A DNA stretch of 64,000 nucleotides from an uncultured Bacilli bacterium. GTDB lineage: Bacteria > Bacillota_I > Bacilli_A > RF39 > UBA660. The notes under the pieces were generated by a model. It was not told where the DNA came from. It made no database searches and saw nothing but the letters and a program-made list of their open reading frames with translations. Location: contig CAKOYV010000007.1 of NCBI GenBank assembly GCA_934131005.1, positions 6,689 to 70,688 of the forward strand. Direction: 5' to 3'. Positions 1-64,000 of the stretch are shown piece after piece. Positions within the stretch are counted from its first letter, which is position 1, and each line of letters begins with the position of its first letter. The translations under genes were made by a program, and so were the position numbers.

Positions 1-414
1 TTATTAGAAAACATCATTATATATCCTGTAAAAAATTCTAAAAACTCATCAATCTTCATCTTTATAATTCCCTTAGCCGGATCCATAATAACAAGCCTTT
101 TATTATTAATTTTATACAAAACAACAAAATGTTCATAATTATTACAAATAACCTGACATATAGAGGGCATCTTAATTTCATCAAGATTATTTATAAATTC
201 ACTCTCATCAATTTTAAAGCTTTTAACATCTAGTCCTATTTTTAAAGAAGCCTGCTTTAAATCATAAAAAGTTGTACCATTTTTATTAGTATTTGTTAAT
301 TCTGTAATTTTAGCAAGTGGAATATTACCACCATAATATTTAATAATAGAAGCTAAACAAGCAGCACCACACTCTTTATAACCATTCTGCATCACCACAA
401 TTTTTTTATTCATC
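1..414 (-). pseudogene. N-terminal C39 (bacteriocin-processing) peptidase domain of a probable peptidase-containing ABC exporter; frameshifted, continues beyond the window start
   Basis: Minus-strand ATG at 414-412 preceded by AGGAGG. Frame A gives MNKKIVVMQNGYKECGAA, then reaches a stop. Frame +1 continues LLCLASIIKYYGGNIPLAKITEL... to the window edge. Joined, they give the C39 motif Q-x4-ECGxACL-x3-I-x-YYG. A one-nucleotide (T-run) frameshift lies near 360-364. Confidence 0.45.
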
Positions 415-1233
415 TTTTACCTCCTCTACTTATATCATTCGCTAAAACTTTATCATTTCCTTCTAAATTAGAAAAAAAGTTAAAAAAATTTTAAACAAAC
501 ATAAAAAAGCCTTAAAATACAAGTTAAAAAGTATTATAAAAAAATGAATTTTTTTATAATGGAAAATTTATAGAATTTATATGTCAGGAATGCAAAACTA
601 AAAAAAAATTCCTACTGAAATAGTAGAAATGTTAGATGCAGCAGATAGTAATGGTGTAGATACTAGTTATCCACCAAGATTTGATTGTGAAAAATGTTCA
701 GGAAAGATAGTTCCAATTTACTACATAAGCGTTCATGGAAAAATTCATGAATATAAAGAAAAATAAATTATCAAAAGGATTTCTACTATCCTTTATTTAA
801 TCGTGTCCCTTTTTATTAAGATACGATTTTTTTAATACTCTGAAACATAGAACTTTCCTATTTAATAAAAAAAGAAGTAAATGTAAGTAGTCATGAAACA
901 TTTAATAAAGCTAAACTAACAATATTAAATTTATAGAAAATTTTTTTAAGAAATCAAACAATATTTTATTTAATCAGTAAAGGAAATTAAAATAATACAA
1001 ATAATGACATTCCGCAATTTAAAAAAATCATATTTTTATTTTGTGAATCTTTTAATGATTTTTTAAAATCGTAGTAGCAATATCTTGTATCTTCAATATT
1101 CCTGGTTTCTTATTTTGGGAGATAGTCATATTTTAATCAGCTATTTTTTATCCTGAGTCAACACTATTAGTATTGAATTGTTTAAATTTTCTTATCAAAA
1201 TTAAGTCCATAAAAGTATTTTTTAATATATTTA

Positions 1234-1878
1234 CTATTTATTCATTTGGGTTGCTGATAGCTTAACATTTAATTGAATACAAGGAGTTTCTGGGTTGCTT
1301 TTAGTATATTGATAAGCCTTATTTCCCCAATAGGTATCATCTTTATCTTTTAGGTTACCATTATCATCTACAGTTTCGTAAGGCCACGTTACAGTTACTA
1401 AAAAACTTGCTACTCCACCTTTACCACTTATAATATCTTTATCTGAAGATATTTTTATTTTAAAGGGGTAATTTTTATTTATTGTATCCTCTAGTTCTGA
1501 TGAGGTCATTGACCCCTCACTAACTTCATAAGTTTTATCAAATATTCTTATACTAACTAATTCATAATAAAGCTTAGCAGATACTTCTCCATCATTTGTT
1601 ACTGTAACTTTTTGTTCATTATCCTTCATTCCTGGATAGATTTCATCTATTTCAAATTTAATATAATCACTCATAAGCTGATTATCAAATCTAAATGATA
1701 CATTCCAAGCTTTGACTTTGACATCAATATCACTATCTATCTTGTTCATATAAATAAACCAAGCAAAGGAATTACTAACAAGAAGAAGTGCTATAAATAG
1801 TAAATAGCTAAGTTTAAATCTTTTCTTTATTACTTTACAAATGGCTTTTAACACTTTATTCTCTTTTATTTTTTTCAT
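1234..1878 (-). CDS. Small secreted TasA/camelysin-like protein with SipW-cognate-type signal peptide (cassette 4 substrate)
   Basis: N-terminal K-rich region, hydrophobic core, then SNSFAWF motif resembling TasA/CalY GT(W/F)A(A/F)F. C-terminal beta-strand motif VTWPYETVDD...CIQLNVKL is shared with the other family members here. Start overlaps the upstream SipW-like gene by 1 nt (ATGA). Confidence 0.5.
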   Translation of the reverse strand: MKKIKENKVLKAICKVIKKRFKLSYLLFIALLLVSNSFAWFIYMNKIDSDIDVKVKAWNVSFRFDNQLMSDYIKFEIDEIYPGMKDNEQKVTVTNDGEVSAKLYYELVSIRIFDKTYEVSEGSMTSSELEDTINKNYPFKIKISSDKDIISGKGGVASFLVTVTWPYETVDDNGNLKDKDDTYWGNKAYQYTKSNPETPCIQLNVKLSATQMNK

Positions 1879-2441
1879 TAATTTTTCTTTTCTTTTTCGT
1901 GGATTATATCTATCACTTCAAGAAATATCATTACTGCAAAAGGAACAAAAATAATGAAATAAAAGCCATATATATTATTTACCAATTTACTAAGCAAACT
2001 TAAGATTAATAGTTTTTTAGCAACCACTCCATATATTTGATTTTCTGAGACAACTGGATCTTCTATGGTATTAGCAATTCCCTTGGTATGAAATTCTAAT
2101 TCATTACCTTTTTTTGCTATTTTAATCACTTGGTGAGTTACTATTTTCCCTTCAAATGTTCCACTTTTTCCCATATAGACAATATCATCACCTACTTTTA
2201 TCTCACTAGTGGGTATTTTTTTTGATAGTAACATATCCCCTACTTGATATTTTGGAACCATACTTTCTGTTATAATTGTAAAGACGCTATATCCACCAAC
2301 GGTTACTTTATTGTTAGATATTCTTTGTGTAAAAATAACACTTACAATTAGAACTATAAATAAAATTGTTATTGCTTTTACTATTTTATAGATAATTCTT
2401 AAATATTTATTACTTTTTATTTTATTTATTGTATTTTTCAT
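1878..2441 (-). CDS. SipW-like type I signal peptidase (archaeal/eukaryal Sec11-type), paralog 4
   Basis: N-terminal TM helix, TESMVP (SipW SGSMEP-like catalytic Ser), GD motif, VTHQV (catalytic His), C-terminal TM helix. 187 aa, typical SipW size. Confidence 0.6.
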   Translation of the reverse strand: MKNTINKIKSNKYLRIIYKIVKAITILFIVLIVSVIFTQRISNNKVTVGGYSVFTIITESMVPKYQVGDMLLSKKIPTSEIKVGDDIVYMGKSGTFEGKIVTHQVIKIAKKGNELEFHTKGIANTIEDPVVSENQIYGVVAKKLLILSLLSKLVNNIYGFYFIIFVPFAVMIFLEVIDIIHEKEKKN

Positions 2442-2462
2442 ACTTCACCAACCACATCTATT

Positions 2463-3572
2463 CTATATCTCTATTTTTTCTATTTTATTTAAATATTTTT
2501 TTATATATCTTGTATAAATATCTATAATTTTTCTATTACTTACTACTTGTTTATATTTTATTTTTCCATATTGCATAGAAACTAATCTTTTTAATTCTTC
2601 TTCGCTAATATTTTCATTTAATTTCATTAGTTCTTCTATCATATTATAAGTAATTTTAGATGTTACTTCTTCTTTTTCTTCAATACTTAATTCTTCATTA
2701 TTTAACTTATTCATAATTAAATAATTTAAAAGAAAAGTTTCATCAAAGTTGTGTTTTAAATTTCCTTTATCTTGATAGTTCTTTTTCTCTTTTTTTATTT
2801 CTGGCTTTTTCATTACTTCTTCTTGCAGATAATTCCATAACTTTTCAGCATATTGAAAATTTACATTTTTTAAGATTACATTTGTTTTCTTTATAGGAGA
2901 TGTCACTAGTGCAACATGGAGTTTAGATAAAGTTTTATACACTTCACTGCTAGTTAAATCTGATATTTGTAATTCTAATTTTTCTATTCTAGTTTTGATA
3001 TCTAATTCACTATTTTTAGATGACTTATTATCTAGTTTTGAATCTAGTTGCATTGACATATTTACTTTTTCTTTACCAATAGTTGTAGTAGCATTATACT
3101 CAATTAGTTTGCTATCTTTAACTTCTCCAGGGATTATTCCATCTTGTTTTTTCCTAGCAATAAAGCCTTTCATATTTTGAATTAAACTATAGATAAAACG
3201 ATTTTCATAAGTATTAAAACTTTCTTCTTTATTTATATTTAGTATTTTTGATGGTCTTACATTTCCTGTTTTTTTATCATAATCTTGAATTAAGTTTGTA
3301 TTTCTTGATAAGTGTTTAATACTTTCTACCGTAACTCTTCTTGCTAGTTCTATTTTTACAATATCTTCTTCATTTACAATAAAGCGATTGGGATTTCTTA
3401 AAATGTTGTCTAGATAATATATTGTATCTTCCATTCTTTCTATCCATTCTAAGTTGTTATCAACTTTTTCATAATCACTCTTGACATTTACGGTAGATTG
3501 AACACTTTGTTGAAAGTTTTTTATTTTTTTTTCATCTGTTTTTTGATATAAATTTATGATATCTAAGCCCAT
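2463..3572 (-). CDS. Coiled-coil protein encoded immediately downstream of the McrB-family AAA+ gene (McrC position); no clear nuclease motif seen
   Basis: 369-aa ORF starts 19 nt after the stop of the 3591..5111 gene. K/E-rich heptad-like C-terminal half. No unambiguous PD-(D/E)xK motif was identified by eye. Confidence 0.45.
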   Translation of the reverse strand: MGLDIINLYQKTDEKKIKNFQQSVQSTVNVKSDYEKVDNNLEWIERMEDTIYYLDNILRNPNRFIVNEEDIVKIELARRVTVESIKHLSRNTNLIQDYDKKTGNVRPSKILNINKEESFNTYENRFIYSLIQNMKGFIARKKQDGIIPGEVKDSKLIEYNATTTIGKEKVNMSMQLDSKLDNKSSKNSELDIKTRIEKLELQISDLTSSEVYKTLSKLHVALVTSPIKKTNVILKNVNFQYAEKLWNYLQEEVMKKPEIKKEKKNYQDKGNLKHNFDETFLLNYLIMNKLNNEELSIEEKEEVTSKITYNMIEELMKLNENISEEELKRLVSMQYGKIKYKQVVSNRKIIDIYTRYIKKYLNKIEKIEI

Positions 3573-3590
3573 TTAATCAGCTTCTTTCTA

Positions 3591-5111
3591 TTATGTTAAT
3601 TTTTTTAATCTTAACAAATATTCTTCACATTCTTTCATTTTTCCTTTACCAAATGTTTTATCTAAGAATTCAATATAGCCATCGATTTCATCTCTTATAT
3701 AGGATACATTTAATTGTTCAAATTTTCGTAATACTTTTCTTGCTAAGAAGTAATCTACTCCATCTACTTCTTCTCCTCCACAGGCTACATAAACAGGAAC
3801 GAATTTTTTCATGTGAGCTACTATTCTGTTACCAAAAGCTATTCTGAAGTGTTTGATAACATAGTCATCCATTACTTCTATTTTATCTAGGGTATCTTGA
3901 CTAATTGGATTATTATTAATTGCATCTTGAAATAATTTATCTAGATAAGTATAATTAATATCTTGAGCATCAACATCTTCCGGTTCAAACACTTGTCCTT
4001 TATCATTAATATCAAGAGGCATTGCTCTATCATATACTTTATCAGTTACCATAAATGTTGAATCATCATTATTAATGGTTCCTATATACCACATATTAGG
4101 TGGTATTTTTAATTTACCATCAACAATATTTTTGGGATCATTCTTCCAACTAGCACTTACTAATTCAACAATCCATTCATCTTTATTGGGCATTTCTAGT
4201 ATAGATAACATTTCCGCAAAATAATACTCTACTCTAGAAATGTTCATCTCATCCAGAATAACTGTATAAACATCATCTGTATATCCTGCTAAATACATTT
4301 CTTTTAATACTTCTGTTTCATTAAACTTTTTAGTAAATTCATTGAAATAACCAAATAATTCAGTTCTATCTCTCCATGATGGCTGAACAGATGCTACGCA
4401 AGAGTCATGTTTTAAAAATTTTCCCCAAGCATATGCTAAAGATGTTTTACCTGTTCCAGATATACCTTGTAAGATAACTAATTTAGTAGAAGCTAAGGCT
4501 GATATGAATAGTCTAATCATCTCTGTTTTATAATAAAGTTTTAAGTGAGAAGCTGAAAAATTTCTAAAATTTTCTACTAATTCAGGTAGCGTAAAATTAT
4601 TATTATAATTTTTTATTTTATAGTTAGCAAAAGCTTCATCAAGAGAATGTAATTTAGGAAAACGAATTCCTTCTCCATCTAGTGCTGCATCTTTATCTTT
4701 ATCTTCTTCAGTACTCTCTTCTCCTGGTTTTAATCCCAAGTGAGAAACTTTCATTGCCAAAATACTTTCTTTTTCTTTCATTAAACTGGATACTTCATTA
4801 TTTAAATTTGCTACTTCTTCTAATAAATCTTCTTGTTCTACTATTGTCTTTCTGAATCTTAAATATTTTCTGATTAAGAAGAATATTATTAAAAAAATAG
4901 ATAAAACTAAAACAATGGTTAAAACAATAGCAAGAATAACAAATACCCATTCTGGGCCATTAAAATCATCTTTATAAAAGTTAATGATTTTAATATATGC
5001 GGATATATTAAATATTTCTTTTATTCCATTTACTAATCCAAAGAAAATTGTTTTTATTCCTGAAAAAAACTGCATTAAAAACTCATATAAAAATCTTAAG
5101 AATGTCTGCAT
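3591..5111 (-). CDS. Membrane-anchored McrB-family (AAA_5/MoxR-like) AAA+ GTPase/ATPase
   Basis: N-terminal TM helix (WVFVILAIVLTIVLVLSIFLIIFFLI) followed by coiled coil. Walker A VILQGISGTGKTS. McrB-type Walker B / sensor ILDEMNISRVEYYFAEMLSILE (compare McrB IIDEINRANLSKVFGE...LE). IGTINNDDSTF...VYDRAMPL (compare McrB IGTMNTADRS...ALRRRF). Confidence 0.65.
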   Translation of the reverse strand: MQTFLRFLYEFLMQFFSGIKTIFFGLVNGIKEIFNISAYIKIINFYKDDFNGPEWVFVILAIVLTIVLVLSIFLIIFFLIRKYLRFRKTIVEQEDLLEEVANLNNEVSSLMKEKESILAMKVSHLGLKPGEESTEEDKDKDAALDGEGIRFPKLHSLDEAFANYKIKNYNNNFTLPELVENFRNFSASHLKLYYKTEMIRLFISALASTKLVILQGISGTGKTSLAYAWGKFLKHDSCVASVQPSWRDRTELFGYFNEFTKKFNETEVLKEMYLAGYTDDVYTVILDEMNISRVEYYFAEMLSILEMPNKDEWIVELVSASWKNDPKNIVDGKLKIPPNMWYIGTINNDDSTFMVTDKVYDRAMPLDINDKGQVFEPEDVDAQDINYTYLDKLFQDAINNNPISQDTLDKIEVMDDYVIKHFRIAFGNRIVAHMKKFVPVYVACGGEEVDGVDYFLARKVLRKFEQLNVSYIRDEIDGYIEFLDKTFGKGKMKECEEYLLRLKKLT

Positions 5112-5122
5112 TTCATCACTTC

Positions 5123-6079
5123 CTAAATTGCTATATAATCATTATTATCTACTAATTCTTTTAATTCTCCATTAAAAAAGATATTAGTAAAGTAATCTGT
5201 ATTTCTACCCTTTATCATTATATAGTCTTCATATTTATTAATTATAAGTCCAAATGAATATCCTTCTTTAATTAAGGAACATATCTCTTCTTCATGACTT
5301 AAGAATTCAGCTGGACTAATAGAAAGAATTATATTTTCTTTGATAATATCTGTATTAAATATTTCTTTAAATTTATTTTTTCTAGAGATAGTTTCTAATA
5401 ATTTAGGAGAGAATTCTACTAAATATTTCTTCTTAAAGTTACCTTTTATAATATTTTTTAAGATTAAACTACTAACTAAATAATATTCTACTAATAATTT
5501 ATTTACTGCTACTATTGATTCTGTTTTTACTTTATCAATAGCGTACTCACTATAAAGATTAGGAATAGAGATATTATCATTTAAATATACAATATAGATA
5601 GATGCATTTCTAATTTTCTTGCAGGTTATATAAAAATCATTAGAAGAAGTTTTTTTTAAGTACTTTTCTTTTCTATGCCAATCGGATAGTACTTCTTTTT
5701 TAAAGTTAGAAACAAAATCATCATCATATATTCCTAATTTTTCCTGCCTTATTTTATTTAGTTCTATAGCTTCTTGTTGAAGAGTTTGTTTACCTTTATA
5801 TTTTTTTACACCATCTAGATAATAAAGCATTTTAAATAATTCTAAAATAAATTTGGAAACATTACTTGAATTATTTAGATAAACTTTCTCTAGAGCATTA
5901 TTAAGAGTTGCTTCAAGAGTGCTTTTATTTGCTATTTCTTCATTATAATATCTAATATTTGCATATTCTTCTATATATTGTTTAAATGTGTCTTTCTTAA
6001 AATACTTACCCATAATCATCTTAGTATAAACTTCTAAGTTATTTAAAGAAAAATCTACATATTTTGTTATAATATCCAT
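5123..6079 (-). CDS. Hypothetical cytoplasmic protein (318 aa) in the SipW/TasA-like operon
   Basis: Long ORF, tightly spaced with neighbours (12 nt to next gene). No confident motif. Confidence 0.45.
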   Translation of the reverse strand: MDIITKYVDFSLNNLEVYTKMIMGKYFKKDTFKQYIEEYANIRYYNEEIANKSTLEATLNNALEKVYLNNSSNVSKFILELFKMLYYLDGVKKYKGKQTLQQEAIELNKIRQEKLGIYDDDFVSNFKKEVLSDWHRKEKYLKKTSSNDFYITCKKIRNASIYIVYLNDNISIPNLYSEYAIDKVKTESIVAVNKLLVEYYLVSSLILKNIIKGNFKKKYLVEFSPKLLETISRKNKFKEIFNTDIIKENIILSISPAEFLSHEEEICSLIKEGYSFGLIINKYEDYIMIKGRNTDYFTNIFFNGELKELVDNNDYIAI

Positions 6080-6095
6080 TAAAATCTCCTTCTTT

Positions 6096-7076
6096 CTAAC
6101 TATATTCTACTTTAATAATAGAAGTATTATCTGTATTTGGATAAGTATAATTTATGGTTGTGTCTTTTTTATAGAATTTAACTTGCTTACTAGATAGAGC
6201 TTCAATAGAAAAGGTAATTGCTGTTACATATTCATAATTTCCAATTTTTTTAGTAGTGGTGTTTATTGCACTTAAATAGGATTCGTCTGTCATATCTAAA
6301 AGTACTTTTTTTGGATCAAAAGTCAATGTAATGAGAGCTGATTTACATTTGTTTTTTTCTTCATCAGTTAAGGATAAATAAGTTGAAATATCTATTTGGG
6401 AATTAACTTTATATTCCCCAAATGCTTCTTTAACTGTGTAATAATCAAGAGTATTTGTTATTTTAGTTTCTAAATAAGGACTTCCCTTTTTATCATTAAT
6501 TTCATAGGATAGCCCATAATAGCCTACGATTAATTTAAAGGTACCCGTTATCTTTTTTCGATATGGTGATGTAGAGATTGCCTCTACCTTAAGAGTCACA
6601 CTATCTTTATCATGGAGCGTTGTTGATGTTGGAATTGTTATTACCACGCTAAAGCTATCTTGGTTGCTACTAGATGGTATCATACTTTTTTCTTTATCAT
6701 CTTTAATACTACAGACAACATTATCTGAACAAGAATACTTAATATTATAATAAATATCACTGGTACTTTTTACTTTGCTATTACTTAAACTATTCATATT
6801 AAAGGTCACTTCATATTGTCCTACTCCTGACCAGTTAGTCATTTCAATATTAGCTCCTTTGCTAGACAATTTATCACAGTTAAAATAAAATCCTTTTGTT
6901 GATAAATAATAATCTTTAATATCTAAATAGGCATATTTCGCATAACTAGCACTACTCCCTATTAAAATAATCAATATAATATATATAACGATTGCTTTAA
7001 ACTGCCATTTCCCATTTTTTTTAATTATTAATATTTCTTTTATTTTGGATAATTTTGTTTTGATTTTTTCTAACAT
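6096..7076 (-). CDS. Secreted protein with SipW-cognate-type signal peptide (cassette 3 substrate)
   Basis: N-terminal TM/hydrophobic core IVIYIILIILIGSSASYAKYAY, with the (S/T)YA(K/W)(Y/F) motif. Located 4 nt downstream of a SipW-like gene. Confidence 0.5.
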   Translation of the reverse strand: MLEKIKTKLSKIKEILIIKKNGKWQFKAIVIYIILIILIGSSASYAKYAYLDIKDYYLSTKGFYFNCDKLSSKGANIEMTNWSGVGQYEVTFNMNSLSNSKVKSTSDIYYNIKYSCSDNVVCSIKDDKEKSMIPSSSNQDSFSVVITIPTSTTLHDKDSVTLKVEAISTSPYRKKITGTFKLIVGYYGLSYEINDKKGSPYLETKITNTLDYYTVKEAFGEYKVNSQIDISTYLSLTDEEKNKCKSALITLTFDPKKVLLDMTDESYLSAINTTTKKIGNYEYVTAITFSIEALSSKQVKFYKKDTTINYTYPNTDNTSIIKVEYS

Positions 7077-7080
7077 ATAA

Positions 7081-7560
7081 TTAGCACCTTAATTCTTTTA
7101 AGATAGAATATACTTCGTACAAAAATGCTACTAAAATTGGAAAAATAATAATTACTAAATATCCCCATTTAGATTCAAGAATTGATAAAAGATTTCCAAG
7201 AAAAGGGATAACAATACTATTGTTACTAATACCAATTAAGAATTTTTTATCAACAACTGTATCATCAATAACAACACTATCTTTATTAATGCTATTAATT
7301 GTTCCCGTTTGAATATAATATTTTTTTCCTCTAGATACATAATAAAATACTTTCATTTTTTCTTTATAAGTACTTTTATTATTCACAATAACTAAATCTC
7401 CTTTATTATAAGTTTCAGTTTTATCATTTTTTACAATTATCAAAGTATTATTATTAAATTCTGTAGTGTTATAGTCATTGTATGCTAATAAACATATTGT
7501 GGTAATTACTGCTACTACAGTATAAATAATAATTATAATATGGCTAATTTTCTTTTTCAT
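7081..7560 (-). CDS. SipW-like signal peptidase paralog 3, apparently degenerate (catalytic Ser/His motifs not found)
   Basis: Same architecture as the other SipW paralogs: N-terminal TM, GDLVIV box, C-terminal TM YLVIIIFPILVAFLYEVY. Lacks the S-M/L-E/V-P and T/Y-H motifs present in the other three. Confidence 0.45.
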   Translation of the reverse strand: MKKKISHIIIIIYTVVAVITTICLLAYNDYNTTEFNNNTLIIVKNDKTETYNKGDLVIVNNKSTYKEKMKVFYYVSRGKKYYIQTGTINSINKDSVVIDDTVVDKKFLIGISNNSIVIPFLGNLLSILESKWGYLVIIIFPILVAFLYEVYSILKELRC

Positions 7561-7762
7561 AACTACTATACCTCTCCTACTTTCTCCTATTTAAGTATAG
7601 CACATCTATACTAACATTGTAAATAAAATATGCTATGCAAGTAAAAAAATAAATTTTCACATAGATTTTTATTGAAAGTGCACAATTAATGTGCAATAAG
7701 TTTTAGAAACATATATAATATCTTCTTAAGCAATTTATTTGTCATTAAGGAGGTATTGAAAA

Positions 7763-8640
7763 TGACAAATTATTCTCATTTGTCTTATGAAGATAGAAAA
7801 AAATATTGAAGATGGATTAAATGAAAATAAATCCATAAATCAAATTGCTAAAGAATTATGTAGAAATCATTCTACACTCTTAAGGAAAATAGATAGAAAC
7901 AAAAAACATTTGGAACCATCCATCAACCTAGAATAATTATAAAATTAATCATCCTGATATTTTGGATTTCAGCAAAAGCTCTTTTTATCGTTATATTAAA
8001 AATGGAATTTTTGAATTGGTCTTTTAGATTTTCTGAGAATTGTTAAATATAAAAAAAGAAAAAAATCAAGCCAAAGAAGAACAAAAAAAGAACGTGAAAT
8101 ATAGATACTGTTGAAAGTTTACAAATTGTTTCCTTACATTACTTTGAAGAAAGTTTAAATTCATGCTTATATTTAAGTTAGAATTCCAAACAACTGATAA
8201 AGTAACAAGAATTTTTAAAGTATTATAAACTCTTATTCCTTTAGATATTTATAAAAGTTTATTTCAAATTATTCTTACTTACAATAGTCACGAACTTTTT
8301 GATGTTAGTAATATTGAATGTATTCATTCAACTGGTAAATATGTTCCTCATCTATTTTTGGGTAATTCGCAAGCTTCTAGTCAAAAAAGTTTCATTGAAA
8401 AAAATCATGAATTCATTAGATATATTTTACCTAAAGGTCCTCTTTCAAAAATATTACTCAAGAAGACTGTAATTTAATTATGAATAATATTAATTCATTA
8501 TGTAGAGATTCATTGAATAGCAAATCACCTTATGAAGCAATGCTATTCTTATGTGATGAAGATATATTAAAACTATTAAACTGCCATTATATTGAACATG
8601 ATAGTGTTAATTTATCAAATAATTTATTAAAACAAAAATA
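7763..8640 (+). pseudogene. IS30-family transposase remnant (multiple frameshifts/stops)
   Basis: MTNYSHLSYEDRKKY* / IEDGLNENKSINQIAKELCRNHSTLLRKIDRNKKH matches the IS30 N-terminal HTH (M.Y.HLT.EER..I......S...IA..L.R..ST..RE..RN). Later fragments NIDTVESLQIV (DDE region) and SLNSKSPYEAML (IS30 C-terminal ...R.CLG.KTP.E) appear in different frames. Confidence 0.5.
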
Positions 8641-8724
8641 ATTATAACTCAAACTATATTTATTCTTACGGCAAACAAATTGTCATAAATCCAATACTAT
8701 TTAACAAATCAAAGACACCAGTTT

Positions 8725-9309
8725 CTAATTATCAACAATTTTACTAGAATCAACATTTAGCTCAACTAATTCTATATTATCTTGATAAATAGCATCTTCA
8801 TCACTTTCATTAAAATAAATTAGTAAAGTATATGTATTTACCTTGGGTGTAGAAAAATATAATTTTTCTTTATTAAAAGTAAATTCTTGAAAATAAGTAC
8901 CGTCATCATCTTTTTCTATTACACTATTGTTATCATTAATTAAATTTACACTACTACTATCTCGATAATCACTATTTAAATACAATTTATATTGTAGTGG
9001 TAAATTTGTAGTAGTTCTAATTTTTAGAACATACTCAATATCAACATCACTTATCTTACTTTCTTTTTGATTAGAAATAGTAAAATTATAGACATATGGC
9101 TCGCTTCTTGGTACTAAATCACTTATTTTTATACTTTTATTTAACTTTCCAACTTCTAATAGATAAAAAGCTATACTAGTATCTACATTTCCTATTCCAG
9201 ATGATTGATATTTAGAAAAAGTTACCGGAAGAAATTTAATCAAGATTAATAAGAATAAAAACAAAATGTTAATTTTAGAAATAAGAAGAAATTTCTTTTT
9301 ACTAAACAT
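8725..9309 (-). CDS. Small secreted TasA-like protein (cassette 2 substrate)
   Basis: N-terminal signal-like hydrophobic segment with TFSKY motif. C-terminal LLIYFNESDED...IELVELNV resembles the family C-terminal motif. Lies immediately downstream of the SipW 9321..9911 gene. Confidence 0.45.
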   Translation of the reverse strand: MFSKKKFLLISKINILFLFLLILIKFLPVTFSKYQSSGIGNVDTSIAFYLLEVGKLNKSIKISDLVPRSEPYVYNFTISNQKESKISDVDIEYVLKIRTTTNLPLQYKLYLNSDYRDSSSVNLINDNNSVIEKDDDGTYFQEFTFNKEKLYFSTPKVNTYTLLIYFNESDEDAIYQDNIELVELNVDSSKIVDN

Positions 9310-9320
9310 AATATCCCTCC

Positions 9321-9911
9321 TTATTTATCTTTTAAAATAGGTATTTCTATTTCCTCTTCTTTTTTCTTTTTAATTCTTTTTTCTTTCTGTTTTTGTATTT
9401 TTTTTCTTTTAGTTTTATTATTATAGGAGAAAGTAAAACTAAATAATACTAAAGTAATAGTTAATAACGTAAACACCTTTGGAGTCATTAATACCTTTTT
9501 CCATATCCCAAATCTAGGTATTACTAAGACCACCTTTCCTAAAACATTCTCTTTTTTTACTTTTGCATCTTTGCTGTTATTAGCATCCCCCTTAGTAGTT
9601 ATTGTCTTACTGTCTATTTGAATTACTCTATGGGTTATAAACTCTTTATTTAAATTATAAGTTATTATATCTTTTTCTTGATAAGTACTATTTAATTTAA
9701 CAATTACTAAATCATTTTTATAAACAGCTGGCTCCATAGAACCACTAGCAATTTCAAAATAAGTATAACCAAAAAGACTTACATAGTCTTTTTTTTGAAT
9801 ATTTAAAGAAATATAACTATAAGTCATAAAAATAATTATTATGCTTATCAAGAATATTAAAATGTAGGTAATAATATTACCTATTTTATCTATTACTTTC
9901 ATCTTTATCAT
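9321..9911 (-). CDS. sipW: SipW-type type I signal peptidase (canonical motifs), paralog 2
   Basis: EIASGSMEPAVYKNDLVIV (SGSMEP catalytic Ser box), FITHRVIQ (His box), N- and C-terminal TM helices, K-rich C-terminal tail. 4-nt overlap with the upstream gene. Confidence 0.7.
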   Translation of the reverse strand: MIKMKVIDKIGNIITYILIFLISIIIIFMTYSYISLNIQKKDYVSLFGYTYFEIASGSMEPAVYKNDLVIVKLNSTYQEKDIITYNLNKEFITHRVIQIDSKTITTKGDANNSKDAKVKKENVLGKVVLVIPRFGIWKKVLMTPKVFTLLTITLVLFSFTFSYNNKTKRKKIQKQKEKRIKKKKEEEIEIPILKDK

Positions 9912-10507
9912 CCTTTAGCACTATATTGATATACATTAACATGAATAGGCAAATTAATTTTAGTATCAGCTTTAGAACCTAATTCATAATCAGCTAAGTT
10001 ACTTTCTTCATTATCATTATCTTCCCAAACTAATTCAATTTTAATATCATACTTTTCTTTGTTCTTTATCTCTTTAAGATGAGCTATTCCTTGATAAGTA
10101 TTTTCACTTACCAAAGAAAATTCATGCCCTCCCACTTCACTAACAGATGTAACTTTAATTCCTGATTTGTTAAAAACTTCTGTATCAATTACTATTCTAT
10201 ATAAAAAAGAAGTATCTGTTGTCGAAGGATCAATTATGACATCAAAACTCCCAACTGAACCTGGGGCTCCCTTACCTTCTCTAACATGATTAGCATTACT
10301 CCAATTAATACTCGTCAAATCAAATTCTTCATCTTCTGTCGTTAAAGACGTTAGATAGGTATCTCCTACTCTGATTTTCCACCTAGCAAGTGCTATTGAA
10401 GGCGAATCAGTGATACCACTTTCAAATAACGAGTATGTTTGAGATAGCTGAAAAATTAGAACAAAAAGACCTATTAAAGTCATGGTGAAAAGAAAATACT
10501 TTTTCAT
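9908..10507 (-). CDS. Small secreted TasA/camelysin-like protein (cassette 1 substrate)
   Basis: Signal peptide ending QTYSLF. ARWKIRV motif shared with the 25029..25664 protein. C-terminal ELVWEDND...INLPIHVNVYQ family motif. Confidence 0.5.
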   Translation of the reverse strand: MKKYFLFTMTLIGLFVLIFQLSQTYSLFESGITDSPSIALARWKIRVGDTYLTSLTTEDEEFDLTSINWSNANHVREGKGAPGSVGSFDVIIDPSTTDTSFLYRIVIDTEVFNKSGIKVTSVSEVGGHEFSLVSENTYQGIAHLKEIKNKEKYDIKIELVWEDNDNEESNLADYELGSKADTKINLPIHVNVYQYSAKG

Positions 10508-11044
10508 CTAGGCCTCTTTTAAATTGCGTTTTACTTCAAGAATGAATTCATATAATTCATATAAGAAGATAAATAAAACTGGTAGTATGATTACAAGCAA
10601 GAATATCCATCTTGATGATAATATTTTTAAAATACTTCCTATTTTATGATAAATAACAGTGTTTTTAGTTGAACCTATTACATATTCACTAGAATATTCA
10701 TAATTTCCTTCAATTTCATAAGTTGTTTCTGTATTAGTAATTTTTCTTTTAGAAATAACTTTTGCTAAATTAACAATAACAGTATTTTTTTCTTTATTTT
10801 GTTCATAGAAAAAGATAGAATCATTAGAGGTAATATCATCATTACCTGTATCTGTTACTACTAATAAATCACCCTTTTTATAGGCAGGTTCCAGTGAATT
10901 ATCCGAAACAATTATAAAGCTTTTATCTCCTATTTCAGTTATTCCATATTTATTATAATTTAATAAGCATATTGTCATTAATATTACAACTAACATGTAA
11001 GGAATTAAGATGATTCCTCCTAGTATCTTTAATATTTTTTTCAT
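10508..11044 (-). CDS. SipW-like type I signal peptidase, paralog 1
   Basis: N-terminal TM, SDNSLEP (Ser box variant), GDLLVV, VIYHK (His), C-terminal TM. Abuts the downstream substrate gene. Confidence 0.55.
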   Translation of the reverse strand: MKKILKILGGIILIPYMLVVILMTICLLNYNKYGITEIGDKSFIIVSDNSLEPAYKKGDLLVVTDTGNDDITSNDSIFFYEQNKEKNTVIVNLAKVISKRKITNTETTYEIEGNYEYSSEYVIGSTKNTVIYHKIGSILKILSSRWIFLLVIILPVLFIFLYELYEFILEVKRNLKEA

Positions 11045-11084
11045 TATTACACCTTCTATTCTACAAATTTAGTATACCATAGTT

Positions 11085-12620
11085 TTAATTACTTGGCAAT
11101 TGAATTATTCCTAATTTATTTACATTAACCAAAAATAATATATCACCATAGTCTAGATTTAATTCTTCCATATATTCTATTATTTGTAGTTTTAAGATTA
11201 TATCTATAAAATTAGATAAATTTGAATTAATATCTGTATCTGTAATTTTATAATTAATTAATCGATAGCGATCAGCTATTACCCTAGGAATATTTATTTT
11301 TTCTTTTACCGTTATATTATTTAATAGCTGATATTTTATAGAAATAATTTTATCTTTAGTATCTTTTATTGCTTTATTAATTTCATCATTAGTACTCTCT
11401 TCCATATTATCTTCAAATAGTTTTCTTGTATAAGTATAGTACGATAATAAAAAATCTAATATTTCATAATATGTTATATTATCATTCATAAGAGAAATTT
11501 TTTCTTTTACTTTATTATAATCTAGCAAATAATATTTTTCTTTTAAATCATCTAAAAGATTATTTATTTTTAGGAGAATCATTTCTGCTTTTTCTTGTTT
11601 TTTTATTTTTAGTAAAAATCGATATTTTTTCTCTTCTTTAAATAATTTTTTTTCTTCTTTTTTTATTTCTTTTAATAAATTTTTATAGATATTTTTTTCT
11701 TTATCTTTTTCTTGATAATTTTTTATAAAGTCATCGATTAAGAACTTTATTTCTAAGTAAAATTGATATTCTATTAGACAGTTATACAAACCAAAGATAG
11801 ATTTATTATCTTCCTTATCAAAAAAGGTATTTATATATTTTTCTTTATCAAGAAAGTTATTTATATATTCTTCTTTTTTTTCTTTGCTATAAGATTTAAT
11901 ATCTAATTTTTCTTTTAAGAATAGATTAATTATATTTCCTTTTGTTTTAATTTTATTTTCTTTAGCTTGATTATATTTTTCTAAATAAGTATTTTTTAAT
12001 TCAAGAGATGTATTTTTTTTATTTATATAATACTTAATAAACTTTTTTTCATAGTAATAATATAAATATTTAAAGTTAAGGCCTATATAAAATATAATGT
12101 TAGGACATTTCCAATAGATTTCATTAAAGCATTTTTGTAATTTATTGCTTTTTATGTTATCTATATTTTCAAGAAAACATTCCATATAAATAGAAGTATA
12201 AGGACCATATTTAAAGTCCTTTTTTTCTAATTTAACGCCCACTTTAGAAAAAATTTGAATTGCTTTAGATATATCTTCATTTAAGTTAGTAAAATCATCT
12301 TTATAGAAGTGAATAATTTCATAGATATAATAATCTAATTTAGATTTTTCGTATGGAGTATTCCATTCGTTTTGTAATTCTATTTCTTCTTTTATTTTAT
12401 CTAAAAGTACATTGTCAAAAGAGATGAAATTTGATGATTCATAAAATTTATTTGCTCTTATATTTATTTCTTTTAAAACATCTTTTTCTAATGATTGATA
12501 GTGTTCTAATTTATCGTTTAGATATTCTAAGTATTTTGCTTTGTTTTTTTTATTATTTTTAGGCATTATTTCTAATGTTTCTTTTAAAAAATTAAATTCT
12601 TTACTTAGTTCATTCTTCAT
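11085..12620 (-). CDS. Hypothetical K/E/N-rich coiled-coil protein (about 511 aa); first gene downstream of the giant surface-protein gene
   Basis: Long ORF. Probable ATG start at 12620 (MKNELSKEF) with AGGAG 8 nt upstream; the ORF track extends to an upstream TTG at 12650. Confidence 0.45.
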   Translation of the reverse strand: MKNELSKEFNFLKETLEIMPKNNKKNKAKYLEYLNDKLEHYQSLEKDVLKEINIRANKFYESSNFISFDNVLLDKIKEEIELQNEWNTPYEKSKLDYYIYEIIHFYKDDFTNLNEDISKAIQIFSKVGVKLEKKDFKYGPYTSIYMECFLENIDNIKSNKLQKCFNEIYWKCPNIIFYIGLNFKYLYYYYEKKFIKYYINKKNTSLELKNTYLEKYNQAKENKIKTKGNIINLFLKEKLDIKSYSKEKKEEYINNFLDKEKYINTFFDKEDNKSIFGLYNCLIEYQFYLEIKFLIDDFIKNYQEKDKEKNIYKNLLKEIKKEEKKLFKEEKKYRFLLKIKKQEKAEMILLKINNLLDDLKEKYYLLDYNKVKEKISLMNDNITYYEILDFLLSYYTYTRKLFEDNMEESTNDEINKAIKDTKDKIISIKYQLLNNITVKEKINIPRVIADRYRLINYKITDTDINSNLSNFIDIILKLQIIEYMEELNLDYGDILFLVNVNKLGIIQLPSN

Positions 12621-12914
12621 TAATATCCAACTCCTGCTTTTCTTTTTCAAGATATGATAAAATTTCTTTTATAGTACTATATGTTTCCAAAATTTCTTCA
12701 TTAGATAGTTCTTTTATTTTTTGATTCATGATATCACCCATCTTCTATTTATTTAATTATAACGAATTTTTTTAAAATTGAAAAGTACTTAATTAAAATA
12801 TTTTGGAATAAATAGTTTAACTAAGTTGTAAAAATAAATTCCACTTTGAAAGAATAAGTTACATCTTTGGTTAAAAAAGTATACATTTAATTGATATTTT
12901 TTAAAATGTAGACA

Positions 12915-12941
12915 ACCCATAGAAAAAATCTATGGGTTGCC
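12915..12941 (-). terminator. Candidate intrinsic terminator downstream of the giant surface-protein gene
   Basis: Perfect 10-bp inverted repeat CAACCCATAG-N7-CTATGGGTTG, about 45 nt after the ORF stop, followed on the minus strand by a T/A-rich tract. Confidence 0.4.
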
Positions 12942-12988
12942 GACATTCTGACTTTTTCTAATATAAATTATTATACAGAAAAAGTTTT

Positions 12989-15900
12989 TTATTTTATAAT
13001 TATATATTTTACTACTTCTCCAACATAAGTGTTATTATCATATAAAAGAAATTTGATTTGGTATGTACCTGTTTTTAATTTATCTTTTAGATTTAATATA
13101 TATTGGAAGCGACTGTTAGGACTATCCATTACTAAATATTCATTTGCTGTGTTAGAGGTTTTTAAAGTATCTGTAACATAATCTTGTAAATTTACTTTAG
13201 TATAACTATATTTATAAATATCTGTATAGGTTCTTCTATATAATGCTACACGAATGCTAGGTTTCTTTAAGTTAGATTCATATTCTAAATTAAAATCTAA
13301 CATTTTACTTTTATTTGAAGTTCTTCCCGTTTTAGCATCTACATAATTATCAGCATCATCCATAGAAACTGATAAACCAAAGTTTTCATTGACAATAGTT
13401 ACTTCTTTGCTGATAGTAGTGGATGGCGCTAAGCCATAATAAATTCCATCTGCCGATCCAAACGTTTCTATTTTTAAGTGATATTCTCCACTAGGGATAT
13501 TACTGTTTGTTGTATCTATAGTAATTTTACTTGATACATTAGCAACCGATTCTGCAATATTAAATCTTACCGTTCCATCTTGTCTAGGAAAATAATTAAC
13601 ACCTTCATAGATGAATTTTGTACCCAACAAGGTTGCTCCGTTGACTAAATTATCTTCACTGTCATATAATGATAGTCTTATTCCTAATTTTTGGTTATAG
13701 AAATTAGTATCAATAATATTTATACTTCCTGTTTTTTGTTGGTCAAAATTAGTTATTACGTTTAATTCTACAGAAGAACCTACGTATATGGTATCATTAC
13801 TTAAAGTAGCTTCTGCATCAATAATAGCATCTTTTCCTTTATATAAGTTGTAAGTCATTTTTTGTTGAGCAATATCTAATACTGGTATTACAGGATTGTC
13901 ATTTTTATCTCTTAATTCCATTAGTAAGTTTTTCTTCAGGACAGTAGCATCTATATTTGCTTCTTTCAAATCTACATTAAAGATAAATTCTTCTTCTGCT
14001 TTTTTATTGGTACTATCATAGTACCTATTATTAGCATCACTATCACTATAAGTATTATTAGCACTTGAACTACCCATTTTAATAAATCTAGAGAACGGAT
14101 AACTGATTTCTCCTTCGGTATAAAGTTCATTTAGGCTATTTTCATAATCTTCTTTACTAATTACATAATAATAATATTCTGGTTTATCACTACTAGCAAA
14201 GTCAATCATTGTAATTTTAGTATTTTTAGGTAAGGCATAATTAGAAACTAGACTTCTGTAATAGCCATCTTTATATGGAGTAAAATTACTTTTTTTAAAT
14301 AGCGAAAAATAAGTACTGAAGGTACTGGTTGAAGTAATATGAACATTACTATTAGCGAACATTTCATATTGATCTCCTACCGTTATAGCTCCTTCATAGT
14401 TATCTCCATCATATAATGCTGATGATAAATTTACTTGAATGTTTACTCTTTGTATTTTACTATTTAAATCATCAATAGGTGTTGATACCATCAAAGAAAT
14501 TGTAACACTACCTAAATCAGCAGAAACATTTAAGTTTTTAGAGTGATATAGATAGAAAATAAAACTTGGTATCGTGGAAGAATTTTCACTTTTATAGGTT
14601 GTAGTTCCTTTTACTTCACTTCCCTTTTGAGTGATAAATTCTGTATCACCTTTGGTAATCCATCCGTTTGTTCCTGTTTTTATGGATAATCCAAAATTTT
14701 TGTTGGCTTCTTCTGTAGTTTTTGCATATCTTGGAATATCTTCGCTTGAAAGTAGTTCTATATTACTAGATAAGTTATCGTAATTAACTCCTAGAACATG
14801 AAATTCTGTATTAGGTTGATAATAGTTAAGTAATTGTAATTCATATGTTCCCAGAGTAGAATATTTAGATGCTGTTAGAGATAGGTCAATTACTTCAACT
14901 GACTCTCCTACTACCCATCTATAGTAGATGGTATCATTAGGTGTTGGCTCTATATAATCTTGTTTTATTGTAGTTCCATTTTCTTCTGGATAATTGGTAT
15001 AAAAGCCATCTTTATAATAGTTATGATTTTCTTTATGTTGCCCCATGACATAGCTTCCAGTTGAGAAATGATAAATTTCTGAACCACTAATCGTATCACC
15101 ATAATTGTATTTATCTGAATATAGGGCTGTTGTTATTTTTCCATTTCTATCTTTAGTAAACATTCCGAAGAATGTCATTCCACTTACTTCTCCATAGGTT
15201 GCTAATGATTCATCATCAGAGATGTTTAGGTTTTTGCCTTCTAGCATGTAAATACGATTTTCACCATTCTTGGCCACTTTTTGGTTTTCTTTGTCAATGG
15301 TTACTTCGACATTTTTTTCTTTTCCATCAATATCAACTAGACTGGAATATTTTTCTAGAAGGTTTGTTCCTTTATTTAAATATAATACTGAGCCATTCTT
15401 TAGTTTTAGATGTTTTATTCTACTAAAGGTAAATAATTCATTTTTATATTTGTTAGTTCTATCAGTTGCTCCTAATAATTCTATGGCACTGTTATTTAAG
15501 GTAACTACATCTGCTCTTTGGATTGAGACGTTTGTTTTGTAATTATCTCCATTACCATAATTATTGATATTTACATAGCTATAACCACCTGATGATGAGG
15601 CATTTCCACTACCCAAGATTGAGCCTGAAATTATATAATTGGTGTGCTTAGAAGCATCTATATTTATGTTAATTCCTTTTGTAACACTAATAAATTTAAA
15701 GTCATAGTCGACACTACCACTGGCATTTGCTTCTCCTCCTCCAAAAACAGTCCCTCCTATTATGATATCATCTTTTTGGTAATCAGTAGCATCTTCAATG
15801 GTATTAATTCCAATATTCACGTAAGTTTCTCCATAAACAACCGAGGTATTCGCTCCACCATAGACGTTTCCTAAGATAGTTGCTCCTGCTATATTAACAT

Positions 15901-18900
15901 AGCTTTTAGCACTATTTTTATTGGTACAAGTTATTGCATCACCTGATGACGTAAAGTCATTTTCACATCCTGTAGCAGCAGCATTTCCTCCTCCAAATAG
16001 GTGTTTTGTGATTACTGTTTTTCCAGATACATCTACTTCATTTCCAGTTACAACGACAGCTGTTTTACCGTTGCCACCGGCATGAACACTTTCTCCTATG
16101 GTACTATCGGTAATTTTGGTTATAGCATTACCTAGAACTGCTCCATCATTGCCACCTCCATAGGTATTTCCTGAGATAGTGGCATTTTTTATTAAAACAC
16201 TTGTATCTCCATCTACTAAAGCAGCATTTCCTCCTCCATAGATATCTCCTTTAACTGTAGTTTTATCTAAGATGTTTAGAGAAGTGTCTTTTAATATACT
16301 AGCCTCATTCCCTCCTCCATAGATAGCTTTTAGAATAGTAGCATTAGTAGTTGTAACGTTAGGTTTATTTGTAACTGCTTTGTTTCCTCCTCCATAGATT
16401 GAACCATAACTTCCACTAGTTAAGTTAATATTACTAGTTTTAGTTAATCCACCTTCATTATTTCCACCATACATATTATTAACATATAAATCATTATAAT
16501 AAATTGTTTTAGTATCTGTTCCATCTGAATTATGACCTACTAATATATAACCTACAATTTGAAAATCAGAATAGTCTACGTAAGAATGAATACAAAATTC
16601 AAAAGAATGAGTTGAATTTGCTGATAAAGCATTTGCACCATACCATTGATTTGTTTGGTTGGAATGAAATACACCATTAATTTCTTCAACATTCGTTCCT
16701 GACCAGTTAGAGTCAAAAACAGCATCAGTGGTTATTAAGTAAAAATCCCAATTAGTATAACTTGTTGTTGAAGCATTGTGAAGAGTAACATTAATTTTTT
16801 CACTAGATTTTATTCCTAATGGATTGGTTTGGTTTACAGTACTAGTATCGAAAGAAACATCTGCATATAAGTTACTATTACTTTCTAATTCTTGAGGTGT
16901 ATTTTTTATATTAGTAGTAGTAACATTTCCTAATACATTAGAACCTCCAAAAATATTTTTTATATATCCTTTATTTAAATTTAAATGTGTAGTAATAACA
17001 CCAGCACTTTTTCCTCCTCCAAATAAATAATCTATTTTTCCATGAATTATATTTAGATTTGAGGTAGTTGTTTCTGCTTCTAGTCCTCCTCCATAAATGG
17101 AAGTAATAATACCACCTGTTACTGTTACATTAGAGTTTACGGTTGTTCCTCCCAAATTATTTCCTCCATAGACACTGTCTGCTATGCCGTCATTTATGTT
17201 GATATAACTAGTATGAACAGTTCCTTTTTGGTCAGATCCCCCAAAAACATTGGTAGCTCTGTTATTTAAATTAACATTAGTTGCAGAAACGATATCCGTC
17301 TCTCGACCGCCTCCATATACATCGGTAACATCTCCTCCATCTATTGATACATTACTTGTATTAGTTGTTCCTCCAATGTTATTTCCACCGTAAACATTTG
17401 TTACTTTACCTGATTTTACATTAACATTACTAGTTGTAACATCTCCACTTGTATTAGACGCACCAAATAAGTTAGTAACTGTCCCTCCATTTAATAAAAC
17501 ATGACTGATATCAACTTTTGCTTGATTACCTCCGCCATATCCATTAGTGGTAGTTCCTCCATAAAAATTAATGTTTGGTTCGCTTACTTCTGTTTGATTT
17601 CCTCCTGCATAGGCATTTGTTATTTTTCCTCCATGAACATTTACAGTTACACTTCCATTTGGAGTTCCCCTTTGATCGGATCCGCCATAAACATTGTCAA
17701 TTATTCCACCTTTAATATCAACAGCGACATTACCTAGAACATAAGGTGTATAAGTACCATTACCTTCTCCTCCTCCAAAAACGCTATTTATCGTTCCAGA
17801 TAATACTTCAATATTCGTATTTTTAGAAGAAATGGTTGTTGAATTACTTGCTCCGTTAACTGTACCAAAAGCACTTCCTCCATAGATAGCATTTTCTATT
17901 TTTAAGTTTTCATTACTCTCATTTTCTATCCCTGTTATAATTTTTACTTCTCCTGTTACAAAAGTACCTGGACTTGATGATGATTGATATCCACCTTCTC
18001 CTCCTCCATAACAAGAAGTTCTGACTGTACCTGATAAGAGATTTAGAGCAACATCTCCATAAACTGTTCCTTTAGTTCTTGAACCTCCATAGATAGATCC
18101 TTCTACCAATCCTCCATTTAGAGTTATATTTACTTTAAATTCTTTACTAGAGGTACTTGCTCCATTATTATTTCCCCCACCATAAACATTTCCTTTTATA
18201 GTACCTCCTAATAGAGAAATATTGCTATAATTTGAATTACTGCTACTATTAATTCCAGTAGCCCCGTAGTTTCCTCCTCCATAGACATTTCCTAAGATAG
18301 TCGCGTTAGAATCTACAATAATTGTTGAATTATCATTAGTCCCAATTGAATCAGTACCTGATTTACCATTACCAATCCCAAAGACTGATCCTGCTTCAGC
18401 ATTCCACAGTTTAGTTCCATTATTTACATTATCTTCCTTACCAATAACAGCATTTCCTCCTATATAGATAAATGAACTACCTGATAATTTACCATCTCCA
18501 TCAGAACCTATGTAACCATTAGAGCCTCCAAAAATTTGATAATTAACAACTCCACCAGTTACTGCTATGATTCTATTTCCATAAGTGGTACTAAGTCCCG
18601 CACCTCCTACTATTGCATCAACTTCTCCTCCTGTTATATACATATATATATCATTTAGACTATCTCGATTATCACTAGAAGTTGGTCCCCCTATTAGATT
18701 ATAAATCCATCCCCCTTCAACTTTAACTTTTTTTGGAGCATAATGATCTCCATATCCTCTACCACCAACATAGATACCTGTTGCATAATCTGATTTTCCT
18801 GATCCAAATTTCCCACTTTTTACAACAAAATCAAAGATTAGACTAGTAGTTGTATTAGTGGCATAATAATTACCTCCACCCCAGCTTGATGAAGCACAAA

Positions 18901-20644
18901 AATTAATATCGAGGTTATTATTGTTTTTTGTTACTTTATCATAATCATTCCCATATATAGCCTTACTATTTAAGTATCTTGAAGAACTATTACTATACGA
19001 GGCATTTGCTAAGGATATAGAATTATAAAAGCCACTTTCTATAATAACTTTATATTTAGTAGGATTACTAACACTACCTGTAGAAGATCCTCCTCCCCAG
19101 TAATTGCCACTATTATTATTATCTCCTGCTATAATAGCATTAAAAGTTTTATAACTACCACTTTGTACAATACCTCTACCTATTCTTACATTATGATAAT
19201 TACCATAAAAGTATTTTGAATTACTAGTACCACTAGAAGGACTACTACTATTATTACCAGTATTAGAATTTATCTTGATATTTTCTATGTTTACATCACT
19301 ATAAGCATGATAAGCGTTGCTAGAAACATCCCATGTAACATTATCTCGATAAGAAGTTCCATTATATATACTAGTTAAGGTATAAGGTTTGTTTTGACTA
19401 CTAGAAGGAACACTACTAGTATTAGATTGCATAACAATAATATTGGTATCTCTTGTTGCTAGATAATAATACTCATTATCACTAGAAGATACGATAACAT
19501 TACCATCGTTATCATAATATTGCATTAATTCATAATATTCACACCCATTATAATTATTACATGTTCCACTTTCTTGATATTCTCCTGTATCACTATAATA
19601 GCCACTAATAGATGAATATCTATCAATTGTAACTTTCTTGTAATAACCACTTACTATTATTCCATCATCAAACCCTGGTAAATTTTCATAGCCAGTAATT
19701 TGTGGAGTATAGACTTGCATCTGATTATTCCAACCACCAGTTGATAATTTATAATAAGTAACACTTGAATCATAATTATTTTCTGTAACTTTAGAATAAT
19801 AAGTACATCCATTCCTGTTACGACATTCGTCTCCAGATATATCATTTCCATATCTATCATAAGCATTATCTGGATAATACGTTTTACTCCACCAGCTACC
19901 ACTACTAGTAACAGTTTTTTGAGTATAAAGCCCTGTTATATCTTCATAGACAGCAACTTTCCCCCCTATTTTAACCATTCCTTTATCTTTTAATTTGTTA
20001 AAAGTACTTGACCATTGATTGGAAGTAGAAGTAATTTTTCCTACATCAGCAGTTACCCAATTAGCATGAAAAGTTATTTTTATATTACTTGTATCTGTTA
20101 CTGGTATTTTAGCATGTCTTTCATAATAATTATCATTATATTGAATAGTTACTCCTTTATAGTCTGTAACCCATCCATTGAACCCTTTATCGATTGGTCT
20201 ATCTGTAAAAGGATTTTCTATTAAGGTTATATCTATATATCCATCATTTATTGGATATACTTTATAATACTTATAAGTATTTTGTCTTTCAGTTAAGCTA
20301 ACATAACCTACTAAAGTATTATCATTAATATCAGTTCCATCATAAGTAATTTCAACATTCACTAGATTTTTTTCGTTATAAATATTTTGATTTTCTCCAC
20401 TTGGTAAGGAGCCCGTTGAACTTGCAGTATAATTTAAACTTTCATAATAATTATAATCACTTTCGGTTTCATCTACTATAACCATATTATCGAATACACC
20501 ACTGTTATTTTCTACTTCTGATAGTGTTGTTGTAGTTGTATATTCGCTATAAGTTAATGCATAAGTAGTGATAGAAGCAATTACTATAAGTGCTAATATT
20601 ACTGTTAGTAAAATTTTGCTTGTTTTATTATTTTTTCTTTTCAT
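12989..20644 (-). CDS. Giant (2551 aa) secreted surface protein with central parallel beta-helix-like (x)YGGGN repeats and a TasA-type signal peptide
   Basis: N-terminus K-rich, then hydrophobic core ILLTVILALIVIASITTYALTY. Dozens of ~20-22 aa repeats (NVYGGGN / SIYGGS / LFGGGN ...T.T.SNV.V) across residues ~640-1330. Paired Cys motifs (CRNRNGCTYY, CNNYNGCEYY). Ser/Thr/Asn-rich overall. Confidence 0.7.
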   Translation of the reverse strand: MKRKNNKTSKILLTVILALIVIASITTYALTYSEYTTTTTLSEVENNSGVFDNMVIVDETESDYNYYESLNYTASSTGSLPSGENQNIYNEKNLVNVEITYDGTDINDNTLVGYVSLTERQNTYKYYKVYPINDGYIDITLIENPFTDRPIDKGFNGWVTDYKGVTIQYNDNYYERHAKIPVTDTSNIKITFHANWVTADVGKITSTSNQWSSTFNKLKDKGMVKIGGKVAVYEDITGLYTQKTVTSSGSWWSKTYYPDNAYDRYGNDISGDECRNRNGCTYYSKVTENNYDSSVTYYKLSTGGWNNQMQVYTPQITGYENLPGFDDGIIVSGYYKKVTIDRYSSISGYYSDTGEYQESGTCNNYNGCEYYELMQYYDNDGNVIVSSSDNEYYYLATRDTNIIVMQSNTSSVPSSSQNKPYTLTSIYNGTSYRDNVTWDVSSNAYHAYSDVNIENIKINSNTGNNSSSPSSGTSNSKYFYGNYHNVRIGRGIVQSGSYKTFNAIIAGDNNNSGNYWGGGSSTGSVSNPTKYKVIIESGFYNSISLANASYSNSSSRYLNSKAIYGNDYDKVTKNNNNLDINFCASSSWGGGNYYATNTTTSLIFDFVVKSGKFGSGKSDYATGIYVGGRGYGDHYAPKKVKVEGGWIYNLIGGPTSSDNRDSLNDIYMYITGGEVDAIVGGAGLSTTYGNRIIAVTGGVVNYQIFGGSNGYIGSDGDGKLSGSSFIYIGGNAVIGKEDNVNNGTKLWNAEAGSVFGIGNGKSGTDSIGTNDNSTIIVDSNATILGNVYGGGNYGATGINSSSNSNYSNISLLGGTIKGNVYGGGNNNGASTSSKEFKVNITLNGGLVEGSIYGGSRTKGTVYGDVALNLLSGTVRTSCYGGGEGGYQSSSSPGTFVTGEVKIITGIENESNENLKIENAIYGGSAFGTVNGASNSTTISSKNTNIEVLSGTINSVFGGGEGNGTYTPYVLGNVAVDIKGGIIDNVYGGSDQRGTPNGSVTVNVHGGKITNAYAGGNQTEVSEPNINFYGGTTTNGYGGGNQAKVDISHVLLNGGTVTNLFGASNTSGDVTTSNVNVKSGKVTNVYGGNNIGGTTNTSNVSIDGGDVTDVYGGGRETDIVSATNVNLNNRATNVFGGSDQKGTVHTSYININDGIADSVYGGNNLGGTTVNSNVTVTGGIITSIYGGGLEAETTTSNLNIIHGKIDYLFGGGKSAGVITTHLNLNKGYIKNIFGGSNVLGNVTTTNIKNTPQELESNSNLYADVSFDTSTVNQTNPLGIKSSEKINVTLHNASTTSYTNWDFYLITTDAVFDSNWSGTNVEEINGVFHSNQTNQWYGANALSANSTHSFEFCIHSYVDYSDFQIVGYILVGHNSDGTDTKTIYYNDLYVNNMYGGNNEGGLTKTSNINLTSGSYGSIYGGGNKAVTNKPNVTTTNATILKAIYGGGNEASILKDTSLNILDKTTVKGDIYGGGNAALVDGDTSVLIKNATISGNTYGGGNDGAVLGNAITKITDSTIGESVHAGGNGKTAVVVTGNEVDVSGKTVITKHLFGGGNAAATGCENDFTSSGDAITCTNKNSAKSYVNIAGATILGNVYGGANTSVVYGETYVNIGINTIEDATDYQKDDIIIGGTVFGGGEANASGSVDYDFKFISVTKGININIDASKHTNYIISGSILGSGNASSSGGYSYVNINNYGNGDNYKTNVSIQRADVVTLNNSAIELLGATDRTNKYKNELFTFSRIKHLKLKNGSVLYLNKGTNLLEKYSSLVDIDGKEKNVEVTIDKENQKVAKNGENRIYMLEGKNLNISDDESLATYGEVSGMTFFGMFTKDRNGKITTALYSDKYNYGDTISGSEIYHFSTGSYVMGQHKENHNYYKDGFYTNYPEENGTTIKQDYIEPTPNDTIYYRWVVGESVEVIDLSLTASKYSTLGTYELQLLNYYQPNTEFHVLGVNYDNLSSNIELLSSEDIPRYAKTTEEANKNFGLSIKTGTNGWITKGDTEFITQKGSEVKGTTTYKSENSSTIPSFIFYLYHSKNLNVSADLGSVTISLMVSTPIDDLNSKIQRVNIQVNLSSALYDGDNYEGAITVGDQYEMFANSNVHITSTSTFSTYFSLFKKSNFTPYKDGYYRSLVSNYALPKNTKITMIDFASSDKPEYYYYVISKEDYENSLNELYTEGEISYPFSRFIKMGSSSANNTYSDSDANNRYYDSTNKKAEEEFIFNVDLKEANIDATVLKKNLLMELRDKNDNPVIPVLDIAQQKMTYNLYKGKDAIIDAEATLSNDTIYVGSSVELNVITNFDQQKTGSINIIDTNFYNQKLGIRLSLYDSEDNLVNGATLLGTKFIYEGVNYFPRQDGTVRFNIAESVANVSSKITIDTTNSNIPSGEYHLKIETFGSADGIYYGLAPSTTISKEVTIVNENFGLSVSMDDADNYVDAKTGRTSNKSKMLDFNLEYESNLKKPSIRVALYRRTYTDIYKYSYTKVNLQDYVTDTLKTSNTANEYLVMDSPNSRFQYILNLKDKLKTGTYQIKFLLYDNNTYVGEVVKYIIIK

Positions 20645-21064
20645 TTACAACACCACTCTTTTATCTTAGATAAATTATAACACAGAATTTATTATTTTGG
20701 TATAAATATCACATATAATTCAAGAAAAAAGTAAATTTTTCATTTGTAAAATTAAGTTCCATTCTCAAATAATAAAAACTGAAATTTCACAACAACATTT
20801 TGATAAAAAAATAAAAAAACGCTTATTTAAGAAATTAAAGTAGAATGAACACTAAAAAGAAAACAATTAAAAAAAATAGTAATTATTTTCAGCTACAAAT
20901 AAAACTTTATATAATTAGGATAGTAGTTTATTTAAATATGACAATTGATGAAGTAACAATATATATTTAAAGTTATAAACGAAAAGCTATTCCTAATTTG
21001 AATAATATATTTAATAAATTAAACGTCTTTCATGAAAAATACTTATAAATTAAGTAGAAAACAG

Positions 21065-21385
21065 TTAAAGCAATTACCTATACAAAAGCATCTAGAACTT
21101 CTGATGATGAAACTATTGCAACAGAAAATTATTACATAATAGATTATCATATTAGTACAGAAAAATTAATAGACACTATAAAGAATCATTAGAATATAGA
21201 ATGTAGATTACATTGGAAATTAGATGTCATTTTAGATGAAAACCATTCCAGAAATAAAATTGAAAATTCAATAAATAATTTATCAATAATGTATAAAATA
21301 ATATTTAACTTAGCAAATTTGGATAATCCATTTAGTAAAGTACCATTACAAAGAAAATTAACTAGATATATGTTAGATTTTTAAA
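21065..21385 (+). pseudogene. ISAs1-family (H-repeat-associated) transposase C-terminal fragment
   Basis: TIATENYYIIDYHISTEKLIDTIKNH*NIECRLHWKLDVILDENHSRNKIENSINNLSIMYKII matches the ISAs1 C-terminal signature (ETRYYISS...HW.IEN.LHW.LDV.F.ED.SR.R...N.A.LR). Interrupted by a stop; no N-terminal part present. Confidence 0.55.
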
Positions 21386-21525
21386 AACATAGAAAAACTG
21401 ATATTTGAAATAATTCCAATTATCAGTTAACTTTAATTATTTTTAAGCGATTGCCATACCATTTTGATATCCGTTTTTACTTTAAATAAATTTCACCAAA
21501 AACTATAATCACTTATAAATATTTA

Positions 21526-22638
21526 TTATCCAGCAGCAGCAGCATCTTTATCATTCAAACTAAATTGAAGTTTCAAAGATATATCTCCACCTGAAGCATT
21601 ATTTTCACAGTCAACATCTTGTCCTTCAACCCAGAAATAAATTCTCACTTTTGTAATTGTATTAGGTGTTAAATCAAATAATTTTTCATATCCAGCAGCA
21701 CCGGCCCATCCAGCTTTTGTTTTAATTCCTGGAACAACGCTTGCAAATTGTGTACCATTATCTGTTGCATTAGCTTTGCTTAATAGAACATCATTAGCGG
21801 TTGTAACTTCTGCTATTGTACCAAAGTATGGAACTTGAGATTTTGAAGTTGCAGCTGTATAAGCATTACCACTATTTTCACTATTATAGTATGAATATGC
21901 ATTAGAAATACCAGTCGTTGTATGAGCGTCATAGTTTGGCTCCCATACATAAATATTAGAAACATCTGTTGTTGTCAATGCTTGAATTTGGGCTAATTCC
22001 GAACCATTTTTAGTACTTCCTTCATTGATAAAAGCAACACGTGAAGCATTTTGAGTTCCTAAATCTGAACCACCTGATTTAAATGTTACATCAGATGATT
22101 TTGTTAAATAAAGTGGTTTAGAATCTGCACCGTTATCATCTAGTCGAACAAATAAGTCAAACATAACAAAATGTCCATTTGTCCCAACATTTTCAGTATC
22201 TTTTACTGTATTATCTTTTACTGTGCTAACATCTTTTGTTGTAAGAATGTATTGTCCTTTATTAGCGGTTGTATTACTTGTTTCTACTGTTCCCAACCAC
22301 ATACTTAAGTAACCATTATTCAAAGATTTTGCAGCGGTTGATACTGGTTTTAAAGTCTTTGGCACTTGGTTAGTAGCAGCTGTATATGTATTAATCGCTC
22401 CTTCTATATCAGCATTAGTAATAATAGATTTCCAATTAGTACCATCAACTGAAACCTGAATACCACCACTAGCAGCAACATTAACATCAATATCCTCAAC
22501 TGTTACTGTTCTATTAGAAGTAAACCAAGCATAGGTTGATGTACTAAGAATTATGCCAGTTATAATAAGTAGTAAAAGTAATAAAAATAATCTTTTTTTA
22601 CTTCTTTTTGTATCTTCTTTTAATTCTTTCTTTTCCAT
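21526..22638 (-). CDS. TasA/camelysin (peptidase M73)-like secreted protein, paralog A (370 aa)
   Basis: Signal peptide LFLLLLLLIITGIILSTSTYAWFTSNRTV (SipW-cognate TYAWF motif). C-terminal VRIYFWVEGQDVDCENNASGGDISLKLQF motif shared with the neighbouring paralogs. Confidence 0.6.
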   Translation of the reverse strand: MEKKELKEDTKRSKKRLFLLLLLLIITGIILSTSTYAWFTSNRTVTVEDIDVNVAASGGIQVSVDGTNWKSIITNADIEGAINTYTAATNQVPKTLKPVSTAAKSLNNGYLSMWLGTVETSNTTANKGQYILTTKDVSTVKDNTVKDTENVGTNGHFVMFDLFVRLDDNGADSKPLYLTKSSDVTFKSGGSDLGTQNASRVAFINEGSTKNGSELAQIQALTTTDVSNIYVWEPNYDAHTTTGISNAYSYYNSENSGNAYTAATSKSQVPYFGTIAEVTTANDVLLSKANATDNGTQFASVVPGIKTKAGWAGAAGYEKLFDLTPNTITKVRIYFWVEGQDVDCENNASGGDISLKLQFSLNDKDAAAAG

Positions 22639-23148
22639 TTTCTCTACTCCTTTTTATACATATTTGATTGAATAAATAGCAGGCCTATCTATTCCTATCA
22701 TAAAATGATGATATCATATTTCTCGACAAAATGCAACAAATTTTTCAGGATTTGATGGAAAAGTAATTATGATAAAATATTCAATTCAATTACTACAAAG
22801 AATATTGTCCTGGCGAAAAAAACACCAATGAAAGACTTACTGGAATAATAAGATATTTTATTCTTAAAAGTTCTTTAATAGAAAGTATTAAGTTATAAGA
22901 TTCCTCACGAAACACTTAAAAAAGATTTTAACAATAAACCATTTTTCTCCAAATTTAATCACTTCTAAATCCTTATATTCCATTTTTGAATTTTTAGCAT
23001 TTTTAAACACTATTTCATAAACGTATTCTCTCAAAATGATAAAATCATTCAAAATGAAACAATTTTATAAAGAAACTATATAAAAAATTGAATTTGGTTA
23101 TACCCCATGAAAACTAACATTTATTTTTGAAAAATTCCCTTAAACACT

Positions 23149-24195
23149 TTAAGAAGGATTGGTACTAAATTCTAAAGCAAATGACAAATCACCTACTGAA
23201 GCATTATTTTCACAGTCAACATCTTGACCTTCTAACCAGAAGTATACTCTAACTTTAGTAATACCACTTGCAAGACTAATTAGTTTTTGATAAGCTGTAC
23301 TACCTGTTGGTGTCATAATATTGGGCATTACAGTAGAAAACTTGGTAGGATGTCTGGAAGCAAGAGAATCTTTTAAAGTTATGTTTTCGCTTTCACTAAT
23401 TTCAGATTGAACCCCATCATAAGAGATATATTGAGCGTTTGTCTCACTAGTAATAATATTATAAACATCTTTTGCATTACTAATTCCTGTTTTAGTATGA
23501 GTATTATAATTTGGTTCCCATATATAAACGTTATCTTGATTAATAGTAGAAAGTGATTGAATAGTCGACGTGCTACTACCTGCACTAGTATTTCCTTCAA
23601 CAACAAATGCAACTCGAACAGCATTCTCCGTTCCAGTACTAGTAGTCCCATTATAGGTAACGTTAGATTTACCTGTTAAGTATAGGTCTTTTGCCTCAGT
23701 AGTTTTTAAAAAGATATCAAATACTACAAATTTGCCGTTAGATGTTTCACCACTACTTTCTGTTTCAGTACTTTTAGTTGATATTAAAATGTAATCTCCT
23801 CCACCATTTGATCTTACTTCTCCTAAATACATATTCATATGTCCTTGATTATCTAATGCTCCAATTGTAGATACTGGTTCTATCATTAGTGGAAGTTGGT
23901 TTACGCTCGATGGATAAGTTGCTCTAGCAGCTACCAATTCATCTTGATCAATTCCTGCTTTCCAATTAATTCCATCAACAGATATTTCTAAGCTTCCTTT
24001 ACTTTGAACTTTAACATTTAGAGTTTCTACCTTAACCATTCGGTTAGTAGTAAACCAAGCATAAGTAGATGTTGCTAACATTACCCCTGTAATTAAGAGT
24101 AAAAACAATAAATAAACTACTCTCTTCTTATCAATAACTTCATCTGGTTCTTCTTCATAATAATATATTTTTCTTGTTCTAATCTTTCTTCCCAT
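23149..24195 (-). CDS. TasA/camelysin-like secreted protein, paralog B (348 aa)
   Basis: VVYLLFLLLITGVMLATSTYAWFTTNRMV signal. C-terminal VRVYFWLEGQDVDCENNASVGDLSFALEF. Clearly paralogous to 21526..22638. Confidence 0.6.
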   Translation of the reverse strand: MGRKIRTRKIYYYEEEPDEVIDKKRVVYLLFLLLITGVMLATSTYAWFTTNRMVKVETLNVKVQSKGSLEISVDGINWKAGIDQDELVAARATYPSSVNQLPLMIEPVSTIGALDNQGHMNMYLGEVRSNGGGDYILISTKSTETESSGETSNGKFVVFDIFLKTTEAKDLYLTGKSNVTYNGTTSTGTENAVRVAFVVEGNTSAGSSTSTIQSLSTINQDNVYIWEPNYNTHTKTGISNAKDVYNIITSETNAQYISYDGVQSEISESENITLKDSLASRHPTKFSTVMPNIMTPTGSTAYQKLISLASGITKVRVYFWLEGQDVDCENNASVGDLSFALEFSTNPS

Positions 24196-24204
24196 TATAG
24201 TCTC

Positions 24205-24918
24205 CTATTTCTTCTTTTTATTTTTATTAGTAATATGTTCATCCCTGATGTCTAAATGCATTTTAATTTCTCCTCCAATTAAAGCATCTACACAATCTGG
24301 ATCATCTCCTTCAATCCAGACCACAAGTGTATATTTATCTATTTCTCCCGGTTTAAAGTTTGCCCTTTGTCTTAATATTGGTGTTTTTTCTTTATAAAAC
24401 TTTTCTGTTCCTGCTTCTGTTTGTTTAGTTACAGAGTTTTCTTTAGCATATACCACTTTTTCGCCATTTAAGATAACCATTATTCTAACTGCTTCATCAA
24501 TATTTCTAATCACATCATCAATAGTACATTCTACCCAATAGTTTACGGCTTCGCTACCTTCATTTTCTAAATAAAAGGTATAAGCAATATAATTTTCGCC
24601 ATTGTGAGCCCCATCTTTTTCGTCATTAATATTATCAGGAATCCATTTTACAGAAATATTATCCATTGAATCTATCTCTTTAGCATACAATCTATTTTTT
24701 ATCTCTTTTTTCTCATGATCTTCATATAATACTATTCCTTTATCAGCAGCAAAAGTCGGATCTAGAGTTATAGTAAAGTTTCCTCCATTATAAATAATTG
24801 CTAATATAATATATAAAAAAGCAAAGATAATCATCAATACTAAAGATATTCTTTTTAGCCATTTATTTATTTTTTTTCTTCTTTCTAATCTATTGGCTTT
24901 CACTATTACACGACTCAT
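24205..24918 (-). CDS. TasA-family protein with uncleaved-looking N-terminal TM anchor (237 aa)
   Basis: N-terminal basic region, then TM ISLVLMIIFAFLYIILAIIY without a TYA(W)F motif. C-terminal YTLVVWIEGDDPDCVDALIGGEIKMHLDI matches the family W.EG.D.DC...GG motif. 9 nt downstream of paralog B. Confidence 0.5.
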   Translation of the reverse strand: MSRVIVKANRLERRKKINKWLKRISLVLMIIFAFLYIILAIIYNGGNFTITLDPTFAADKGIVLYEDHEKKEIKNRLYAKEIDSMDNISVKWIPDNINDEKDGAHNGENYIAYTFYLENEGSEAVNYWVECTIDDVIRNIDEAVRIMVILNGEKVVYAKENSVTKQTEAGTEKFYKEKTPILRQRANFKPGEIDKYTLVVWIEGDDPDCVDALIGGEIKMHLDIRDEHITNKNKKKK

Positions 24919-25028
24919 TGTACCACCCTACTCTATCCATATTTTATTTTATCATAATTATCTATTATCTGCAATTGAATTTTTTTAAATATTTTGATAT
25001 AATACATATAAAATAAAGGAGGATTACT

Positions 25029-25664
25029 ATGCCTTATATATCAAAGAAAGCGAAGAGAAATAAATTAATATTACTATTATGTCTTATTGTTATGGTGATT
25101 TTATCCATATTTTGCATAAAGGATACTTATGCTAAATATATTACTACTACTACAGGAGATGCCGATATTTCTGTTGCAAGATGGAAGATACTTGTTAATA
25201 ATAAAGATATTACTTCTGAAAAAGAAATATCTAATGTTATTACTCCAATTTTTGCTGGTAATGATGATATAGCTCCTTCAGTTATTGCGCCTACAACAGA
25301 GGGATATTTTGATTTAATTATTGATGCAAGTGATACAGATGTATCTTTAAAATATGAGATAACTACTTCAGATAATAAAGATAGCATAGTTCGTGATTTA
25401 GTTATTTCTGGTTATTCTTTAAATGATGGTAATAGACAAAATATCATTAATTCAAATAATCAAATTAAAATAGAGGACAAGATATTATATAATAGTACTA
25501 ATAAAAAAGTTAAGTTAAGAGTTTATTTAAAGTGGAACGACGATGAAAAAAATGGAGCTTCAATGGATAATAAAGCGGATACTAAGGCTGCTAATACTAC
25601 AGGGGGAACAGCAAAAGTTAATGTTAATTTAAAATTTACACAACTTCCTAATACAAGTAAGTAG
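25029..25664 (+). CDS. Small secreted TasA-like protein (211 aa), divergently oriented
   Basis: RBS AAGGAGG upstream. Signal LILLLCLIVMVILSIFCIKDTYAKY. ARWKILV motif (compare 9908..10507). C-terminal LRVYLKWNDDEKNGAS...GGTAKVNVNLKF family motif. Confidence 0.55.
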   Translation: MPYISKKAKRNKLILLLCLIVMVILSIFCIKDTYAKYITTTTGDADISVARWKILVNNKDITSEKEISNVITPIFAGNDDIAPSVIAPTTEGYFDLIIDASDTDVSLKYEITTSDNKDSIVRDLVISGYSLNDGNRQNIINSNNQIKIEDKILYNSTNKKVKLRVYLKWNDDEKNGASMDNKADTKAANTTGGTAKVNVNLKFTQLPNTSK

Positions 25665-25751
25665 CTTTTAAAAAATACTTCTATAGAATTTAGAACTCTA
25701 TAATATTTAGTGGGTGCAAATATAACACTCACTATTTTATTACATTAAAAA

Positions 25752-26200
25752 GTGACTGGATTTATGACTCAATCTGACGTCGTTAATCACCTAATAAATA
25801 TAACACCTCAACTGAAAGAAACATATGAAATGTATCAAAGCATCTTATATTCATTAAAAAATAATGACTATAAACAATTAGAAATAGCCCTAAATTGTAA
25901 AAATAACAAATTATCAAGTTATATGAAAGCTGCTATTCAAACTTAAAAAAAGTATTTACCATATATTAAAAATACATTATCTAATCCATATAGTAATAGT
26001 TTTGTTGAAGGAAATAATAACTTTATAAAAGTATTAAAAAAAATAGCATTTGGCTTTAGAGATTTTAGAAGATCCAAAGCAAGAATAATGATATGTAAAA
26101 ATTTATTGAATATCAAAAAAAGCCAACACATTTTAGTATTGACTTATTTAAATTTCTTTATCAAAATTTTAGATACACCACTATTTGACAAAGAACCGTA
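25752..26200 (+). pseudogene. ISL3-family transposase C-terminal fragment (frameshifted)
   Basis: ...YMKAAIQT* then KKYLPYIKNTLSNPYSNSFVEGNNNFIKVLKKIAFGFRDFRRSKARIM matches the ISL3 C-terminal signature (PYSNG.LEG.NNKIKVIKR..YGFRNF.NF..RIL). Confidence 0.55.
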
Positions 26201-26229
26201 ATCTCTGTATACTTTTTCAGCAGTCTCAA

Positions 26230-26868
26230 TCATTTTCTTTTTTTAAACGCCTCAAATCTATTAATCTTAACGCCCAATTTTACAAATTTCTTCTCATATT
26301 CCGTCATAATATTCAGACTAACATCACTACTATGCAAATCATGAGTAATACTAGAAAAAGAATATCCCCAATCACGTAGACTATCAAGAGAATAAGCAAA
26401 CAAATCATTATTATCTGTCTTCATAATAATATGATTATCTGTCTTAAAAACACTATCATACTTAAAAAGAAAAATAGGACTAGTAAGACGTCTTTTAGCA
26501 TGTCTATCCTTAGGCCATGGATCAGAAAAATTCAAATAAATAGTATCAACTTCAGAAGAAAAAACCTCATCTATCATCATTGCATCCATACGAATAAGAC
26601 GTAAATTTGAAATATCTAACTCTTGAGATTTTTGAATAGCCCTTACAATAACACTATCATATTTTTCTATTCCAATAAAATTAACATCAGGATATTTAAG
26701 AGCATTTTCTATTATAAAATCTCCCTTACCCATACCAATTTCTATTTTAATAGGATTATCATTTCCAAAAACATTAGCCCATTTTCCTTTATTATCTCTT
26801 GGATTAGGAACATAATACTTCCCAACTTCTATTATCTCTTCTGCACCTTTAACATGTTTTAATCTCAT
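26230..26868 (-). CDS. trmB: tRNA (guanine46-N7)-methyltransferase
   Basis: 212 aa. Motifs IEIGMGKGDFI (SAM-binding), FIGIEKY, YLNFSDPWPKDRHAKRRL are typical TrmB. Confidence 0.8.
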   Translation of the reverse strand: MRLKHVKGAEEIIEVGKYYVPNPRDNKGKWANVFGNDNPIKIEIGMGKGDFIIENALKYPDVNFIGIEKYDSVIVRAIQKSQELDISNLRLIRMDAMMIDEVFSSEVDTIYLNFSDPWPKDRHAKRRLTSPIFLFKYDSVFKTDNHIIMKTDNNDLFAYSLDSLRDWGYSFSSITHDLHSSDVSLNIMTEYEKKFVKLGVKINRFEAFKKRK

Positions 26869-26879
26869 AATATCTCCCC

Positions 26880-28154
26880 CTATTCAGAAATAACTTTATA
26901 TATAAGTTTTACCTCTTCTGGCTTTTTTTGACCAACCTTAAAGATAGGCATATTCATAACACTAGCCTTCAAGCTCTTTTTAGTATAAAGTGTCATTAAA
27001 ATATCTCCTCTTTTTACATAATCACCAATATTTTTATTAATAACAATACCAGCACCATAATCAATTTGGCTATCCATATTCTCACGACCAGCACCAAGAT
27101 GCATTGATAACTTTCCTAACTCCAAAGCATTAATATCTTGTAAATATCCATCCTTAGGACTCTTAAGTTCATACTTATTACTACTAAGAGATAAACCATC
27201 AATATCTCCACCTTGATATTTAACAAACTCTAAAAATTTCTTATATCCTAGTCCATTATCAAGCTTCTCACAAACCATACTGCGAGCTTCTTTATAACTA
27301 ATATCAAGACCTAATTTTACCATATAGCTAGCAAGTTCTATACATAGGAAACGCAATGGACCATCACTTTTTCCTTTTAAAACATCTTGGGCTTCCATAA
27401 CTTCTAGAGCATTACCAACATTATGACCAAGTGGAATATCCATATTAGTAAGTAAACATACAACCTTAATATCATTAGCCTTACCAATCTTAATCATCAA
27501 ACTAGCAAGCTTTTTAGCATCATCTAAATTCTTAATCAAAGCACCAGACCCAACTTTAACATCAATAACTAAATTATGAGCTCCACTAGCAATCTTTTTA
27601 CTCATGATAGAAGAAGCTATTAAAGCAATTGATTCAACCGTACCAGTAACATCCCTTAGAGCATATATCTTTTTATCAGCTGGTACTAAATTATTAGTTT
27701 GACTAACTATAGCCATCCCAATATCAGTTACCTCCCTAAAAAATTCATCACTATCAAGCTTAGTTCTAAAACCAGGAATAGATTCTAACTTATCAATCGT
27801 ACCACCAGTATATCCTAATCCACGACCACTCATCTTAGCAACATTAACACCACATGCTGCAACAAGAGGTGCCACTATCATTGTCGTCTTATCACCAATA
27901 CCACCCGTAGAATGCTTATCAACAACACGCCCAAACTTAGACATATCCATTCCTTCACCACTAGCAAGCATATACTTAGTAAGAGAAAATATCTCATTAT
28001 CAGTCATTCCCTTTATAACAATTGCCATAAGCAAACTACTCATTTGATAATCATAAATCTTACCATTCATATAATTTTCAATAATAAATTTAATTTCCTT
28101 ATCACTAAGAATTAATCCCATTCTTTTCTTATTTATTAACTCAACTATATCCAT
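26880..28154 (-). CDS. pdp: Pyrimidine-nucleoside (thymidine) phosphorylase
   Basis: 424 aa. VDKHSTGGIGDKTT, SGRGLGYTGGTIDKLESIPG and the C-terminal alpha/beta domain are all diagnostic of the family. Confidence 0.8.
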   Translation of the reverse strand: MDIVELINKKRMGLILSDKEIKFIIENYMNGKIYDYQMSSLLMAIVIKGMTDNEIFSLTKYMLASGEGMDMSKFGRVVDKHSTGGIGDKTTMIVAPLVAACGVNVAKMSGRGLGYTGGTIDKLESIPGFRTKLDSDEFFREVTDIGMAIVSQTNNLVPADKKIYALRDVTGTVESIALIASSIMSKKIASGAHNLVIDVKVGSGALIKNLDDAKKLASLMIKIGKANDIKVVCLLTNMDIPLGHNVGNALEVMEAQDVLKGKSDGPLRFLCIELASYMVKLGLDISYKEARSMVCEKLDNGLGYKKFLEFVKYQGGDIDGLSLSSNKYELKSPKDGYLQDINALELGKLSMHLGAGRENMDSQIDYGAGIVINKNIGDYVKRGDILMTLYTKKSLKASVMNMPIFKVGQKKPEEVKLIYKVISE

Positions 28155-28170
28155 ATATTTATCTTCCCTC

Positions 28171-28734
28171 TTATTCTTCTATTATTTCTACATACTTAGA
28201 TTTAAATAAATCCTTCTCTTCATCTATTTCACTTGTTATATCTTCTAATTTAGGTAACTCATCACGAGAAGATAGACCAAAATAATCTAAAAAATCATCT
28301 GTTGTCTTATATAAAAGAGGCCTACCAGGACTATCACTCTTACCTACATCCTTAATTAATCCTTGTGCAACTAACTTTCTTATTACATAAACAGAATCAA
28401 CCCCACGCATCTCATCAATTTGCATTCTTGTAACAGGCTCATTATAAGCAATAATAGCCAAAACCTCTAATGCAGCTTGTGATAAAACATGACTACCAGG
28501 ACTATCAATAAGTCTTGCAAAATACTTACGATGCTCCTCTTTCGTAGTAAGTTTAAAAGTATTACCTAAATATCTAAGTCTAACACCACGATTATTTTTC
28601 TCATAATCCATCTTCAAATTATATACAAGTTCCTTAGCCACCTCTTCAGATACCTCTAAAACATGACAAACATCACGAAGTGATAACCCATCATCTCCCG
28701 CAACATATAATAAACCTTCTAATACACCTTCCAT
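28171..28734 (-). CDS. scpB: Segregation and condensation protein B
   Basis: 187 aa. EGLLYVAGDDGLSL, winged-helix repeats (AALEVLAIIAYNEPVTRMQIDEMRGV), acidic C-terminus. Directly downstream of scpA. Confidence 0.8.
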   Translation of the reverse strand: MEGVLEGLLYVAGDDGLSLRDVCHVLEVSEEVAKELVYNLKMDYEKNNRGVRLRYLGNTFKLTTKEEHRKYFARLIDSPGSHVLSQAALEVLAIIAYNEPVTRMQIDEMRGVDSVYVIRKLVAQGLIKDVGKSDSPGRPLLYKTTDDFLDYFGLSSRDELPKLEDITSEIDEEKDLFKSKYVEIIEE

Positions 28735-28750
28735 AACATCACATCCATCT

Positions 28751-29479
28751 CTACTCTGAAATAAGCTCTACATATATATTAGCAAAATTACCTGCCTGAA
28801 GAATAGTAATATCACCCTCACGAGCAAGCTCTAAAATTGACATAAACGTAACAACAATATAACTTCTACTATATATAGAAAACAAATCTCTAAACTCAGC
28901 CTTTTTATTTATACGAAGATAATTCCTAATATCACTCTTACGCTTCTTAACACTATATTCCTTATTAGTAATCTTAGTGTTAAGTGGCTTCTCCTTATCC
29001 TTTCTTTCTAAGAACTTATAAAAAGCACTAACCAAATCATCAATCGAAATATCCGTATCATTAACAAGCTTCCTATCAGCAATATCCTCTATCTTAGACG
29101 GTGCTTTCGTATAAATCTTCTTACGATCTAACTCCATTTTCTTAAAATTATGCGAAACACTCTTATATTTTTCATATTCAACAAGCCTATTAATTAAATT
29201 ATCACGACTAACTTCTTCTTCCTCATCGCAAGATACCAAAACCTGTTTCTGAGGCAATAAAGAATTAGACTTAATCAACATAAGCTCACTAGCCATAACC
29301 AAATACTCAGATGCAACAACTATATCCATAGCCTCCATCTGATGTATATAATCCAAATATTGCTTAGTAATAACATCAATTGAAATATCATAAATATCAA
29401 TATTAGCTTCCTTAATTAAATGTAACAATAAATCTAGTGGCCCCTCAAATTCATCAATCTTTATCTTATATTGCATCAA
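28751..29479 (-). CDS. scpA: Segregation and condensation protein A (kleisin)
   Basis: 242 aa. KIDEFEGPLDLLLHLI start is typical ScpA. Conserved order scpA-scpB. Confidence 0.8.
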   Translation of the reverse strand: MMQYKIKIDEFEGPLDLLLHLIKEANIDIYDISIDVITKQYLDYIHQMEAMDIVVASEYLVMASELMLIKSNSLLPQKQVLVSCDEEEEVSRDNLINRLVEYEKYKSVSHNFKKMELDRKKIYTKAPSKIEDIADRKLVNDTDISIDDLVSAFYKFLERKDKEKPLNTKITNKEYSVKKRKSDIRNYLRINKKAEFRDLFSIYSRSYIVVTFMSILELAREGDITILQAGNFANIYVELISE

Positions 29480-29678
29480 AAAACACTCCCATACTTATAA
29501 AAGTATACCATAATAAAAAAAGAAAAAAAAGTCTTTTTTTACCTAAAAATCAATTCTAAATATAACTTTAAAAATAAAATCTAAATCACACCCAAATTTA
29601 TCTTTTTTAATATATCAATCGATAAATCATATCCCAACAAAAAAAGATAAACAGCCGACCTAACCATCTATCTTCCAA

Positions 29679-30992
29679 TTATTTTATTAAAGTTATTCTA
29701 GCATAACCATTCCCCTTTTTAGCATACCCACTAATTGCATCATCAGATACATTAGTGGTAGATATAGTTTTAGTATCCTCCGCAGCAGATTCAAGGCAAT
29801 TATAGCAATACATAACTTTATTAGTTAAAAGTGAATTCCCTATATAACCAGAACCACCGCCTCCGCCACCTGCTAAATCAGAAGAACCGCCTCCATAAAA
29901 ACCAATTCCACCTTGCCCGCCACCATCACCGCCACTAGTTTTCCCGCCTACTCCAAACATACCATTTTTAATAGAAACAGTGCTACTTCGAGAATCTATA
30001 GCCGTAGATTGGCCACCACTTACTTGGCTTCCACCCATAGCAGTAGGAATAATAGATTGCCAATCAACTATATCATTTTTTAAAAAACCTTGAGCCCCAG
30101 AATTTCCAATATAACCACCACCTGAACCACCAATTCCATCATACCATTCAGAACCACCACCACCACCTGATACAATTAATATTTTTGATAAATCATTTTC
30201 AAAATTATTCAAAGTATCTGATTCAGTAGTTATATATGTGGCACCTCCGCCACCCGGTGCTGTACCCCCTCCATGATCATTTTCTGAAAATCTTCCAACA
30301 TTTACAAAAATATTCCCATATTCCAATGATACATTACCATTGGAATAACCACCTACTCCACCTTCTATTTTATTATTATCCCAACCTCCACCTTGTGCAC
30401 CCCAAGTTTCTAATTTATAATCACCACTTACTGGTACAACAAAATCTTGCTCTCTACCTACATAATCAAAATCGATTGTTTCAATACTAACATTTTCATT
30501 ACTAGAAACTTCTTCACTACCTATAGTTGATGATTGTTCACTAGTCGCATAAATATATCCTGAAAAACTTTTATTATCAAACTGACCATTAGATATTTCT
30601 GAATCTATCCATAAATAAACTTGATAGCTTTTAGGATTACTAGTTAAAGGAACTACTGCTAATAAACTATCTCCTTTAGTTGTAATAGTTCCATTATATT
30701 CAATTTTATCTTCCGTTATTAATTTATATTTCAAAGCTTTAATACTCTCTATAAGTGCTGTTATACTATCATTAACATGCAAATAAATATTCACATAACT
30801 ATAAATCTTACAATCCTCACTTTGAGATAAAGTAATCGTACTCTTAGCCCCTTCTAAATAATTAGTTGTACTACTAAGATTACTAGCATTTATCTCTTCT
30901 CCCTGATAATTTATTCCATTACACTTAGCACTTCCAGCAACAGAAGTATTTTTTTTCATCTCTAAATATGCATAAGTTCCACTAGTTACCAA
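29679..30992 (-). CDS. Glycine-rich secreted paralog 1 (body ORF); its signal-peptide leader is out of frame because of a poly-G(9) tract
   Basis: Body starts ...VTSGTYAYLEMKKNTSV, i.e. the TasA-type SGTYAYL cleavage-region motif without its n- and h-regions. The upstream ATG (31095-31093, minus) encodes MKNNYKLKVNSGGG and stops. The 9-G tract (plus-strand C's 31055-31063) sits between them. Confidence 0.6.
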   Translation of the reverse strand: MVTSGTYAYLEMKKNTSVAGSAKCNGINYQGEEINASNLSSTTNYLEGAKSTITLSQSEDCKIYSYVNIYLHVNDSITALIESIKALKYKLITEDKIEYNGTITTKGDSLLAVVPLTSNPKSYQVYLWIDSEISNGQFDNKSFSGYIYATSEQSSTIGSEEVSSNENVSIETIDFDYVGREQDFVVPVSGDYKLETWGAQGGGWDNNKIEGGVGGYSNGNVSLEYGNIFVNVGRFSENDHGGGTAPGGGGATYITTESDTLNNFENDLSKILIVSGGGGGSEWYDGIGGSGGGYIGNSGAQGFLKNDIVDWQSIIPTAMGGSQVSGGQSTAIDSRSSTVSIKNGMFGVGGKTSGGDGGGQGGIGFYGGGSSDLAGGGGGGSGYIGNSLLTNKVMYCYNCLESAAEDTKTISTTNVSDDAISGYAKKGNGYARITLIK

Positions 30993-31054
30993 AACTGCAT
31001 AGCAAAATATTCCTGCAATTATTAAGCCAATTCTCTTTAATTTAAGACTTTTGA

Positions 31055-31063
31055 CCCCCCCCC
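31055..31063 (-). repeat. Poly-G(9) (plus-strand poly-C) homopolymer in the leader of paralog 1: candidate slipped-strand phase-variation switch
   Basis: With 8 (or 11) G the upstream ATG joins the body in frame: MKNNYKLKVNSGGVKSLKLKRIGLIIAGIFCYAVLVTSGTYAYLE.. (n-region, h-region, SipW-type motif). With 9 G translation terminates after 17 codons. Confidence 0.65.
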
Positions 31064-31187
31064 GAATTAACTTTTAGTTTATAATTATTTTTCATAAATA
31101 TACCTCTTATCTTTATCATATCTATTTATCATTTTACCAAAAAATAATAAAAAAATAAACAAGAAATATAAAATTTCCCATTTATTG

Positions 31188-32555
31188 TTATTTTATTAAT
31201 GTGATTCTAGCATAACCATTACCCTTTTTAGCATACCCACTAATTGCATCATCAGATACATTAGTCGTAGATATTGTTTTAGTACTAACATCACTTGATT
31301 CTACGCACTCATAACAATACATAGATTTATTGGTTAAAAGTGAATTGCCTATGTAACCCGAACCTCCACCAGCACAATTAGTCCATGATGTTTCACCACT
31401 TCCCATAGAACCACCATAATATCCACCTCCACCACCAGATTTACCATCAGTTGGCGAATCAGAAACACCATCTTCTCCTTGACCAAATTTATAGCCAAGT
31501 TGCTGAGTACCACCTATACCGGCTTTTCCTGGGTAAGATTGGCTACCTATTGCACCGCTATTTCCTTGGAATCCACCACCGGCACCTCCTAAACAATAAC
31601 CACCACCAGGAACATGAGCAGATGTCCCGCCTCCTCCACCGGCAACGATTAAGATTTTATTTTTTGAGTTTTCTAGAGATGACAAAGTTCCAGAAATAAT
31701 TGAAATATCAGTGGCACCTCCACCATTAGCATAATAAATTCCAGAACCTCCACCATTATAACCCCTTGGAATAACAGTAGAATAATCCATATTTGTATCA
31801 ATAAAAGTATCTCCTCCTCCTCCAATATTCAAATAAAGTTTTTCAAATTCATTTAAATTGACATAGCCAATTGAATAAGCACCATAGCCTCCATCTCTAA
31901 TGTAATAAGTATTACCACCCGTTTCAGTATTTTTATTAACACCGCTTCCACCTTGTGCTCCCCAAGTTTCTAGCTTATACTTCCCACTTACAGGTGTCAT
32001 AAACTCTTGCTCTCTACCTACATAATCAAAATCAATCGTTTCAATACTAACATTTTCATTATTGGAAATTTCCCCACCATCTATAGTAGATGATTGTTCA
32101 CTAGTCGCATAAATATATCCTGAAAAACTTTTATTATCAAACTGACCATTAGAAATTTCTGAATCTATCCATAAATAAACTTGATAGCTTTTAGGATTAC
32201 TAGTTAAAGGAACTACTGCTAATAAACTATCTCCTTTAGTTGTAATAGTTCCATTATATTCAATTTTATCTTCCGTTATTAATTTATATTTCAAAGCTTT
32301 AATACTCTCCATAGGAGCTGTTATATTATCATTAGTATGCAAATAAATATTCACATAACTATAAATCTTACAATCCTCACTTTGAGATAAAGTAATCGTG
32401 CTCTTAGCCCCTTCTAAATAATTAGTCGTACTACTAAGATTACTAGCATTTATCTCTTGCCCCTGATAATTTATTCCATTACATTTAGCACTTCCAGCAA
32501 CTGAAGTATTCTTTTTCATCTCTAAATATGCATAAGTACCACTAGTTACTAACAA
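31188..32555 (-). CDS. Glycine-rich secreted paralog 2 (body ORF); leader out of frame via poly-G(9) at 32615-32623
   Basis: N-terminal 185 aa and C-terminal ~45 aa nearly identical to paralogs 1 and 3, with a different Gly-rich core. Upstream ATG 32655-32653 encodes MRNDYKLKVNSGGG then stops. With 8 G it reads ...GVKSLKLKRIGLIIVGIFCYALLVTSGTYAYLE. Confidence 0.6.
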   Translation of the reverse strand: MLVTSGTYAYLEMKKNTSVAGSAKCNGINYQGQEINASNLSSTTNYLEGAKSTITLSQSEDCKIYSYVNIYLHTNDNITAPMESIKALKYKLITEDKIEYNGTITTKGDSLLAVVPLTSNPKSYQVYLWIDSEISNGQFDNKSFSGYIYATSEQSSTIDGGEISNNENVSIETIDFDYVGREQEFMTPVSGKYKLETWGAQGGSGVNKNTETGGNTYYIRDGGYGAYSIGYVNLNEFEKLYLNIGGGGDTFIDTNMDYSTVIPRGYNGGGSGIYYANGGGATDISIISGTLSSLENSKNKILIVAGGGGGTSAHVPGGGYCLGGAGGGFQGNSGAIGSQSYPGKAGIGGTQQLGYKFGQGEDGVSDSPTDGKSGGGGGYYGGSMGSGETSWTNCAGGGSGYIGNSLLTNKSMYCYECVESSDVSTKTISTTNVSDDAISGYAKKGNGYARITLIK

Positions 32556-32614
32556 TGCATAACAAAATATTCCTACAATTATTAAGCCAATTCTCTTTAA
32601 TTTAAGACTCTTGA

Positions 32615-32623
32615 CCCCCCCCC
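32615..32623 (-). repeat. Poly-G(9) tract in the leader of paralog 2
   Basis: Same TTGACCCCCCCCCGAATTAACTTTTAGTTTATAAT context on the plus strand as at 31051 and 34168. Confidence 0.65.
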
Positions 32624-32741
32624 GAATTAACTTTTAGTTTATAATCATTTCTCATAAATATACCTCTTATCTTTATCATATCTACCTACTATTTTACCAA
32701 AAAGCAAGAAAAAAATAAACAAGAAATATCAATTTTCCTAT

Positions 32742-34112
32742 TTATTTTATCAATGTAATTCTAGCATAACCGTTTCCCTCTTTAGCATATTCCCTAATTG
32801 CATCTTCAGATACATTAGTGGTAGATATAGTTTTAGTACTCTCATCAGCAGATTCTTCACAATTATAACAATACATAGACTTATTAGTTAAAAGTGAATT
32901 TCCTATATATGAAGAACCACCTGCACCAGAGCCTCCCCAGGAAGCACCGCCACCATAAAGTCCGCCTCCGCCTCCTCCAGAAACATTAGCAGAACCATTA
33001 ATAGTTGTGCCTCCACCTACACCAAAAATTCCATTTAACCATTTAGTTGCTAAATTACCATCTAAATTCCCTCCACCTGTACCACCAGACGTTTGAGTTC
33101 CACCAGTAGGATTTACATTAGCAAAATTTCTAACAGTTGAACTACCAACTATTCCACCACCTGAACCAGCATTGTCTTGAACATAACTCCACCAAGTGCA
33201 AGTACCACCTCCACCTGATGATAATATTAATATTTCATTTTTTAATAAATTATTCACAGTCTGTTTTGCAATTGAAATATGTGTTGAACCACCACCTGAA
33301 GAATAAGTTATATTATTTGCATCATCTCCACTACTACGAATAGCACCTCCATTTGGATAACCATAGGCAATTCCTTTATCTTTACCATTATTTAAATTCT
33401 GCCCTTTTCCTCCAACATAAACATACTCAGTCATATTTTTAGTTAAAGAAATAGTTCCAACAGCATATGCTCCATAACCGCCATGATATTCACTAGAATC
33501 ACTAGCACCTTGTGCACCCCAAGTTTCTAATTTATAATCATCGTTTACTGGTACAATAAATTCTTGCTCTCTACCTACATAATCAAAATCAATCGTTTCA
33601 ATACTAACATTTTCATTATTAGAAATTTCTTCACTACCTATAGTAGATGATTGTTCACTAGTTGCATAAATGTATCCTGAAAAACTTTTATTATCATACT
33701 GACCACTAGAAATTTCTGAATCTATCCATAAATAAACTTGATAGCTTTTAGGATTACTAGTTAAAGGAACTACTGCTAATAAACTATCTCCTTTAGTTGT
33801 AATAGTTCCATTATATTCAATTTTATCTTCCGTTATTAATTTATATTTCAAAGCTTTAATACTCTCTATAAGTGCTGTTATACTATCATTAACATGCAAA
33901 TAAATATTCACATAACTATAAATCTTACAATCCTCACTTTGAGATAAAGTAATCGTACTCTTAGCCCCTTCTAAATAATTAGTTGTACTACTAAGATTAC
34001 TAGCATTTATCTCTTCTCCCTGATAATTTATTCCGTTACATTTAGCACTTCCTGCAACTGAAGTATTCTTTTTCATCTCTAAATATGCATATGTTCCACT
34101 AGTTACTAACAA
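32742..34112 (-). CDS. Glycine-rich secreted paralog 3 (body ORF); leader out of frame via poly-G(9) at 34172-34180
   Basis: Upstream ATG 34212-34210 encodes MKNNYKLKVNSGGG then stops. With 8 G it reads ...GVKNIKLRRVNLIIVGIFCYALLVTSGTYAYLE. Conserved N- and C-terminal domains with a distinct Gly-rich middle. Confidence 0.6.
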   Translation of the reverse strand: MLVTSGTYAYLEMKKNTSVAGSAKCNGINYQGEEINASNLSSTTNYLEGAKSTITLSQSEDCKIYSYVNIYLHVNDSITALIESIKALKYKLITEDKIEYNGTITTKGDSLLAVVPLTSNPKSYQVYLWIDSEISSGQYDNKSFSGYIYATSEQSSTIGSEEISNNENVSIETIDFDYVGREQEFIVPVNDDYKLETWGAQGASDSSEYHGGYGAYAVGTISLTKNMTEYVYVGGKGQNLNNGKDKGIAYGYPNGGAIRSSGDDANNITYSSGGGSTHISIAKQTVNNLLKNEILILSSGGGGTCTWWSYVQDNAGSGGGIVGSSTVRNFANVNPTGGTQTSGGTGGGNLDGNLATKWLNGIFGVGGGTTINGSANVSGGGGGGLYGGGASWGGSGAGGSSYIGNSLLTNKSMYCYNCEESADESTKTISTTNVSEDAIREYAKEGNGYARITLIK

Positions 34113-34171
34113 TGCATAACAAAATATTCCTACAATTATTAAATTTACTCTCCTTAATTTAATATTTTTGA

Positions 34172-34180
34172 CCCCCCCCC
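34172..34180 (-). repeat. Poly-G(9) tract in the leader of paralog 3
   Basis: Nine consecutive C on the plus strand, counted directly in the sequence. Confidence 0.65.
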
Positions 34181-34464
34181 GAATTAACTTTTAGTTTATA
34201 ATTGTTTTTCATATCACACCTCTTACCTTCACGTTAGCTTAACATAATAATAACATATTTTGCCAAAAAGAAAAAGAGAAAGATAACTCCAATTAAAGCA
34301 TAGCAAAAGAGAGCTGAATTTTAGCTCTCTCACAAAGTTCGTTTATCATTAGTTTTTGGCCTCACCAACCCCACTTAACAAAGGGCCAAAAATAAGACCC
34401 CACTTCATAGATAGAAGTAGAGTCTAAATAACTAAATACATATTGTATTCAGATTAATCTCAAA

Positions 34465-34541
34465 TGGTGTCCCCGAGGTGATTCGAACACCTGACCGATC
34501 GCTTAGAAGGCGATTGCTCTATCCAGCTGAGCTACGGAGAC
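34465..34541 (-). tRNA. tRNA-Arg (anticodon TCT)
   Basis: Minus-strand sequence GTCTCCGTAGCTCAGCTGGATAGAGCAATCGCCTTCTAAGCGATCGGTCAGGTGTTCGAATCACCTCGGGGACACCA. 7-bp acceptor stem, D-loop AGCTGGATA, anticodon loop CTTCTAA, T-loop TTCGAAT, encoded CCA. Confidence 0.85.
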
Positions 34542-34584
34542 ATTGCTCACACAAGATAGACTAATTATACAACTATTAAAAAAA

Positions 34585-35559
34585 TTATTCAAGTGTTTTT
34601 AATGATTTTTTTAAAATTTCTTTATTATCGACCATAAAATCCACTTCTTTAACCTTATAATTATCCATTGCCGACAAACTAACAGTATATATAACCTCTT
34701 CTAAAATTTTATTTCCAGAATTAGCATCCAAAATAGAATCATTAAAATTAAGTTTTAAAACATCACCTTCTAAAGTATAATCAATCAAAGAAGTATCTGA
34801 ACTTAAATAACTAATTAAATTAGTTTCATATATAGGTGAAGATGATAATTCATTAATAATTACCTTAACTTTATCACTATTAGTATCATCATTAACATAT
34901 TTTGTTACTGGAACATAATATTTACTATCATTATAATTACTAACATAATAAACAGTATAAGATTCTATTCCATTAGTACTAACTAAATCATAACTCTTAT
35001 TAATACCATAACTTTTATCCAAAACACTAGGAATACTTTTATGACTATTAGGCAAATTAGTTAAATTATCTCCCTCTACTTTAATAGAAACACCTGAAAT
35101 ACCATCAATGCTAGTAAGGGTATAAACTATCGCTTCTATCATTTTCTCTTCATATTTTTCATTTATATCCAATAATTCGCGTGAAAAATTAATTGTCACA
35201 ACACCATTATTCAAATCTAGATTTAAAATATGCGTACCTGCTGGTATTACTGAACGAAACCCATTAGGAATTGTATTACTATGACTACCATCAATAATCA
35301 AGCCTTCCAAAACATCTTTAATCTCTTCTTCCTTATTACAATCACAACCTCTTATAGTAGTCCTAGCAACATAATCATTAGAATCCAATAAATATATAAC
35401 CTCCGCCTTATTACTATAAACATATTCCACATTATCATAAGAAAGCTCATGTCTAGCATCCTCACTATCCGGAGTTAAATATAAAAGCAGTAAAGCAAAT
35501 AATGCTAAAGATGCAACCATTATCTTTTTTAAATATATTCTCTTTAACACTTCCATCAC
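34585..35559 (-). CDS. gerM: GerMN-domain sporulation/germination protein
   Basis: 324 aa. N-terminal signal/anchor, then two GerMN-like repeats (..TIRGCDCNKEEEIKDVLEGLIIDGS.. ; ..LISYLSSDTSLIDYTLEGDVLKLNFNDS..). Confidence 0.6.
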   Translation of the reverse strand: MMEVLKRIYLKKIMVASLALFALLLLYLTPDSEDARHELSYDNVEYVYSNKAEVIYLLDSNDYVARTTIRGCDCNKEEEIKDVLEGLIIDGSHSNTIPNGFRSVIPAGTHILNLDLNNGVVTINFSRELLDINEKYEEKMIEAIVYTLTSIDGISGVSIKVEGDNLTNLPNSHKSIPSVLDKSYGINKSYDLVSTNGIESYTVYYVSNYNDSKYYVPVTKYVNDDTNSDKVKVIINELSSSPIYETNLISYLSSDTSLIDYTLEGDVLKLNFNDSILDANSGNKILEEVIYTVSLSAMDNYKVKEVDFMVDNKEILKKSLKTLE

Positions 35560-35681
35560 CTAATTAAATTTATGACAATATTCCAAAACAAATGATAAAT
35601 TTTAAAAGTAATTTCTATGTTTTCTAAATATCTACTAATAATTTAAAAAAAAGAAATCACACCTAAAGAAAATATACCTAG

Positions 35682-36362
35682 CTATAAAACTATACTCTCT
35701 ATATCCATATCACAACAAGATATAATTTTTTTATTATCAAATAATAAATACTCTAAATTACCAATCAAACTTATACTACCATTATTTATAAAAATAGTAT
35801 CCTCCTCTGGTAAGTAAATTAATTTATGATATCTAGAATAATTCAAAAGATATTTCTTATTTTTGGCTAAATTTCTATCACTCAAGTGGCATAGTAAAGA
35901 ATAATTACCAAGTACTCCAAACCCACTAGTATTCTTAATATTTACAATATTTTTATCATCCAAAAGACAACTATCTATATCTAAACCAAAAACAATTGCC
36001 CCAGCACTACTAGCAAACACAACACCATCATTATCTAAATACTTAAAAATTTTACTATAATTATCATAAGAATAAAGTTCACTTAATAATTTATAAGTAT
36101 TACCACCGCCAATAAATAAAGCACTATAATTGTCTAATTCTTTCTCTGATAGTTCCAAGGCAGAATAAACCATCTCATATTCTATCCCTCCTAAATATTT
36201 AACTTCCTCACTAAACCACTCATAACAAGCATCATACTTACTATCATCCATAGCCAGTGGTACATATAATATCGGCTTTCTTTTATCAATATTTGCTAAA
36301 AATTCAAAATAAGCATCCTCTACTTGCTTACCACTTCCACCACCACAAAGAAATAATTTCAT
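35682..36362 (-). CDS. Peptidase S51 (dipeptidase E / cyanophycinase-like) family protein
   Basis: MKLFLCGGGSG..., FIGGGNTYKLL, ASSAGAIVFG; the Ser-His-Glu triad architecture is typical of the S51 family. Confidence 0.55.
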   Translation of the reverse strand: MKLFLCGGGSGKQVEDAYFEFLANIDKRKPILYVPLAMDDSKYDACYEWFSEEVKYLGGIEYEMVYSALELSEKELDNYSALFIGGGNTYKLLSELYSYDNYSKIFKYLDNDGVVFASSAGAIVFGLDIDSCLLDDKNIVNIKNTSGFGVLGNYSLLCHLSDRNLAKNKKYLLNYSRYHKLIYLPEEDTIFINNGSISLIGNLEYLLFDNKKIISCCDMDIESIVL

Positions 36363-36483
36363 TAAATCGCCTCATTTCTAAATTACTAATTAAATTCATA
36401 AAAAGTATAACACAAAAATTTAATTTTGTAATTTTCAAAGAAGTTTTAAATAAGTCCGAGAAAAAGACACAATTAAATGTGCC

Positions 36484-36690
36484 TTACAAAGTTATATTTC
36501 CCAATTTAATTAACTCTACAACGGCCTGTGCACGTCCCTTTACCCCAAGTTTCTGCATCGCATTAGAAATATGATTTCTAACTGTTTTCTCACTTATAGA
36601 TAAAGCATCCGCAATTTCTTTAGTCGATTTATTATTAACTAATAAAGAAAATACCTCTTCTTCCCTCTTCGTCAGAATTTTTTTATTCAT
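36484..36690 (-). CDS. LuxR/GerE-family HTH transcriptional regulator (68 aa)
   Basis: LTKREEEVFSLLVNNKSTKEIADALSISEKTVRNHISNAMQKLGVKGRAQAVV is the canonical GerE-type HTH. Confidence 0.7.
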   Translation of the reverse strand: MNKKILTKREEEVFSLLVNNKSTKEIADALSISEKTVRNHISNAMQKLGVKGRAQAVVELIKLGNITL

Positions 36691-36773
36691 ATATTCCTCA
36701 CTTTCAAAAGGATGGATACTAAATCAATATTATTTTATGCACCACTTTCCTTTATGTGAAAAATATAGAAAGA

Positions 36774-37286
36774 CTAACTTTGAAATTTCACAGAAATATA
36801 CATTTTACTATCAAACTCATCTTGTACAGCTCTCATAATATTATTAGCAAGACTCTTCGAATTCTCACAACCATCTACAACAACCTTAACTGAAGTATCT
36901 TCTATCTTAGCAAACGCCTCACAACTATACTCGCTCTTTATTTTCTTCTCAATTCCCTCTTCTACACCACTATTATTATTAATATTCTTAATCTCTTCAT
37001 AAGCCTTATTTTTCTCATCTGTACTTGTCTTAGAATTAGTTAACTTTTCTTGAAGTTCACTTAAAGTATCCTTAGTTTTTGCCTCATCCTCAACCTTTAA
37101 CGCCGAAATTGCACTCTCTTGCTTTGTTGTAGCACTAGCTTTTTTCTCCGTCTTAGCACTACTATTATTAGCAGTCGTAACACTCTGAGCTGCTAACAAG
37201 TCATTGGGCATTGTAACATAATAAATACTCAATACTAATACTAAACTAAACAAAGTCAAAAACCATAAATTTTTCCTATTCATCAT
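36774..37286 (-). CDS. Secreted/anchored hypothetical protein (170 aa)
   Basis: N-terminal signal/TM LWFLTLFSLVLVLSIYYV, Ser/Thr/Lys-rich middle, conserved-looking C-terminal domain. Confidence 0.45.
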   Translation of the reverse strand: MMNRKNLWFLTLFSLVLVLSIYYVTMPNDLLAAQSVTTANNSSAKTEKKASATTKQESAISALKVEDEAKTKDTLSELQEKLTNSKTSTDEKNKAYEEIKNINNNSGVEEGIEKKIKSEYSCEAFAKIEDTSVKVVVDGCENSKSLANNIMRAVQDEFDSKMYISVKFQS

Positions 37287-37324
37287 ATATTTCCTCTTTT
37301 CTACTTAAATATATGATGTTTTTT

Positions 37325-37825
37325 CTAATAAATTCCTAATAATTTATCCTGAGCATCTGTTGTAAGACCATCAAGTTTCCAAACACCCTTATTATCACGT
37401 GTTAAATTAAAATCAATAGTATAAGTAATCTTATCATGAACTTTTTCTAAATCATCAATTACATGTCTATCATAGTCTTCAACTTCTTCATTATTATTAG
37501 CATACTTAGAATACACACTCTTATAATCTAAAACTTTTACCTCCGTTGTAATAACAGCAGAATCACCATCTATCTTATCATTCTTTATCTCATAAGACAT
37601 ATTCTTATATTGCCTCTTTATAACTTCCTTATATCGCTTCTCCAAGTCATCATCCAAATTAGCACCTGTAGCCAAATCAGAAGTCTGAATATTAACAACA
37701 CTAGAATCAAGGCACTGATATTTTCCTAATAATTCCTCCACTTTAGAATTAGGCGTATTCGAAATAGCACATCCTGTTGCAACCATTACAAAAAGACTTA
37801 ATAACAAAACTATTTTCTTTCCCAT
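37325..37825 (-). CDS. Lipoprotein (166 aa)
   Basis: Signal peptide with lipobox LFVMVATGC at residues 11-19. Confidence 0.55.
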   Translation of the reverse strand: MGKKIVLLLSLFVMVATGCAISNTPNSKVEELLGKYQCLDSSVVNIQTSDLATGANLDDDLEKRYKEVIKRQYKNMSYEIKNDKIDGDSAVITTEVKVLDYKSVYSKYANNNEEVEDYDRHVIDDLEKVHDKITYTIDFNLTRDNKGVWKLDGLTTDAQDKLLGIY

Positions 37826-38015
37826 ATTTTATCACCTAAAAATATTATTACCTAAATTTAGTTAAATATACAAATATCAACAAGTATATTACATTTTTTA
37901 AATTTAAAATTTCAAAACTAAAAATGCAAAAATTTTTTAAATTTTTACAGTTAACTTTTTATTTATCATTTCTTACTTTTATGATATAATACATTATAGT
38001 TAGGAGGACGACATT

Positions 38016-39197
38016 ATGCATATAATTGAATTAACAGAATTACAATTCAAAAATTATTCCAATCTACACAGTAAAAAGAATTATCGTCAAAGTGTAGAAT
38101 ACGCCAATTTAGAAGCAACTAAAGGCTATAAAAAACTATATCTAGGACTTAGTGATAATCAAGATAATATTCATGCTGCAACATTAATACTTGAAAAAAA
38201 ATTAAGTGGCAAATCAAAATATGGCTATATTCCAAGTGGCTATTTAATCAATTTTTATAATTTTGAACTACTAGAAATATTTACAAACGAATTAAAAGAT
38301 TACTTAAAAAAACAAAATTACATCTTTCTAAGAATAACTCCTCTTATTAATTATCAAGTATATAACAGTAACTTCATTTTAAAGGAAAATAACTCTGGAA
38401 TTATCAATAACTTCAAAAGATTAAACTATAACTATATTCCCAACAACTCAAAATACAAAATGGTACTAACCGTTAAAGATATTTCCAATACATTCTCATC
38501 TTTTAAAAGAAGCCTAAGACGTAATATTAATGATTGTCTAAAAAAAGGTATAACTGTTCACCAAGGCACAAAAGAAGAATTAGATGAATTTCTAAATCTT
38601 ATAGATAACAAAGAATATTATAAAAAAATGTCCTCTCTCTTTAACAACATCAACAATAACTTTGAATTCTACTTTGCCAAACTAAATCCTGAAACATATA
38701 TCAATAATTATCGTTATCTTTTAAAAAAAGAACAATTAAAAAATGAAATATTAAACAATAAATTAAAAGATCCAACTGTAAAAAAGACCAACAATCTTCT
38801 TAATAAAAAAATGACTTCTGATAGATTAATTACTAAATATCATAACGAAATAATAAATGGAACTAATATCTATAAACTTCATCCCGAAGGACTAATAATT
38901 TCAACTGTAGCTATAATTACTAATAAAAGAGAAGTAACTTTCGTAACCGAAGGCTTTAACAATGAATTCAAATATATTAGAAGTACTTCAATGATAAAAT
39001 GGGAAATTATCAAACGTCATTTACTAAATGGCTATAAAGTATTTGATCTTGGTACCATCAATATAAATAATAATTACACATCAAAAAATGGCTTCAACGG
39101 CAATATCATAGAATACTCTAATATGTTCGATCTTGTTATAAACGAAATGTTATATAAATTAAATAAATATGCTAAAAAGGCTCCTCGTATCAACTAG
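38016..39197 (+). CDS. FemAB-like peptidoglycan-bridge aminoacyltransferase family protein (tentative)
   Basis: 393 aa, RBS TAGGAGG. Two GNAT-like halves separated by a K/N-rich coiled-coil insertion, as in FemA/FemX. Assignment by overall architecture only. Confidence 0.4.
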   Translation: MHIIELTELQFKNYSNLHSKKNYRQSVEYANLEATKGYKKLYLGLSDNQDNIHAATLILEKKLSGKSKYGYIPSGYLINFYNFELLEIFTNELKDYLKKQNYIFLRITPLINYQVYNSNFILKENNSGIINNFKRLNYNYIPNNSKYKMVLTVKDISNTFSSFKRSLRRNINDCLKKGITVHQGTKEELDEFLNLIDNKEYYKKMSSLFNNINNNFEFYFAKLNPETYINNYRYLLKKEQLKNEILNNKLKDPTVKKTNNLLNKKMTSDRLITKYHNEIINGTNIYKLHPEGLIISTVAIITNKREVTFVTEGFNNEFKYIRSTSMIKWEIIKRHLLNGYKVFDLGTININNNYTSKNGFNGNIIEYSNMFDLVINEMLYKLNKYAKKAPRIN

Positions 39198-39871
39198 GAG
39201 TCTTTTATTATTTCATTAACAATATAATTAGCACACATAAGTCCACTTGTTGCTGGAACAAAAATCATCGAAGGAATTGAACCTGTAAATTTATCATTCA
39301 CTTCTCTAGAATAAACAACTGGAATATGTCCATATATCTTATTATCATTTACAAACTTTCTAAGCTTTTTAGCAATAGGATCATAAGATGTATCTCGCAA
39401 ATCAGCCACCTCAAGCATACTAGGATTAAGCTTATTACCAGCACCCATACTAGAAATAAAAGTAATTCCTCTAGCTAAGCACTCCTTTATCAAGCCCTCT
39501 TTAACCATAATTGTATCACAGCAATCAATTAAAGCATCAAACTTATATTTAAAAATTCCCTCTAAATTATCACTATCAAGCTTCATATTAACAACATCTA
39601 CTCGTGCCTCTGGATTAATACTAATAATTCTCTTACGCATCTCTTCCGTCTTTAACTTACCAATATTATTAGTATTAGTAATTATTTGTCTATTTAAATT
39701 ACTTATATCAATAGTATCATAATCAACAATAATTAAATTACCTACTCCTGACCTTACCAACGCCTCAACTGCATATCCTCCAACACCACCAAGACCTACT
39801 ACTAAAACAGTAGACTTTTTAATTTTAGCAACATTATCACAACCAATTAATAAATTAATTCTCTCATACAT
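39194..39871 (-). CDS. tcdA: tRNA threonylcarbamoyladenosine dehydratase (ThiF/MoeB/HesA E1-like)
   Basis: VLVVGLGGVGGYAVEALVRSGVGNLIIVDYDTIDISNLNRQ is a Rossmann E1-like motif. 225 aa, typical TcdA/CsdL size. Confidence 0.65.
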   Translation of the reverse strand: MYERINLLIGCDNVAKIKKSTVLVVGLGGVGGYAVEALVRSGVGNLIIVDYDTIDISNLNRQIITNTNNIGKLKTEEMRKRIISINPEARVDVVNMKLDSDNLEGIFKYKFDALIDCCDTIMVKEGLIKECLARGITFISSMGAGNKLNPSMLEVADLRDTSYDPIAKKLRKFVNDNKIYGHIPVVYSREVNDKFTGSIPSMIFVPATSGLMCANYIVNEIIKDS

Positions 39872-40180
39872 AAAAAAACACCTCTATAATAAAAGAATAA
39901 GTCACTATTAACTTATCCCTAAATAACAATATAAATTACCCAGAAAGCCGACTCACTTTAAGATAAAACCATGCGCGTATACCACATGGTGGTAAACCTC
40001 ACATATTACTTAGGATCCCTACTTAAAAGTAAGTATTCAACACATAATATGGTATGGGTTCCCTTATATATCTTTAGTTGGTTTTATACATATGTGATAT
40101 CGTATACTATCTAGGTAATTTCATTATATCACAACTTTAAAATTATATCTATATATTTAACTTTAAAGTTATCTTAACTT

Positions 40181-40255
40181 GGTTACCCCAGTTAGATTCG
40201 AACTAACGATACTAGAGTCAGAGTCTAGTGCCTTACCGCTTGGCCATGGGGTAAT
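40181..40255 (-). tRNA. tRNA-Gln (anticodon CTG)
   Basis: Minus strand TACCCCATGGCCAAGCGGTAAGGCACTAGACTCTGACTCTAGTATCGTTAGTTCGAATCTAACTGGGGTAACCA. Anticodon loop CTCTGAC, T-loop TTCGAAT, encoded CCA. Confidence 0.75.
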
Positions 40256-40323
40256 GTCCTAATACAAAGATACAACATTAAGAAAAATAAGTCAACTATA
40301 ATACACCAATTTGACATTATTAA

Positions 40324-40635
40324 CTAATCATCACTAACTACCTCTTTATATATCAAAATAAAAATTGTTAAAACAGTCAAAACATTTGCCAAAAGTACTA
40401 AATAATCCCACTCTTCCTCACCTAAAGTAATATAAATATAATATAAACTAATAATTAAAGCAACAATAAAAGTAAAAATATTAATATAATGATACATACG
40501 CCTTTTATCATCCCTACCACTTATTCGATATTCCCTCTCCACCATATTAGATAATAATTTCAATAAAAATAGCCCTATAAAAATAACTAAAACTATATCT
40601 TCCTCATCTATCTTTTTTAATTTATCGTCACTCAT
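40324..40635 (-). CDS. Small two-TM membrane protein (103 aa)
   Basis: Two hydrophobic helices (VLVIFIGLFLLKLL ; IFTFIVALIISLYYIYITL ; VLLANVLTVLTIFILIY). Confidence 0.4.
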   Translation of the reverse strand: MSDDKLKKIDEEDIVLVIFIGLFLLKLLSNMVEREYRISGRDDKRRMYHYINIFTFIVALIISLYYIYITLGEEEWDYLVLLANVLTVLTIFILIYKEVVSDD

Positions 40636-40666
40636 ATTAAATTATATAAATAAATATTAAAATTTA

Positions 40667-41191
40667 CTACCTAAAATAAGGATTATTCTTCTTTTCATAC
40701 CCAAGATTAGTAAAAACACCATGACCAGGATAAATCTTTATATCATCATCATACTTCTTTATCTTATCAATACTCTTAAGCATCTCTCCATAACGACTCT
40801 CAACTAAATCACATCTTCCAATAGTTCCCTTAAACAAAAAATCACCTGTAAACATAACTTTATCACGTTTAAAATAATAAGTAACACTATCCATTGTATG
40901 TCCAAAAGTCTTGATCACTTCAAAAGAAAAATTACCAATATCAACCCTTCCCTCTTCTAAATTGTTAAGATCATATACTGGAATAGAAAATTTATTAACC
41001 AAATCCGAAACACTAGCAACATGATCAAAATGACTATGTGTAACTAATATTCCTATAACATTCTTACCACTAATAAAATCCATAATAGCATCTATATCAT
41101 CACCAGGATCAATAAGCAAGCACTCACCATCCCTCTCTAACAAATAGCAATTACATCTTAAATATCCTACTTTAATATAATCAATCTTCAT
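40667..41191 (-). CDS. MBL-fold metallo-hydrolase (glyoxalase II-like)
   Basis: ILVTHSHFDHV (HxHxDH zinc motif), GHT, GDFLF. 174 aa. Confidence 0.65.
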   Translation of the reverse strand: MKIDYIKVGYLRCNCYLLERDGECLLIDPGDDIDAIMDFISGKNVIGILVTHSHFDHVASVSDLVNKFSIPVYDLNNLEEGRVDIGNFSFEVIKTFGHTMDSVTYYFKRDKVMFTGDFLFKGTIGRCDLVESRYGEMLKSIDKIKKYDDDIKIYPGHGVFTNLGYEKKNNPYFR

Positions 41192-41316
41192 CTATTAATC
41201 CCTCTTTCTCTAACAATTTTATCACAATTTACACTTTTTGACACCAAATAATCAAATCTTTTTAATTAAATAGATTATTAATTCTTTTTCTGCTATAATT
41301 GAAAATGAGGTGAATT

Positions 41317-42171
41317 ATGAAAAGATCTAAAATAAAAGAAAAATATTTACAAAAAATTAATAATAATTTAAATAATTCCGAAAGTAATAATATTAATAAT
41401 TCAAACAATTCTGTTAACAATTATATTAACACTCAAAACAACCCCCAAGACAATAAACAACCAAAAATAATTAAAAGAGTTAACAGAGAAGCTAATTTTA
41501 TAAAATCTATGCTACTTGTATTTTTACTACTCTTTGGTACATCAATTCCCATGATAATTCTTGCCCTTTTTGGTATCAACTACTTAAATTTCTCGCAAGG
41601 AGCAAAAATTATTTATACAATTATCTGTGATATTATAGTCTTAGGTGTTATCCTTTATATGTACAGACGTGACTTAAAAAAAGATTTCAAAAACTTTTTT
41701 AATCATAATTTTCTCTATAATATAGCCTTTGCTCTCGCATTCTGGTTTGCAGGCTTAATAGTTATGATTGCAAGTAACTTCGTTATTTCTATAATTACAA
41801 ATGGAACTATTGCTCAAAATGAAGAATCTGTCAGAGAGTTAATCGAAAAATTCCCATTATACATGCTTCTTAATATAACCATCTATGCTCCCTTAACTGA
41901 AGAATTAATTTTCAGAAAAAGTTTTCGAGACTTTATTCAAAATAAATATCTCTATATTCTAACCTCCGGACTAGTTTTTGGTTTTCTTCACATTATAAGT
42001 TCCCTAACAGACATAACTGGCATCTTATTTCTAATACCATACAGTGCCTTAGGCATAGCTTTTGCCGCTGCTTATGAAGAATCAGATAATATATTTACAA
42101 CTATCACAATCCACTCTCTACATAACGCCTTAAGCTTTATTATTATGATGATAGGACAATACTTATCATGA
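41317..42171 (+). CDS. CPBP-family intramembrane glutamic endopeptidase (CAAX protease/Abi-like)
   Basis: RBS GAGGTG. Motif EELIFR, FGFLH, HSLHN across TM helices. N/S-rich disordered N-terminus. Confidence 0.65.
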   Translation: MKRSKIKEKYLQKINNNLNNSESNNINNSNNSVNNYINTQNNPQDNKQPKIIKRVNREANFIKSMLLVFLLLFGTSIPMIILALFGINYLNFSQGAKIIYTIICDIIVLGVILYMYRRDLKKDFKNFFNHNFLYNIAFALAFWFAGLIVMIASNFVISIITNGTIAQNEESVRELIEKFPLYMLLNITIYAPLTEELIFRKSFRDFIQNKYLYILTSGLVFGFLHIISSLTDITGILFLIPYSALGIAFAAAYEESDNIFTTITIHSLHNALSFIIMMIGQYLS

Positions 42172-43013
42172 AAAAAGTTCTAATTACCATTATTACCTTC
42201 CTTTTAATAATCTTCATCACTCTAATATATGCTCGCTTCTTTGGAACAATTGGTCTTAACACCAACGAAATTAGCTACCACACCAAAGTAATTGATGAAA
42301 GTTATGAAGGCTTAAAAATAGTCCAATTTTCTGACTTACATTACAAAAAAGTTATAACTGAAGATAGAGTCAAAGAACTAGTAGCAGAAATTAAGAAAAT
42401 AAAACCAGATATCATCCTCTTCACAGGTGATTTATTAGATAATGACTATAAATTAACTAGTCATGACATCAAATTTCTCATTAAAGAATTATCAAAATTA
42501 GAATCTACTTACGGAAATTTTGCCATTTTAGGAGATAATGATTATCTCAAAACTGACACCATCAAAAATATTTATATTCAAAGTAATTTTACGCTTTTAG
42601 AAAACAACTACTCTGTAATATATAACGAAGAAAACAAACAAATATTTATCGGTGGTATCTCATCTGCAAACTATGATGAAGCCGACATTGACAAAACCAT
42701 GAGTTACTTCAACGGAAATCCTGATATTTTCAAAATTATCATGGTTCACGAACCCGACTACATCAACACAATCTTAAACAAATATAATAATATTAATTTA
42801 ATCGTTGGCGGCCACTCCCTAAATGGCTCTATCAATATTCCTGGTCTAAAATATCTAACATCTCCCGTTGGAGCTAAAAAATATAATAAACCTCACTACA
42901 AAAAAAATAACACCGATATATATATATCTAATGGCATAGGCGTTAATAACATTAACTTCCGCATCTTTAATCACCCATCAATTAATTTTTATAGATTTAC
43001 CAAGAAGAATTAA
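42168..43013 (+). CDS. Membrane-anchored metallophosphoesterase (YkuE/calcineurin-like)
   Basis: N-terminal TM. FSDLH, GDLLD, GDNDY, VHEPD, GGHSLNGS are metallophosphatase motifs. Start overlaps the upstream gene (ATGA). Confidence 0.65.
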   Translation: MKKVLITIITFLLIIFITLIYARFFGTIGLNTNEISYHTKVIDESYEGLKIVQFSDLHYKKVITEDRVKELVAEIKKIKPDIILFTGDLLDNDYKLTSHDIKFLIKELSKLESTYGNFAILGDNDYLKTDTIKNIYIQSNFTLLENNYSVIYNEENKQIFIGGISSANYDEADIDKTMSYFNGNPDIFKIIMVHEPDYINTILNKYNNINLIVGGHSLNGSINIPGLKYLTSPVGAKKYNKPHYKKNNTDIYISNGIGVNNINFRIFNHPSINFYRFTKKN

Positions 43014-43069
43014 TATATCTTCTTTTTTTGCATATATTTTATTGATTAAAAGAAAGGAAGATTAATATT

Positions 43070-43465
43070 ATGAATAATGGTTACTACCAAAATCCTGTCT
43101 TTCCTGGAACTGGATTAAATGCAAATACTGTACCTAACCAACAATCAGTACCAAGTTATGAACAAACACAAAAAAATAGTATTGATACTACCCAGGAAGA
43201 ACAATCTTACATAGAAAATATAATTAGAATAAACAAAGGAAAAATGGCCAAATTCCACGTAACAGTACCTGGCTCCATCGAATGGCAAGACCGAGTATTT
43301 ACTGGTATCATCGAACAAGCAGGACGTGATCACATCATCATCTCCAACCCAAATACTGGAGAATGGTATTTAATTCTTATGATTTACTTAGACTTCGTAA
43401 CTTTTGAAGAACCCATTAATTATAACACCCAGTTTGCAACTCCTCCTGTTGATTATACTTCTTAA
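43070..43465 (+). CDS. GerQ (YwdL)-like spore coat protein (tentative)
   Basis: RBS AAGGAAG. Q/N-rich N-terminus, then GIIEQAGRDHIIISNPNTGEWYLILMIYLDFVTFEE, which resembles the conserved GerQ core. 131 aa. Confidence 0.4.
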   Translation: MNNGYYQNPVFPGTGLNANTVPNQQSVPSYEQTQKNSIDTTQEEQSYIENIIRINKGKMAKFHVTVPGSIEWQDRVFTGIIEQAGRDHIIISNPNTGEWYLILMIYLDFVTFEEPINYNTQFATPPVDYTS

Positions 43466-43555
43466 AAAATTACTAATTAATATCCCATCTCTAAAACAAA
43501 GAAATGGGATTTTTATATTAACAATTCAATTTCTTTTATTTTTTTTAGAAATTTA

Positions 43556-44550
43556 GAAGGATTTTAGCTTTTTACCTAGAACAATATATTTAGAGGGACT
43601 AAATTCCCTCTAAACAGAAAGGAGGAAAATTATAAAAAAACTAATTGAAAAAGAAAGATTAATTCCTTTAACCAAAGACTTTATGTTTAAGCATATCTTC
43701 ACCAATAATCCTGATATCCTAAAAAAATTCTTAATTGATGTTCTAAAACTAGATATCAACCCTAACCTAGCTACTATCATCATCGAAAATAATGAACTTA
43801 CTAAATCTAGGGAAAAAGAATATCAAAAGAATGTTGATATCTACGTTTCTATTAATAATAACCTAAGAATTGATATCGAAGTAAACTCTGAAAAATTTAG
43901 CTCCATTAAAGCTAGAAATGTCTTATATTTAAATAAAATTGCTATTGATACAACTGAATCAGGCTTTACTTACCAAAAAATGAACAAACAATATTTTTAT
44001 CAACTAAACTTAAATGCTCATAAATCTGATAAATATTTAGATGAAGAATACCTACTCGTATCTACAAACAAACACCAAATCTTACTAGATAATTATAAAA
44101 TTATTTGCAAATCTCTTGATTATTACAAAGAACTTTATTATAATCAAGGTAAGAATTCAAGCAAAGATGTAATATGGTTATCTTTACTTGGAGCAAATAA
44201 TTTTAATGAATTAGAGGAGATGGCAAGTTTAGTTATGAATGAGAAAGAAAAAAATAAGTTTGTAGGTGAATGCAAAGATTCTAGTAAAAACACCAAATGG
44301 TTATCCGAATGGGGAACAGAATACTTTGCCGAAATGGTGAAACATAATGTTATCGAAGATGCTAAAGAAGAAGGATTGAAAGAAGGTCAAAGAAAAGGAT
44401 TACAAGAAGGATTAAAGAAAGGAATTAATCAAAAACAAACAGAAATGGTAAAAAAGTTATTAGAGCAAAAAGTATCTTATGAAATTATTGCTACGGCTGC
44501 TTCTATTTCTGTTAACGACGTAAAAAGGATAGAAAAATCCATGTAAAATG
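43556..44550 (+). repeat. Direct repeat copy 1 (~1 kb, ~95% identical to 60482..61470)
   Basis: Begins GGATTTTAGCTTTTT(A/G)CCTAGAACAATATATTTAGAGGGACTAAATTCCCTCTAAACAGAAAGGAGG and runs through the Rpn-family gene. Identity was estimated by eye from aligned lines. Confidence 0.7.
43683..44546 (+). CDS. Rpn-family recombination-promoting nuclease / PD-(D/E)XK 'putative transposase', copy 1
   Basis: N-terminal ...PLTKDFMFKHIFT (family P..DF.FK.IF motif), YxxDIYVS...RIDIEVN (nuclease core), C-terminal EEG/KEG repeat tail. The frame is open upstream to 43614 with AGGAGG at 43620-43625, so the true start may be a non-ATG codon near 43632. Confidence 0.65.
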   Translation: MFKHIFTNNPDILKKFLIDVLKLDINPNLATIIIENNELTKSREKEYQKNVDIYVSINNNLRIDIEVNSEKFSSIKARNVLYLNKIAIDTTESGFTYQKMNKQYFYQLNLNAHKSDKYLDEEYLLVSTNKHQILLDNYKIICKSLDYYKELYYNQGKNSSKDVIWLSLLGANNFNELEEMASLVMNEKEKNKFVGECKDSSKNTKWLSEWGTEYFAEMVKHNVIEDAKEEGLKEGQRKGLQEGLKKGINQKQTEMVKKLLEQKVSYEIIATAASISVNDVKRIEKSM

Positions 44551-44581
44551 GAAATCAATCTATCCTTTTTATATTATTTAT

Positions 44582-45436
44582 TTATGATAATAGCATCTTA
44601 TAAGGTCTAACTTTACCATCGGACGTCTTTTTATAAAGAGCCAATACCTCTCCTTCATTATTAGCAATAAAAGCCATTGGACAAGTAAAAAAACTATCTA
44701 ACACTTGACCATTTCTTATTTTAAATTCCATATCAGAATCAACAGAAATAACAGGAATATTCAATATAGCTTCGGGCTTTAATAATTTATAATTACCTTT
44801 TTCAATATCGGTTAACGTATAAGAATCCTCTATCTTAAAGTCTCCCTGCTTAGTTCTAAGTAAATCCATCATAACAGCCCCAGTACCCAAAGAGGCACCT
44901 ATATCTCTAATAAGACTCCTAATATATGTTCCCTTACTAACTCTACATCTAAAAGTAAAAGTATCTACTAAATCATAATCAAGTAATTCTATCTCTTCAA
45001 TAAAAACATCTCTAACAGGAAGTTTAACTTCAATACCAGCCCTAGCATATTCATATAATTTACGCCCATTAACTTTAATAGCCGAATATTTAGGTACTTC
45101 TTGCTTTATATGCCCCTTAAAACTATTAAGAACATTCTCTAACTCCAAACGACTAACTTTAACATCATTATCTCTTGCAATAACATCACCCGTTATATCT
45201 AGCGTATCTGTAGTTAAACCTAACTTAACTGTTGCAATATATTCCTTATCATAACTAGTAAGCAGTTCAGATAATTTCAAACACTTACCAACCGGAATAA
45301 CCAATACTCCCCTAGCCAAAGGATCCAACGTTCCAGTATGTCCAACTTTTTTAGTCCCCAAAATTTTTCCTACAATATTAACAACATCTCTACTAGTATA
45401 ATCCTTATCTTTATTAACAACTAGTATCCCCGTCAT
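44582..45436 (-). CDS. truB: tRNA pseudouridine(55) synthase
   Basis: GILVVNKDKDYTSRDVVNIVGKILGTKKVGHTGTLDPLARGVLVIPVG is the catalytic-Asp TruB motif. Confidence 0.85.
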   Translation of the reverse strand: MTGILVVNKDKDYTSRDVVNIVGKILGTKKVGHTGTLDPLARGVLVIPVGKCLKLSELLTSYDKEYIATVKLGLTTDTLDITGDVIARDNDVKVSRLELENVLNSFKGHIKQEVPKYSAIKVNGRKLYEYARAGIEVKLPVRDVFIEEIELLDYDLVDTFTFRCRVSKGTYIRSLIRDIGASLGTGAVMMDLLRTKQGDFKIEDSYTLTDIEKGNYKLLKPEAILNIPVISVDSDMEFKIRNGQVLDSFFTCPMAFIANNEGEVLALYKKTSDGKVRPYKMLLS

Positions 45437-46389
45437 AATTGCCTAACCGTCTCTTTTACCAATCTCTTAATAGCATTCTCTAAGCTATCATTAATAACAC
45501 AACCAGCAGCCCTACAATGACCTCCACCACCAAAGGTCTTAGCAATCTCTGCTACATCAACATTTTCATTAGAACGAAAAGAAACTTTATATAATCCATT
45601 ATCTTCTCTTAAAAAAATCGAAACCATTACTCCCTCTACATTTCTTCCAACATTAACAATTCCTTCATGATCTCCAACTGAAGCATGGGCCTTCTTTATA
45701 TCATCTTGTGTTATATAAGTTATAGCAATCCTATTTTTACTCAAAAATTCTAATCTAGAAGTAGCAATAGTCGTAAGTTTAAACTGTGCCTTTGTCTGAA
45801 TATCAAAAGTCGTTAAATATATTTTACTAATATTTACTCCTAAATCAAGCATTTGAGCAGCAAATTCAAATGTCTCATCATCAACCGTCTCATATCTAAA
45901 ACCACCTGAATCTGTTATAATACCAGTCATCAAGGCATCCCCTATAGGACGAGTTATAGAAATAGAAAGTCTCTTTAAAACTTTAACTAAAGTTTTACAA
46001 GCAGCAGGACTTTTATCTTCTACATAATTATAATCTGCATAAAAAGTATTACTAGCATGATGATCAATAGAAACTGTCATATCAGCTGCATCAAAACAAT
46101 TATTAATATCATAAAGTCTTCCCTTATTAGCACAATCAAGTGCAACACATAAATCATACTTACCCTCACCAGACTTTTTAATTTCATCTAAACAAGGTAA
46201 AAAAGAAAAACTATTAGAATATTCATCTGCTATTATATCAACATCTTTCTTTAATTGTTTAAGCCCCAAATAAAGTGCCAAACTACTACCAATTGCATCT
46301 CCATCAGGAGATATATGTGTAAAAATACCAATTCTTTTTGATTTATTTATAGCATTAATAACTCTTTCTAACTCTATTTCACTATTCAT
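45433..46389 (-). CDS. nrnA: DHH/DHHA1 bifunctional oligoribonuclease / pAp phosphatase
   Basis: ISPDGDAIGS, VSIDHHASN (DHH), GGGGHCRAAG (DHHA1). Gene order rbfA-nrnA-truB. Confidence 0.75.
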   Translation of the reverse strand: MNSEIELERVINAINKSKRIGIFTHISPDGDAIGSSLALYLGLKQLKKDVDIIADEYSNSFSFLPCLDEIKKSGEGKYDLCVALDCANKGRLYDINNCFDAADMTVSIDHHASNTFYADYNYVEDKSPAACKTLVKVLKRLSISITRPIGDALMTGIITDSGGFRYETVDDETFEFAAQMLDLGVNISKIYLTTFDIQTKAQFKLTTIATSRLEFLSKNRIAITYITQDDIKKAHASVGDHEGIVNVGRNVEGVMVSIFLREDNGLYKVSFRSNENVDVAEIAKTFGGGGHCRAAGCVINDSLENAIKRLVKETVRQL

Positions 46390-46723
46390 GTTTATTAATA
46401 CTCTCTATTATATTTTCTATATTATTACTATACTCTATTGATTCATCATAAACAAATCTTAATTTTGGCATCTTTCTTACATCTACTCTCTCACACAACT
46501 TCTTCTCTATAAATCCCCTAGCATTATTTAAAAGTTTTAAAACATTATCTTTCTGACTATCATCAAGTACTGTCACATAAACTTTAGCAAAAGATAAATC
46601 ATTAGTAATATCTACTTCCGTAACCGTTACAAAATTAATTCTCTGATCTTTAATTTCTTCTCTTAAAATACTACTAATATCAATAGCAAACTTATGCTCT
46701 AATCTCTCGATTTTAACACTCAT
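46382..46723 (-). CDS. rbfA: Ribosome-binding factor A
   Basis: MSVKIERLEHKFAIDISSILREEIKD...FVTVTEVDITNDLSFAKVYVT. The ORF track extends further upstream; ATG at 46723 is the likely start. Confidence 0.75.
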   Translation of the reverse strand: MSVKIERLEHKFAIDISSILREEIKDQRINFVTVTEVDITNDLSFAKVYVTVLDDSQKDNVLKLLNNARGFIEKKLCERVDVRKMPKLRFVYDESIEYSNNIENIIESINKHE

Positions 46724-46790
46724 AAAAATCACTTCCTCTGTGATTATTATACACAAATAATTGCCTAAAATCAAGTTTTAACTAAGCATG

Positions 46791-47864
46791 TTACTCCAAA
46801 TAAAAAGCACTCAAAATCATTCCTATAATACATACATACAAAATATTCTTAAGACTAAATCCTAAGAAGAGAAAAATTATCATAAACAAAATTTTACTAC
46901 CAAAGAAGATAATCTCTTGTAGTATTAAATAACTATCAACACTATTTGCATCTATTTGATATAAATTATTAAGACTAAACATCTCATACAACTTCATCCC
47001 AATTCCTTCTAAAAAAGCAATAAACATAAGCAAATAAATATTATTTATATTAAGTTTCAAAAATATAACTAGTGCTAATAACATATTTATATATTTAAAT
47101 AACGTAAGTTTAAGTCTCTTTCCCACTACCATCATCACCATAACACTAGCAATTAAAATAACAATATTAAACCATCCTACATAACTAATACTCCCCTTAA
47201 CATAAACATATAAATATAGTGGCTGAAGTTCCATTAAAATAACTTTAAATTGCTCTAACACACTATAAACAATTTTCCTCCATCCAATCGAAACACCTTT
47301 TAAATTTATCTTCTCCCTAGAAATATTTGTAAGCTTAAATACAGGAAAAATAGATATAAATGATAATAAAACCATAATAATTCCTATAACATATGAAGAA
47401 CATTTTTTCAAAATAACAATTCCCAAAATATTAGCAACAAAACAAGCCATATAAATAACAAAAAGTAAATAACTAATCTTTTTATTATTATAATTCTGAA
47501 CTTTAAGTGCCAAATAATGCCTAATAGCATGATAAGAATAACTACCAATAGAAAGCATTATGGCAAGAATAAAAAGATTAGGTATACCATAAGGCATAAC
47601 CATCAAATAAAAATAACTTCCTCCATAAAACAAATTAGAAATAATTAAGGAAATTTTATAATTAAAAAGAAGTGAAAAGTAATTAACAATCACTCCCATC
47701 CCGTACATAACAGTCATAAAAAATAATATTTCTTTAACATCATATCCCTTTTTATATAAAAGAATACATGAAAATACTGCCACTATATTTCTAACAAAAG
47801 TAGAAATAAATAAAAACAAATAATAATTAATAAGATTACTATTATGCCCACTTCCAACCTTCAT
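46791..47864 (-). CDS. Polytopic integral membrane protein (about 10 TM), function unknown
   Basis: 357 aa, almost entirely hydrophobic helices. Confidence 0.45.
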   Translation of the reverse strand: MKVGSGHNSNLINYYLFLFISTFVRNIVAVFSCILLYKKGYDVKEILFFMTVMYGMGVIVNYFSLLFNYKISLIISNLFYGGSYFYLMVMPYGIPNLFILAIMLSIGSYSYHAIRHYLALKVQNYNNKKISYLLFVIYMACFVANILGIVILKKCSSYVIGIIMVLLSFISIFPVFKLTNISREKINLKGVSIGWRKIVYSVLEQFKVILMELQPLYLYVYVKGSISYVGWFNIVILIASVMVMMVVGKRLKLTLFKYINMLLALVIFLKLNINNIYLLMFIAFLEGIGMKLYEMFSLNNLYQIDANSVDSYLILQEIIFFGSKILFMIIFLFLGFSLKNILYVCIIGMILSAFYLE

Positions 47865-47990
47865 ATTATCACCATTATTAATATTAACTATTACTTATTA
47901 TTTATAACTAATTAATAAAAATTACCAAAAAACTAAAGAATTGTCAAAAAATATTAAATTAAAATAAAGACTAAAAAAATTTAAAATATC

Positions 47991-48617
47991 TTAAACATAA
48001 ATGCTAATAATAATTTTCAAAATATTTGGAAAAAAATACACTTCCAAGAATGATGAAATAAAACTAATAATAATACTAAAAGAAAGAATAATTAAATAAC
48101 GTTTTAACATAAGTCTATTATTCCCCTTTTTACTAACAATAACTCTAAGCAAATTATACGCAAACATAATACTATAAATCGTTAAAACGCCTACAACTAA
48201 AACATTAAAAACCTGAACTGGAAACACATACAAAAACACAACAGGCAATGCCTTATAATTATAAACTAAAATTAAAGATGCAACGCTAAAGCCTACAATA
48301 AAGCCTTTAATATAGGTAAGAAAAATATTTACTACAATTCCAATTATTGAAAACCCAAGCAGCCAAATAAGACCTACAAATATATAATTAATAATCAAAC
48401 TATTTTTAAAAGCTAGTCCACTATTTATAGTATTTTTATTTATACTACCAATAAAACCTTCTATTTGTTTAACAGTACTAGCCCTATCAGTATTATTTAA
48501 ACTCATCAAAAATATTGCCCCTGTTACAATTCCTAGTCCCAAAATAGCCACAACAAAATAATTTAATTTCTTATTAGGTAAAATAATATCACTAAGCTTC
48601 ATCTTTTTCTTCTTCAT
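47991..48617 (-). CDS. SpoIIM-like (stage II sporulation protein M / DUF95) membrane protein
   Basis: About 208 aa from MKKKKMKLSDI. Multi-TM with the SpoIIM-like arrangement. The track's upstream extension (to 48770) uses a non-ATG start and overlaps the divergent gene. Confidence 0.45.
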   Translation of the reverse strand: MKKKKMKLSDIILPNKKLNYFVVAILGLGIVTGAIFLMSLNNTDRASTVKQIEGFIGSINKNTINSGLAFKNSLIINYIFVGLIWLLGFSIIGIVVNIFLTYIKGFIVGFSVASLILVYNYKALPVVFLYVFPVQVFNVLVVGVLTIYSIMFAYNLLRVIVSKKGNNRLMLKRYLIILSFSIIISFISSFLEVYFFPNILKIIISIYV

Positions 48618-48696
48618 ATCATCACCACTTAAATATACTACCAAGACCTTGTTTTTATACCTAAAATTTTGTATAATTAAAAAGAAGAGGTGAAGT

Positions 48697-48963
48697 ATGA
48701 GTACAAAATATAAAAAAAGATCAAAGAAAAAAGAAGAAGTAACTAACGAAGAAGAAAATACTATTAGCAAAAAAGAACTATATGATTTAAAACAAAAAGA
48801 AAAAAAAGAAAAGCGCCAGAAAGAAATGGCTCATAAAAAAACTAATAAAAAAAAGAGCAAAAAAACTTATAGCACTAACTTAGGCGCTAAAATATTTGCA
48901 ATTATCATGCTTGTACTAATGTTAGGTTCAATTATATCAGCTATTAGTTATGCTTTTAGATAA
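48697..48963 (+). CDS. Small highly basic tail-anchored protein (88 aa)
   Basis: RBS AAGAAGAGGTG. Lys-rich (about 40% K/R/E) N-terminal 60 aa, then a single C-terminal TM IFAIIMLVLMLGSIISAI. Followed by a hairpin. Confidence 0.45.
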   Translation: MSTKYKKRSKKKEEVTNEEENTISKKELYDLKQKEKKEKRQKEMAHKKTNKKKSKKTYSTNLGAKIFAIIMLVLMLGSIISAISYAFR

Positions 48964-48995
48964 AAACTTAAGAGCCCTTAAAGCTCTTTTTCTTT
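48964..48995. terminator. Candidate bidirectional intrinsic terminator
   Basis: AAGAGCCCTTAAAGCTCTT hairpin followed by TTTCTTT. Confidence 0.4.
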
Positions 48996-49114
48996 ATTAA
49001 AAACATACATTATTAATTAATTAAAACCTAAAATAAAGTATTTTTATCAAAAAATATTAATAATTAAAAAGCTTATCAATATCATGACACAAGTCACAAT
49101 AAAGATAAGTTTTT

Positions 49115-49807
49115 TTATAATAAAGCATAAAGAATTATTAAAGAAATAACCGCCACAATTACTCCTAACAAAACATAAGAAACAAAACCAGGTTCTCTTG
49201 ATGATACAGAAGAATTACTATTACCTGTACTTTGAACATTAATATCACTAGTATTATCTAAAACATCATTTGCAATAGCACTCTTTACATCATCTAAAAC
49301 AGGTGCCATAGTCGCTGTATTATCAAATTTATTAACTGGTGCATTATAATAATCAACTAACTCTACTCTACCATCATACTTTAAAACAAACCAATCATTA
49401 AAAGCATGATAAGCATCATTAGCATTCAACTTAATCTTATTATCTACCTCTAAATTATTACTAGTCAAAAAATTATAAGCCGAATTTATCAAAAATCCCA
49501 TAATATTATCCATATATTCAAATACTTTTTCATCATTATTAAGTTTTAACTGTTCTAATAAATTACTATCTAAAATAGGCATAACAACAGCAACATCAGC
49601 AAAATTAAATTTATTATAAACCTCACTAACACGACTAGTTAATTCTGTCATATTATTATCCATACTAATACTACTAGAATCATTAACTAAATTAAGGACT
49701 ATACTAGCCTTACCACTACTAGGTAAACATATATAAAAAGGAACACTTTTATTATTAATCAAATAAACATTTTTATTATTAATATTAGCAACCAACGTCT
49801 GATTCAT
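49115..49807 (-). CDS. Hypothetical protein with C-terminal TM anchor (230 aa)
   Basis: Long ORF. C-terminal FVSYVLLGVIVAVISLIILYALL. Confidence 0.45.
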   Translation of the reverse strand: MNQTLVANINNKNVYLINNKSVPFYICLPSSGKASIVLNLVNDSSSISMDNNMTELTSRVSEVYNKFNFADVAVVMPILDSNLLEQLKLNNDEKVFEYMDNIMGFLINSAYNFLTSNNLEVDNKIKLNANDAYHAFNDWFVLKYDGRVELVDYYNAPVNKFDNTATMAPVLDDVKSAIANDVLDNTSDINVQSTGNSNSSVSSREPGFVSYVLLGVIVAVISLIILYALL

Positions 49808-49892
49808 ATTATCATCCCTCTACAATCTCTCTACTATGTCTTAATTATAGCAAAAAAAAAATAACTTGTCATTATTTTTTGTTATTTTTTTA

Positions 49893-50363
49893 TTATTTTT
49901 CTAGCTTTTCTTTAAGTAAATCCCTTATTTCTTCAAGAAGCACTTCCTCATGACTAGTCTTTTTTTCATCCTTATCTTCTTTTTTAGTATACACAAATAA
50001 TTTATTCATAAATTTAACCAACAAGAAAACGATAAAAGCCATAATCATAAAGTTAATCACATCTGTCAAAAAAGCTCCATATTTAAGACTCAACTTTCCT
50101 ATTTTTAAAATATGTGCTGAAAAATCAACTTCTGTAAAACACCCCAAAATAGGAGAGATAATATTATTAGTAAACGAAGTTACTAAATTTTGAAAAGAAG
50201 CTCCAATTATAACTCCCACAGATAATTCCATAACATTACCACGAGCTATAAAATTTTTAAATTCTAAAGCAATTGGAATTTTTTTTACTTTTTTTAAACC
50301 ATCTGCCCCGATAGTAGCAGCAGTCTCCATCTTTTCTCTAACTTCATCTAAATTCTTTTTCAT
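49893..50363 (-). CDS. mscL: Large-conductance mechanosensitive channel
   Basis: EFKNFIARGNVMELSVGVIIGASF is the MscL signature. A second TM and charged C-terminal helix follow. The N-terminus is about 25 aa longer than typical. Confidence 0.8.
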   Translation of the reverse strand: MKKNLDEVREKMETAATIGADGLKKVKKIPIALEFKNFIARGNVMELSVGVIIGASFQNLVTSFTNNIISPILGCFTEVDFSAHILKIGKLSLKYGAFLTDVINFMIMAFIVFLLVKFMNKLFVYTKKEDKDEKKTSHEEVLLEEIRDLLKEKLEK

Positions 50364-50374
50364 CTAAAATACTC

Positions 50375-52348
50375 CTATATAATATTTTTAATTCTCATAA
50401 CTAAACTTTGAATATCTAATTCAAATTCTTTTAAAACATCTTCTTCATTACCAGAACTACCAAAATCACGAACACCTATAAATTCATCATCACTCTCTAA
50501 CAATTGATACCAACTAGGATCATTTGAAAATTCTAGAACAACTTTTCTATATCCACGTGGCAACACTTCATTACGATAATCTTCATCTTGATTCAAGAAA
50601 TTAGCTAAATTGGGCACTGTTACAACCCTAGCCTCTATATAACTTTTTAACAATTCTTCCTTCAAGTTCATTGCATACTCAACTTCAGACCCACTAGCAA
50701 TCAAAATAACATCCAAACTTTTCTTAACTTCACTTATAATATAAGCTCCATACTCAATTCCAGCTGGATTAGTAAATTCTAAAGTCTCAACATGACCTCT
50801 AGGCAAAACTAAAGCACATGGTCTAGCCTGCTCCAAAATAGCATTCCAACAACCGATAAGTTCTTTATAGTCAGCTGGACGATAAACATCAAAATTAGGA
50901 ATAGTACGCAAAGCTGCCAATTGCTCAACTGGCTCATGAGTAGGTCCATCCTGTCCTACCAAAATACTATCATGCGTAAAAATATAAGTAACTGGCAACT
51001 TCATCATTGCACTCATTCTAATTGCTGGTTTCAAATAATCAGAAAAAGCTAAAAAGCAACTACCAAATACTCGCAAATTAGATAAAGCCATACCATTTAA
51101 AATACATCCCATAGCATGCTCTCTTATCCCAAAAGAAATATTTCTCCCTGAATAGTTATCCATACAAAAATCCTCTTTGCCTTTAAGATAAGTCTTAGTA
51201 CTACTACTAACATCAGCACTTCCACCCATAAAATTAGGAACAAACGCTGCAATAACATTCATAATTTGATAATTAACATCCCTCAAATCTCTATCTGTAA
51301 ATAACTTATCCGTATCAATAACTTTATCAAGTTGTAGTGAAATACTATCATTATTAATAATACTATTCAAAGTATTTACTATTTTCTTATCATGATCCTT
51401 ACAATATTCTTCATAATTTCTATACCAAAGAGCATAATTACCATCTACTCGTTCACGAATAACTTGCCTATAAGCAGATACATTAGCCGTATCATAATCC
51501 CATTTATTAGGATTACCAAATTCTTCTTTCATCTCTAAATAATCATCTTGCTCTAACTTACCATGTATCTTATTAGTTCCCTCATACTTAGAATATATAC
51601 CAATAGTAGTATTAACAACAATAAGAGCCGGACCATTAGCTCGACTAGCAGCTTTAATAGCCTTACTTATCTCCTTAACGGACTCTCCCTTCTTAACATA
51701 ATATACATCCCAACCTAAATCACTATACATAGCCGCTACATTATCCGAATAACCATCCTCAAGCTCTCCATCTAGGGTAACTCCATTAGAATCATATAGA
51801 ACAATCAAATTATCTAAACCAAATTTTGCCGCAACACTAGCAGCCTCATAACTAACCCCCTCCATAAGATCTCCATCAGAGACCAAAGCATAAACATAAT
51901 AATCAAATAAGCTAGTTTTTTTATCACTATAAGTATTATCTAAATACTTAGCTGCCAACGCCATCCCAACCGAAGTAGCTATACCTTGCCCTAAAGGCCC
52001 AGTACTACAATCAATTCTATAATCAAGATTATATTCAGGATGCCCAGGAGTATGAGAATATAAGTTACGAAAATTCTTTAAATCATTTATATTATAATCA
52101 TTTTCATTAATACAAAACATCAAAGCATATAACAAAGAAGAGCCATGACCTGCCGACATTACAAATCTATCTCTACCACACCAATCTTTCTTATTTATAT
52201 CAAAGTTCATGTGATATGTAAATAAAGTATAAAGAATAGGAGCCGCTCCAAGAGCAATTCCAGGATGCCCACTACCTGCCTCATTAATCATATCAAGAGC
52301 CAAGCTTCTAATATCATTTATCATTTGTTTATCGTTTACTTTTGCCAT
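50375..52348 (-). CDS. tkt: Transketolase
   Basis: 657 aa. GSGHPG, GHGS, thiamine-diphosphate motif GDGDLMEG, and the C-terminal transketolase domain. Confidence 0.85.
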   Translation of the reverse strand: MAKVNDKQMINDIRSLALDMINEAGSGHPGIALGAAPILYTLFTYHMNFDINKKDWCGRDRFVMSAGHGSSLLYALMFCINENDYNINDLKNFRNLYSHTPGHPEYNLDYRIDCSTGPLGQGIATSVGMALAAKYLDNTYSDKKTSLFDYYVYALVSDGDLMEGVSYEAASVAAKFGLDNLIVLYDSNGVTLDGELEDGYSDNVAAMYSDLGWDVYYVKKGESVKEISKAIKAASRANGPALIVVNTTIGIYSKYEGTNKIHGKLEQDDYLEMKEEFGNPNKWDYDTANVSAYRQVIRERVDGNYALWYRNYEEYCKDHDKKIVNTLNSIINNDSISLQLDKVIDTDKLFTDRDLRDVNYQIMNVIAAFVPNFMGGSADVSSSTKTYLKGKEDFCMDNYSGRNISFGIREHAMGCILNGMALSNLRVFGSCFLAFSDYLKPAIRMSAMMKLPVTYIFTHDSILVGQDGPTHEPVEQLAALRTIPNFDVYRPADYKELIGCWNAILEQARPCALVLPRGHVETLEFTNPAGIEYGAYIISEVKKSLDVILIASGSEVEYAMNLKEELLKSYIEARVVTVPNLANFLNQDEDYRNEVLPRGYRKVVLEFSNDPSWYQLLESDDEFIGVRDFGSSGNEEDVLKEFELDIQSLVMRIKNII

Positions 52349-52657
52349 TTTATCCCTACTTTCACTACCAAAATTATATCATAAATAAAAAGAAATATAA
52401 ACAAAATTATTCATATTTCTTCCTTTTTTGACTTTTTATGTTAATTAACAAAATAAGACTATTTCATTCAGCCACTTATTAATTTAACTAAATTATTTCT
52501 AACTAGAATTATAAGTAATTAGTTTATTTCCACTCCATTTTATTAACAAACACCAAAATATAATTATCACTACCAAGCTTACTACTTAAAATTCTAATTT
52601 CAAAGACAATGGCTTATCATAAGTATTTGACATATACATAACTTATCTAAGCTTTCT

Positions 52658-55066
52658 CTATCTATCATTTTTAAATTTTTCATTAATAGTCCTTTTTCTA
52701 ACAAAAGGTTTCTTCGTTACTACTTCTATTGACTGATCAATATGATTAATAAAATTCTCCCTATATAAAAACAACACCTTTTTAATAATTTCTTCAATCT
52801 CACTCTCATCAATTTCCAAAAATTTTGAAATAGACTCATTTCTATAATATTTACCATCAATATATCCAAATTTCAAGGCAACAATTACTTGTTCTTTTTC
52901 AGATAAACTCATCTTTATTTCTTCCAAAATCTGTGTTTTAAAAAATTCTAAAGAATCCATTTCTTCTTTTAACAAAATATCATTATTATCTTTATTTGGT
53001 TCTATAGACACTTCTGTCTTATCCTTATTTACCTTTTCTTCTATAGACACTTCTGCTTTTTCATCATTCACCTTTTTATTACCCCCTACTTTATTTTCAG
53101 TCTTTCTAACAATCTCAGAACTTACTACCATTTCTTCATTAATTACCTCAGGAGAATTAGATAATTCTTGTTTAGCAACTACATTATCAATAATATTGTC
53201 TTGCCTTTTTTTATTATCCTTATCTAATTTTCTCACAACTTCTTCATTTTCATCTTCAAAATTCAATCTTAAACTAATTAGCATTTTTTTCATTTTTAAA
53301 AGTGAAGAACTATAAAGCTTATCTCTTTGTTTTTTAGTCATTTCTGAAATTACAGGATTATCTAAGTCATCTCCATATCTGAGTCTAATTAAATTTTTAT
53401 CTTCATTAGGTAAATTAGCAATTACCGCATCTATTTCTTCCTTCTCATAATTACTAAATAACTCATAAATTGATTGAGATGATTTTCCGCCATTTTTTAT
53501 ACCTTTTTCTTGTAATTCATCATTTTTATCATCTTTCATGTTCACATTTATTTTAAAGAGTTTCGAAGATTCATTTGGATTCTCCTTAAATTTCTTTAAT
53601 TTTTCTAACGTTTCAACCGGATCTTGCATATAATCAGCAAAATATTCAATATAATCAGATTCTCTTATTTTCTTTAAAGCTGCTTCTTCATTTTGTCTAA
53701 TTCTTTCTCTACCAACACCATATTTTTCACCAATTTTTGCAAGAGACAAAGATTCTTTACCATCAAGCCCAAACCTCATCTTCAAAACTTCTAACTCTCT
53801 TTTCGTTAAATTACATTTATGAAGCAATTCATCTATCAAAGATGGTAAAACATTAGAAATAGCAGTATCTTCAACAGCCTCATCATCTGCTGCAATAAAA
53901 TTAGATAATTCTGTTTTTTTATCATCATCACCATTAACTATAGCATCTAAACTTGTCGTATAATTTTGATACTTATTAAACTCATTCACTTCTTCAAAAG
54001 TAAGACCAGTTTCCTGAACTATTTCATTTATAGAAAGTTCTCTACCTAATTTTAATTCCAATTTCTTTAAAATTTTTCTATAAAATGAAAGTTGTTCACA
54101 CATATGAACTGGAATTCTAATAGTTTTTCCCTTATCATCTATTGCTCTAATCATCTTCTGTTTTATCCAATGATACGCATAAGTTGCAAATGTTGTTCCA
54201 CAACTCAAATCATATTTTGATACAGCTATCATCAGGCCAATATTTCCTTCCTGAATTAAATCCAAAAAATCAACACCATGATTAACATATTTTTTTGCCA
54301 TACTAACAACTAATCTTAAATTTCGCTCAATAAGTAATTGCTTTGCCACCTCATCCCCCTTCGACACTCTTAAAAACAAATTTTTTGTTTCTGAAGCAGA
54401 AAGTAATGGCCTTCTCCTAATTTCATTCAAATACATTCTAACATTATCTGGTAAATTCAAATTTTTATTTATATCTTCATATTTTATAGCATCATAAAAT
54501 TCTTTTATTTCAATATTATTAACTATACAATAATCTTCAATCATCAATATTAATAAATCACTATCAAAAACATCGTCTAAATTTCCCTTTTCAATTTCTT
54601 CCCTATATTTTTGGACAATTATTCTCAAATTTCCCGAAATAATATCATTTTTACCAACTAATTCTAGTAACACTGAAAATGGTGAAATACACTTATATTT
54701 ATCAAAAAAAGAAGATAACTTTTCTAGTTCTTTAATTGCCATATCACTATTTTTAACATTAGATTTTAAATTCTTATCTATATAATTATTCAAACTAGCA
54801 ATTACCTTTGTAGAATCTTTAAAATATAACTTAATATATTCTTCTGTCATCCCCAAAAGTCGATTTTGAAAATATTCATCAAAAGATACATCTCCAATAT
54901 AAAGTTTTTTAGATTTATCAATCTCACTTAAACACAAATTATAAAAATAATCTTCATTAATATCTATATCAGAAATATTTTTATAAAGTGAATCAATATA
55001 AAATGTTAACTTTTTAAATATTTTCATCGAATCCATATTTTGAATTTTTTCATAATCAAATGTCAT
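52658..55066 (-). CDS. SigA/RpoD-like sigma-70 factor (regions 1.2-4.2 within residues ~210-480) with an additional ~320-aa C-terminal extension of sigma-region-4-like modules
   Basis: NLRLVVSMAKKYVNHGVDFLDLIQEGNIGLMIAVSKYD (region 2), TIRIPVHM (2.4/3.0), LTKRELEVLKMRFGLDGKESLSLAKIGEKYGVGRERIRQNEEAALKKIR (4.2). After that: YELFSNYEKEEIDAVIANLPNEDKNLIRLRYGDDLDNP and LSEKEQVIVALKFGYIDGKYYRNESISKFLEIDESEIEEII, both homologous to the three downstream ORFs. Confidence 0.7.
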   Translation of the reverse strand: MTFDYEKIQNMDSMKIFKKLTFYIDSLYKNISDIDINEDYFYNLCLSEIDKSKKLYIGDVSFDEYFQNRLLGMTEEYIKLYFKDSTKVIASLNNYIDKNLKSNVKNSDMAIKELEKLSSFFDKYKCISPFSVLLELVGKNDIISGNLRIIVQKYREEIEKGNLDDVFDSDLLILMIEDYCIVNNIEIKEFYDAIKYEDINKNLNLPDNVRMYLNEIRRRPLLSASETKNLFLRVSKGDEVAKQLLIERNLRLVVSMAKKYVNHGVDFLDLIQEGNIGLMIAVSKYDLSCGTTFATYAYHWIKQKMIRAIDDKGKTIRIPVHMCEQLSFYRKILKKLELKLGRELSINEIVQETGLTFEEVNEFNKYQNYTTSLDAIVNGDDDKKTELSNFIAADDEAVEDTAISNVLPSLIDELLHKCNLTKRELEVLKMRFGLDGKESLSLAKIGEKYGVGRERIRQNEEAALKKIRESDYIEYFADYMQDPVETLEKLKKFKENPNESSKLFKINVNMKDDKNDELQEKGIKNGGKSSQSIYELFSNYEKEEIDAVIANLPNEDKNLIRLRYGDDLDNPVISEMTKKQRDKLYSSSLLKMKKMLISLRLNFEDENEEVVRKLDKDNKKRQDNIIDNVVAKQELSNSPEVINEEMVVSSEIVRKTENKVGGNKKVNDEKAEVSIEEKVNKDKTEVSIEPNKDNNDILLKEEMDSLEFFKTQILEEIKMSLSEKEQVIVALKFGYIDGKYYRNESISKFLEIDESEIEEIIKKVLFLYRENFINHIDQSIEVVTKKPFVRKRTINEKFKNDR

Positions 55067-55109
55067 ATAGAAACACCTCCATATTACTACAAATTTATTT
55101 TATGTTTTT

Positions 55110-55832
55110 CTATTTTCTCTTCAAAGTTTTCTTTGTTATTATCTCTATCGCTTGATCAATTTGATTAATAGAATTTTCTCTATATAACAATAATACTTTT
55201 TCAATAATTTCTTCAACTTCAGTCTCATCAATCCCAAAAAACTTTGCAATATCATCATTTCTATAATATTTCCCATCAATAAATCCAAATTTTAACAAAA
55301 TAATTACTCTCTCTTTTTCAGATAACCCCATTTTTATACCTTCCAATATTGGTGTTTTAAAAAAGCCTAGGGAATTTAATTCATCTAATTTTGAAAAAGC
55401 CTTATTATCTTTCTTTGCTACATTTGTTATACTTACTATTTCATTATCTTCTTCTATATATGTATCAGAATTTATTACCTCTTCAGTATCACTTTTTATC
55501 TCTTCTGAAATAGATAAATTTTGTAAATCTACTACATTATCTATAACATTATCTTCACTTTTTTCAATACTTTTATTTAAATTTTCCTTTTCTAACTGAG
55601 ATTTATTATTTAAATTGAATAACCTTCTTTTCATTTTGGGAATTAAAGTATAATAAAATCTATTATATTGTTTTTTAGTAAGTTTTACTGATACAGGATT
55701 ATCTAAGTCATCTCCATATCTAATTCTAATTAATTCTTTTTCTTCATTAGATAAAGTAGCAATCACTTCATTTATTTTTTCCTTCTCATAGTCACTGAAT
55801 AGCTCATAAATTGTCTTAAGTTTTCTTCCCAT
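55110..55832 (-). CDS. Sigma-region-4-like module protein, paralog 1 (240 aa)
   Basis: IYELFSDYEKEKINEVIATLSNEEKELIRIRYGDDLDNPV and GLSEKERVIILLKFGFIDGKYYRNDDIAKFFGIDETEVEEII modules. Confidence 0.6.
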   Translation of the reverse strand: MGRKLKTIYELFSDYEKEKINEVIATLSNEEKELIRIRYGDDLDNPVSVKLTKKQYNRFYYTLIPKMKRRLFNLNNKSQLEKENLNKSIEKSEDNVIDNVVDLQNLSISEEIKSDTEEVINSDTYIEEDNEIVSITNVAKKDNKAFSKLDELNSLGFFKTPILEGIKMGLSEKERVIILLKFGFIDGKYYRNDDIAKFFGIDETEVEEIIEKVLLLYRENSINQIDQAIEIITKKTLKRK

Positions 55833-55850
55833 TTTTAAAATCTCCTTCTT

Positions 55851-56465
55851 TTAAATTCTTTCTCTTTTCTTAATCAAAAGTTTCTCTGATGATATTTCTA
55901 CCGAATAATCAATAAGCTCGATAATATTCTCTTCAGATGTTTTTTGAATAATTTTTGCAACATCACTTTCAGCTATATCTTCATTTGCCTTTTCTAGTAA
56001 GCTTTTTACTCTAGGAAGCAAAGAATTATAAAAATTATTTTCTTGCTCTTCAGTTATTTCTAATGACTCAGAATTATCTAAATCCTCACCATACTTAAGT
56101 ATAATCAATTTTTTATCATTATCAGATAAAGTAGCAATCACTGCATCTACTTGTTCCCTTGAATAATCATTAAATAATTCATAAATTGATTCATTACCCG
56201 TTAATTTCCCATACTTTTCTGCTAAGGATTTTATTACCCAAGGAATAAGAAAAATTTCAACTGCACCTATTTCAACATTCGACATTCGCACTCTCTTAAT
56301 CCTAACCAAATCATCTAAACATAAATTTTTCTCTATTTCATTTTCACTACACCAACGATAAATTAAATTTACAACCTTAGGCTCGCACTCAGAAAGCACT
56401 TTATCTATTTGTTCTCCCTTATAGCCACTAAATAATTCATAAATAAAGTTACGTTTTTTAGTCAT
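55851..56465 (-). CDS. Sigma-region-4-like module protein, paralog 2 (204 aa)
   Basis: Two YELF modules (FIYELFSGYKGEQIDKVLSE.. ; IYELFNDYSREQVDAVIATLSDNDKKLIILKYGEDLDN). Confidence 0.6.
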   Translation of the reverse strand: MTKKRNFIYELFSGYKGEQIDKVLSECEPKVVNLIYRWCSENEIEKNLCLDDLVRIKRVRMSNVEIGAVEIFLIPWVIKSLAEKYGKLTGNESIYELFNDYSREQVDAVIATLSDNDKKLIILKYGEDLDNSESLEITEEQENNFYNSLLPRVKSLLEKANEDIAESDVAKIIQKTSEENIIELIDYSVEISSEKLLIKKRERI

Positions 56466-56481
56466 TTTTTATCTCCTTCTT

Positions 56482-57456
56482 TTAAATTCTCTCTTTTTTC
56501 CTAATCAAACGTTTTTCTGTTGATATTTCTATCGAATGATCAATAAGTTTTTTAACATTTTCATCATATACTTTTTGAATAGTTTCTATAATATCACTTT
56601 CCTTTAACTTTAAAATTTTAGCAATATCTTCATTTCTATAATATTTCCCATCAATATATCCAAATTTTAAAGCAATAATTAACTGCTCCCTATCAGATAA
56701 ACTCATACTTATCCCCTCAAGCATAGTCCTTTTTAAAAAATCCATAAAATCTATTTCTTCATTTGCTTTTTCTAGTAATCTTTTTACTCTAGGAAGCAAA
56801 GAATTAGAAAAAATATTTTCTTGCTCTTCAGTCATTTCTAATGATACAGGATTAGCTAAATCATCTCTGTACTTAAGCATAATTAGTTCTCTCTCATTAT
56901 CAGATAAAGTTGCAATCACTGCATCTACTTGCTCTCTTGGATAATCATTAAATAATTCATAAATTGATTTACTCTCCTTTGGTTTTCCATACTTTTTGGC
57001 CAAAGATTCTCTTATCTGAGGAATATAAACTAATTCAACTCTACGTTTACAGTTATCATCCATCCTTACTCTGCGAACCCTAACATAATCTTTTAAACAT
57101 AAATTTTTTTCGATTTCATCTTCACTACACCATAGATAAATTAAATTTACAACCTTAGGCTTGCATTCAGAAAGCACTTCATCTATCTGTTCCTTTTTAT
57201 ACCCATTAAATAATCCATAAATTGATTTATTACCAATTGGTTGACCATACTGTTTTAATAAAGATTCTCTTATTTTAGGAAAAGTATGATTTTTAACTAC
57301 CTTTTTATTAACCCTATTCATCCGAAAATCGCCTTCATTACACCACTCATTAACTAATTTCACCTCCGAAGTCCCCAACTCAGAAAGTACATAATCTATT
57401 TGTTCCTTTTTATACCCACTAAATAATTCATAAATAAAGTCATGTTTTTTAGTCAT
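56482..57456 (-). CDS. Sigma-region-4-like module protein, paralog 3 (about 324 aa)
   Basis: Three YELF modules plus one LSDREQLIIALKFGYIDGKYYRNEDIAKIL module. Likely start MTKKHDF at 57456 with AGGAG RBS; the track extends to 57492. Confidence 0.6.
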   Translation of the reverse strand: MTKKHDFIYELFSGYKKEQIDYVLSELGTSEVKLVNEWCNEGDFRMNRVNKKVVKNHTFPKIRESLLKQYGQPIGNKSIYGLFNGYKKEQIDEVLSECKPKVVNLIYLWCSEDEIEKNLCLKDYVRVRRVRMDDNCKRRVELVYIPQIRESLAKKYGKPKESKSIYELFNDYPREQVDAVIATLSDNERELIMLKYRDDLANPVSLEMTEEQENIFSNSLLPRVKRLLEKANEEIDFMDFLKRTMLEGISMSLSDREQLIIALKFGYIDGKYYRNEDIAKILKLKESDIIETIQKVYDENVKKLIDHSIEISTEKRLIRKKERI

Positions 57457-57605
57457 TTTTTCGCTCCTTCTTTTTTTTCTTTTAAAATACAATTGTATAC
57501 TTCAAAAATAAAGTTAAAACAATCAAGTACTGTCCTATATTTTAGCACTTATTACTTCTTTAGTAAATAATTTAACAGTTTTAGCCCTTCATTTCGCCAC
57601 CAAAT

Positions 57606-57641
57606 TATCCGTATATTAACAAAAAAGAAGACCTTAAAGAT
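57606..57641 (-). terminator. Intrinsic terminator after the 685-aa membrane-protein gene
   Basis: Minus strand: AGAAGATCTTTAAGGTCTTCT hairpin followed by TTTTTTGTT. Confidence 0.5.
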
Positions 57642-57681
57642 CTTCTACTAAATATTACATTTTTTTATCATTAAATTAACT

Positions 57682-59739
57682 TTATTTTAAAACAACTGAA
57701 ATCAACATGCCCAACAAAATTAAAACCATCAATGAAAGGGATAAAATAAGTATATTAGAAAAACCACTCTTTGATAATGTTCTACTTCTTCCTTTAATAG
57801 CTTGCTGTTGCTGTTTTTTTACTATATCACTCATTGTTTTAGCAAATTGAGCCTCAGAATAAAGTTTCATCTTTCTAGCATCCTTATGATTCATTGATGC
57901 TATTTTTTTTGAGGAAACATAAGAATAATTTTGCTTCTTAGCAACATATGCTTCTGGATGAAAAGAAATACCCATATTTGCAAATTGTTTCTCTAACGCG
58001 CCCTGACGTTGAGAGAAATTTGCTTTCTTGTTACCATTAGTATTTGTTTTCATATTTTGTGCATTCTTTTTATTATCAGCCTTAACCTCTTTATTACCTT
58101 GTTGCTTATTTACTAAATTAGAATTAGCTCTCCTTTGAATATCTCCTTTTTGCAAATTAGCATTTTGCTTCTTTTGCCTATTACTATATTTATTAGCAAT
58201 AGCTTGTGTTTTAGATCTAGGCACTGTTGTCAAAATAGGACTTATACTTTGATTAAAAGTCTTAACACTAATTAATTCTTTATGAAAAGAAGTAACTTCT
58301 TTCAAATACACATCACTACCATACATTCTTTGAGCATAAGATTTAATACGCCTATCAGCTAATGCTAATGCCGCTTCATTATCAATAATTTTTTTCCTCT
58401 CTTGTTGAATTTGACTATTAATATTATTCAAACTTTGTTCATGAACATCTATATTTTGCCTACGCTCTTCTATTTGAGCATCTATCCTATTAATTTCCTC
58501 AGTTATCTTTTGTATCTTTTTTTCACGAAGTTTAGAAATAAATGTAACCCTAGAACTTTTCTTAAAAACAGTATCATTTAACTTTTTCTTTAACATATCT
58601 TTTCTTTTCTCATAAGCTTTTATAACTACCTGAGAACCTTTTATACTCATAGAAGATATCATAACATCAGAATTTAATTTACTAATATTCTTCTTTGCTT
58701 GCGAAATATTATCCCTATACTGACTCTTACTAGCATTTTCTTGAGCTATATTATTTACATTATTTTTAACACTACGTTCTATATTATTTCTTCTCTTATT
58801 TAAATGATCGCTTATTAATTTTTTATCCCTATCTAAAGAAGACATTTTATAAAGAGTTGCCAAAGTATCTAAGTTCATTAAATCTAACAACTCATTTTTA
58901 TTTTCAGAGCTATTATAAACATTTATTAGAAAAAATGAAGCCAGCATCTTTCCTTTCATTATTTTAGAATTCAAAATTTCTCTTTTATCTATAGTACTAA
59001 GCTTATTAAATAACTGTCTTTGCTTTTGTATATCAGCAAGATCATAGAAGAATAAAACCTTATTTGTAGCCTGATTATATTTTTTCATTAAATCATCATT
59101 AACAGCCACCTTACTTGCCCTCATATTATTATTAGAAATATTTTCCTTATTTTTAGTCACATTAAAATCTCTAGGTATTTTCTTCTCCTCTTTTATAACC
59201 CTCAATTCTTTAGGAGGAAAAATAATCTCATATCTACGTCCTAACCACTCTCTTAATAATTTATCTAAATCAACATAATTTTCTTTTAATTTTTTTATCT
59301 TCCCAATATCAAGGTTATTAGCAATTGCTTTTTTTGATGCATAATCAAATTCCTTACTAACAAGTATTTCATATATATCTTTTAATTCTAAATCTTTATT
59401 ATTATTTATAACAGCAATCTTATCGGCTGGAGAAATTAACCTATATAATTGGCTTTTTTCAAAAAGTGTTGCTACAGCAAATATTTCTTTTTTATCACTT
59501 AATTCCTCAGTATTATAAAAATATTGGTTAACTGGTAAACTTCCACTATTTAAATAAGCTTTAGCACCATCTAAAACAGCTTTCTGAGAACCAGAATTAA
59601 GCTCACTGCTAAATAAATTAGTGATTTCTTGTTGTAAATTAGAACTCCACCACTCAGTGCTTTTATTAGAACGAATCATTTCTTGAATAAACATCCTTGT
59701 CAGAGTGTCATTTATCATTGAATTATTACTATTATTCAC
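57682..59739 (-). CDS. Large basic N/Q/K-rich coiled-coil protein with C-terminal TM anchor (685 aa)
   Basis: Long ORF. Predicted coiled coils at ~330-480. C-terminal SNILILSLSLMVLILLGMLISVVLK. Confidence 0.5.
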   Translation of the reverse strand: MNNSNNSMINDTLTRMFIQEMIRSNKSTEWWSSNLQQEITNLFSSELNSGSQKAVLDGAKAYLNSGSLPVNQYFYNTEELSDKKEIFAVATLFEKSQLYRLISPADKIAVINNNKDLELKDIYEILVSKEFDYASKKAIANNLDIGKIKKLKENYVDLDKLLREWLGRRYEIIFPPKELRVIKEEKKIPRDFNVTKNKENISNNNMRASKVAVNDDLMKKYNQATNKVLFFYDLADIQKQRQLFNKLSTIDKREILNSKIMKGKMLASFFLINVYNSSENKNELLDLMNLDTLATLYKMSSLDRDKKLISDHLNKRRNNIERSVKNNVNNIAQENASKSQYRDNISQAKKNISKLNSDVMISSMSIKGSQVVIKAYEKRKDMLKKKLNDTVFKKSSRVTFISKLREKKIQKITEEINRIDAQIEERRQNIDVHEQSLNNINSQIQQERKKIIDNEAALALADRRIKSYAQRMYGSDVYLKEVTSFHKELISVKTFNQSISPILTTVPRSKTQAIANKYSNRQKKQNANLQKGDIQRRANSNLVNKQQGNKEVKADNKKNAQNMKTNTNGNKKANFSQRQGALEKQFANMGISFHPEAYVAKKQNYSYVSSKKIASMNHKDARKMKLYSEAQFAKTMSDIVKKQQQQAIKGRSRTLSKSGFSNILILSLSLMVLILLGMLISVVLK

Positions 59740-59749
59740 AACTATTCAC

Positions 59750-60004
59750 CTACTCTATACTATTGATATATTCTCTTATTATATCAAACACCTTATTCTT
59801 TTCATTTTCATCCACTATATCAACTAGATCACTCTCACCATTAGCATATTTTATAACTCTTTTAGCATATATAGCATCCTCTTCCTCATTAGCAGAAACT
59901 GCATAAACAACATATTCGATTCCATCTATTTCCATAATATTAAGAATCTTACCATCTACATTATTACCAAATTCATCCCTCAAATTAATTGTATTATCTT
60001 CCAT
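59750..60004 (-). CDS. DUF1292-family small protein
   Basis: 84 aa: DEFGNNVDGKILNIMEIDGIEYVVYAV...DAIYAKRV...DIVDENE pattern typical of DUF1292. Confidence 0.5.
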   Translation of the reverse strand: MEDNTINLRDEFGNNVDGKILNIMEIDGIEYVVYAVSANEEEDAIYAKRVIKYANGESDLVDIVDENEKNKVFDIIREYINSIE

Positions 60005-60009
60005 AATCT

Positions 60010-60279
60010 CTACCTTCCCTTAACCATATCAACAATTTTTAAAACTACAGTATTAACAAAATCTTGCTCTTCACTATTTGTAACCCTAATAAGTTGTCCA
60101 TCTATATTTTTAGCACAATATACTCCTATATCATCACCTAAATTCATGCTATAAATACAATATTTATTATCCATATATTCAAAATTAATAATAATATCTG
60201 CCGTAACAACTCGTCCATCATCTAAAGTCATAGTAAAATTTCTATCAAAATCCATCATCACTTCTCCTAATCTAACCAA
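60010..60279 (-). CDS. DUF1292-like small protein
   Basis: 89 aa with a similar acidic beta-rich pattern. Tandem with 59750..60004. Confidence 0.4.
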   Translation of the reverse strand: MVRLGEVMMDFDRNFTMTLDDGRVVTADIIINFEYMDNKYCIYSMNLGDDIGVYCAKNIDGQLIRVTNSEEQDFVNTVVLKIVDMVKGR

Positions 60280-60481
60280 CCCACCTACTATTCTATATTT
60301 TCATTATAATTATAACAAAAATTAATTATTTTGCCAACAAAAATAATAAGTGTTGGTAAAATAATTAGAATCCAAAAAAATTCTCTAATAATTGCTTGAA
60401 TTCTTTAAAAATAAATTATATTATTTTTCTCATAAAAAAGAGTCTAATTTAAAAAAATAATTTTTTTATTAAAATTAAAAG

Positions 60482-61470
60482 GATTTTAGCTTTTTGCCTA
60501 GAACAATATATTTAGAGGGACTAAATTCCCTCTAAACAGAAAGGAGGCAAATTATAGAAAAATTAATTGCAAAAGAAAGATTAATTCCTTTAACCAAAGA
60601 CTTTATGTTTAAGCATATCTTCACCAACAATCCTGATATCCTAAAAAAATTCTTAATTGATGTTCTAAAACTAGATATCAACCCTAACCTAGCTACTATC
60701 ATCATCGAAAATAATGAACTTACTAAATCTAGGGAAAAAGAATATCAAAAGAACGTTGATATCTATGTTTCTATTAATAATAACTTAAGAATTGATATTG
60801 AAGTAAACTCTGAAAAATTTAGCTCTATTAAAGCTAGAAATGTTCTATATTTAAATAAAATTGCTATTGATACAACCGAATCAGGCTTTACTTATCAAAA
60901 AATGAACAAACAATATTTTTATCAACTAAACTTAAATGCTCATAAATCTGACAAATATTTAGATGAAGAATACCTACTCGTATCTACAAATAAACACCAA
61001 ATCTTACTAGATAATTATAAAATTATTTGCAAATCTCTTGATTATTACAAAGAACTTTATTATAATCAAGGTAAGAATTCAAGCAAAGATGTAATATGGT
61101 TATCTTTACTTGGAGCAAATAATTTTAATGAATTAGAGGAGATGGCAAGTTTAGTTATGGATGAGAAAGAAAAAAATAAATTTGTAGCCGAATGCAAAGA
61201 TTCTAGTAAAAACACCAAATGGTTATCTGAATGGGGAACAGAATACTTTGCCGAAATGGTGAAACAAAACGTTATCGAAGATGCTAAAGAAGAAGGATTA
61301 AAAGAAGGATTAAAAGAAGGATTAGAAAAAGGAATTAATCAAAAACAAACAGAAATGATTAAAAGTTTTTTAAAGCAAAATGTTTCCATAGAAATCATTG
61401 CAAAAGCTGCTAACATTTCCGTTAAGGACGTAAAAAAGATAGAAAAATCCATGCAAAATGGAGATTAATT
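60482..61470 (+). repeat. Direct repeat copy 2 (matches 43556..44550)
   Basis: Same leader with the TAGAGGGA-N6-TCCCTCTA palindrome and AGGAGG, followed by the Rpn-family ORF. Confidence 0.7.
60605..61468 (+). CDS. Rpn-family recombination-promoting nuclease / PD-(D/E)XK 'putative transposase', copy 2
   Basis: 287 aa, about 96% identical to copy 1 over the first 180 aa. Divergent EEGLKEGLKEGLEKG repeat tail. Confidence 0.65.
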   Translation: MFKHIFTNNPDILKKFLIDVLKLDINPNLATIIIENNELTKSREKEYQKNVDIYVSINNNLRIDIEVNSEKFSSIKARNVLYLNKIAIDTTESGFTYQKMNKQYFYQLNLNAHKSDKYLDEEYLLVSTNKHQILLDNYKIICKSLDYYKELYYNQGKNSSKDVIWLSLLGANNFNELEEMASLVMDEKEKNKFVAECKDSSKNTKWLSEWGTEYFAEMVKQNVIEDAKEEGLKEGLKEGLEKGINQKQTEMIKSFLKQNVSIEIIAKAANISVKDVKKIEKSMQNGD

Positions 61471-61676
61471 CTATCTTTTTTCTTTTGTATAAATAGCTAA
61501 AAATTTGAAAATAAATACTTAAAAAGAATACTTACTTATATGCTAAATTTATATAGCCACCATAAAAACATATATACATAGAAAAAATAATTCAAAGATG
61601 AACAAAACTCTAATTATTATTAAAAGTAAATAAAGTTAACATCAAAGAATTATTTTTTAATACTACCTATCTTTAA

Positions 61677-64000
61677 TTAATTATCTCTAAGTACAGCATT
61701 ATGCTTACTTTCAACCTTAGCAATTATTTTATTAAATATCTCATTAACCTCACTATCAGTAAGAGTTTTAGCATCATTTTCAAATAATAAACTAAATGCA
61801 ATTGACTTCTTATCACTAGCAATACCATCACCAGTATAAACATCAAATATATCAATAGAAGTAAGTAATCTACCACCAGTAGCTCTTATTGTTTTAAATA
61901 TATCAAAAGCCTTAACATCAGCATCTACAATAAAAGCCATATCTTTAGAAATACTAGGATAACGAGAAGATGCTTTAAATTTAATAGGTTTAATCTTCTT
62001 CATCAAAGCATTCATTGAAACCTCAGCAACATAAATATCATCATGACTAACATTAGGGTGAACACGTCCCATAATACCAACACATTCTCTATCTAAAATA
62101 ACTTTAGCACTCATAAAAGGATGCATATCTTTGGTATTTAATTCTGTAAAATCATATCTATTCTTAAGACCTAAATAATCAAGCAAATTACAAATTATTC
62201 CTTTAATCAAATAAAAATCAGTCTTAATAACATTACCTTGCCAATTATTAGAAATATAATTACCACTCATAAGTATTGTGATTTTACTATCTTCATTATA
62301 CTCACTATCATATACTTTACTTATTTCATATAAGAAAATATCATCAATACCACGAGCCTTATTATACTCATATACCTTCAATAAAGATGGAATCAAAGTT
62401 GTTCTAACAACAGATTTATCAACACTCATTGGATTTGGTAAAACAACATTTTTTATATCTTGATATTTAAAAGTATCAGCCATACTAGGACTAACTAATG
62501 TATATGTTTTAGCCTCGTTAAGGCCTAGGGTTCTAAGTCGCTTAGATACTAACTTACGATATTTAACATCACCAATATAACTTCCCTTTCTAACAGTTGT
62601 AACAGGAAGTGTTGATACTAAATTATGATAACCATATAATCTTCCAATCTCCTCAGCAATATCATTAACATTTGAATCAATATCTAATCTTCTTCTAGGA
62701 ATTACAACCTCAAAAATATCATCATGAACTTCATAAGCAAAATCAAGCTTATCTAACTCACGTTCCATATCTTCTTCTGAAATAGTTATACCAAGCATTT
62801 TATTAATATCATTAACGCTAAACTTAACCTTTTTTTCACTCTTATCAATCTTATCATATAAAACATTGCCACTAAGAACCTTAGCAGAAGCATATTTTTC
62901 TAATAAATGACATGCTCTAGCCATAGCTTTTTGTGTATATTCATAATTAAGACCCTTTCCATATCTAATAGAAGCTTCACTACGTAAATTAAGTCTATTT
63001 GCAATATTTCTAATACTAATAGGATCAAAAATAGCACTTTCAATTAAAATAGAAGTAGTATTATCATCAACCTCAGTATTCTCACCGCCCATAACACCAG
63101 CTACACAAACAGACTTTGTTCCATCAGTAATAACAATATCCTTATCTGTAAGCTTACGCAAATTACCGTCTAAAGTAGTTATTTCCTCTCCATCATGAGC
63201 ATCTCTTACAACTATCCTATCTCCTAATTTTTCTTTATCAAAGAAATGAAGTGGTTGACCATATTCCAACATAACATAGTTAGAAATATCAACAACATTA
63301 TTAATACTTCTCATACCAGCTGCTGCTAAACGCTTTTTAATAAATTCAGGAGACTCGCCAATTTTTATATCCTTAACCATACCAGCCATATAATAAGGGC
63401 ATTTATCTGTTTCTACTTCTAGAGAAAAATGATCTGAAACACTATCACTAATAGGTGTAAAATCATCATCAGGTAAAGTCACTTTTTTTCCTAAAATAGC
63501 AGCAATTTCATAAGCAAATCCAATATGATAATAACAATCATTATTACGATGTTTATGGATATCTAATTCATATAAAGTTGCTTCTAGTCCTAAATATTTA
63601 AGAGGATCAGTACCAACTTTAGCATCACTAGGAAGCTCACAAATACCACGTTCATATGCCTCTTCAGTTTTCTCTTCTAACCCTAATTCATATAGAGCAC
63701 AAAGCATTCCATTAGATTCAACCCCTCTAATACGACTAGGCTTAATAACAAAATCTCCTGGTAAAACAGCCCCAGGTAAAGCAACTATTACTTTAATACC
63801 CTCACGAACATTAGTAGCACCACACACTATCGTCTTCTTATCAGAACCAACATTAACTAAACAAACATGCAAATGATCACTATCAGGATGATCACTACAA
63901 CTAACAACTTCTCCTATAACTAAATTATCTATATGATTAGAAATAACTTTTTCAACATTAATACCAGCCTTAGTTATTTTAACAGCAAGTTCTTCTAAAT
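61677..64000 (-). CDS. pheT: Phenylalanine--tRNA ligase beta subunit (C-terminal ~770 aa; N-terminus beyond window end)
   Basis: tRNA-binding, B3/B4, B5 (FDLTPI...), class II-like core and ferredoxin-fold anticodon-binding (FDVYTGDGIASDKKSIAFSLLF) regions. The ORF remains open at position 64000. Confidence 0.85.
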   Translation of the reverse strand, partial: LEELAVKITKAGINVEKVISNHIDNLVIGEVVSCSDHPDSDHLHVCLVNVGSDKKTIVCGATNVREGIKVIVALPGAVLPGDFVIKPSRIRGVESNGMLCALYELGLEEKTEEAYERGICELPSDAKVGTDPLKYLGLEATLYELDIHKHRNNDCYYHIGFAYEIAAILGKKVTLPDDDFTPISDSVSDHFSLEVETDKCPYYMAGMVKDIKIGESPEFIKKRLAAAGMRSINNVVDISNYVMLEYGQPLHFFDKEKLGDRIVVRDAHDGEEITTLDGNLRKLTDKDIVITDGTKSVCVAGVMGGENTEVDDNTTSILIESAIFDPISIRNIANRLNLRSEASIRYGKGLNYEYTQKAMARACHLLEKYASAKVLSGNVLYDKIDKSEKKVKFSVNDINKMLGITISEEDMERELDKLDFAYEVHDDIFEVVIPRRRLDIDSNVNDIAEEIGRLYGYHNLVSTLPVTTVRKGSYIGDVKYRKLVSKRLRTLGLNEAKTYTLVSPSMADTFKYQDIKNVVLPNPMSVDKSVVRTTLIPSLLKVYEYNKARGIDDIFLYEISKVYDSEYNEDSKITILMSGNYISNNWQGNVIKTDFYLIKGIICNLLDYLGLKNRYDFTELNTKDMHPFMSAKVILDRECVGIMGRVHPNVSHDDIYVAEVSMNALMKKIKPIKFKASSRYPSISKDMAFIVDADVKAFDIFKTIRATGGRLLTSIDIFDVYTGDGIASDKKSIAFSLLFENDAKTLTDSEVNEIFNKIIAKVESKHNAVLRDN

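Follow-up and report, generated by a model that had tools for sequence, protein, structure and literature searches.

A conserved cluster of signal peptidase paralogs, exported proteins and an McrB/McrC-like pair in uncultured small-genome Bacilli, with a possible role in building a surface structure

The tapA-sipW-tasA genes of Bacillus subtilis and sipW-tasA-calY of B. cereus encode an ER-type signal peptidase beside its dedicated substrates. Mature TasA starts at TWA↓AFND (↓ marks the cleavage site), and according to PMC10269814 LepB accepts TasA poorly owing to the phenylalanine at P2′, and SipW is the dedicated peptidase of TasA; the subunits are beta-sandwiches for which N-terminal donor-strand polymerization is proposed (PMC9674648, PMC10151520). 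The closest known systems also include donor-strand filaments that use type I signal peptides, namely the archaeal thread (Saci_0406) and bundling pili (AbpA). In Streptococcus pyogenes, pilus polymerization requires SipA/LepA, a signal peptidase homolog from the pilus gene cluster that has lost its catalytic residues (PMC4049620). Finally, a single paragraph of Bell et al. (2024, eLife 13:RP94800; PMC11090510) names, and does not describe, "CoCoPALM" systems, whose McrB-like NTPase bears an N-terminal TM segment and a region weakly resembling FtsL, whose DUF2357 McrC homolog has no nuclease, and which are genetically linked to proteins of the signal-peptidase family; a literature search for the follow-up announced there did not find it.

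The locus analyzed here lies in a 64,000-nucleotide stretch of DNA (the window) and resembles the Bacillus loci in encoding ER-type signal peptidases beside putative substrates with an aromatic P2′ residue, at least one of them a predicted beta-sandwich. It differs from them in having as many as four peptidase paralogs (two apparently dead) and eight or nine substrate-like proteins, which fall into at least five sequence families unrelated to one another, and in encoding a 2551-aa repeat protein and an McrB/McrC-like pair. By its gene content it fits CoCoPALM. The initial annotation had not recognized a described system; this stands for the peptidase-substrate cassettes, but the McrB-linked class does have a name. 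The CoCoPALM paragraph includes neither these cassettes, dead peptidase paralogs and a shared signal motif nor the Xa/Xb/giant module and the host lineage.

Organization and conservation of the cluster

An operon at positions 1234–12650, with four SipW-like peptidase genes (here S1–S4) each paired with a gene for a small TasA/camelysin-like secreted protein (T1–T4), had been proposed from the sequence. All eight ORFs are present on the minus strand (Table 1) and the four pairs are genuine. They belong, however, to a far larger cluster of 18 genes and ~24.4 kb (1234–25664), and it is this cluster, not the shorter range, that forms the unit. A single operon is unlikely because T2 and S3 are 1.16 kb apart, with an IS30-like remnant on the opposite strand between them, and because the S1–T2 and S3–T4 halves lie apart in other species. 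The remnant interrupts the cluster and is no functional part of it; in related species an Xb-like gene occupies its position. Gene boundaries within the pairs were said to overlap or abut, which is so for S1/T1 (abutting) and S4/T4 (1-nt overlap), but S2/T2 and S3/T3 have gaps of 11 and 4 nt; T1 and S2 overlap by 4 nt, provided that S2 starts at 9911. A terminator-like 13-bp stem (12941–12911) lies next to GIANT.

Table 1. Features of the gene cluster (window positions; ↓, predicted cleavage site)
Feature	Position	Strand	Description
T4	1234..1878	-	214 aa, exported, S4 partner; signal peptide ends NSFA↓WFIY
S4	1878..2441	-	TIGR02228 74.6 bits; ER/archaeal-type signal peptidase I paralog
D369	2463..3572	-	McrC-like; N-terminal DUF2357 (Pfam E 2.4e-11)
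C506	3591..5111	-	Membrane-anchored McrB-like AAA+ NTPase; N-terminal TM segment ahead of NTPase domain
B318	5123..6079	-	Core cytoplasmic protein; flanked by T3 and C506 in about 70 loci
T3	6096..7076	-	326 aa, exported, pseudo-peptidase partner; signal peptide ends SYA↓KY
S3	7081..7560	-	23 bits to SipW model; TM segments at both ends
IS30-like transposase remnant	7787..8641	+	Short ORF fragments; HTH_38 called at same place in same-species contig
T2	8725..9309	-	194 aa, exported, S2 partner; signal peptide ends TFS↓KY
S2	9321..9911	-	TIGR02228 73.7 bits; canonical ER/archaeal-type signal peptidase I
T1	9908..10507	-	199 aa, exported, S1 partner; signal peptide ends TYS↓LF
S1	10508..11044	-	TIGR02228 30.5 bits (E 3e-7), below cutoff; probable signal-peptidase-like pseudo-enzyme
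A521	11085..12650	-	Lysine-rich cytoplasmic protein heading S1–T2 module
GIANT	12989..20644	-	2551-aa exported repeat protein; candidate adhesin or tip component
Xc370	21526..22638	-	Xb348 paralog, 44% identical; signal motif STYA↓WF
Xb348	23149..24195	-	Candidate major fiber subunit; signal motif STYA↓WFT.NR
Xa237	24205..24918	-	Membrane-anchored; C-terminal W-EGDDPDC motif common with Xb
DIV211	25029..25664	+	Divergently transcribed T1 paralog; signal motif DTYA↓KY; hhalign 99.9% to T1 family

The cluster is conserved and syntenic in about 100 species of uncultured gut Bacilli with small (about 1.25-Mb) genomes. The core order pseudo-peptidase-T3-B-McrB-McrC-S4-T4 is found in 67 of 80 species loci, with sequences down to about 35% identity. 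An S gene directly followed by a T gene occurs as ~180 gene pairs across the 80 loci (S4-T4 81, S2-T2 28, S1/S3-type pseudo-peptidase with T3 47 and with a T1-like gene 27), with median gaps of -4 to +2 nt, and S4 and T4 are even fused into single ORFs (P0257 and P0265). Elsewhere in the cluster, DIV211 is flanked by T4 and Xa and runs on the opposite strand in 56 loci, Xa237 is upstream of Xb in 56 loci, GIANT is downstream of Xb in most, and in the nearest species the Xc370 ortholog sits after T2. A521 is upstream of S1 in loci L001, L041, L043, L044, L086–L091 and others.

Signal peptidase homologs and their exported partners

All four S proteins are homologous to the ER/archaeal-type (SipW-class) signal peptidase I, as had been suggested, but only S2 and S4 exceed the 51.85-bit cutoff of the model for this class (TIGR02228) and retain Ser and His at the catalytic positions; judged against the NCBIfam SipW cutoff none is a SipW ortholog. 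S2 is indeed the canonical peptidase it was taken for, with SGSMEP, ITHR and KGDANN kept in 32 of 33 orthologs. S4 is present in nearly every cluster locus and S2 in some. Of two peptidases previously read as carrying variant motifs, S4 keeps its Ser (TESMvP) and His (VTHR) in 83 of 84 orthologs; of the two conserved Asp residues, however, one is missing, the first being Ile (KGIAN) in most orthologs. The other, S1, has no catalytic variant, as neither Ser nor His is conserved in its family alignment; its IYHK segment, tried as a His box, was misaligned and belongs opposite IPRFG, a segment that follows the Asp box. The proposed loss of both catalytic boxes in S3 is borne out, its family conserving no Ser, His or Asp. 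S3 and S1 are diverged paralogs, 30% identical to each other (E 3e-22), and by the residues that their families conserve they appear to be pseudo-enzymes.

The T proteins do carry the SipW-cognate signal motif claimed for them: an n-region and h-region are followed by TYSLF, TFSKY, SYAKY and SFAWF, and their ends, [ST][YF][AS]↓x[FY], have the TasA pattern of small residues at -3 and -1 and aromatic residues at -2 and +2 (the TasA site TWA↓AF itself fits the cluster motif). The same signal is present in DIV211, Xb, Xc and GIANT, whose h-region is followed by T[YF][SG][DE]; Xc370 also has a weak TIGR04088 match (14.8 bits). The strict form, [ST][YFW][ASG]x[FYW] within residues 11–80, occurs in 8 of 17 cluster proteins versus none of the 34 other window ORFs, an enrichment far beyond chance. 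In related genomes it was found in 82/82 T4, 40/69 T3, 15/23 T1 and 14/29 T2 orthologs and in 6/362 members of other cluster families, and the -3/-1 small-residue rule holds in six families. The Xa237 family lacks the cleavage motif.

The TasA/camelysin-like identity proposed for T1–T4 did not hold up: none was matched by HMM or profile comparison, TasA/Peptidase_M73 homology was undetectable in the cluster, and sequence and profile searches found no link to known pilins or TasA. Nor did hhalign detect any relationship among T1, T2, T3 and T4. T1 is fast-evolving, with only five word-index homologs; T2 has a weak (25-bit) Ig-like_KY match; and the T3 family has the consensus t.gRYiY. The T4 family numbers 532 representatives at E≤1e-3, and A39, W40 and the motifs YPGM, WPYE and DTYWG are invariant or nearly so. 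In its AF2 model (pLDDT 75) T4 is predicted to be a generic beta-sandwich with two helices, residues 48–67, past the predicted cleavage site, being disordered. In both T4 and Xb the region just after cleavage is the best conserved part, and it is disordered in the monomer models. A C-terminal strand motif was said to be common to the substrates, and a strand ending in W/F, an acidic loop and a last strand ending in Q are found in the family consensus of T1, T2 and T4, as well as of DIV211 and Xb, but T3 is not among these families. Xa237 shares the W/acidic-loop part (hhalign 85% to the Xb motif). In GIANT, G, N, S and T make up 42% of residues, and there are at least 24 copies of a ~24–25-aa VYGGGN repeat.

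The McrB/McrC-like pair and other cytoplasmic proteins

No gene of the cluster is better conserved than C506 (median identity 77%, mean column identity 82%). Its only PDB matches, with single sequence and family profile alike, are to E. coli McrB (E about 1e-3), and its closest profile is PADLOC PDC-M26A, a candidate phage-defense protein (E 5.6e-33); no other cluster protein was matched in the PADLOC search. Its NNDD can be read either way as to the NxD signature, and residues 61–116 are a conserved, possibly coiled-coil region with a weak FtsL-like match. The N-terminal half of its partner D369 is strongly conserved; the C-terminal half has no PD-(D/E)xK match, conserved motif or recognizable nuclease domain. 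B318 has no Pfam or PDB relative, even with its family profile, and A521 matched no known family in the searches.

A putative surface fiber and its alternatives

Gene content, homologies, catalytic-residue states, the motif and synteny were computed; from them we infer cleavage, polymerization and a motor role. The eight proteins with the cluster-specific signal peptide, ending [ST][YF][ASG]↓x[FY], would be exported, and the aromatic P2′ residue would, as in TasA, make them poor substrates for an ordinary LepB-type peptidase. Their signals may instead be removed by the ER-type S4 and S2, each translationally coupled to one substrate. The dead paralogs S1 and S3 may bind their partners without cutting them, as holdases or assembly chaperones; here SipA is a functional analog only, as it is a bacterial homolog of the P-type (Ser-Lys) family that acts together with sortases, whereas S1 and S3 derive from the ER/archaeal type and no sortase gene is present in the cluster. 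The conserved N-terminal stretch exposed by cleavage could serve as the donor strand that joins beta-sandwich subunits, the major one being Xb and the minor ones the T proteins, with GIANT as the adhesin, and the membrane-anchored NTPase and its nuclease-less partner might power or gate assembly from the cytoplasmic face.

Several observations weigh against a fiber, namely the negative TasA and pilin searches, the undemonstrated homology among T1–T4, the Asp that S4 is missing, and a closest C506 profile that is a candidate phage-defense protein. That the locus is an expanded Bacillus-type matrix operon, its four T proteins true TasA/camelysin homologs each cut by its own SipW paralog, as the initial annotation would have it, is unlikely. 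A non-filamentous envelope complex or coat is not very likely: the T and X proteins would be held in the membrane by uncleaved signal anchors, or make up a surface layer in which the giant adhesin is held, and the peptidase-like proteins would be scaffolds or process only some members. In the AF2 models the motif prolongs the TM helix, which would allow for T proteins that stay uncleaved as membrane anchors; aromatic residues are common at the membrane interface in anchors, Xa looks like an anchor, half of the S proteins are non-catalytic and the fold matches are generic. However, the strictly kept Ser and His of S4 and S2 argue for real cleavage, six families follow the -3/-1 rule, and the best structural neighbors of Xb are filament subunits. 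It is very improbable that the locus is a membrane-associated, McrBC-derived conflict or defense system, a CoCoNuT relative whose secreted proteins and peptidases serve for sensing or as effectors (in surface exclusion, for instance) with no structural appendage. The PDC-M26A match points that way, as does the branch of the McrB/McrC pair, which Bell et al. (PMC11090510) place beside predicted defense systems; but no nuclease or other recognizable effector was found, PADLOC matches none of the remaining proteins, and the cluster is syntenic in at least 100 small-genome species rather than patchy, with an NTPase unlike fast-evolving defense genes.

The difference between 77% conservation of the cytoplasmic NTPase and 33–46% of the exported parts is what one would expect if a machine had exposed subunits that evolve fast. 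The best reading is still that of dedicated modules of peptidase and substrate for an extracellular structure of several subunits, with each S gene coupled to a secreted protein that carries the TasA-type motif. We suggest with moderate confidence that the cluster processes the subunits of a cell-surface structure, most likely a fiber, and probably assembles them, in this uncultured lineage of small-genome Bacilli.

Layout and conservation of the cluster

The opening 25.7 kb of the window, with a GC content of ~25%, forms a minus-strand gene run. Within it, eight ORFs form four pairs in which a gene for a signal-peptidase-like protein (S1 to S4) is directly followed by one for a small exported partner (T1 to T4); the junctions within pairs abut, overlap or leave a spacing of at most 11 nt (see table). 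All eight ORFs were found as the initial annotation had described them, and the layout is far from chance. That annotation also placed the four pairs in a single operon, which is probably not the case, because the gap between T2 and S3 carries, on the opposite strand, pieces of an IS30-like gene (for example, plus-strand 7787-7936 and 8480-8641; a degraded transposase with HTH_38), and because a strong terminator-like hairpin (12941-12911) lies upstream of the cassettes, just 3′ of the gene for the giant repeat protein (GIANT). The extent it had given the system was likewise too small; genes farther upstream, listed in the table, belong to the same, much larger unit. Three more of its genes lie between T3 and S4, namely B318, C506 (McrB-like) and D369 (McrC-like). 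Unusually long noncoding gaps flank Xc370 on either side (20644-21526 and 22638-23149), and the IS30-like remnant may mark a rearrangement that shifted this gene to its present position. An Rfam scan of the cluster found no riboswitch and no other Rfam family, and promoter scans gave counts equal to those in shuffled sequence, such scans being uninformative in DNA this AT-rich. Use of genetic code 4 is unlikely, as the GIANT ORF and all other cluster genes stay open under table 11.

Features of the cluster with their positions in the window
Feature	Position	Strand	Length	Remarks
S1 + T1 pair	10508-11044 + 9908-10507	minus		
S2 + T2 pair	9321-9911 + 8725-9309	minus		
S3 + T3 pair	7081-7560 + 6096-7076	minus		
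S4 + T4 pair	1878-2441 + 1234-1878	minus		
T2/S3 gap	7560-8725		1.16 kb	IS30-like gene fragments on plus strand
GIANT	12989-20644		2551 aa	rich in G, N, S and T; at least 24 repeat copies of ~25 aa
Xc370	21526-22638			signal motif STYAWF
Xb348	23149-24195			signal motif STYAWF
Xa237	24205-24918			C-terminal W-EGDDPDC motif common with Xb
DIV211	25029-25664	plus		T1 paralog (hhalign 99.9%)

Proteins identical to T4 and S3 are found on many contigs, the layout being unchanged. In the nearest other species the order is GIANT-A521-S1-T1-S2-T2-Xc-polC (A521 being another cluster gene); this site holds two cassettes, with the Xc orthologue between T2 and polC. Searching species-representative genomes with the T4 alignment gave 100 relatives, for which 80 loci were fetched and their ORFs classified with the window proteins as seeds. 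A core consisting of a pseudo-peptidase (S1/S3-type) gene and T3, then B318-C506-D369-S4-T4, is present in 67 loci; in 38 of these the pseudo-peptidase is directly followed by T3, 18 have the order pseudo-peptidase-T1-S2-T2-T3, seven have a four-peptidase form with an Xb-like gene exactly at the site of the window's IS30-like remnant, and four are unresolved upstream. Beyond T4, 56 loci continue with DIV (on the opposite strand), Xa and Xb, with a giant gene next in most. What the window holds is thus a permuted version of a conserved cluster. The T4 relative that has diverged most keeps the D-S4-T4-DIV core. Measured against the window protein, median identity reaches 77% for C506, 52% for D369, 50% for S4 and 55% for Xa; for the T proteins, Xb and the giant protein it is 33-46%.

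The genomes with T4 relatives are all uncultured MAGs whose labels read Bacilli, Tenericutes, Mollicutes or Firmicutes CAG, names that we take to denote an RF39-like lineage; they include two ~1.26-Mb sequences, one a chromosome-level MAG assembly and the other a MAG contig. Elsewhere in the window lie a FemAB-family gene (38016-39197, plus strand) and a Germane-domain (GerM-like) gene (34585-35559, minus strand), whose presence suggests that peptidoglycan cross-bridges are made by this organism, although related MAGs are labelled "Tenericutes/Mollicutes". Two plus-strand ORFs of 287 aa (43683-44546 and 60605-61468), 17 kb apart and identical in their first 60 residues (MFKHIFTNNPDILKKF...), appear to be a repeated and possibly mobile gene. 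In sequence L007 from the same species, positions 11466-20645, downstream of T4 and outside the window start, encode an ABC exporter with a C39 peptidase and two small peptides of 47 and 53 aa, an arrangement resembling a bacteriocin locus; after it come genes for two proteins, of 1102 aa and at least 828 aa, whose leaders are of the N_methyl (type IV pilin-like) kind and which match Big_3-type Ig-like domains faintly.

Catalytic states of the peptidase-like proteins

The initial annotation had taken all four S proteins as SipW-like signal peptidases, and this holds for two of them. S2 (73.7 bits) and S4 (74.6 bits) pass the 51.85-bit cutoff of the ER/archaeal-type signal peptidase I model (NCBIfam TIGR02228, sigpep_I_arch; Sec11/SipW class), whereas S1 (30.5 bits, E 3e-7) and S3 (10 bits) miss it. 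None reaches the 190-bit cutoff of the SipW equivalog model NF046067 (S2 63.3, S4 56.1, S3 23.0 and S1 20.7 bits), so the S proteins are SipW-class relatives and not SipW orthologues. The same two subgroups are seen by blastp, with S1 and S3 together (30% identity, E 3e-22) and S2 with S4.

Catalytic residues were surveyed in an alignment of 190 S orthologues from related genomes. The catalytic Ser and His are both kept in 32 of 33 S2-family and 83 of 84 S4-family members. The S2 family retains Ser, His and Asp (SGSMEP, ITHR and KGDANN). In the S4 family the first Asp of the GDxN box is replaced by Ile in 61 of 84 orthologues, with acidic residues coming after it. In ER/archaeal signal peptidases Ser and His are essential, whereas the archaeal enzymes need just one of their two Asp residues (PMC2913515), so S4 may be an active peptidase despite this replacement. 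In contrast, none of Ser, His and Asp is conserved in the S1 family (n = 54) or the S3 family (n = 23), and by this alignment S1 and S3 are therefore homologues but not enzymes, that is, conserved pseudo-peptidases rather than catalytic variants. The loss of both catalytic boxes that had been suspected in S3 is borne out across its family; the IYHK sequence previously read as a variant His box in S1 was misaligned, and corresponds to the segment after the Asp box.

A parallel is the SipA protein of S. pyogenes, a dead signal-peptidase-like protein needed for pilus polymerization (PMC4049620). However, SipA is P-type (Peptidase_S26, Ser-Lys lineage) while S1 and S3 are nearest to the ER/archaeal type, and SipA works with a sortase whereas the cluster has no sortase gene. 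The likeness is one of functional analogy only.

Exported partners and their signal motif

The N-termini of T1-T4 comprise an n-region and an h-region followed by [ST][YF][AS]x[FY]. The pattern of small residues at -3/-1 and aromatic residues at -2/+2, with the cut predicted after the third residue of the general motif [ST][YF][ASG]x[FY], recurs in T1-T4, DIV211, Xb and Xc and is kept in the respective family alignments; GIANT has a T[YF][SG][DE] motif after its h-region. Counted in the strict form [ST][YFW][ASG]x[FYW] at residues 11-80, the motif is found in 8 of 17 cluster proteins versus none of the 34 other ORFs in the window, so the SipW-cognate signal first noticed on the small partners is both present in T1-T4 and specific to the cluster. 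Family by family, it occurs in T4 82/82, Xb 65/70, Xc 8/8, DIV211 66/74, T3 40/69, T1 15/23 and T2 14/29, versus 6/362 in non-exported families.

A SipW-type motif could also be encoded elsewhere in the window. Three tandem minus-strand paralogs at 29679-34240 encode an ALK/LTK-like glycine-rich domain (PF12810, E 4e-25 to 9e-35), each with a G9 tract ~33-41 nt after its ATG (plus-strand C9 runs at 31055-31063, 32615-32623 and 34172-34180, the sole G/C runs of at least 8 in the 64 kb). In the G9 state the ATG frame ends after ~17 codons; a G8 state would read into KSLKLKRIGLIIVG...LLVTSGTYAYLE, a signal peptide with the motif GTYAYL. The three resemble genes for surface proteins that vary in phase by strand slippage, each of them "off" in the present sequence.

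T1-T4 fall in no Pfam or NCBIfam family, and none matches Peptidase_M73, TIGR04088, TIGR04089 or TIGR04090 at E ≤ 1. Neither blastp nor hhalign of family profiles finds any similarity among the four; besides the T1-DIV211 match, hhalign pairs T4 weakly with DIV211 (42%). A homologue search with T1 returned 5 matches, too few for a model. The T4 family has 532 representatives at E ≤ 1e-3 in a profile search of 1.84 billion representatives, and its members saturate that search, with no remote annotated relative among the best 150 matches. Pfam searches of ten long T4 relatives found DUF6273 only; this domain lies at the C-terminus of some longer T4-like proteins (P0374 and P0394), and one related locus (L011) has a DUF6273 gene immediately before the cluster, on its upstream side (3032-4270). 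In P0257 (456 aa) a T4-like protein comes after a peptidase that is S4-like and has Ser and His boxes, and in P0265 (415 aa) a T4-like C-terminal half follows an N-terminal part of ~214 aa; the two may have arisen by natural fusion, or as artefacts of a frameshift where the genes overlap by 1-4 nt.

The small partners had been called TasA/camelysin-like, and a plain expansion of a TasA operon is one explanation of the cluster. The TasA sequence used here is identical to PDB 8aur, whose mature protein begins AFND, and the resulting cut TWA|AF has the same pattern as the cluster signal motif. Owing to its aromatic P2′ residue, TasA is cleaved poorly by LepB and is a client of SipW (PMC10269814). 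Peptidase_M73 matches none of 88 T4 relatives, TIGR04088 (cutoff 19) gives Xc a subcutoff 14.8 bits and matches 5 of 87 Xb relatives at E ≥ 0.024, and every hhalign probability of the T and X family profiles against the verified TasA is below 1%, with only the last strand aligned (sI.l.vKI.AtQ versus SIKLQFSFEATQ). Sequence-level homology to TasA was accordingly rejected as unproven, and TasA operon expansion is less well supported than the fibre reading given below. The C-terminal strand motif said to be shared by the partners is a real pattern in the family consensus sequences, similar to the end of TasA, but lacks statistical support. T4 and Xb family profiles matched no PDB sequence; in monomer models of both, a conserved N-terminal segment after the predicted cleavage site is predicted to be disordered, the one indirect sign of polymerization by donor-strand exchange.

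McrBC-like proteins and a candidate surface-filament pathway

McrB is the sole PDB relative of C506, which also matches PADLOC PDC-M26A (E 5.6e-33). A TM segment (residues 54-80) is followed by a conserved VEQEsLLEEV..LN.eV..LmkEKe, and an invariant IGTINNDDST can be read as NxD + D or as NxxD. D369 has a DUF2357 (McrC N-terminal) domain (E 2.4e-11) and no nuclease domain or conserved nuclease motif. B318 has no detectable relatives in Pfam or PDB, even with a 35-sequence profile, and a degenerate EAL/c-di-GMP domain was ruled out for it on these grounds.

Bell et al. (2024; PMC11090510) devote one paragraph to a large clade of NxD-type McrB GTPases, named CoCoPALM and deferred to a later paper; a literature search found no such paper, and their supplementary text contains nothing on the class. 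The locus fits the description on three of five features. It has an McrB-like NTPase with an McrC homologue, and it is associated with the signal peptidase family: in nearly all of the 80 loci D369 is directly followed by S4, and C506 is preceded, at a distance of three genes, by a pseudo-peptidase. For the FtsB-like TM and coiled-coil fusion, C506 shows the TM segment, the conserved stretch after it and, as the sole supporting match, a weak one to FtsL (E 0.033, residues 61-116). The cluster had been thought not to be a described system; its class already has a name, but one without a description.

The McrBC relationship and the PADLOC match would suit a defence system. However, D369 differs from type IV restriction systems in being without a PD-(D/E)xK nuclease domain, and where McrB has a DNA-binding N-terminal domain C506 has a membrane anchor; defence is less well supported than a surface fibre, as is a non-filamentous envelope complex. 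The original reading of the cassettes as peptidase-substrate modules for a fibre or matrix is partly right: it keeps its SipW-class peptidases and cognate signals, but TasA homology is not shown, two of the four peptidases have lost their catalytic residues, and the whole system exceeds the four cassettes by far.

Building on the observed gene content, homologies, catalytic states, signal motif, peptidase-partner coupling and synteny, we propose a surface fibre as the best supported of the explanations considered. In it, S4 and S2 would cleave the signal peptides of cluster proteins, S1 and S3 would hold or present their T partners, and the conserved new N-termini could serve as donor strands. 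Xb might form the shaft, with the T proteins as minor subunits and the giant protein as adhesin, while the McrB/McrC-like pair would work from the cytoplasmic side. A farther-reaching and less likely idea, which may well prove wrong, is a so far unstudied monoderm surface-filament pathway that differs from the sortase, type IV, chaperone-usher and TasA routes. Here ER-type peptidases, active and dead ones in pairs, would pass donor-strand subunits to a growing fibre, with energy or a checkpoint provided by an exapted membrane-tethered McrB-like NTPase and a nuclease-less McrC.

If the proposed reading is true, widespread uncultured gut bacteria with ~1.25-Mb genomes devote ~2% of the genome to one surface apparatus, which would combine substrate-coupled signal peptidases, dead peptidases kept as likely chaperones and a membrane McrB-type NTPase drawn from DNA restriction. 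The CoCoPALM class, at present no more than a name, would gain its first detailed anatomy, and a testable signal-peptide code, [ST][YF][ASG]|x[FY], would be defined. It would also indicate a likely adhesive organelle with which these bacteria meet host or partner cells.

Follow-up and report, generated by a model that had tools for sequence, protein, structure and literature searches.

Why does a membrane-anchored relative of McrB, with a companion gene in the position of McrC, lie among genes for SipW-type signal peptidases? For this locus, contained in a window of 64,000 nucleotides (the whole stretch of DNA that was analysed), the original prediction had offered two answers, namely a variant McrBC-like defence module inserted in the island or a membrane ATPase co-opted for the assembly or secretion of TasA-like fibres. 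Its open reading frame coordinates were confirmed, all on the minus strand, and the spacer from the stop of the ATPase gene to the start of its partner, given there as 19 nt, measures 18 nt. The features of the pair are as follows.

3591..5111 (-): membrane-anchored McrB-like NxD-clade NTPase, 506 aa, CoCoPALM McrB homologue by ORF, PDB and PADLOC matches and invariant residues
4872..4946 (-): single TM helix, about aa 56-80 of the NTPase, mean hydropathy 3.47
4749..4850 (-): short leucine-heptad, coiled-coil-like linker, aa 88-121, read from the sequence
4017..4544 (-): McrB-type AAA+ NTPase core, by motifs, PDB matches and family alignment
4443-4466 (-): Walker A, GISGTGKT, aa 216-223, within ILQGISGTGKT
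4242-4256 (-): Walker B, LDEMN, aa 286-290, then ISRVEYYFAEMLSILE
4065-4073 (-): N-x-D signature, N347-x-D349
4026-4028 (-): invariant Arg362, within YDRAM, aa 360-364
2463..3572 (-): McrC-like partner without nuclease, 369 aa
3144-3494 (-): DUF2357 N-terminal domain of the partner, aa 27-143
3024-3125 (-): long beta-hairpin of the partner, aa 150-183

Judged by its motifs and profile matches, the 506-aa protein is a McrB-family NTPase of the NxD clade. Every McrB-type string quoted for it in the original prediction is present, with IGTINNDDST at aa 343-352. Across 36 diverse family members the Walker A and Walker B residues are invariant, and the family-invariant residues include G216, G219, G221, K222, D287, N290, N347, D349 and R362; position 350, directly after the invariant N347-x-D349, is D or E. 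It may be noted that the signature defining the NxD clade (PMC11090510) is exactly this N347-x-D349 pattern. When the single sequence was searched against the PDB, only E. coli McrB was matched (E = 1e-3), and the 36-member profile also matched McrB only (3e-7), with no non-McrB AAA+ protein at E <= 0.01. Both searches place the NTPase nearer to McrB than to the MoxR or dynein-like AAA+ clades, and the partner was never found without the ATPase in 80 species-level genomes, so that the possibility of a different AAA+ clade with a partner occurring alone is not borne out. Pfam AAA_5 gave 13.2 bits on the window protein against a gathering cut-off of 22, and matched 30 of the 36 family members at E <= 0.1 (best 6.5e-8). 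PADLOC model PDC-M26A matched the GTPase domain only (5.6e-33; aa 191-314, profile positions 314-438 of 724); PADLOC gave no match for the McrC-like partners and no full-subunit PDC-M26 match. At 50% identity the family falls into more than 8000 clusters, among them 1-, 2- and 4-TM forms, and the exact window protein is present in 78 blocks of the public collection. The view that a membrane-tethered ATPase of this kind is unusual has to be moderated, given a family of this size and a class that already has a name.

The N-terminal domain had been described as replaced by a TM helix plus a coiled coil. The helix is clear. It is preceded by 55 aa that are hydrophobic or amphipathic in a pattern conserved in the 1-TM class, and followed directly by RKYLRFRK, which under the positive-inside rule would place the NTPase domain on the cytoplasmic side of the membrane. 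The coiled coil was read by eye: the linker has about four leucine-zipper-like heptads (L95/L102/L109/I116, with V99/V106) which a crude heptad scan did not flag at its threshold, so a coiled coil is plausible but short. No DNA-binding or specificity domain was found in the N-terminus using Pfam and NCBIfam. With the DNA-reading domain replaced by the N-terminal segment, one TM helix and the heptad linker, the AAA+ ring would sit at the membrane's cytoplasmic face.

The 369-aa partner is a McrC homologue reduced to the DUF2357 domain, without the nuclease. It scores above the Pfam gathering threshold for DUF2357 and has the McrC N-terminal fold in common with the McrBC structures. Its alignment to McrC covers only 105-138 residues and the remainder is helical, the helical tail (aa 271-365) having low to moderate pLDDT in a model of moderate confidence (pLDDT 69). 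The McrC position claimed for it is correct, but instead of a generic coiled-coil protein we found a DUF2357 domain with a helical tail, the crude heptad scan flagging only aa 18-46 and 341-368. No PD-(D/E)xK motif had been seen in it from the letters, and a structure check likewise found no such fold; searches of the pair and its neighbours with Pfam, PADLOC and structure turned up no effector domain, be it a nuclease, HEPN or another. In McrBC, GTP hydrolysis is stimulated by the DUF2357 domain, which inserts itself in the hexamer. McrC-type proteins have been described as allosteric activators of McrB hydrolysis (PMC11090510).

The pair belongs to a 7-gene operon whose first gene is p159, with a promoter-like site ahead of it at 7623-7594. 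The other five genes encode p318, an intact SipW, a pseudo-peptidase and two beta-sandwich paralogues that are secreted; within the operon the intergenic gaps measure 4-21 nt, and there is one overlap. A further SipW and a further pseudo-peptidase are encoded in the adjoining module, along with p521, a giant surface protein and another two of the paralogues.

1234..1878 (-): p214, secreted, with a beta-sandwich and a signal anchor that ends NSFAWFIY; putative substrate of SipW or subunit of a fibre
1878..2441 (-): SipW-type signal peptidase I, 187 aa (TIGR02228 8e-21, 74.6 bits against a cut-off of 51.85)
5123..6079 (-): p318, 318 aa, cytoplasmic, directly upstream of the NTPase
6096..7076 (-): p326, paralogue within the small beta-sandwich family, secreted or anchored; its signal anchor ends SASYAKYAY
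7081..7560 (-): p159, SipW-like pseudo-peptidase with two TM helices (NF046067 4.8e-5, alignment)
8725..11044 (-): second module, p178, p199, SipW196 and p194
8725-9309 (-): p194, secreted paralogue
9321-9911 (-): SipW196, canonical, 196 aa (SGSMEP/THR/GDAN)
9908-10507 (-): p199, secreted paralogue
10508-11044 (-): p178, pseudo-peptidase by alignment
11085-12650 (-): p521, no matches
12989-20644 (-): giant protein, 2551 aa, signal anchor ending TTYALTY

Four genes of the cluster are of the SipW family. The 187-aa and 196-aa ORFs pass TIGR02228 and keep the catalytic Ser and His (ESM and THQ in the alignment of the former), while the 159-aa and 178-aa paralogues, p159 and p178, have lost both. 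No match was obtained for p318 in Pfam, NCBIfam, PADLOC or the PDB. The secreted protein p214, modelled by AF2 as a TM helix plus beta-sandwich (pLDDT 78), is paralogous to p199 and p194, and p326 aligns with p194 at 95% probability by hhalign. A terminator-like hairpin lies at 12941-12911, and the cluster showed no LPXTG motif and no sortase. The locus had been labelled a SipW/TasA operon; the SipW half of the label holds, with two ORFs above the TIGR02228 cut-off, but the TasA half is not shown by sequence, there being no detectable TasA/camelysin (Peptidase_M73) homology in the secreted proteins of the cluster. A Foldseek search with p214 returned TasA (5of2) at rank 4 (E = 0.034, probability 0.92) and the TapA model TIGR04087 matches 4 of 65 members of the p199/p194 family. 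These fold and model matches give a faint hint that the secreted beta-sandwich proteins may be homologous to TasA.

The pair is a fixed part of a conserved surface-protein gene cluster in gut Bacillota and not an inserted defence module. All of the 80 species-level genomes sampled (80/80; 54-81% identity) have it within this cluster, whose other members are two intact peptidases and two pseudo-peptidases of the SipW type, four secreted beta-sandwich paralogues and, as a rule, the giant protein. At 41 of the 80 loci this last was detected next to the pair, many loci being on short contigs. The block persists in loci that have the giant-protein module on the opposite side, and in loci flanked by rpmE, murA and dnaB. 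Insertion of a defence module in an island is not what this tightly spaced operon with the same neighbours throughout would suggest, and on comparing contexts, homologous pairs adjoin SipW-family genes with flanks of the housekeeping rather than the defence-island kind. On dividing 72 loci by the gene directly upstream of the NTPase, p318 was found in 45 cases, a SipW-like gene in 15 and a SipW+p318 fusion in 12, the 12 fusion species having p318 joined to the C-terminus of an intact SipW. In a multi-TM sister class (about 4 TM helices) the gene next upstream is an intact SipW at 47 of 63 loci, with the SGSM / HR / GDxN motifs in 45/45; a DUF2357 gene lies downstream, and there are nearby secreted proteins whose signal anchor ends in a conserved GF[AS][AS]W. 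In 14 of the 63 there is no SipW nearby. The core common to both classes is an intact SipW, the membrane NTPase and the McrC-like activator.

A class with these properties, CoCoPALM, was named by Bell et al. 2024 (eLife 13:RP94800, PMC11090510), and as published comprises a TM plus coiled-coil McrB, an McrC with helical extensions and neighbours of the signal-peptidase family. The window pair matches it and, placed there by the published description, belongs to a class already named but uncharacterised. Shared features are the NxD-motif McrB-like GTPase with an N-terminal TM and coiled-coil segment, an McrC homologue that has a helical extension but lacks a nuclease (the CoCoPALM McrC 'usually' carries a coiled coil), the signal-peptidase-family gene neighbours and Bacillota hosts. 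FtsB homology was published for the class, but in the window the FtsB/FtsL scores are not significant. The published proposal is a computational inference of one paragraph with a supplementary figure, and gives no operon anatomy or mechanism (PMC11090510). What is added here is the 12-gene cluster with active and pseudo SipW paralogues, four secreted paralogues and the giant protein, together with the SipW-p318 fusion and the multi-TM sister class.

McrBC itself (E. coli / Thermococcus gammatolerans; PDB 6hz4, 6ut6, 6ut5) shares with the pair the AAA+ core, Walker A/B, sensor Asn and Arg, the McrC N-terminal fold of the partner and the adjacent, co-directional gene order. It differs in its NxxD signature (NxD in the window), in a DNA-binding N-domain where the window NTPase has a TM segment, and in the PD-(D/E)xK nuclease that the window partner lacks; the context, moreover, is not a defence island, which makes DNA restriction very unlikely for the window pair. 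The CoCoNuT / PDC-M26 relatives are of the same NxD GTPase clade, the soluble long-coiled-coil ones having ~33% identity across NTPase and lid. They lack SipW neighbours (few loci) and are paired with nucleases (PMC11090510), whereas the window protein is membrane-anchored in a locus without nucleases. The operons tapA-sipW-tasA (B. subtilis) and sipW-bsaA-bsaB-bsaC (C. perfringens) likewise set a dedicated ER/archaeal-type SipW beside small secreted beta-sandwich substrates, but have no NTPase, McrC-like protein, pseudo-peptidases or giant protein. The inactive signal-peptidase homologue SipA/LepA of S. pyogenes is essential for pilus polymerisation (PMC4049620), and p159 and p178 resemble it in having a signal-peptidase fold without catalytic residues among pilin-like genes. 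The GAS pili are sortase-dependent and have no associated NTPase, in contrast to the window cluster, where neither sortase nor LPXTG was seen. Type IV pilus and type II secretion systems follow the same general logic, bringing together subunits anchored in the membrane, a membrane peptidase of their own and, at the membrane, a cytoplasmic NTPase hexamer. The likeness is one of analogy and not of homology (PilB/GspE against a McrB-type AAA+, PilD against SipW), and the type IV subunits are alpha-helical pilins where those of the window are beta-sandwiches.

With the domain identities, the gene linkage and the SipW-p318 fusion established, the best explanation as a whole is probably that a McrBC-derived membrane NTPase pair serves SipW-dependent surface-protein biogenesis, a GTP-driven membrane-anchored ring being likely coupled to the making of surface fibres or adhesins. 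The McrC-like protein would switch on NTP hydrolysis in a membrane-anchored McrB-like hexamer, which may be coupled via p318 and the cytoplasmic tail of SipW to the handling of the giant adhesin and the signal-anchored fibre subunits, whether in processing them, releasing them from the membrane or polymerising them. The hexamer would play a part comparable to the cytoplasmic ATPase of type IV pilus systems, not one in DNA restriction. Co-option for fibre assembly or secretion, one of the two answers offered at the outset, is thus favoured for SipW-dependent fibres, in agreement with the CoCoPALM proposal. Against this explanation, the known SipW/TasA fibres form outside the cell by strand exchange with no need of a cytoplasmic NTPase, which leaves the purpose of a motor here unexplained. 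It also counts against it that the nearest annotated relatives of the NTPase belong to a defence-candidate model. The same holds for the faint TasA likeness of the secreted proteins, the FtsB/FtsL scores short of significance, the less than clear coiled coil of the partner, the moderate confidence of the partner model and the 14 multi-TM loci with no SipW nearby. A bolder form, which we put forward tentatively as possible but doubtful, is that the McrB-like ring, nuclease-less McrC, p318 and SipW-type and pseudo-peptidases make up a new sortase-independent, NTP-driven pilus/adhesin machine with a motor recruited from a restriction enzyme. In gut Bacillota such a machine would act on the giant adhesin and on signal-anchored beta-sandwich subunits by extracting, processing and polymerising them.

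The same components could instead form a regulatory switch, in which a GTP-dependent inside-out signal gates SipW cleavage and so decides whether the giant adhesin and fibre subunits are released or retained. The control of LapA by LapD/LapG is a loose analogue. The core common to both classes, the fusion of the cytoplasmic p318 domain to SipW in 12 species and the allosteric activation of McrB hydrolysis by McrC-type proteins (PMC11090510) would all suit a switch, and the pseudo-peptidases could serve as substrate holders; yet no component was found to have a sensor or second-messenger domain, and the sequence analysis by itself fits a motor equally. We hold the switch to be unlikely.

We consider it improbable that the pair is a stand-alone McrBC-derived anti-phage module merely beside surface-protein genes, for example a membrane-anchored sensor triggering abortive infection via its TM helices or an unrecognised effector. 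The family does descend from type IV restriction systems, and the PDC-M26A match extends over a longer stretch in soluble coiled-coil relatives; McrC homologues without nuclease also occur in CoCoNuT defence systems (PMC11090510). But that match covers in the window protein only the shared GTPase core, without a PADLOC match for the partners, and no effector domain lies in or beside the pair. The SipW-family linkage is invariant in the 80 species and recurs in a second TM class, the gene next upstream of the NTPase can be a SipW-p318 fusion, housekeeping genes form the flanks, and a search of 2.9 million viral contigs gave 3 distant matches only. Less probable still is a cell-division or envelope role, FtsB/FtsL-like and unrelated to the secreted neighbours. 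The published account calls the CoCoPALM N-terminus FtsB-like (PMC11090510), and FtsL models match the TM and heptad region weakly (E = 0.03 for TIGR02209 of NCBIfam, 0.08 for PF04999 of Pfam). These matches are under all cut-offs, no significant FtsB score was reproduced with Pfam or NCBIfam, and FtsL is absent among the 25 Pfam families matched by most of the 36 NTPase family members. There are no division genes nearby, and the 2-TM and 4-TM classes have another N-terminus in place of the 1-TM one yet keep the SipW linkage.

The SipW-p318 fusion and the conserved trio of SipW, membrane McrB and McrC N-domain provide testable interaction hypotheses for a class so far only named. If the proposed function in surface-protein biogenesis is true, the pair would be a clear case of a defence motor (McrBC) turned into a cell-surface assembly part, and would point to a fibre or adhesin pathway, widespread but unstudied, in Bacillota that abound in the gut and rumen.

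The 506-aa product of ORF 3591-5111 (minus strand; here the NTPase) contains all the McrB-type motif strings on which the original prediction was built, and the feature was real and correctly spotted. The motifs lie at the following positions.

aa 216-223, GISGTGKT
from aa 286, LDEMN, then ISRVEYYFAEMLSILE
aa 343-352, IGTINNDDST
aa 360-364, YDRAM

Searched against all PDB chains, the single sequence finds E. coli McrB and nothing else (E = 1e-3). A profile of 36 diverse relatives again finds McrB alone (3e-7), without a further AAA+ match at E <= 0.01, and Pfam AAA_5, sub-threshold on the window NTPase, matches 30 of these 36 relatives. Across the aligned family N347 and D349 never vary and position 350 is either D or E, by which the signature reads as N-x-D and not the canonical NxxD. 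RKYLRFRK comes directly after a single strongly hydrophobic stretch (aa 56-80; mean hydropathy 3.47), an arrangement that by the positive-inside rule would put the NTPase domain on the cytoplasmic side. About four heptads could be read by eye after this TM helix (L95, L102, L109 and I116 in one core position, V99 and V106 in the other), and they fall below the threshold of a crude heptad scan. Clustered at 50% identity, the relatives found by an exhaustive search make up 8263 clusters, of which 761 fall below 1e-30. All have the Walker A 'ILxGxSGTGK[ST]', and their N-termini take four forms, namely 1 TM as in the window, 2 TM, about 4 TM, and a soluble, Lys-rich long coiled coil.

The 369-aa partner (ORF 2463-3572, minus strand) starts 18 nt after the NTPase stop, and not 19 nt as first counted. 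Its score against Pfam DUF2357, the McrC N-terminal domain, is 43.8 bits where the cut-off is 23.3, and this, together with the PDB matches to McrB, bears out the McrB/McrC reading of the pair. Its AF2 model (pLDDT 69) is a helical bundle with a long beta-hairpin at aa 150-183 and a helical tail, and only 105-138 residues of it are alignable. The model has no PD-(D/E)xK alpha/beta core and the profile searches matched no nuclease family; the structure prediction suggested earlier for a cryptic nuclease fold thus found none. Loose D...(D/E)xK pattern matches do occur, as expected of a protein rich in K, E and D, and none lies within an alpha/beta fold; a cryptic nuclease was rejected. The McrC position proposed for the partner stands, and the protein is a truncated McrC and no generic coiled-coil protein. 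It may be noted that the invariant P107, K109 and L111 fall in a loop (aa 106-116) with AF2 pLDDT below 50. In McrC a conserved Arg/Lys fills the contact role with the McrB signature Asp (PMC11090510), and this loop may be where the partner engages the NxD Asp of the NTPase. The canonical McrBC restriction enzyme has a DNA-binding domain and a nuclease, and the pair, with neither, is a derivative of McrBC and not a restriction system. The NxD signature, the TM helix with heptads, the nuclease-less McrC and the SipW neighbours are all features of CoCoPALM, a class that Bell et al. (2024, eLife; PMC11090510) named, deferring its analysis to a later paper. An FtsB-like N-terminus of the NTPase and a coiled coil in the partner, which also belong to the description of the class, are tentative here. 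Our literature search found no paper dedicated to CoCoPALM and none on PDC-M26, a PADLOC candidate defence system.

The window is very AT-rich (GC about 24%), and every gene in 1234-20644 is on the minus strand, the housekeeping genes starting at about 26 kb. The pair belongs to a 7-gene unit with gaps of 4-21 nt and one overlap, in the order p159, p326, p318, NTPase, McrC-like partner, SipW187 and p214 (names give lengths in aa). A second module (p521, p178, p199, SipW196, p194) lies upstream of this unit, past an IS30-like remnant. The features concerned are as follows.

7623-7594, promoter-like site ahead of p159, the first gene of the 7-gene unit
7081-7560, minus strand, p159, SipW-family paralogue with catalytic Ser and His lost and two TM helices kept
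10508-11044, minus strand, p178, SipW-family paralogue (pseudo-peptidase) with His lost and two TM helices kept
12941-12911, strong terminator-like hairpin with a 13-bp stem, after the giant gene
12989-20644, minus strand, giant 2551-aa protein above the second module, with a TTYALTY end to its signal anchor that resembles the anchor ends of the small paralogues

The giant protein has many 'YGG(G/S)N'-type repeats and no Pfam match. Between p194 and p159 there is a 1.1-kb stretch without a long ORF (7577-8724), with IS30-type transposase fragments on the plus strand at 7787-7936 and 8299-8641, a 49-aa piece of which matches HTH_38 at 4.8e-9; this small HTH_38 gene is also called on an independent contig carrying an identical NTPase. 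On the other side, the window start cuts a C39-peptidase ABC bacteriocin exporter of PCAT type, leaving its N-terminal 137 aa (1-413, minus strand; about 5e-26 to the PCAT1 chains 7n87 and 4ry2 by phmmer), and the roughly 800 nt from there to p214 (414-1233) have no ORF of at least 60 aa. Relatives have a convergent p199-like gene downstream of p214, which the window lacks.

The locus had been called a SipW/TasA operon, and of this the SipW half is solid, since SipW187 passes TIGR02228 with Ser and His kept and SipW196 has canonical motifs (SGSMEP / THR / GDAN). The secreted proteins p214, p199, p194 and p326 are paralogous (hhalign probability 93-97%), and the p214 model (pLDDT 78) shows an N-terminal TM helix and a beta-sandwich. 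The sequences gave no sign of TasA homology, there being no Pfam Peptidase_M73 match and no PDB profile match for the p214 and p199/p194 families. TasA (5of2) stands at Foldseek rank 4 for p214, with the best probability and TM-score of the list at E = 0.034, and the TapA model matches 4 of 65 members of the p199/p194 family. Because the sequence searches give no TasA or camelysin link and these fold and TapA hints are weak, the label 'TasA-like' is kept as a weak lead. p159 and p178, which adjoin secreted paralogues across species, recall SipA of S. pyogenes, an inactive signal-peptidase homologue that is essential for pilus polymerisation (PMC4049620) and is a precedent for both. For the C. 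perfringens bsa operon, the accessible part of the bsa paper describes no NTPase, and its one mention of McrB was taken as unrelated to the operon.

For comparison we used 80 species-level genomes with an NTPase 54-81% identical, all of them MAGs from gut and rumen that carry the labels Bacilli, 'Tenericutes', Erysipelotrichaceae, or Clostridia including Acutalibacteraceae. Among the loci is also a MAG labelled Thomasclavelia (L050). The DUF2357 gene follows the NTPase wherever downstream sequence is present, and SipW-family genes flank the pair in all 80. A homologue of the giant protein was found beside the pair in 41 species loci out of 80, with many on short contigs. The module with the giant protein is upstream of the pair in the window, and in close relatives it is downstream, with rpmE, murA and dnaB forming the upstream flank; as the linkage of pair and SipW survives this rearrangement, it argues for function over accident. 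A p318 profile sorted the 72 informative loci by what immediately precedes the NTPase: p318 in 45, a SipW-like gene in 15 and a SipW-p318 fusion in 12.

L052, 7748-9916; L057, 7731-10001; L071, 7749-10004; and 9 further loci: SipW-p318 fusion immediately upstream of the McrB-like gene

In these fusions (633-756 aa) an intact SipW (QTGSM, THR, GDAN) forms the N-terminal part, its TM helices lying near residues 12 and 140, and the complete p318 domain comes behind the second helix. They are Rosetta-stone evidence for p318 working with SipW, and imply that p318 is a cytoplasmic partner of SipW. An EAL-like reading of the p318 C-terminal consensus 'GxxFAxxLDxxF' was dropped, as 33 members gave no Pfam match and the PDB search, apart from an irrelevant match, nothing at E <= 1. 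In four Clostridial loci the McrC-like protein is 677-821 aa long (L063, at 11569-13740, L066, L067 and L082), its extra half having no Pfam match, and in L063, L066 and L082 a 2000-2600-aa protein follows directly. The NTPase gene of the Clostridial loci is directly preceded by one for a SipW-like protein of 234-306 aa; the two examined (L063 and L066) keep Ser and His, and neither locus gave a p318 homologue.

The sister loci came from scanning metagenomes with the multi-TM class as seed.

L093-L153, for example L094, 6972-14760, and L130, 6347-13899: multi-TM operons from human-gut metagenomes

These operons begin with two small secreted proteins and an intact SipW-like protein of 320-370 aa, after which come an McrB-like protein with 4 TM helices (about 605 aa) and an McrC-like one of 400-470 aa. 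The next ORFs may be an ABC-transporter ATPase and permease, and at the end, judging from N-terminal sequences, are a protein of about 800 aa with an N-terminal hydrophobic segment and a putative lipoprotein. In 47 of the 63 loci the ORF next upstream of the NTPase is SipW-like, and all 45 distinct SipW-like sequences examined have Ser, His and GDxN intact; the 400-470-aa ORF downstream is DUF2357 in several loci. The trio of SipW, membrane McrB and McrC N-terminal domain is conserved across the two TM classes. The signal anchors of the upstream secreted proteins end in a conserved 'GF[AS][AS]W' (90 ORFs in 39 loci), and HMMs of p318 and of the 1-TM-class secreted proteins find no counterparts within these loci. 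In L089 (7595-11164), L090 and L092 an McrC-like (DUF2357) protein of 1047-1190 aa is beside a 4-5-TM McrB-like protein of 800-870 aa with no SipW nearby; of these three McrC-like proteins only that of L089 was scanned, and it has a GNAT acetyltransferase domain (PF13302, 6e-13).

That the pair is a CoCoPALM-type system we regard as very likely, and that such a system is here integrated with SipW-dependent surface-protein biogenesis is the reading we favour with reasonable confidence. Going by the McrBC mechanism, the NTPase would assemble into a hexamer, tethered to the membrane through its six TM helices and the heptad linkers, and the partner would insert its DUF2357 stalk and activate hydrolysis. 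Instead of cutting DNA, the hexamer may then act on the SipW/p318 complex, mechanically or allosterically, so that the signal-anchored paralogues and the giant protein could be cleaved, extracted from the membrane or polymerised. As a specific assembly motor this is tentative and on balance doubtful, and the pair as a regulatory gate on SipW cleavage is unlikelier still.

An independent defence module, with the pair working apart from its SipW neighbours, seems to us improbable; the match of PDC-M26A to the window NTPase is confined to the GTPase core and is longer in the soluble relatives, and a viral contig collection scanned for NTPase relatives gave 3 distant matches only. A role in division or the envelope is the most improbable of all. 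For FtsB/FtsL homology of the NTPase N-terminus the matches were sub-threshold only, and FtsL is missing from the 25 Pfam families that most of the 36 members match, which counts against such a role; the region is accordingly treated as a TM helix with short heptads and not as an FtsB homologue. For the favoured reading, a CoCoPALM-type system tied to SipW, both the class and the underlying idea have been published before, and the window pair is best filed as a further member of this named, experimentally untouched class, in which the reuse of a restriction-enzyme motor at the membrane for surface-structure biogenesis would be striking biology.

Follow-up and report, generated by a model that had tools for sequence, protein, structure and literature searches.

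The DNA analysed here, a stretch of 64,000 nucleotides from an uncultured Bacilli bacterium (the window), carries three tandem paralogous genes on the minus strand. Each opens with a short leader that runs into a tract of exactly nine guanines (cytosines on the plus strand), beginning 32 nucleotides downstream of the leader ATG (Table 1). These G9 tracts had been described in an earlier note on the sequence and lie precisely where it placed them. The leader, 13 codons that run into the poly-G, encodes MKNNY or MRNDY followed by KLKVNSGG; the middle paralog, paralog 2, has MRNDYKLKVNSGGG, so MKNNY is not shared by all three as the note had it. An AAGAGGT Shine-Dalgarno sequence is found 5–7 nucleotides 5′ of all three leader ATGs, and it is this, rather than the TATTT-rich region first described, that forms the ribosome-binding site. 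The internal TTG codons chosen by gene callers (34112, 32555 and 30992) have no Shine-Dalgarno sequence of that kind. A scan of the AT-rich region for promoters and terminators gave 26 hits against 26.7 expected, with promoter-like hits no commoner than in shuffled sequence, and a search of Rfam returned two tRNAs only, none of its RNA families being represented at the tracts.

With nine guanines the leader reading frame stops after 17 codons and with ten after 19; with 8 or 11, leader and body are read in one frame, the 8G products being 471, 488 and 489 amino acids long. In the N-terminus created by the fusion, a basic n-region is followed by about 18 hydrophobic residues and the sequence TSGTYAYLE. 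In these respects the earlier reading stands, as does its conclusion that all three copies are OFF in this assembly, G9 being out of frame. In distant homologues of the N-domain that lack a G tract, n-region, h-region and TYAYL motif follow one another without a break and align with the fused leader. Because of this uninterrupted alignment the leader ATG is, as far as sequence comparison can tell, the true start. A mutable repeat that lies in the 5′ coding region and sets the frame by its length is characteristic of a contingency locus. In conceivable locked-ON or locked-OFF alleles, GGAGGTGGA would be the substitute for the G run.

Table 1. Features of the three-gene array and related elements in the window
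Feature	Coordinates	Strand	Remarks
Paralog 3, first in array	32742..34212	minus	Leader ATG 34212, stop 32742; OFF at G9; 8G fusion 489 aa; PF12810 E=1.5e-34
Paralog 2	31188..32655	minus	Leader ATG 32655 (MRNDYKLKVNSGGG), stop 31188; OFF at G9; 8G fusion 488 aa; PF12810 E=2.9e-33
Paralog 1, last in array	29679..31095	minus	Leader ATG 31095, stop 29679; OFF at G9; 8G fusion 471 aa; PF12810 E=4.9e-25
Paralog 3 poly-G	34172..34180	minus	9 G; elsewhere 8 G in L016, L017, L019; 9 G in L003, L005, L006, L007, L018
Paralog 2 poly-G	32615..32623	minus	9 G; elsewhere 8 G in L018, 10 G in L004, L007, L016, otherwise 9 G
Paralog 1 poly-G	31055..31063	minus	9 G; elsewhere 8 G in L019; L020 has 9 G plus a 4-nt deletion restoring frame
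Shine-Dalgarno AAGAGG	34219..34224 (paralog 3), 32663..32668 (paralog 2), 31103..31108 (paralog 1)	minus	
N-domain, paralog 3	33597..34076	minus	About aa 46–205 of the fusion; predicted 8-strand beta-sandwich
ALK/LTK-type glycine-rich domain, paralog 3	32742..33539	minus	
5′ cassette, about 210 bp	30965..31174	minus	−79 to +131 relative to the paralog 1 ATG; upstream region, Shine-Dalgarno, leader, poly-G, hydrophobic signal segment
SipW-type (archaeal/ER-type) signal peptidase I	9321..9911	minus	TIGR02228 73.7 bits (cut-off 51.85); Peptidase_S24

All three proteins match the Pfam family PF12810 (ALK/LTK glycine-rich) from about residue 223 to the end, with scores of 89–120 bits against a gathering cut-off of 24.5; Pfam gave nothing else for them and NCBIfam no match. 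The full-length AlphaFold model (pLDDT 54) was set aside as too poor and a model of the N-domain was used instead, for which the fold matches were to generic beta-sandwiches only. A sequence search of the PDB yielded nothing useful, and a protein search with the N-terminal 203 amino acids added only 8 new proteins. A profile search of a library of 1.8 billion proteins was swamped by matches to the glycine-rich domain, because the profile contained that domain. The paralogs have a mosaic structure. The 5′ regions equivalent to the N-domain are 90–100% identical among the three, with gene-conversion patches, and within the glycine-rich domain the central ~650 nucleotides are 25–55% identical and the final ~150 nucleotides are conserved. 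Codon changes amount to 18 synonymous versus 15–18 non-synonymous; this dN/dS-type count was dropped as a test of selection, the differences being gene-conversion patches that fall on the same codons in all three paralogs.

The genes had been taken for TasA-type proteins, an assignment that we do not retain. The only domain that Pfam recognises is the ALK/LTK glycine-rich one, neither Pfam nor NCBIfam gives a match to TasA/camelysin (Peptidase_M73), and the predicted mature N-domain gave no match to the TasA or camelysin fold. The SipW-cognate signal model TIGR04088 did not match the three leaders even at E≤10; the TasA control scored 41 bits, and the window ORF at 21526–22638 scored 18.8 bits (cut-off 19). 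There is nevertheless some likeness to the TasA/camelysin–SipW system of Bacillus, as the window encodes a SipW-type peptidase and the GTYAYL of the leaders resembles the G-T-W/F-A-A/F-F of SipW substrates, making a SipW-type cleavage motif plausible. TYAWF or TYAL motifs are also present in other secreted proteins of the window. The peptidase is a candidate processor of TYAYL-type leaders; unlike the Bacillus arrangement, its gene is about 20 kb from the array and is not co-operonic with it.

The same genes are found in near-identical DNA in other gut metagenomes, with tracts of 8, 9, 10 and 11 guanines. Syntenic arrays from independent gut metagenomes have the states 9-9-9, 8-10-9, 8-9-9, 9-8-9 and 8-9-8, and each gene therefore appears to switch independently. 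Each of these lengths is a per-sample consensus, and because the 5′ 780 nucleotides are 90–100% identical among the paralogs, short-read assemblies could confuse which paralog has which length. Over 5201 nucleotides, L018 differs from the window by no mismatches and a single gap, which is the middle tract (9 in the window, 8 in L018). L016 differs by two mismatches and two gaps (tracts of 8 and 10), and L017 by three mismatches and one gap. Each such comparison, nine in all, has exactly as many gaps as it has tracts whose length departs from that in the window. Repeat length thus changes between near-identical strains far faster than point substitution proceeds, as is typical of contingency loci.

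In-frame alleles are also represented among public proteins. At 90%, the clusters to which the three window ORFs belong include members of 471, 488 and 489 amino acids that begin MKNNYKLKVNSGGVK. One 8G protein (P0171, from 3 other contigs) appears to equal the predicted paralog 3 fusion of the window; P0166, the 8G form of paralog 2, looked identical to its counterpart, an identity that comes from the mismatch-free L018 comparison; and P0155 and P0149 are 471-residue ON forms of paralog 1. By contigs, the clusters hold about 9 ON versus about 129 OFF alleles (ON ~6%), and OFF is the consensus in about 91–94% of observations. In their clusters, the OFF-type ORFs of the window itself are more frequent than any other sequence, at 16–25 contigs each, and across ~130 OFF contigs the bodies are uninterrupted. 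Natural alleles thus occur both in and out of frame with the downstream ORF intact, a further property of contingency loci. The predominance of OFF is compatible with a family that is mostly silent or with one that has residual expression from G9 by another route.

In the window, with a GC content of 27.8%, the three tracts are the only G/C runs of seven or more, compared with a chance expectation of ~0.01 runs of at least nine; being paralogous, the three do not count as independent events. Across 335 kb of the lineage, 49 of 49 G/C runs of seven or more fall within the leader cassette. The sequence AAAGTTAATTC(G)n is present at the identical codon in at least three clades, at ~50% amino-acid identity, with n = 6–11. 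In the bodies of the genes GGG makes up only 8% of the 221 glycine codons, and the longest G run is 5 despite the presence of GGGGGG peptides. Orthologues and paralogs alike have thus kept the tract despite a contrary bias in composition and codon use, as expected of a contingency locus. Because its codon position is shared by three clades, GGG is rare in the bodies and every long run is in the cassette, we conclude on comparative grounds that the tract is maintained by selection. Conservation in distant relatives is a stronger argument here than the chance rarity of such runs in the window. A DNA-pattern scan of metagenomes found 10 loci, 3 of them of this family and the others chance 18-mer matches in organisms with 33–52% GC; a scan of genome contigs for the family found one distant MAG only. 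The modal tract length is 9. In Campylobacter jejuni, G8 tracts mostly gain and G10 and G11 tracts mostly lose a base, and the stationary distribution calculated from the rates in that species is 15/49/28/3% for G8–G11 (PMC3401435). The modal length seen here matches that measured mutational pattern.

Considering these observations together, the locus very probably consists of three contingency genes in tandem that switch independently of one another. Each has a ribosome-binding site of its own and a leader of 13 codons running into the poly-G, and a promoter of its own is assumed. Slipped-strand mispairing at replication would lead to the gain or loss of single guanines. At 8 or 11 G the leader would be joined to the remaining signal sequence (n-region, ~18 hydrophobic residues, GTYAYL), and the in-frame product would be an exported protein of 471–489 amino acids, in which a conserved beta-sandwich domain at the N-terminus is followed by a hypervariable glycine-rich domain of ALK/LTK type. 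With 9 or 10 G, translation would stop after 17–19 codons and no exported protein would be made. All three genes of the window are in the modal OFF state (G9), the dominant ON/OFF combination of the three varies by host, and recombination in the near-identical 5′ halves would reshuffle the paralogs. The proposal at the heart of the earlier note, that a homopolymer in the 5′ coding region gates a family of secreted proteins in the manner of a contingency locus, is supported by the length variants in near-identical DNA, the 8G fusion proteins and the tract-less homologues. Switching within one population may be frequent and reversible, and the leaders suggest a product that is exported, cleaved and surface-exposed. 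The benefit would presumably lie in escaping or adapting to host antibody, phage or niche.

Several sequencing platforms are prone to errors at homopolymers. Three tracts that read one length, in near-identical paralog flanks that could drive polishing to a single value, might therefore reflect a systematic miscall of G9 at genes that truly have 8 or 11 guanines and are constitutively ON, an assembly error that the earlier note had also considered. Several projects and assemblers, however, also give 9 at most sites and 8, 10 or 11 at others, paralogs differ within one contig (8-10-9), unlike the outcome of a systematic bias, and it is the OFF-type ORFs of the window that are most abundant in their clusters; we regard an artefact as very unlikely. 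The three copies of the window and most public alleles are out of frame, as they would be if the family were being lost through frameshifts at a fragile homopolymer. Yet bodies of 437–456 codons are stop-free in the OFF contigs, all frame disruptions seen fall within the tract, ON alleles recur for all three genes, a 4-nt deletion that restores the frame is known, and the tract is preserved rather than eroded in three divergent clades. That these are decaying pseudogenes seems extremely unlikely.

The fact that G9 is by far the commonest state could also mean that it is functional as it stands, through programmed +1 ribosomal frameshifting or through RNA-polymerase slippage yielding 8G or 11G transcripts, with tract length tuning the level of product. 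Homopolymers of nine can cause transcriptional slippage, mostly established for A/T runs, and low-level slippage products are possible at these tracts. Genes that depend on recoding, however, keep the slippery site constant, whereas lengths of 8 to 11 occur here, and some alleles of the same genes are in frame as they stand (8 G, 11 G, and 9 G with the 4-nt deletion). A −1 shift would lead to a stop, the tract has neither a stop nor a rare codon that could promote a +1 shift, the region contains no Rfam element, and distant relatives lack any tract. Recoding is thus an unlikely explanation, and we favour the switching of three contingency genes by changes in tract length.

Almost all that is understood of phase variation through simple repeats comes from pathogens (Neisseria, Haemophilus, Campylobacter, Helicobacter and the mycoplasmas), and work on phase variation in gut commensals has mostly concerned invertible promoters. 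The simple-repeat contingency mechanism is well known, but it is not known to operate in this protein family or in bacteria of this kind; literature searches found no description of the family or of phase-variable PF12810 proteins. The closest parallel is the opa family of Neisseria, multi-copy surface proteins with a leader-peptide repeat in each copy, independent slipped-strand ON/OFF switching, and conserved ends with hypervariable segments that are recombined (PMC3960869). Here too a genome has at least three copies, their states are independent, and the paralogs are mosaics with conversion patches. The opa repeat, in contrast, is a CTCTT pentamer and its product an outer-membrane beta-barrel of a Gram-negative pathogen, unrelated to the ALK/LTK glycine-rich domain; the logic is the same without homology. 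In C. jejuni (~30% GC) nearly all long G/C runs are phase-variable, with a modal length of 9, single-nucleotide changes and a frame that sets ON or OFF (PMC3401435). The present lineage is alike in its modal G9, its lengths of 8–11 and the confinement of all G/C runs of seven or more to these genes. The C. jejuni tracts, however, lie at varied positions in unrelated genes, mostly for glycan-modifying enzymes, whereas here one conserved leader cassette is reused for exported proteins in a spore-former-like Bacilli host.

Two other systems concern surface-protein genes of Gram-positive bacteria. A poly-C tract beside the signal-peptide coding region of Gardnerella nanH3 decides production, and OFF alleles are mis-annotated without a signal peptide (bioRxiv 10.1101/2020.09.16.300947), much as the OFF ORFs here are annotated from an internal TTG. 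In Streptococcus pyogenes scl2, pentanucleotide repeats directly 3′ of the start codon decide production (PMC3022705). Both nanH3 (a sialidase) and scl2 (a collagen-like adhesin) are single genes, whereas the present genes form a tandem family that shares a portable cassette. The Vlp, Vsa and Vpma proteins of Mycoplasma are encoded by clusters of paralogous genes that are conserved at the 5′ end, in promoter and signal peptide, and variable beyond it, generating combinatorial surface variation (PMC11868660). They resemble the present genes in this organisation and in belonging to a low-GC, Firmicute-derived lineage, but switch by promoter poly-A or site-specific inversion rather than coding poly-G, and are lipoproteins.

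The 5′ cassette is not confined to the array. At its 5′ end a DUF285 gene in L009 is 84% identical to the cassette, with no homology further on, and the cassette also fronts Flg_new and laminin-G genes, the C-terminal domains being unrelated. On balance we lean towards a broader reading, in which the gut Bacilli lineage may have evolved a switch cassette that is portable. These ~210 bp, from the upstream region and ribosome-binding site through the KVNSGG leader and poly-G to the hydrophobic segment, would have been recombined in front of unrelated surface-protein genes of the ALK/LTK, Flg_new, laminin-G and DUF285 kinds. This would give at least six independent switches per genome and a combinatorial, host-specific coat, with G9 as the OFF default and ON taking over in certain hosts.

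There is a warning for annotation in these data, in that on ~94% of the counted public contigs for the three genes the annotated start is a spurious internal TTG and the signal peptide is missing; for this reason the family looks cytoplasmic and its leaders have been missed. The array represents a repeat-driven, multi-gene switch in one uncultured gut bacterium of the Bacilli with low GC, with ON/OFF combinations that vary among human hosts, and offers a handle on surface variation in such commensals, for which IgA, phage and niche are candidate pressures. It also places bacterial homologues of the ALK/LTK glycine-rich domain in a biological setting for the first time, that of variable exported proteins. 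If the portable-cassette reading is true, metagenomes alone would have revealed a phasome in the style of opa or Campylobacter in a commensal Firmicute that resembles spore-formers.

Read directly from the sequence, the minus strand at 29400–34500 holds three tandem units, each composed of AAGAGGT, 5–7 nt, an ATG, ten further codons, TC and nine guanines. With nine G the leaders (MKNNYKLKVNSGGGQKS, MRNDYKLKVNSGGGQES and MKNNYKLKVNSGGGQKY) stop after 17 codons and with ten G after 19 (both OFF), while 8 or 11 G joins the leader to the long ORF (ON), the 8-G products being 471, 488 and 489 aa. The tract positions and reading-frame description of the earlier note were borne out by script and by direct reading, with two corrections: the middle leader begins MRNDY rather than MKNNY, and an evident AAGAGGT, not a TATTT-rich region, serves as the ribosome-binding site. 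The window has a GC content of 27.8% and about 0.01 runs of nine or more G/C are expected in it; apart from the three tracts, it contains no G or C run of seven or more.

Features of the window, with strand and supporting details
Feature	Position	Strand	Details
Paralog 1 poly-G	31055-31063	minus	G9, 32 nt past ATG 31095; located by script
Paralog 2 poly-G	32615-32623	minus	G9, 32 nt past ATG 32655; located by script
Paralog 3 poly-G	34172-34180	minus	G9, 32 nt past ATG 34212; located by script
tRNA-Arg(TCT)	34465-34541	minus	Directly upstream of first paralog; array lies between it and scpA
Terminator-like hairpin	34395-34425		After tRNA-Arg(TCT)
SipW-type signal peptidase I	9321-9911	minus	TIGR02228 73.7 bits (cut-off 51.85); Peptidase_S24 match
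Second signal peptidase copy	10508-11044	minus	Divergent
Signal peptidase cluster	8725-12650	minus	Both copies plus two small Pfam-poor ORFs; 2551-aa ORF adjoins
2551-aa ORF	in 12989-20644	minus	N-terminal ...ASITTYALTY, TYAL motif past hydrophobic segment; no Pfam domain
STSTYAWF-type paralogous ORFs	21526-22638; 23149-24195	minus	~350-370 aa; N-termini ...STSTYAWFTSN/TTN...; no Pfam domain in either
Run of nine A	3524-3532	minus	~40 nt inside 5' end of ORF 2463-3572

The C-terminal half of all three paralogs, from about residue 223, matches the ALK/LTK glycine-rich domain PF12810 in Pfam (89–120 bits). No NCBIfam model matched the paralogs, and for the TasA-type identity suggested earlier neither database gave a TasA or camelysin match. 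Pairwise nucleotide comparison of the three reveals mosaics: the first ~780 nt (leader and N-domain) are 90–100% identical and the last ~150 nt 75–97%, but identity falls to only 25–55% over ~650 nt in the middle of the glycine-rich domain. AlphaFold modelled the full-length protein poorly (pLDDT 54); for the N-domain alone, with a more diverse alignment as input, core pLDDT reached 68–94 and the predicted fold is an eight-strand beta-sandwich. Public metagenomes also hold proteins of 4000–7000 aa (P0310–P0316 and others) with up to 11 profile-matched stretches, mostly the ALK/LTK glycine-rich part, so that the three window genes understate by far both the size and the repetitiveness of this domain family in bacteria.

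In more distant N-domain homologues, which lack a G tract, the N-terminus is of the usual uninterrupted type (MRKENLKLSIIIFLAVVISLSATYAYLEL and MSKLKVNSKNQNINLVTKFRRLLTFLFFIITYSIFITGSTYAY are examples). Aligned residue by residue, the frame-corrected leaders match these N-termini across basic stretch, hydrophobic segment and (G)TYAY(L/F) motif. The internal TTG codons at which ORF finders start the bodies lack an AAGAGGT-type site. This alignment, together with the placement of the Shine-Dalgarno sequence, indicates that the TTG-called ORFs are truncations and that no exported product could arise from a G9 allele. Searched with the frame-corrected protein, close relatives are of two kinds: a majority annotated from an internal start (MLVTSGTYAYLE...) and an intact minority, such as P0024, P0025 and P0074 (MRNDYKLKVNSGGVKSLKL...). 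Clustered at 90% identity, the window's three ORFs group with members at exactly the predicted ON lengths, namely 471 aa (P0149, P0155), 488 aa (P0161, P0166) and 489 aa (P0171, from three contigs, and P0177). By reading, P0171 and P0166 appear identical to the window's predicted fusions; for P0166 the identity also follows from the zero mismatches between L018 and the window. Among the listed cluster members, ON alleles account for ~9 contigs and OFF alleles for ~129, that is ~6% ON.

The comparison drew on DNA from 18 loci in public data that are syntenic with the array or related to it. For arrays of the window's species that share its GerM–array–scpA/scpB order, tract lengths from the GerM side (34172, 32615 and 31055 in the window) are 9-9-9 in the window, L003 and L006, 8-10-9 in L016, 8-9-9 in L017, 9-8-9 in L018 and 8-9-8 in L019, with ?-10-9 in L004 and 9-10-? 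in L007. When the window's 5.2-kb region was used as BLAST query, L018 differed by no mismatches and one gap, L016 by two and two, L017 by three and one, and L003, L005 and L006 by 27–38 mismatches without gaps; in every comparison the gap count equals the number of length-differing tracts. This indicates that the tract mutates far faster than all the surrounding sequence and that the three genes switch independently, two being ON together in L019. Elsewhere, a laminin-G-type paralog in L010 is headed by an 11-G ON allele, and one Flg_new-type gene is found in two samples (L008 and L009) as an 8-G ON and a 9-G OFF allele. The phase variation proposed in the earlier note is matched by heterogeneity across populations, with 8, 9, 10 and 11 G at the cassette tracts of different samples. 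In L020, the locus of P0153, loss of 4 nt (TCAA) directly past the tract (6033–6045) restores the frame of a G9 allele. The N-terminal junction then reads ...NSGGGSLKLK..., and ON is reached in another way that is harder to undo.

An assembly error behind the tract length is unlikely, since independent assemblies concur on nine G and yet resolve differing lengths at different paralogs. Recoding, by +1 frameshifting or transcriptional slippage, could restore the frame from G9, but tract length varies, directly in-frame alleles are present, a –1 shift leads to a stop, relatives lack the tract altogether, and no RNA element was found in the region; it may contribute a minor leak at most and is not the design. 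Decay into pseudogenes is contradicted by the ~130 OFF contigs with intact bodies and by the conservation of the tract. The sequence AAAGTTAATTC(G)n occurs at the identical leader codon in two further clades with only ~50% N-domain identity, a CAMBIR01 MAG ('uncultured Firmicutes bacterium') and the ERZ1643249 contigs (25% GC), where lengths of 6, 8, 9 and 10 include both ON and OFF alleles; L013 carries a four-gene array of 10-9-8-9. In the bodies glycine makes up 15–17% of residues, GGG serves for 18 of 221 Gly codons and the longest G run is at most 5, GGGGGG peptides included, while all 49 G/C runs of seven or more in 335 kb of lineage DNA fall inside the cassette, the ~210-bp 5′ segment running from the upstream region to the hydrophobic signal segment. 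The tract is, on these sequence data, evidently maintained rather than accidental.

The cassette is not confined to these genes. In L009, a second locus from the same kind of genome, a DUF285 gene carries this whole 5′ stretch, from the upstream sequence through leader and poly-G to the hydrophobic segment, the homology extending from –79 to +131 of the ATG (84% identity) and no further; the neighbouring DUF285 paralog has a related leader (MKKLNKLKFNFSNNKNKK...) without a G tract. This tandem pair (4334–7887), the first with poly-G in a different phase (TT-G9-C; ON with 10 or 7 G), is a natural pairing of a switchable and a fixed gene. L009 shares one sample with the array locus L007 and, if the two belong to one genome, that genome has at least six cassette genes. 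Differences between array strains are limited to N-domain codons 64–196 and recur at identical codons in each of the three paralogs, and the glycine-rich hypervariable cores and intergenic DNA are identical between strains, a pattern that points to gene-conversion patches, not point mutation. Together with P0149, a chimera of the paralog-2 N-terminus and the paralog-1 glycine-rich domain, and P0153, with a C-terminal tail from paralog 2, these patches argue that gene conversion between paralogs is active.

The …TSGTYAYLE of the paralog leaders resembles the TYAWF and TYAL N-termini of other window ORFs. Against TIGR04088 the ...STSTYAWFTSN N-terminus is borderline (18.8 bits, cut-off 19) and the paralog leaders give no match, with a TasA control scoring 41 bits. 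It is reasonable to hypothesise that the SipW-type enzyme processes the leaders. The signal peptidase cluster itself looks like a dedicated secretion/processing module for a giant surface protein.

The window and syntenic loci carry the sporulation-type genes SpoIIIAH, GerM/Germane and a GerE-type regulator, and at least the Hadza- and Nepal-named records derive from human gut metagenomes. The window's transketolase shares 74–75% identity with its closest named relatives, labelled 'MAG: Bacilli bacterium'. Closest in logic are the Neisseria opa family, whose many paralogs all have a repeat in the leader-coding part, switch independently and recombine with one another (PMC3960869), and the poly-G 'phasome' of AT-rich Campylobacter, with modal G9 (PMC3401435). 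Single-gene precedents in Gram-positives are S. pyogenes scl2 (PMC3022705) and Gardnerella nanH3, where poly-C adjoins the signal peptide (bioRxiv 10.1101/2020.09.16.300947). In the literature library searched, we found no description of the three-paralog family or of PF12810 phase variation. The pattern scan also caught by chance, in an unrelated organism of ~39% GC, another gene with G8 and a stop after 18 codons (L027, 2285–2292), which with G10 opens a 366-aa ORF (MCKELTNVNKMGGGRNSNLELYRIV...) in L030 (2405–2414, minus strand); it is probably another poly-G contingency gene.

In rates measured for C. jejuni poly-G tracts, G8 mostly gains and G10/G11 mostly lose a base, with a modal length of 9 (PMC3401435), and from these rates we calculate a stationary distribution of 6/15/49/28/3% for G7–G11. 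'Bystander' tracts, those outside the gene used for look-up, were G9 in 18 of 23 cases, G10 in three, and G8 and G11 in one each, per-sample consensus calls overstating the modal class. The mechanism is textbook; the novelty lies in the protein family, in the lineage that hosts it and in the common 5′ cassette. We infer reversible within-population switching and protein export. Were slippage to proceed as in C. jejuni, the mutational resting state would be G9, here OFF, and ON variants would form a standing minority able to sweep in a given host.
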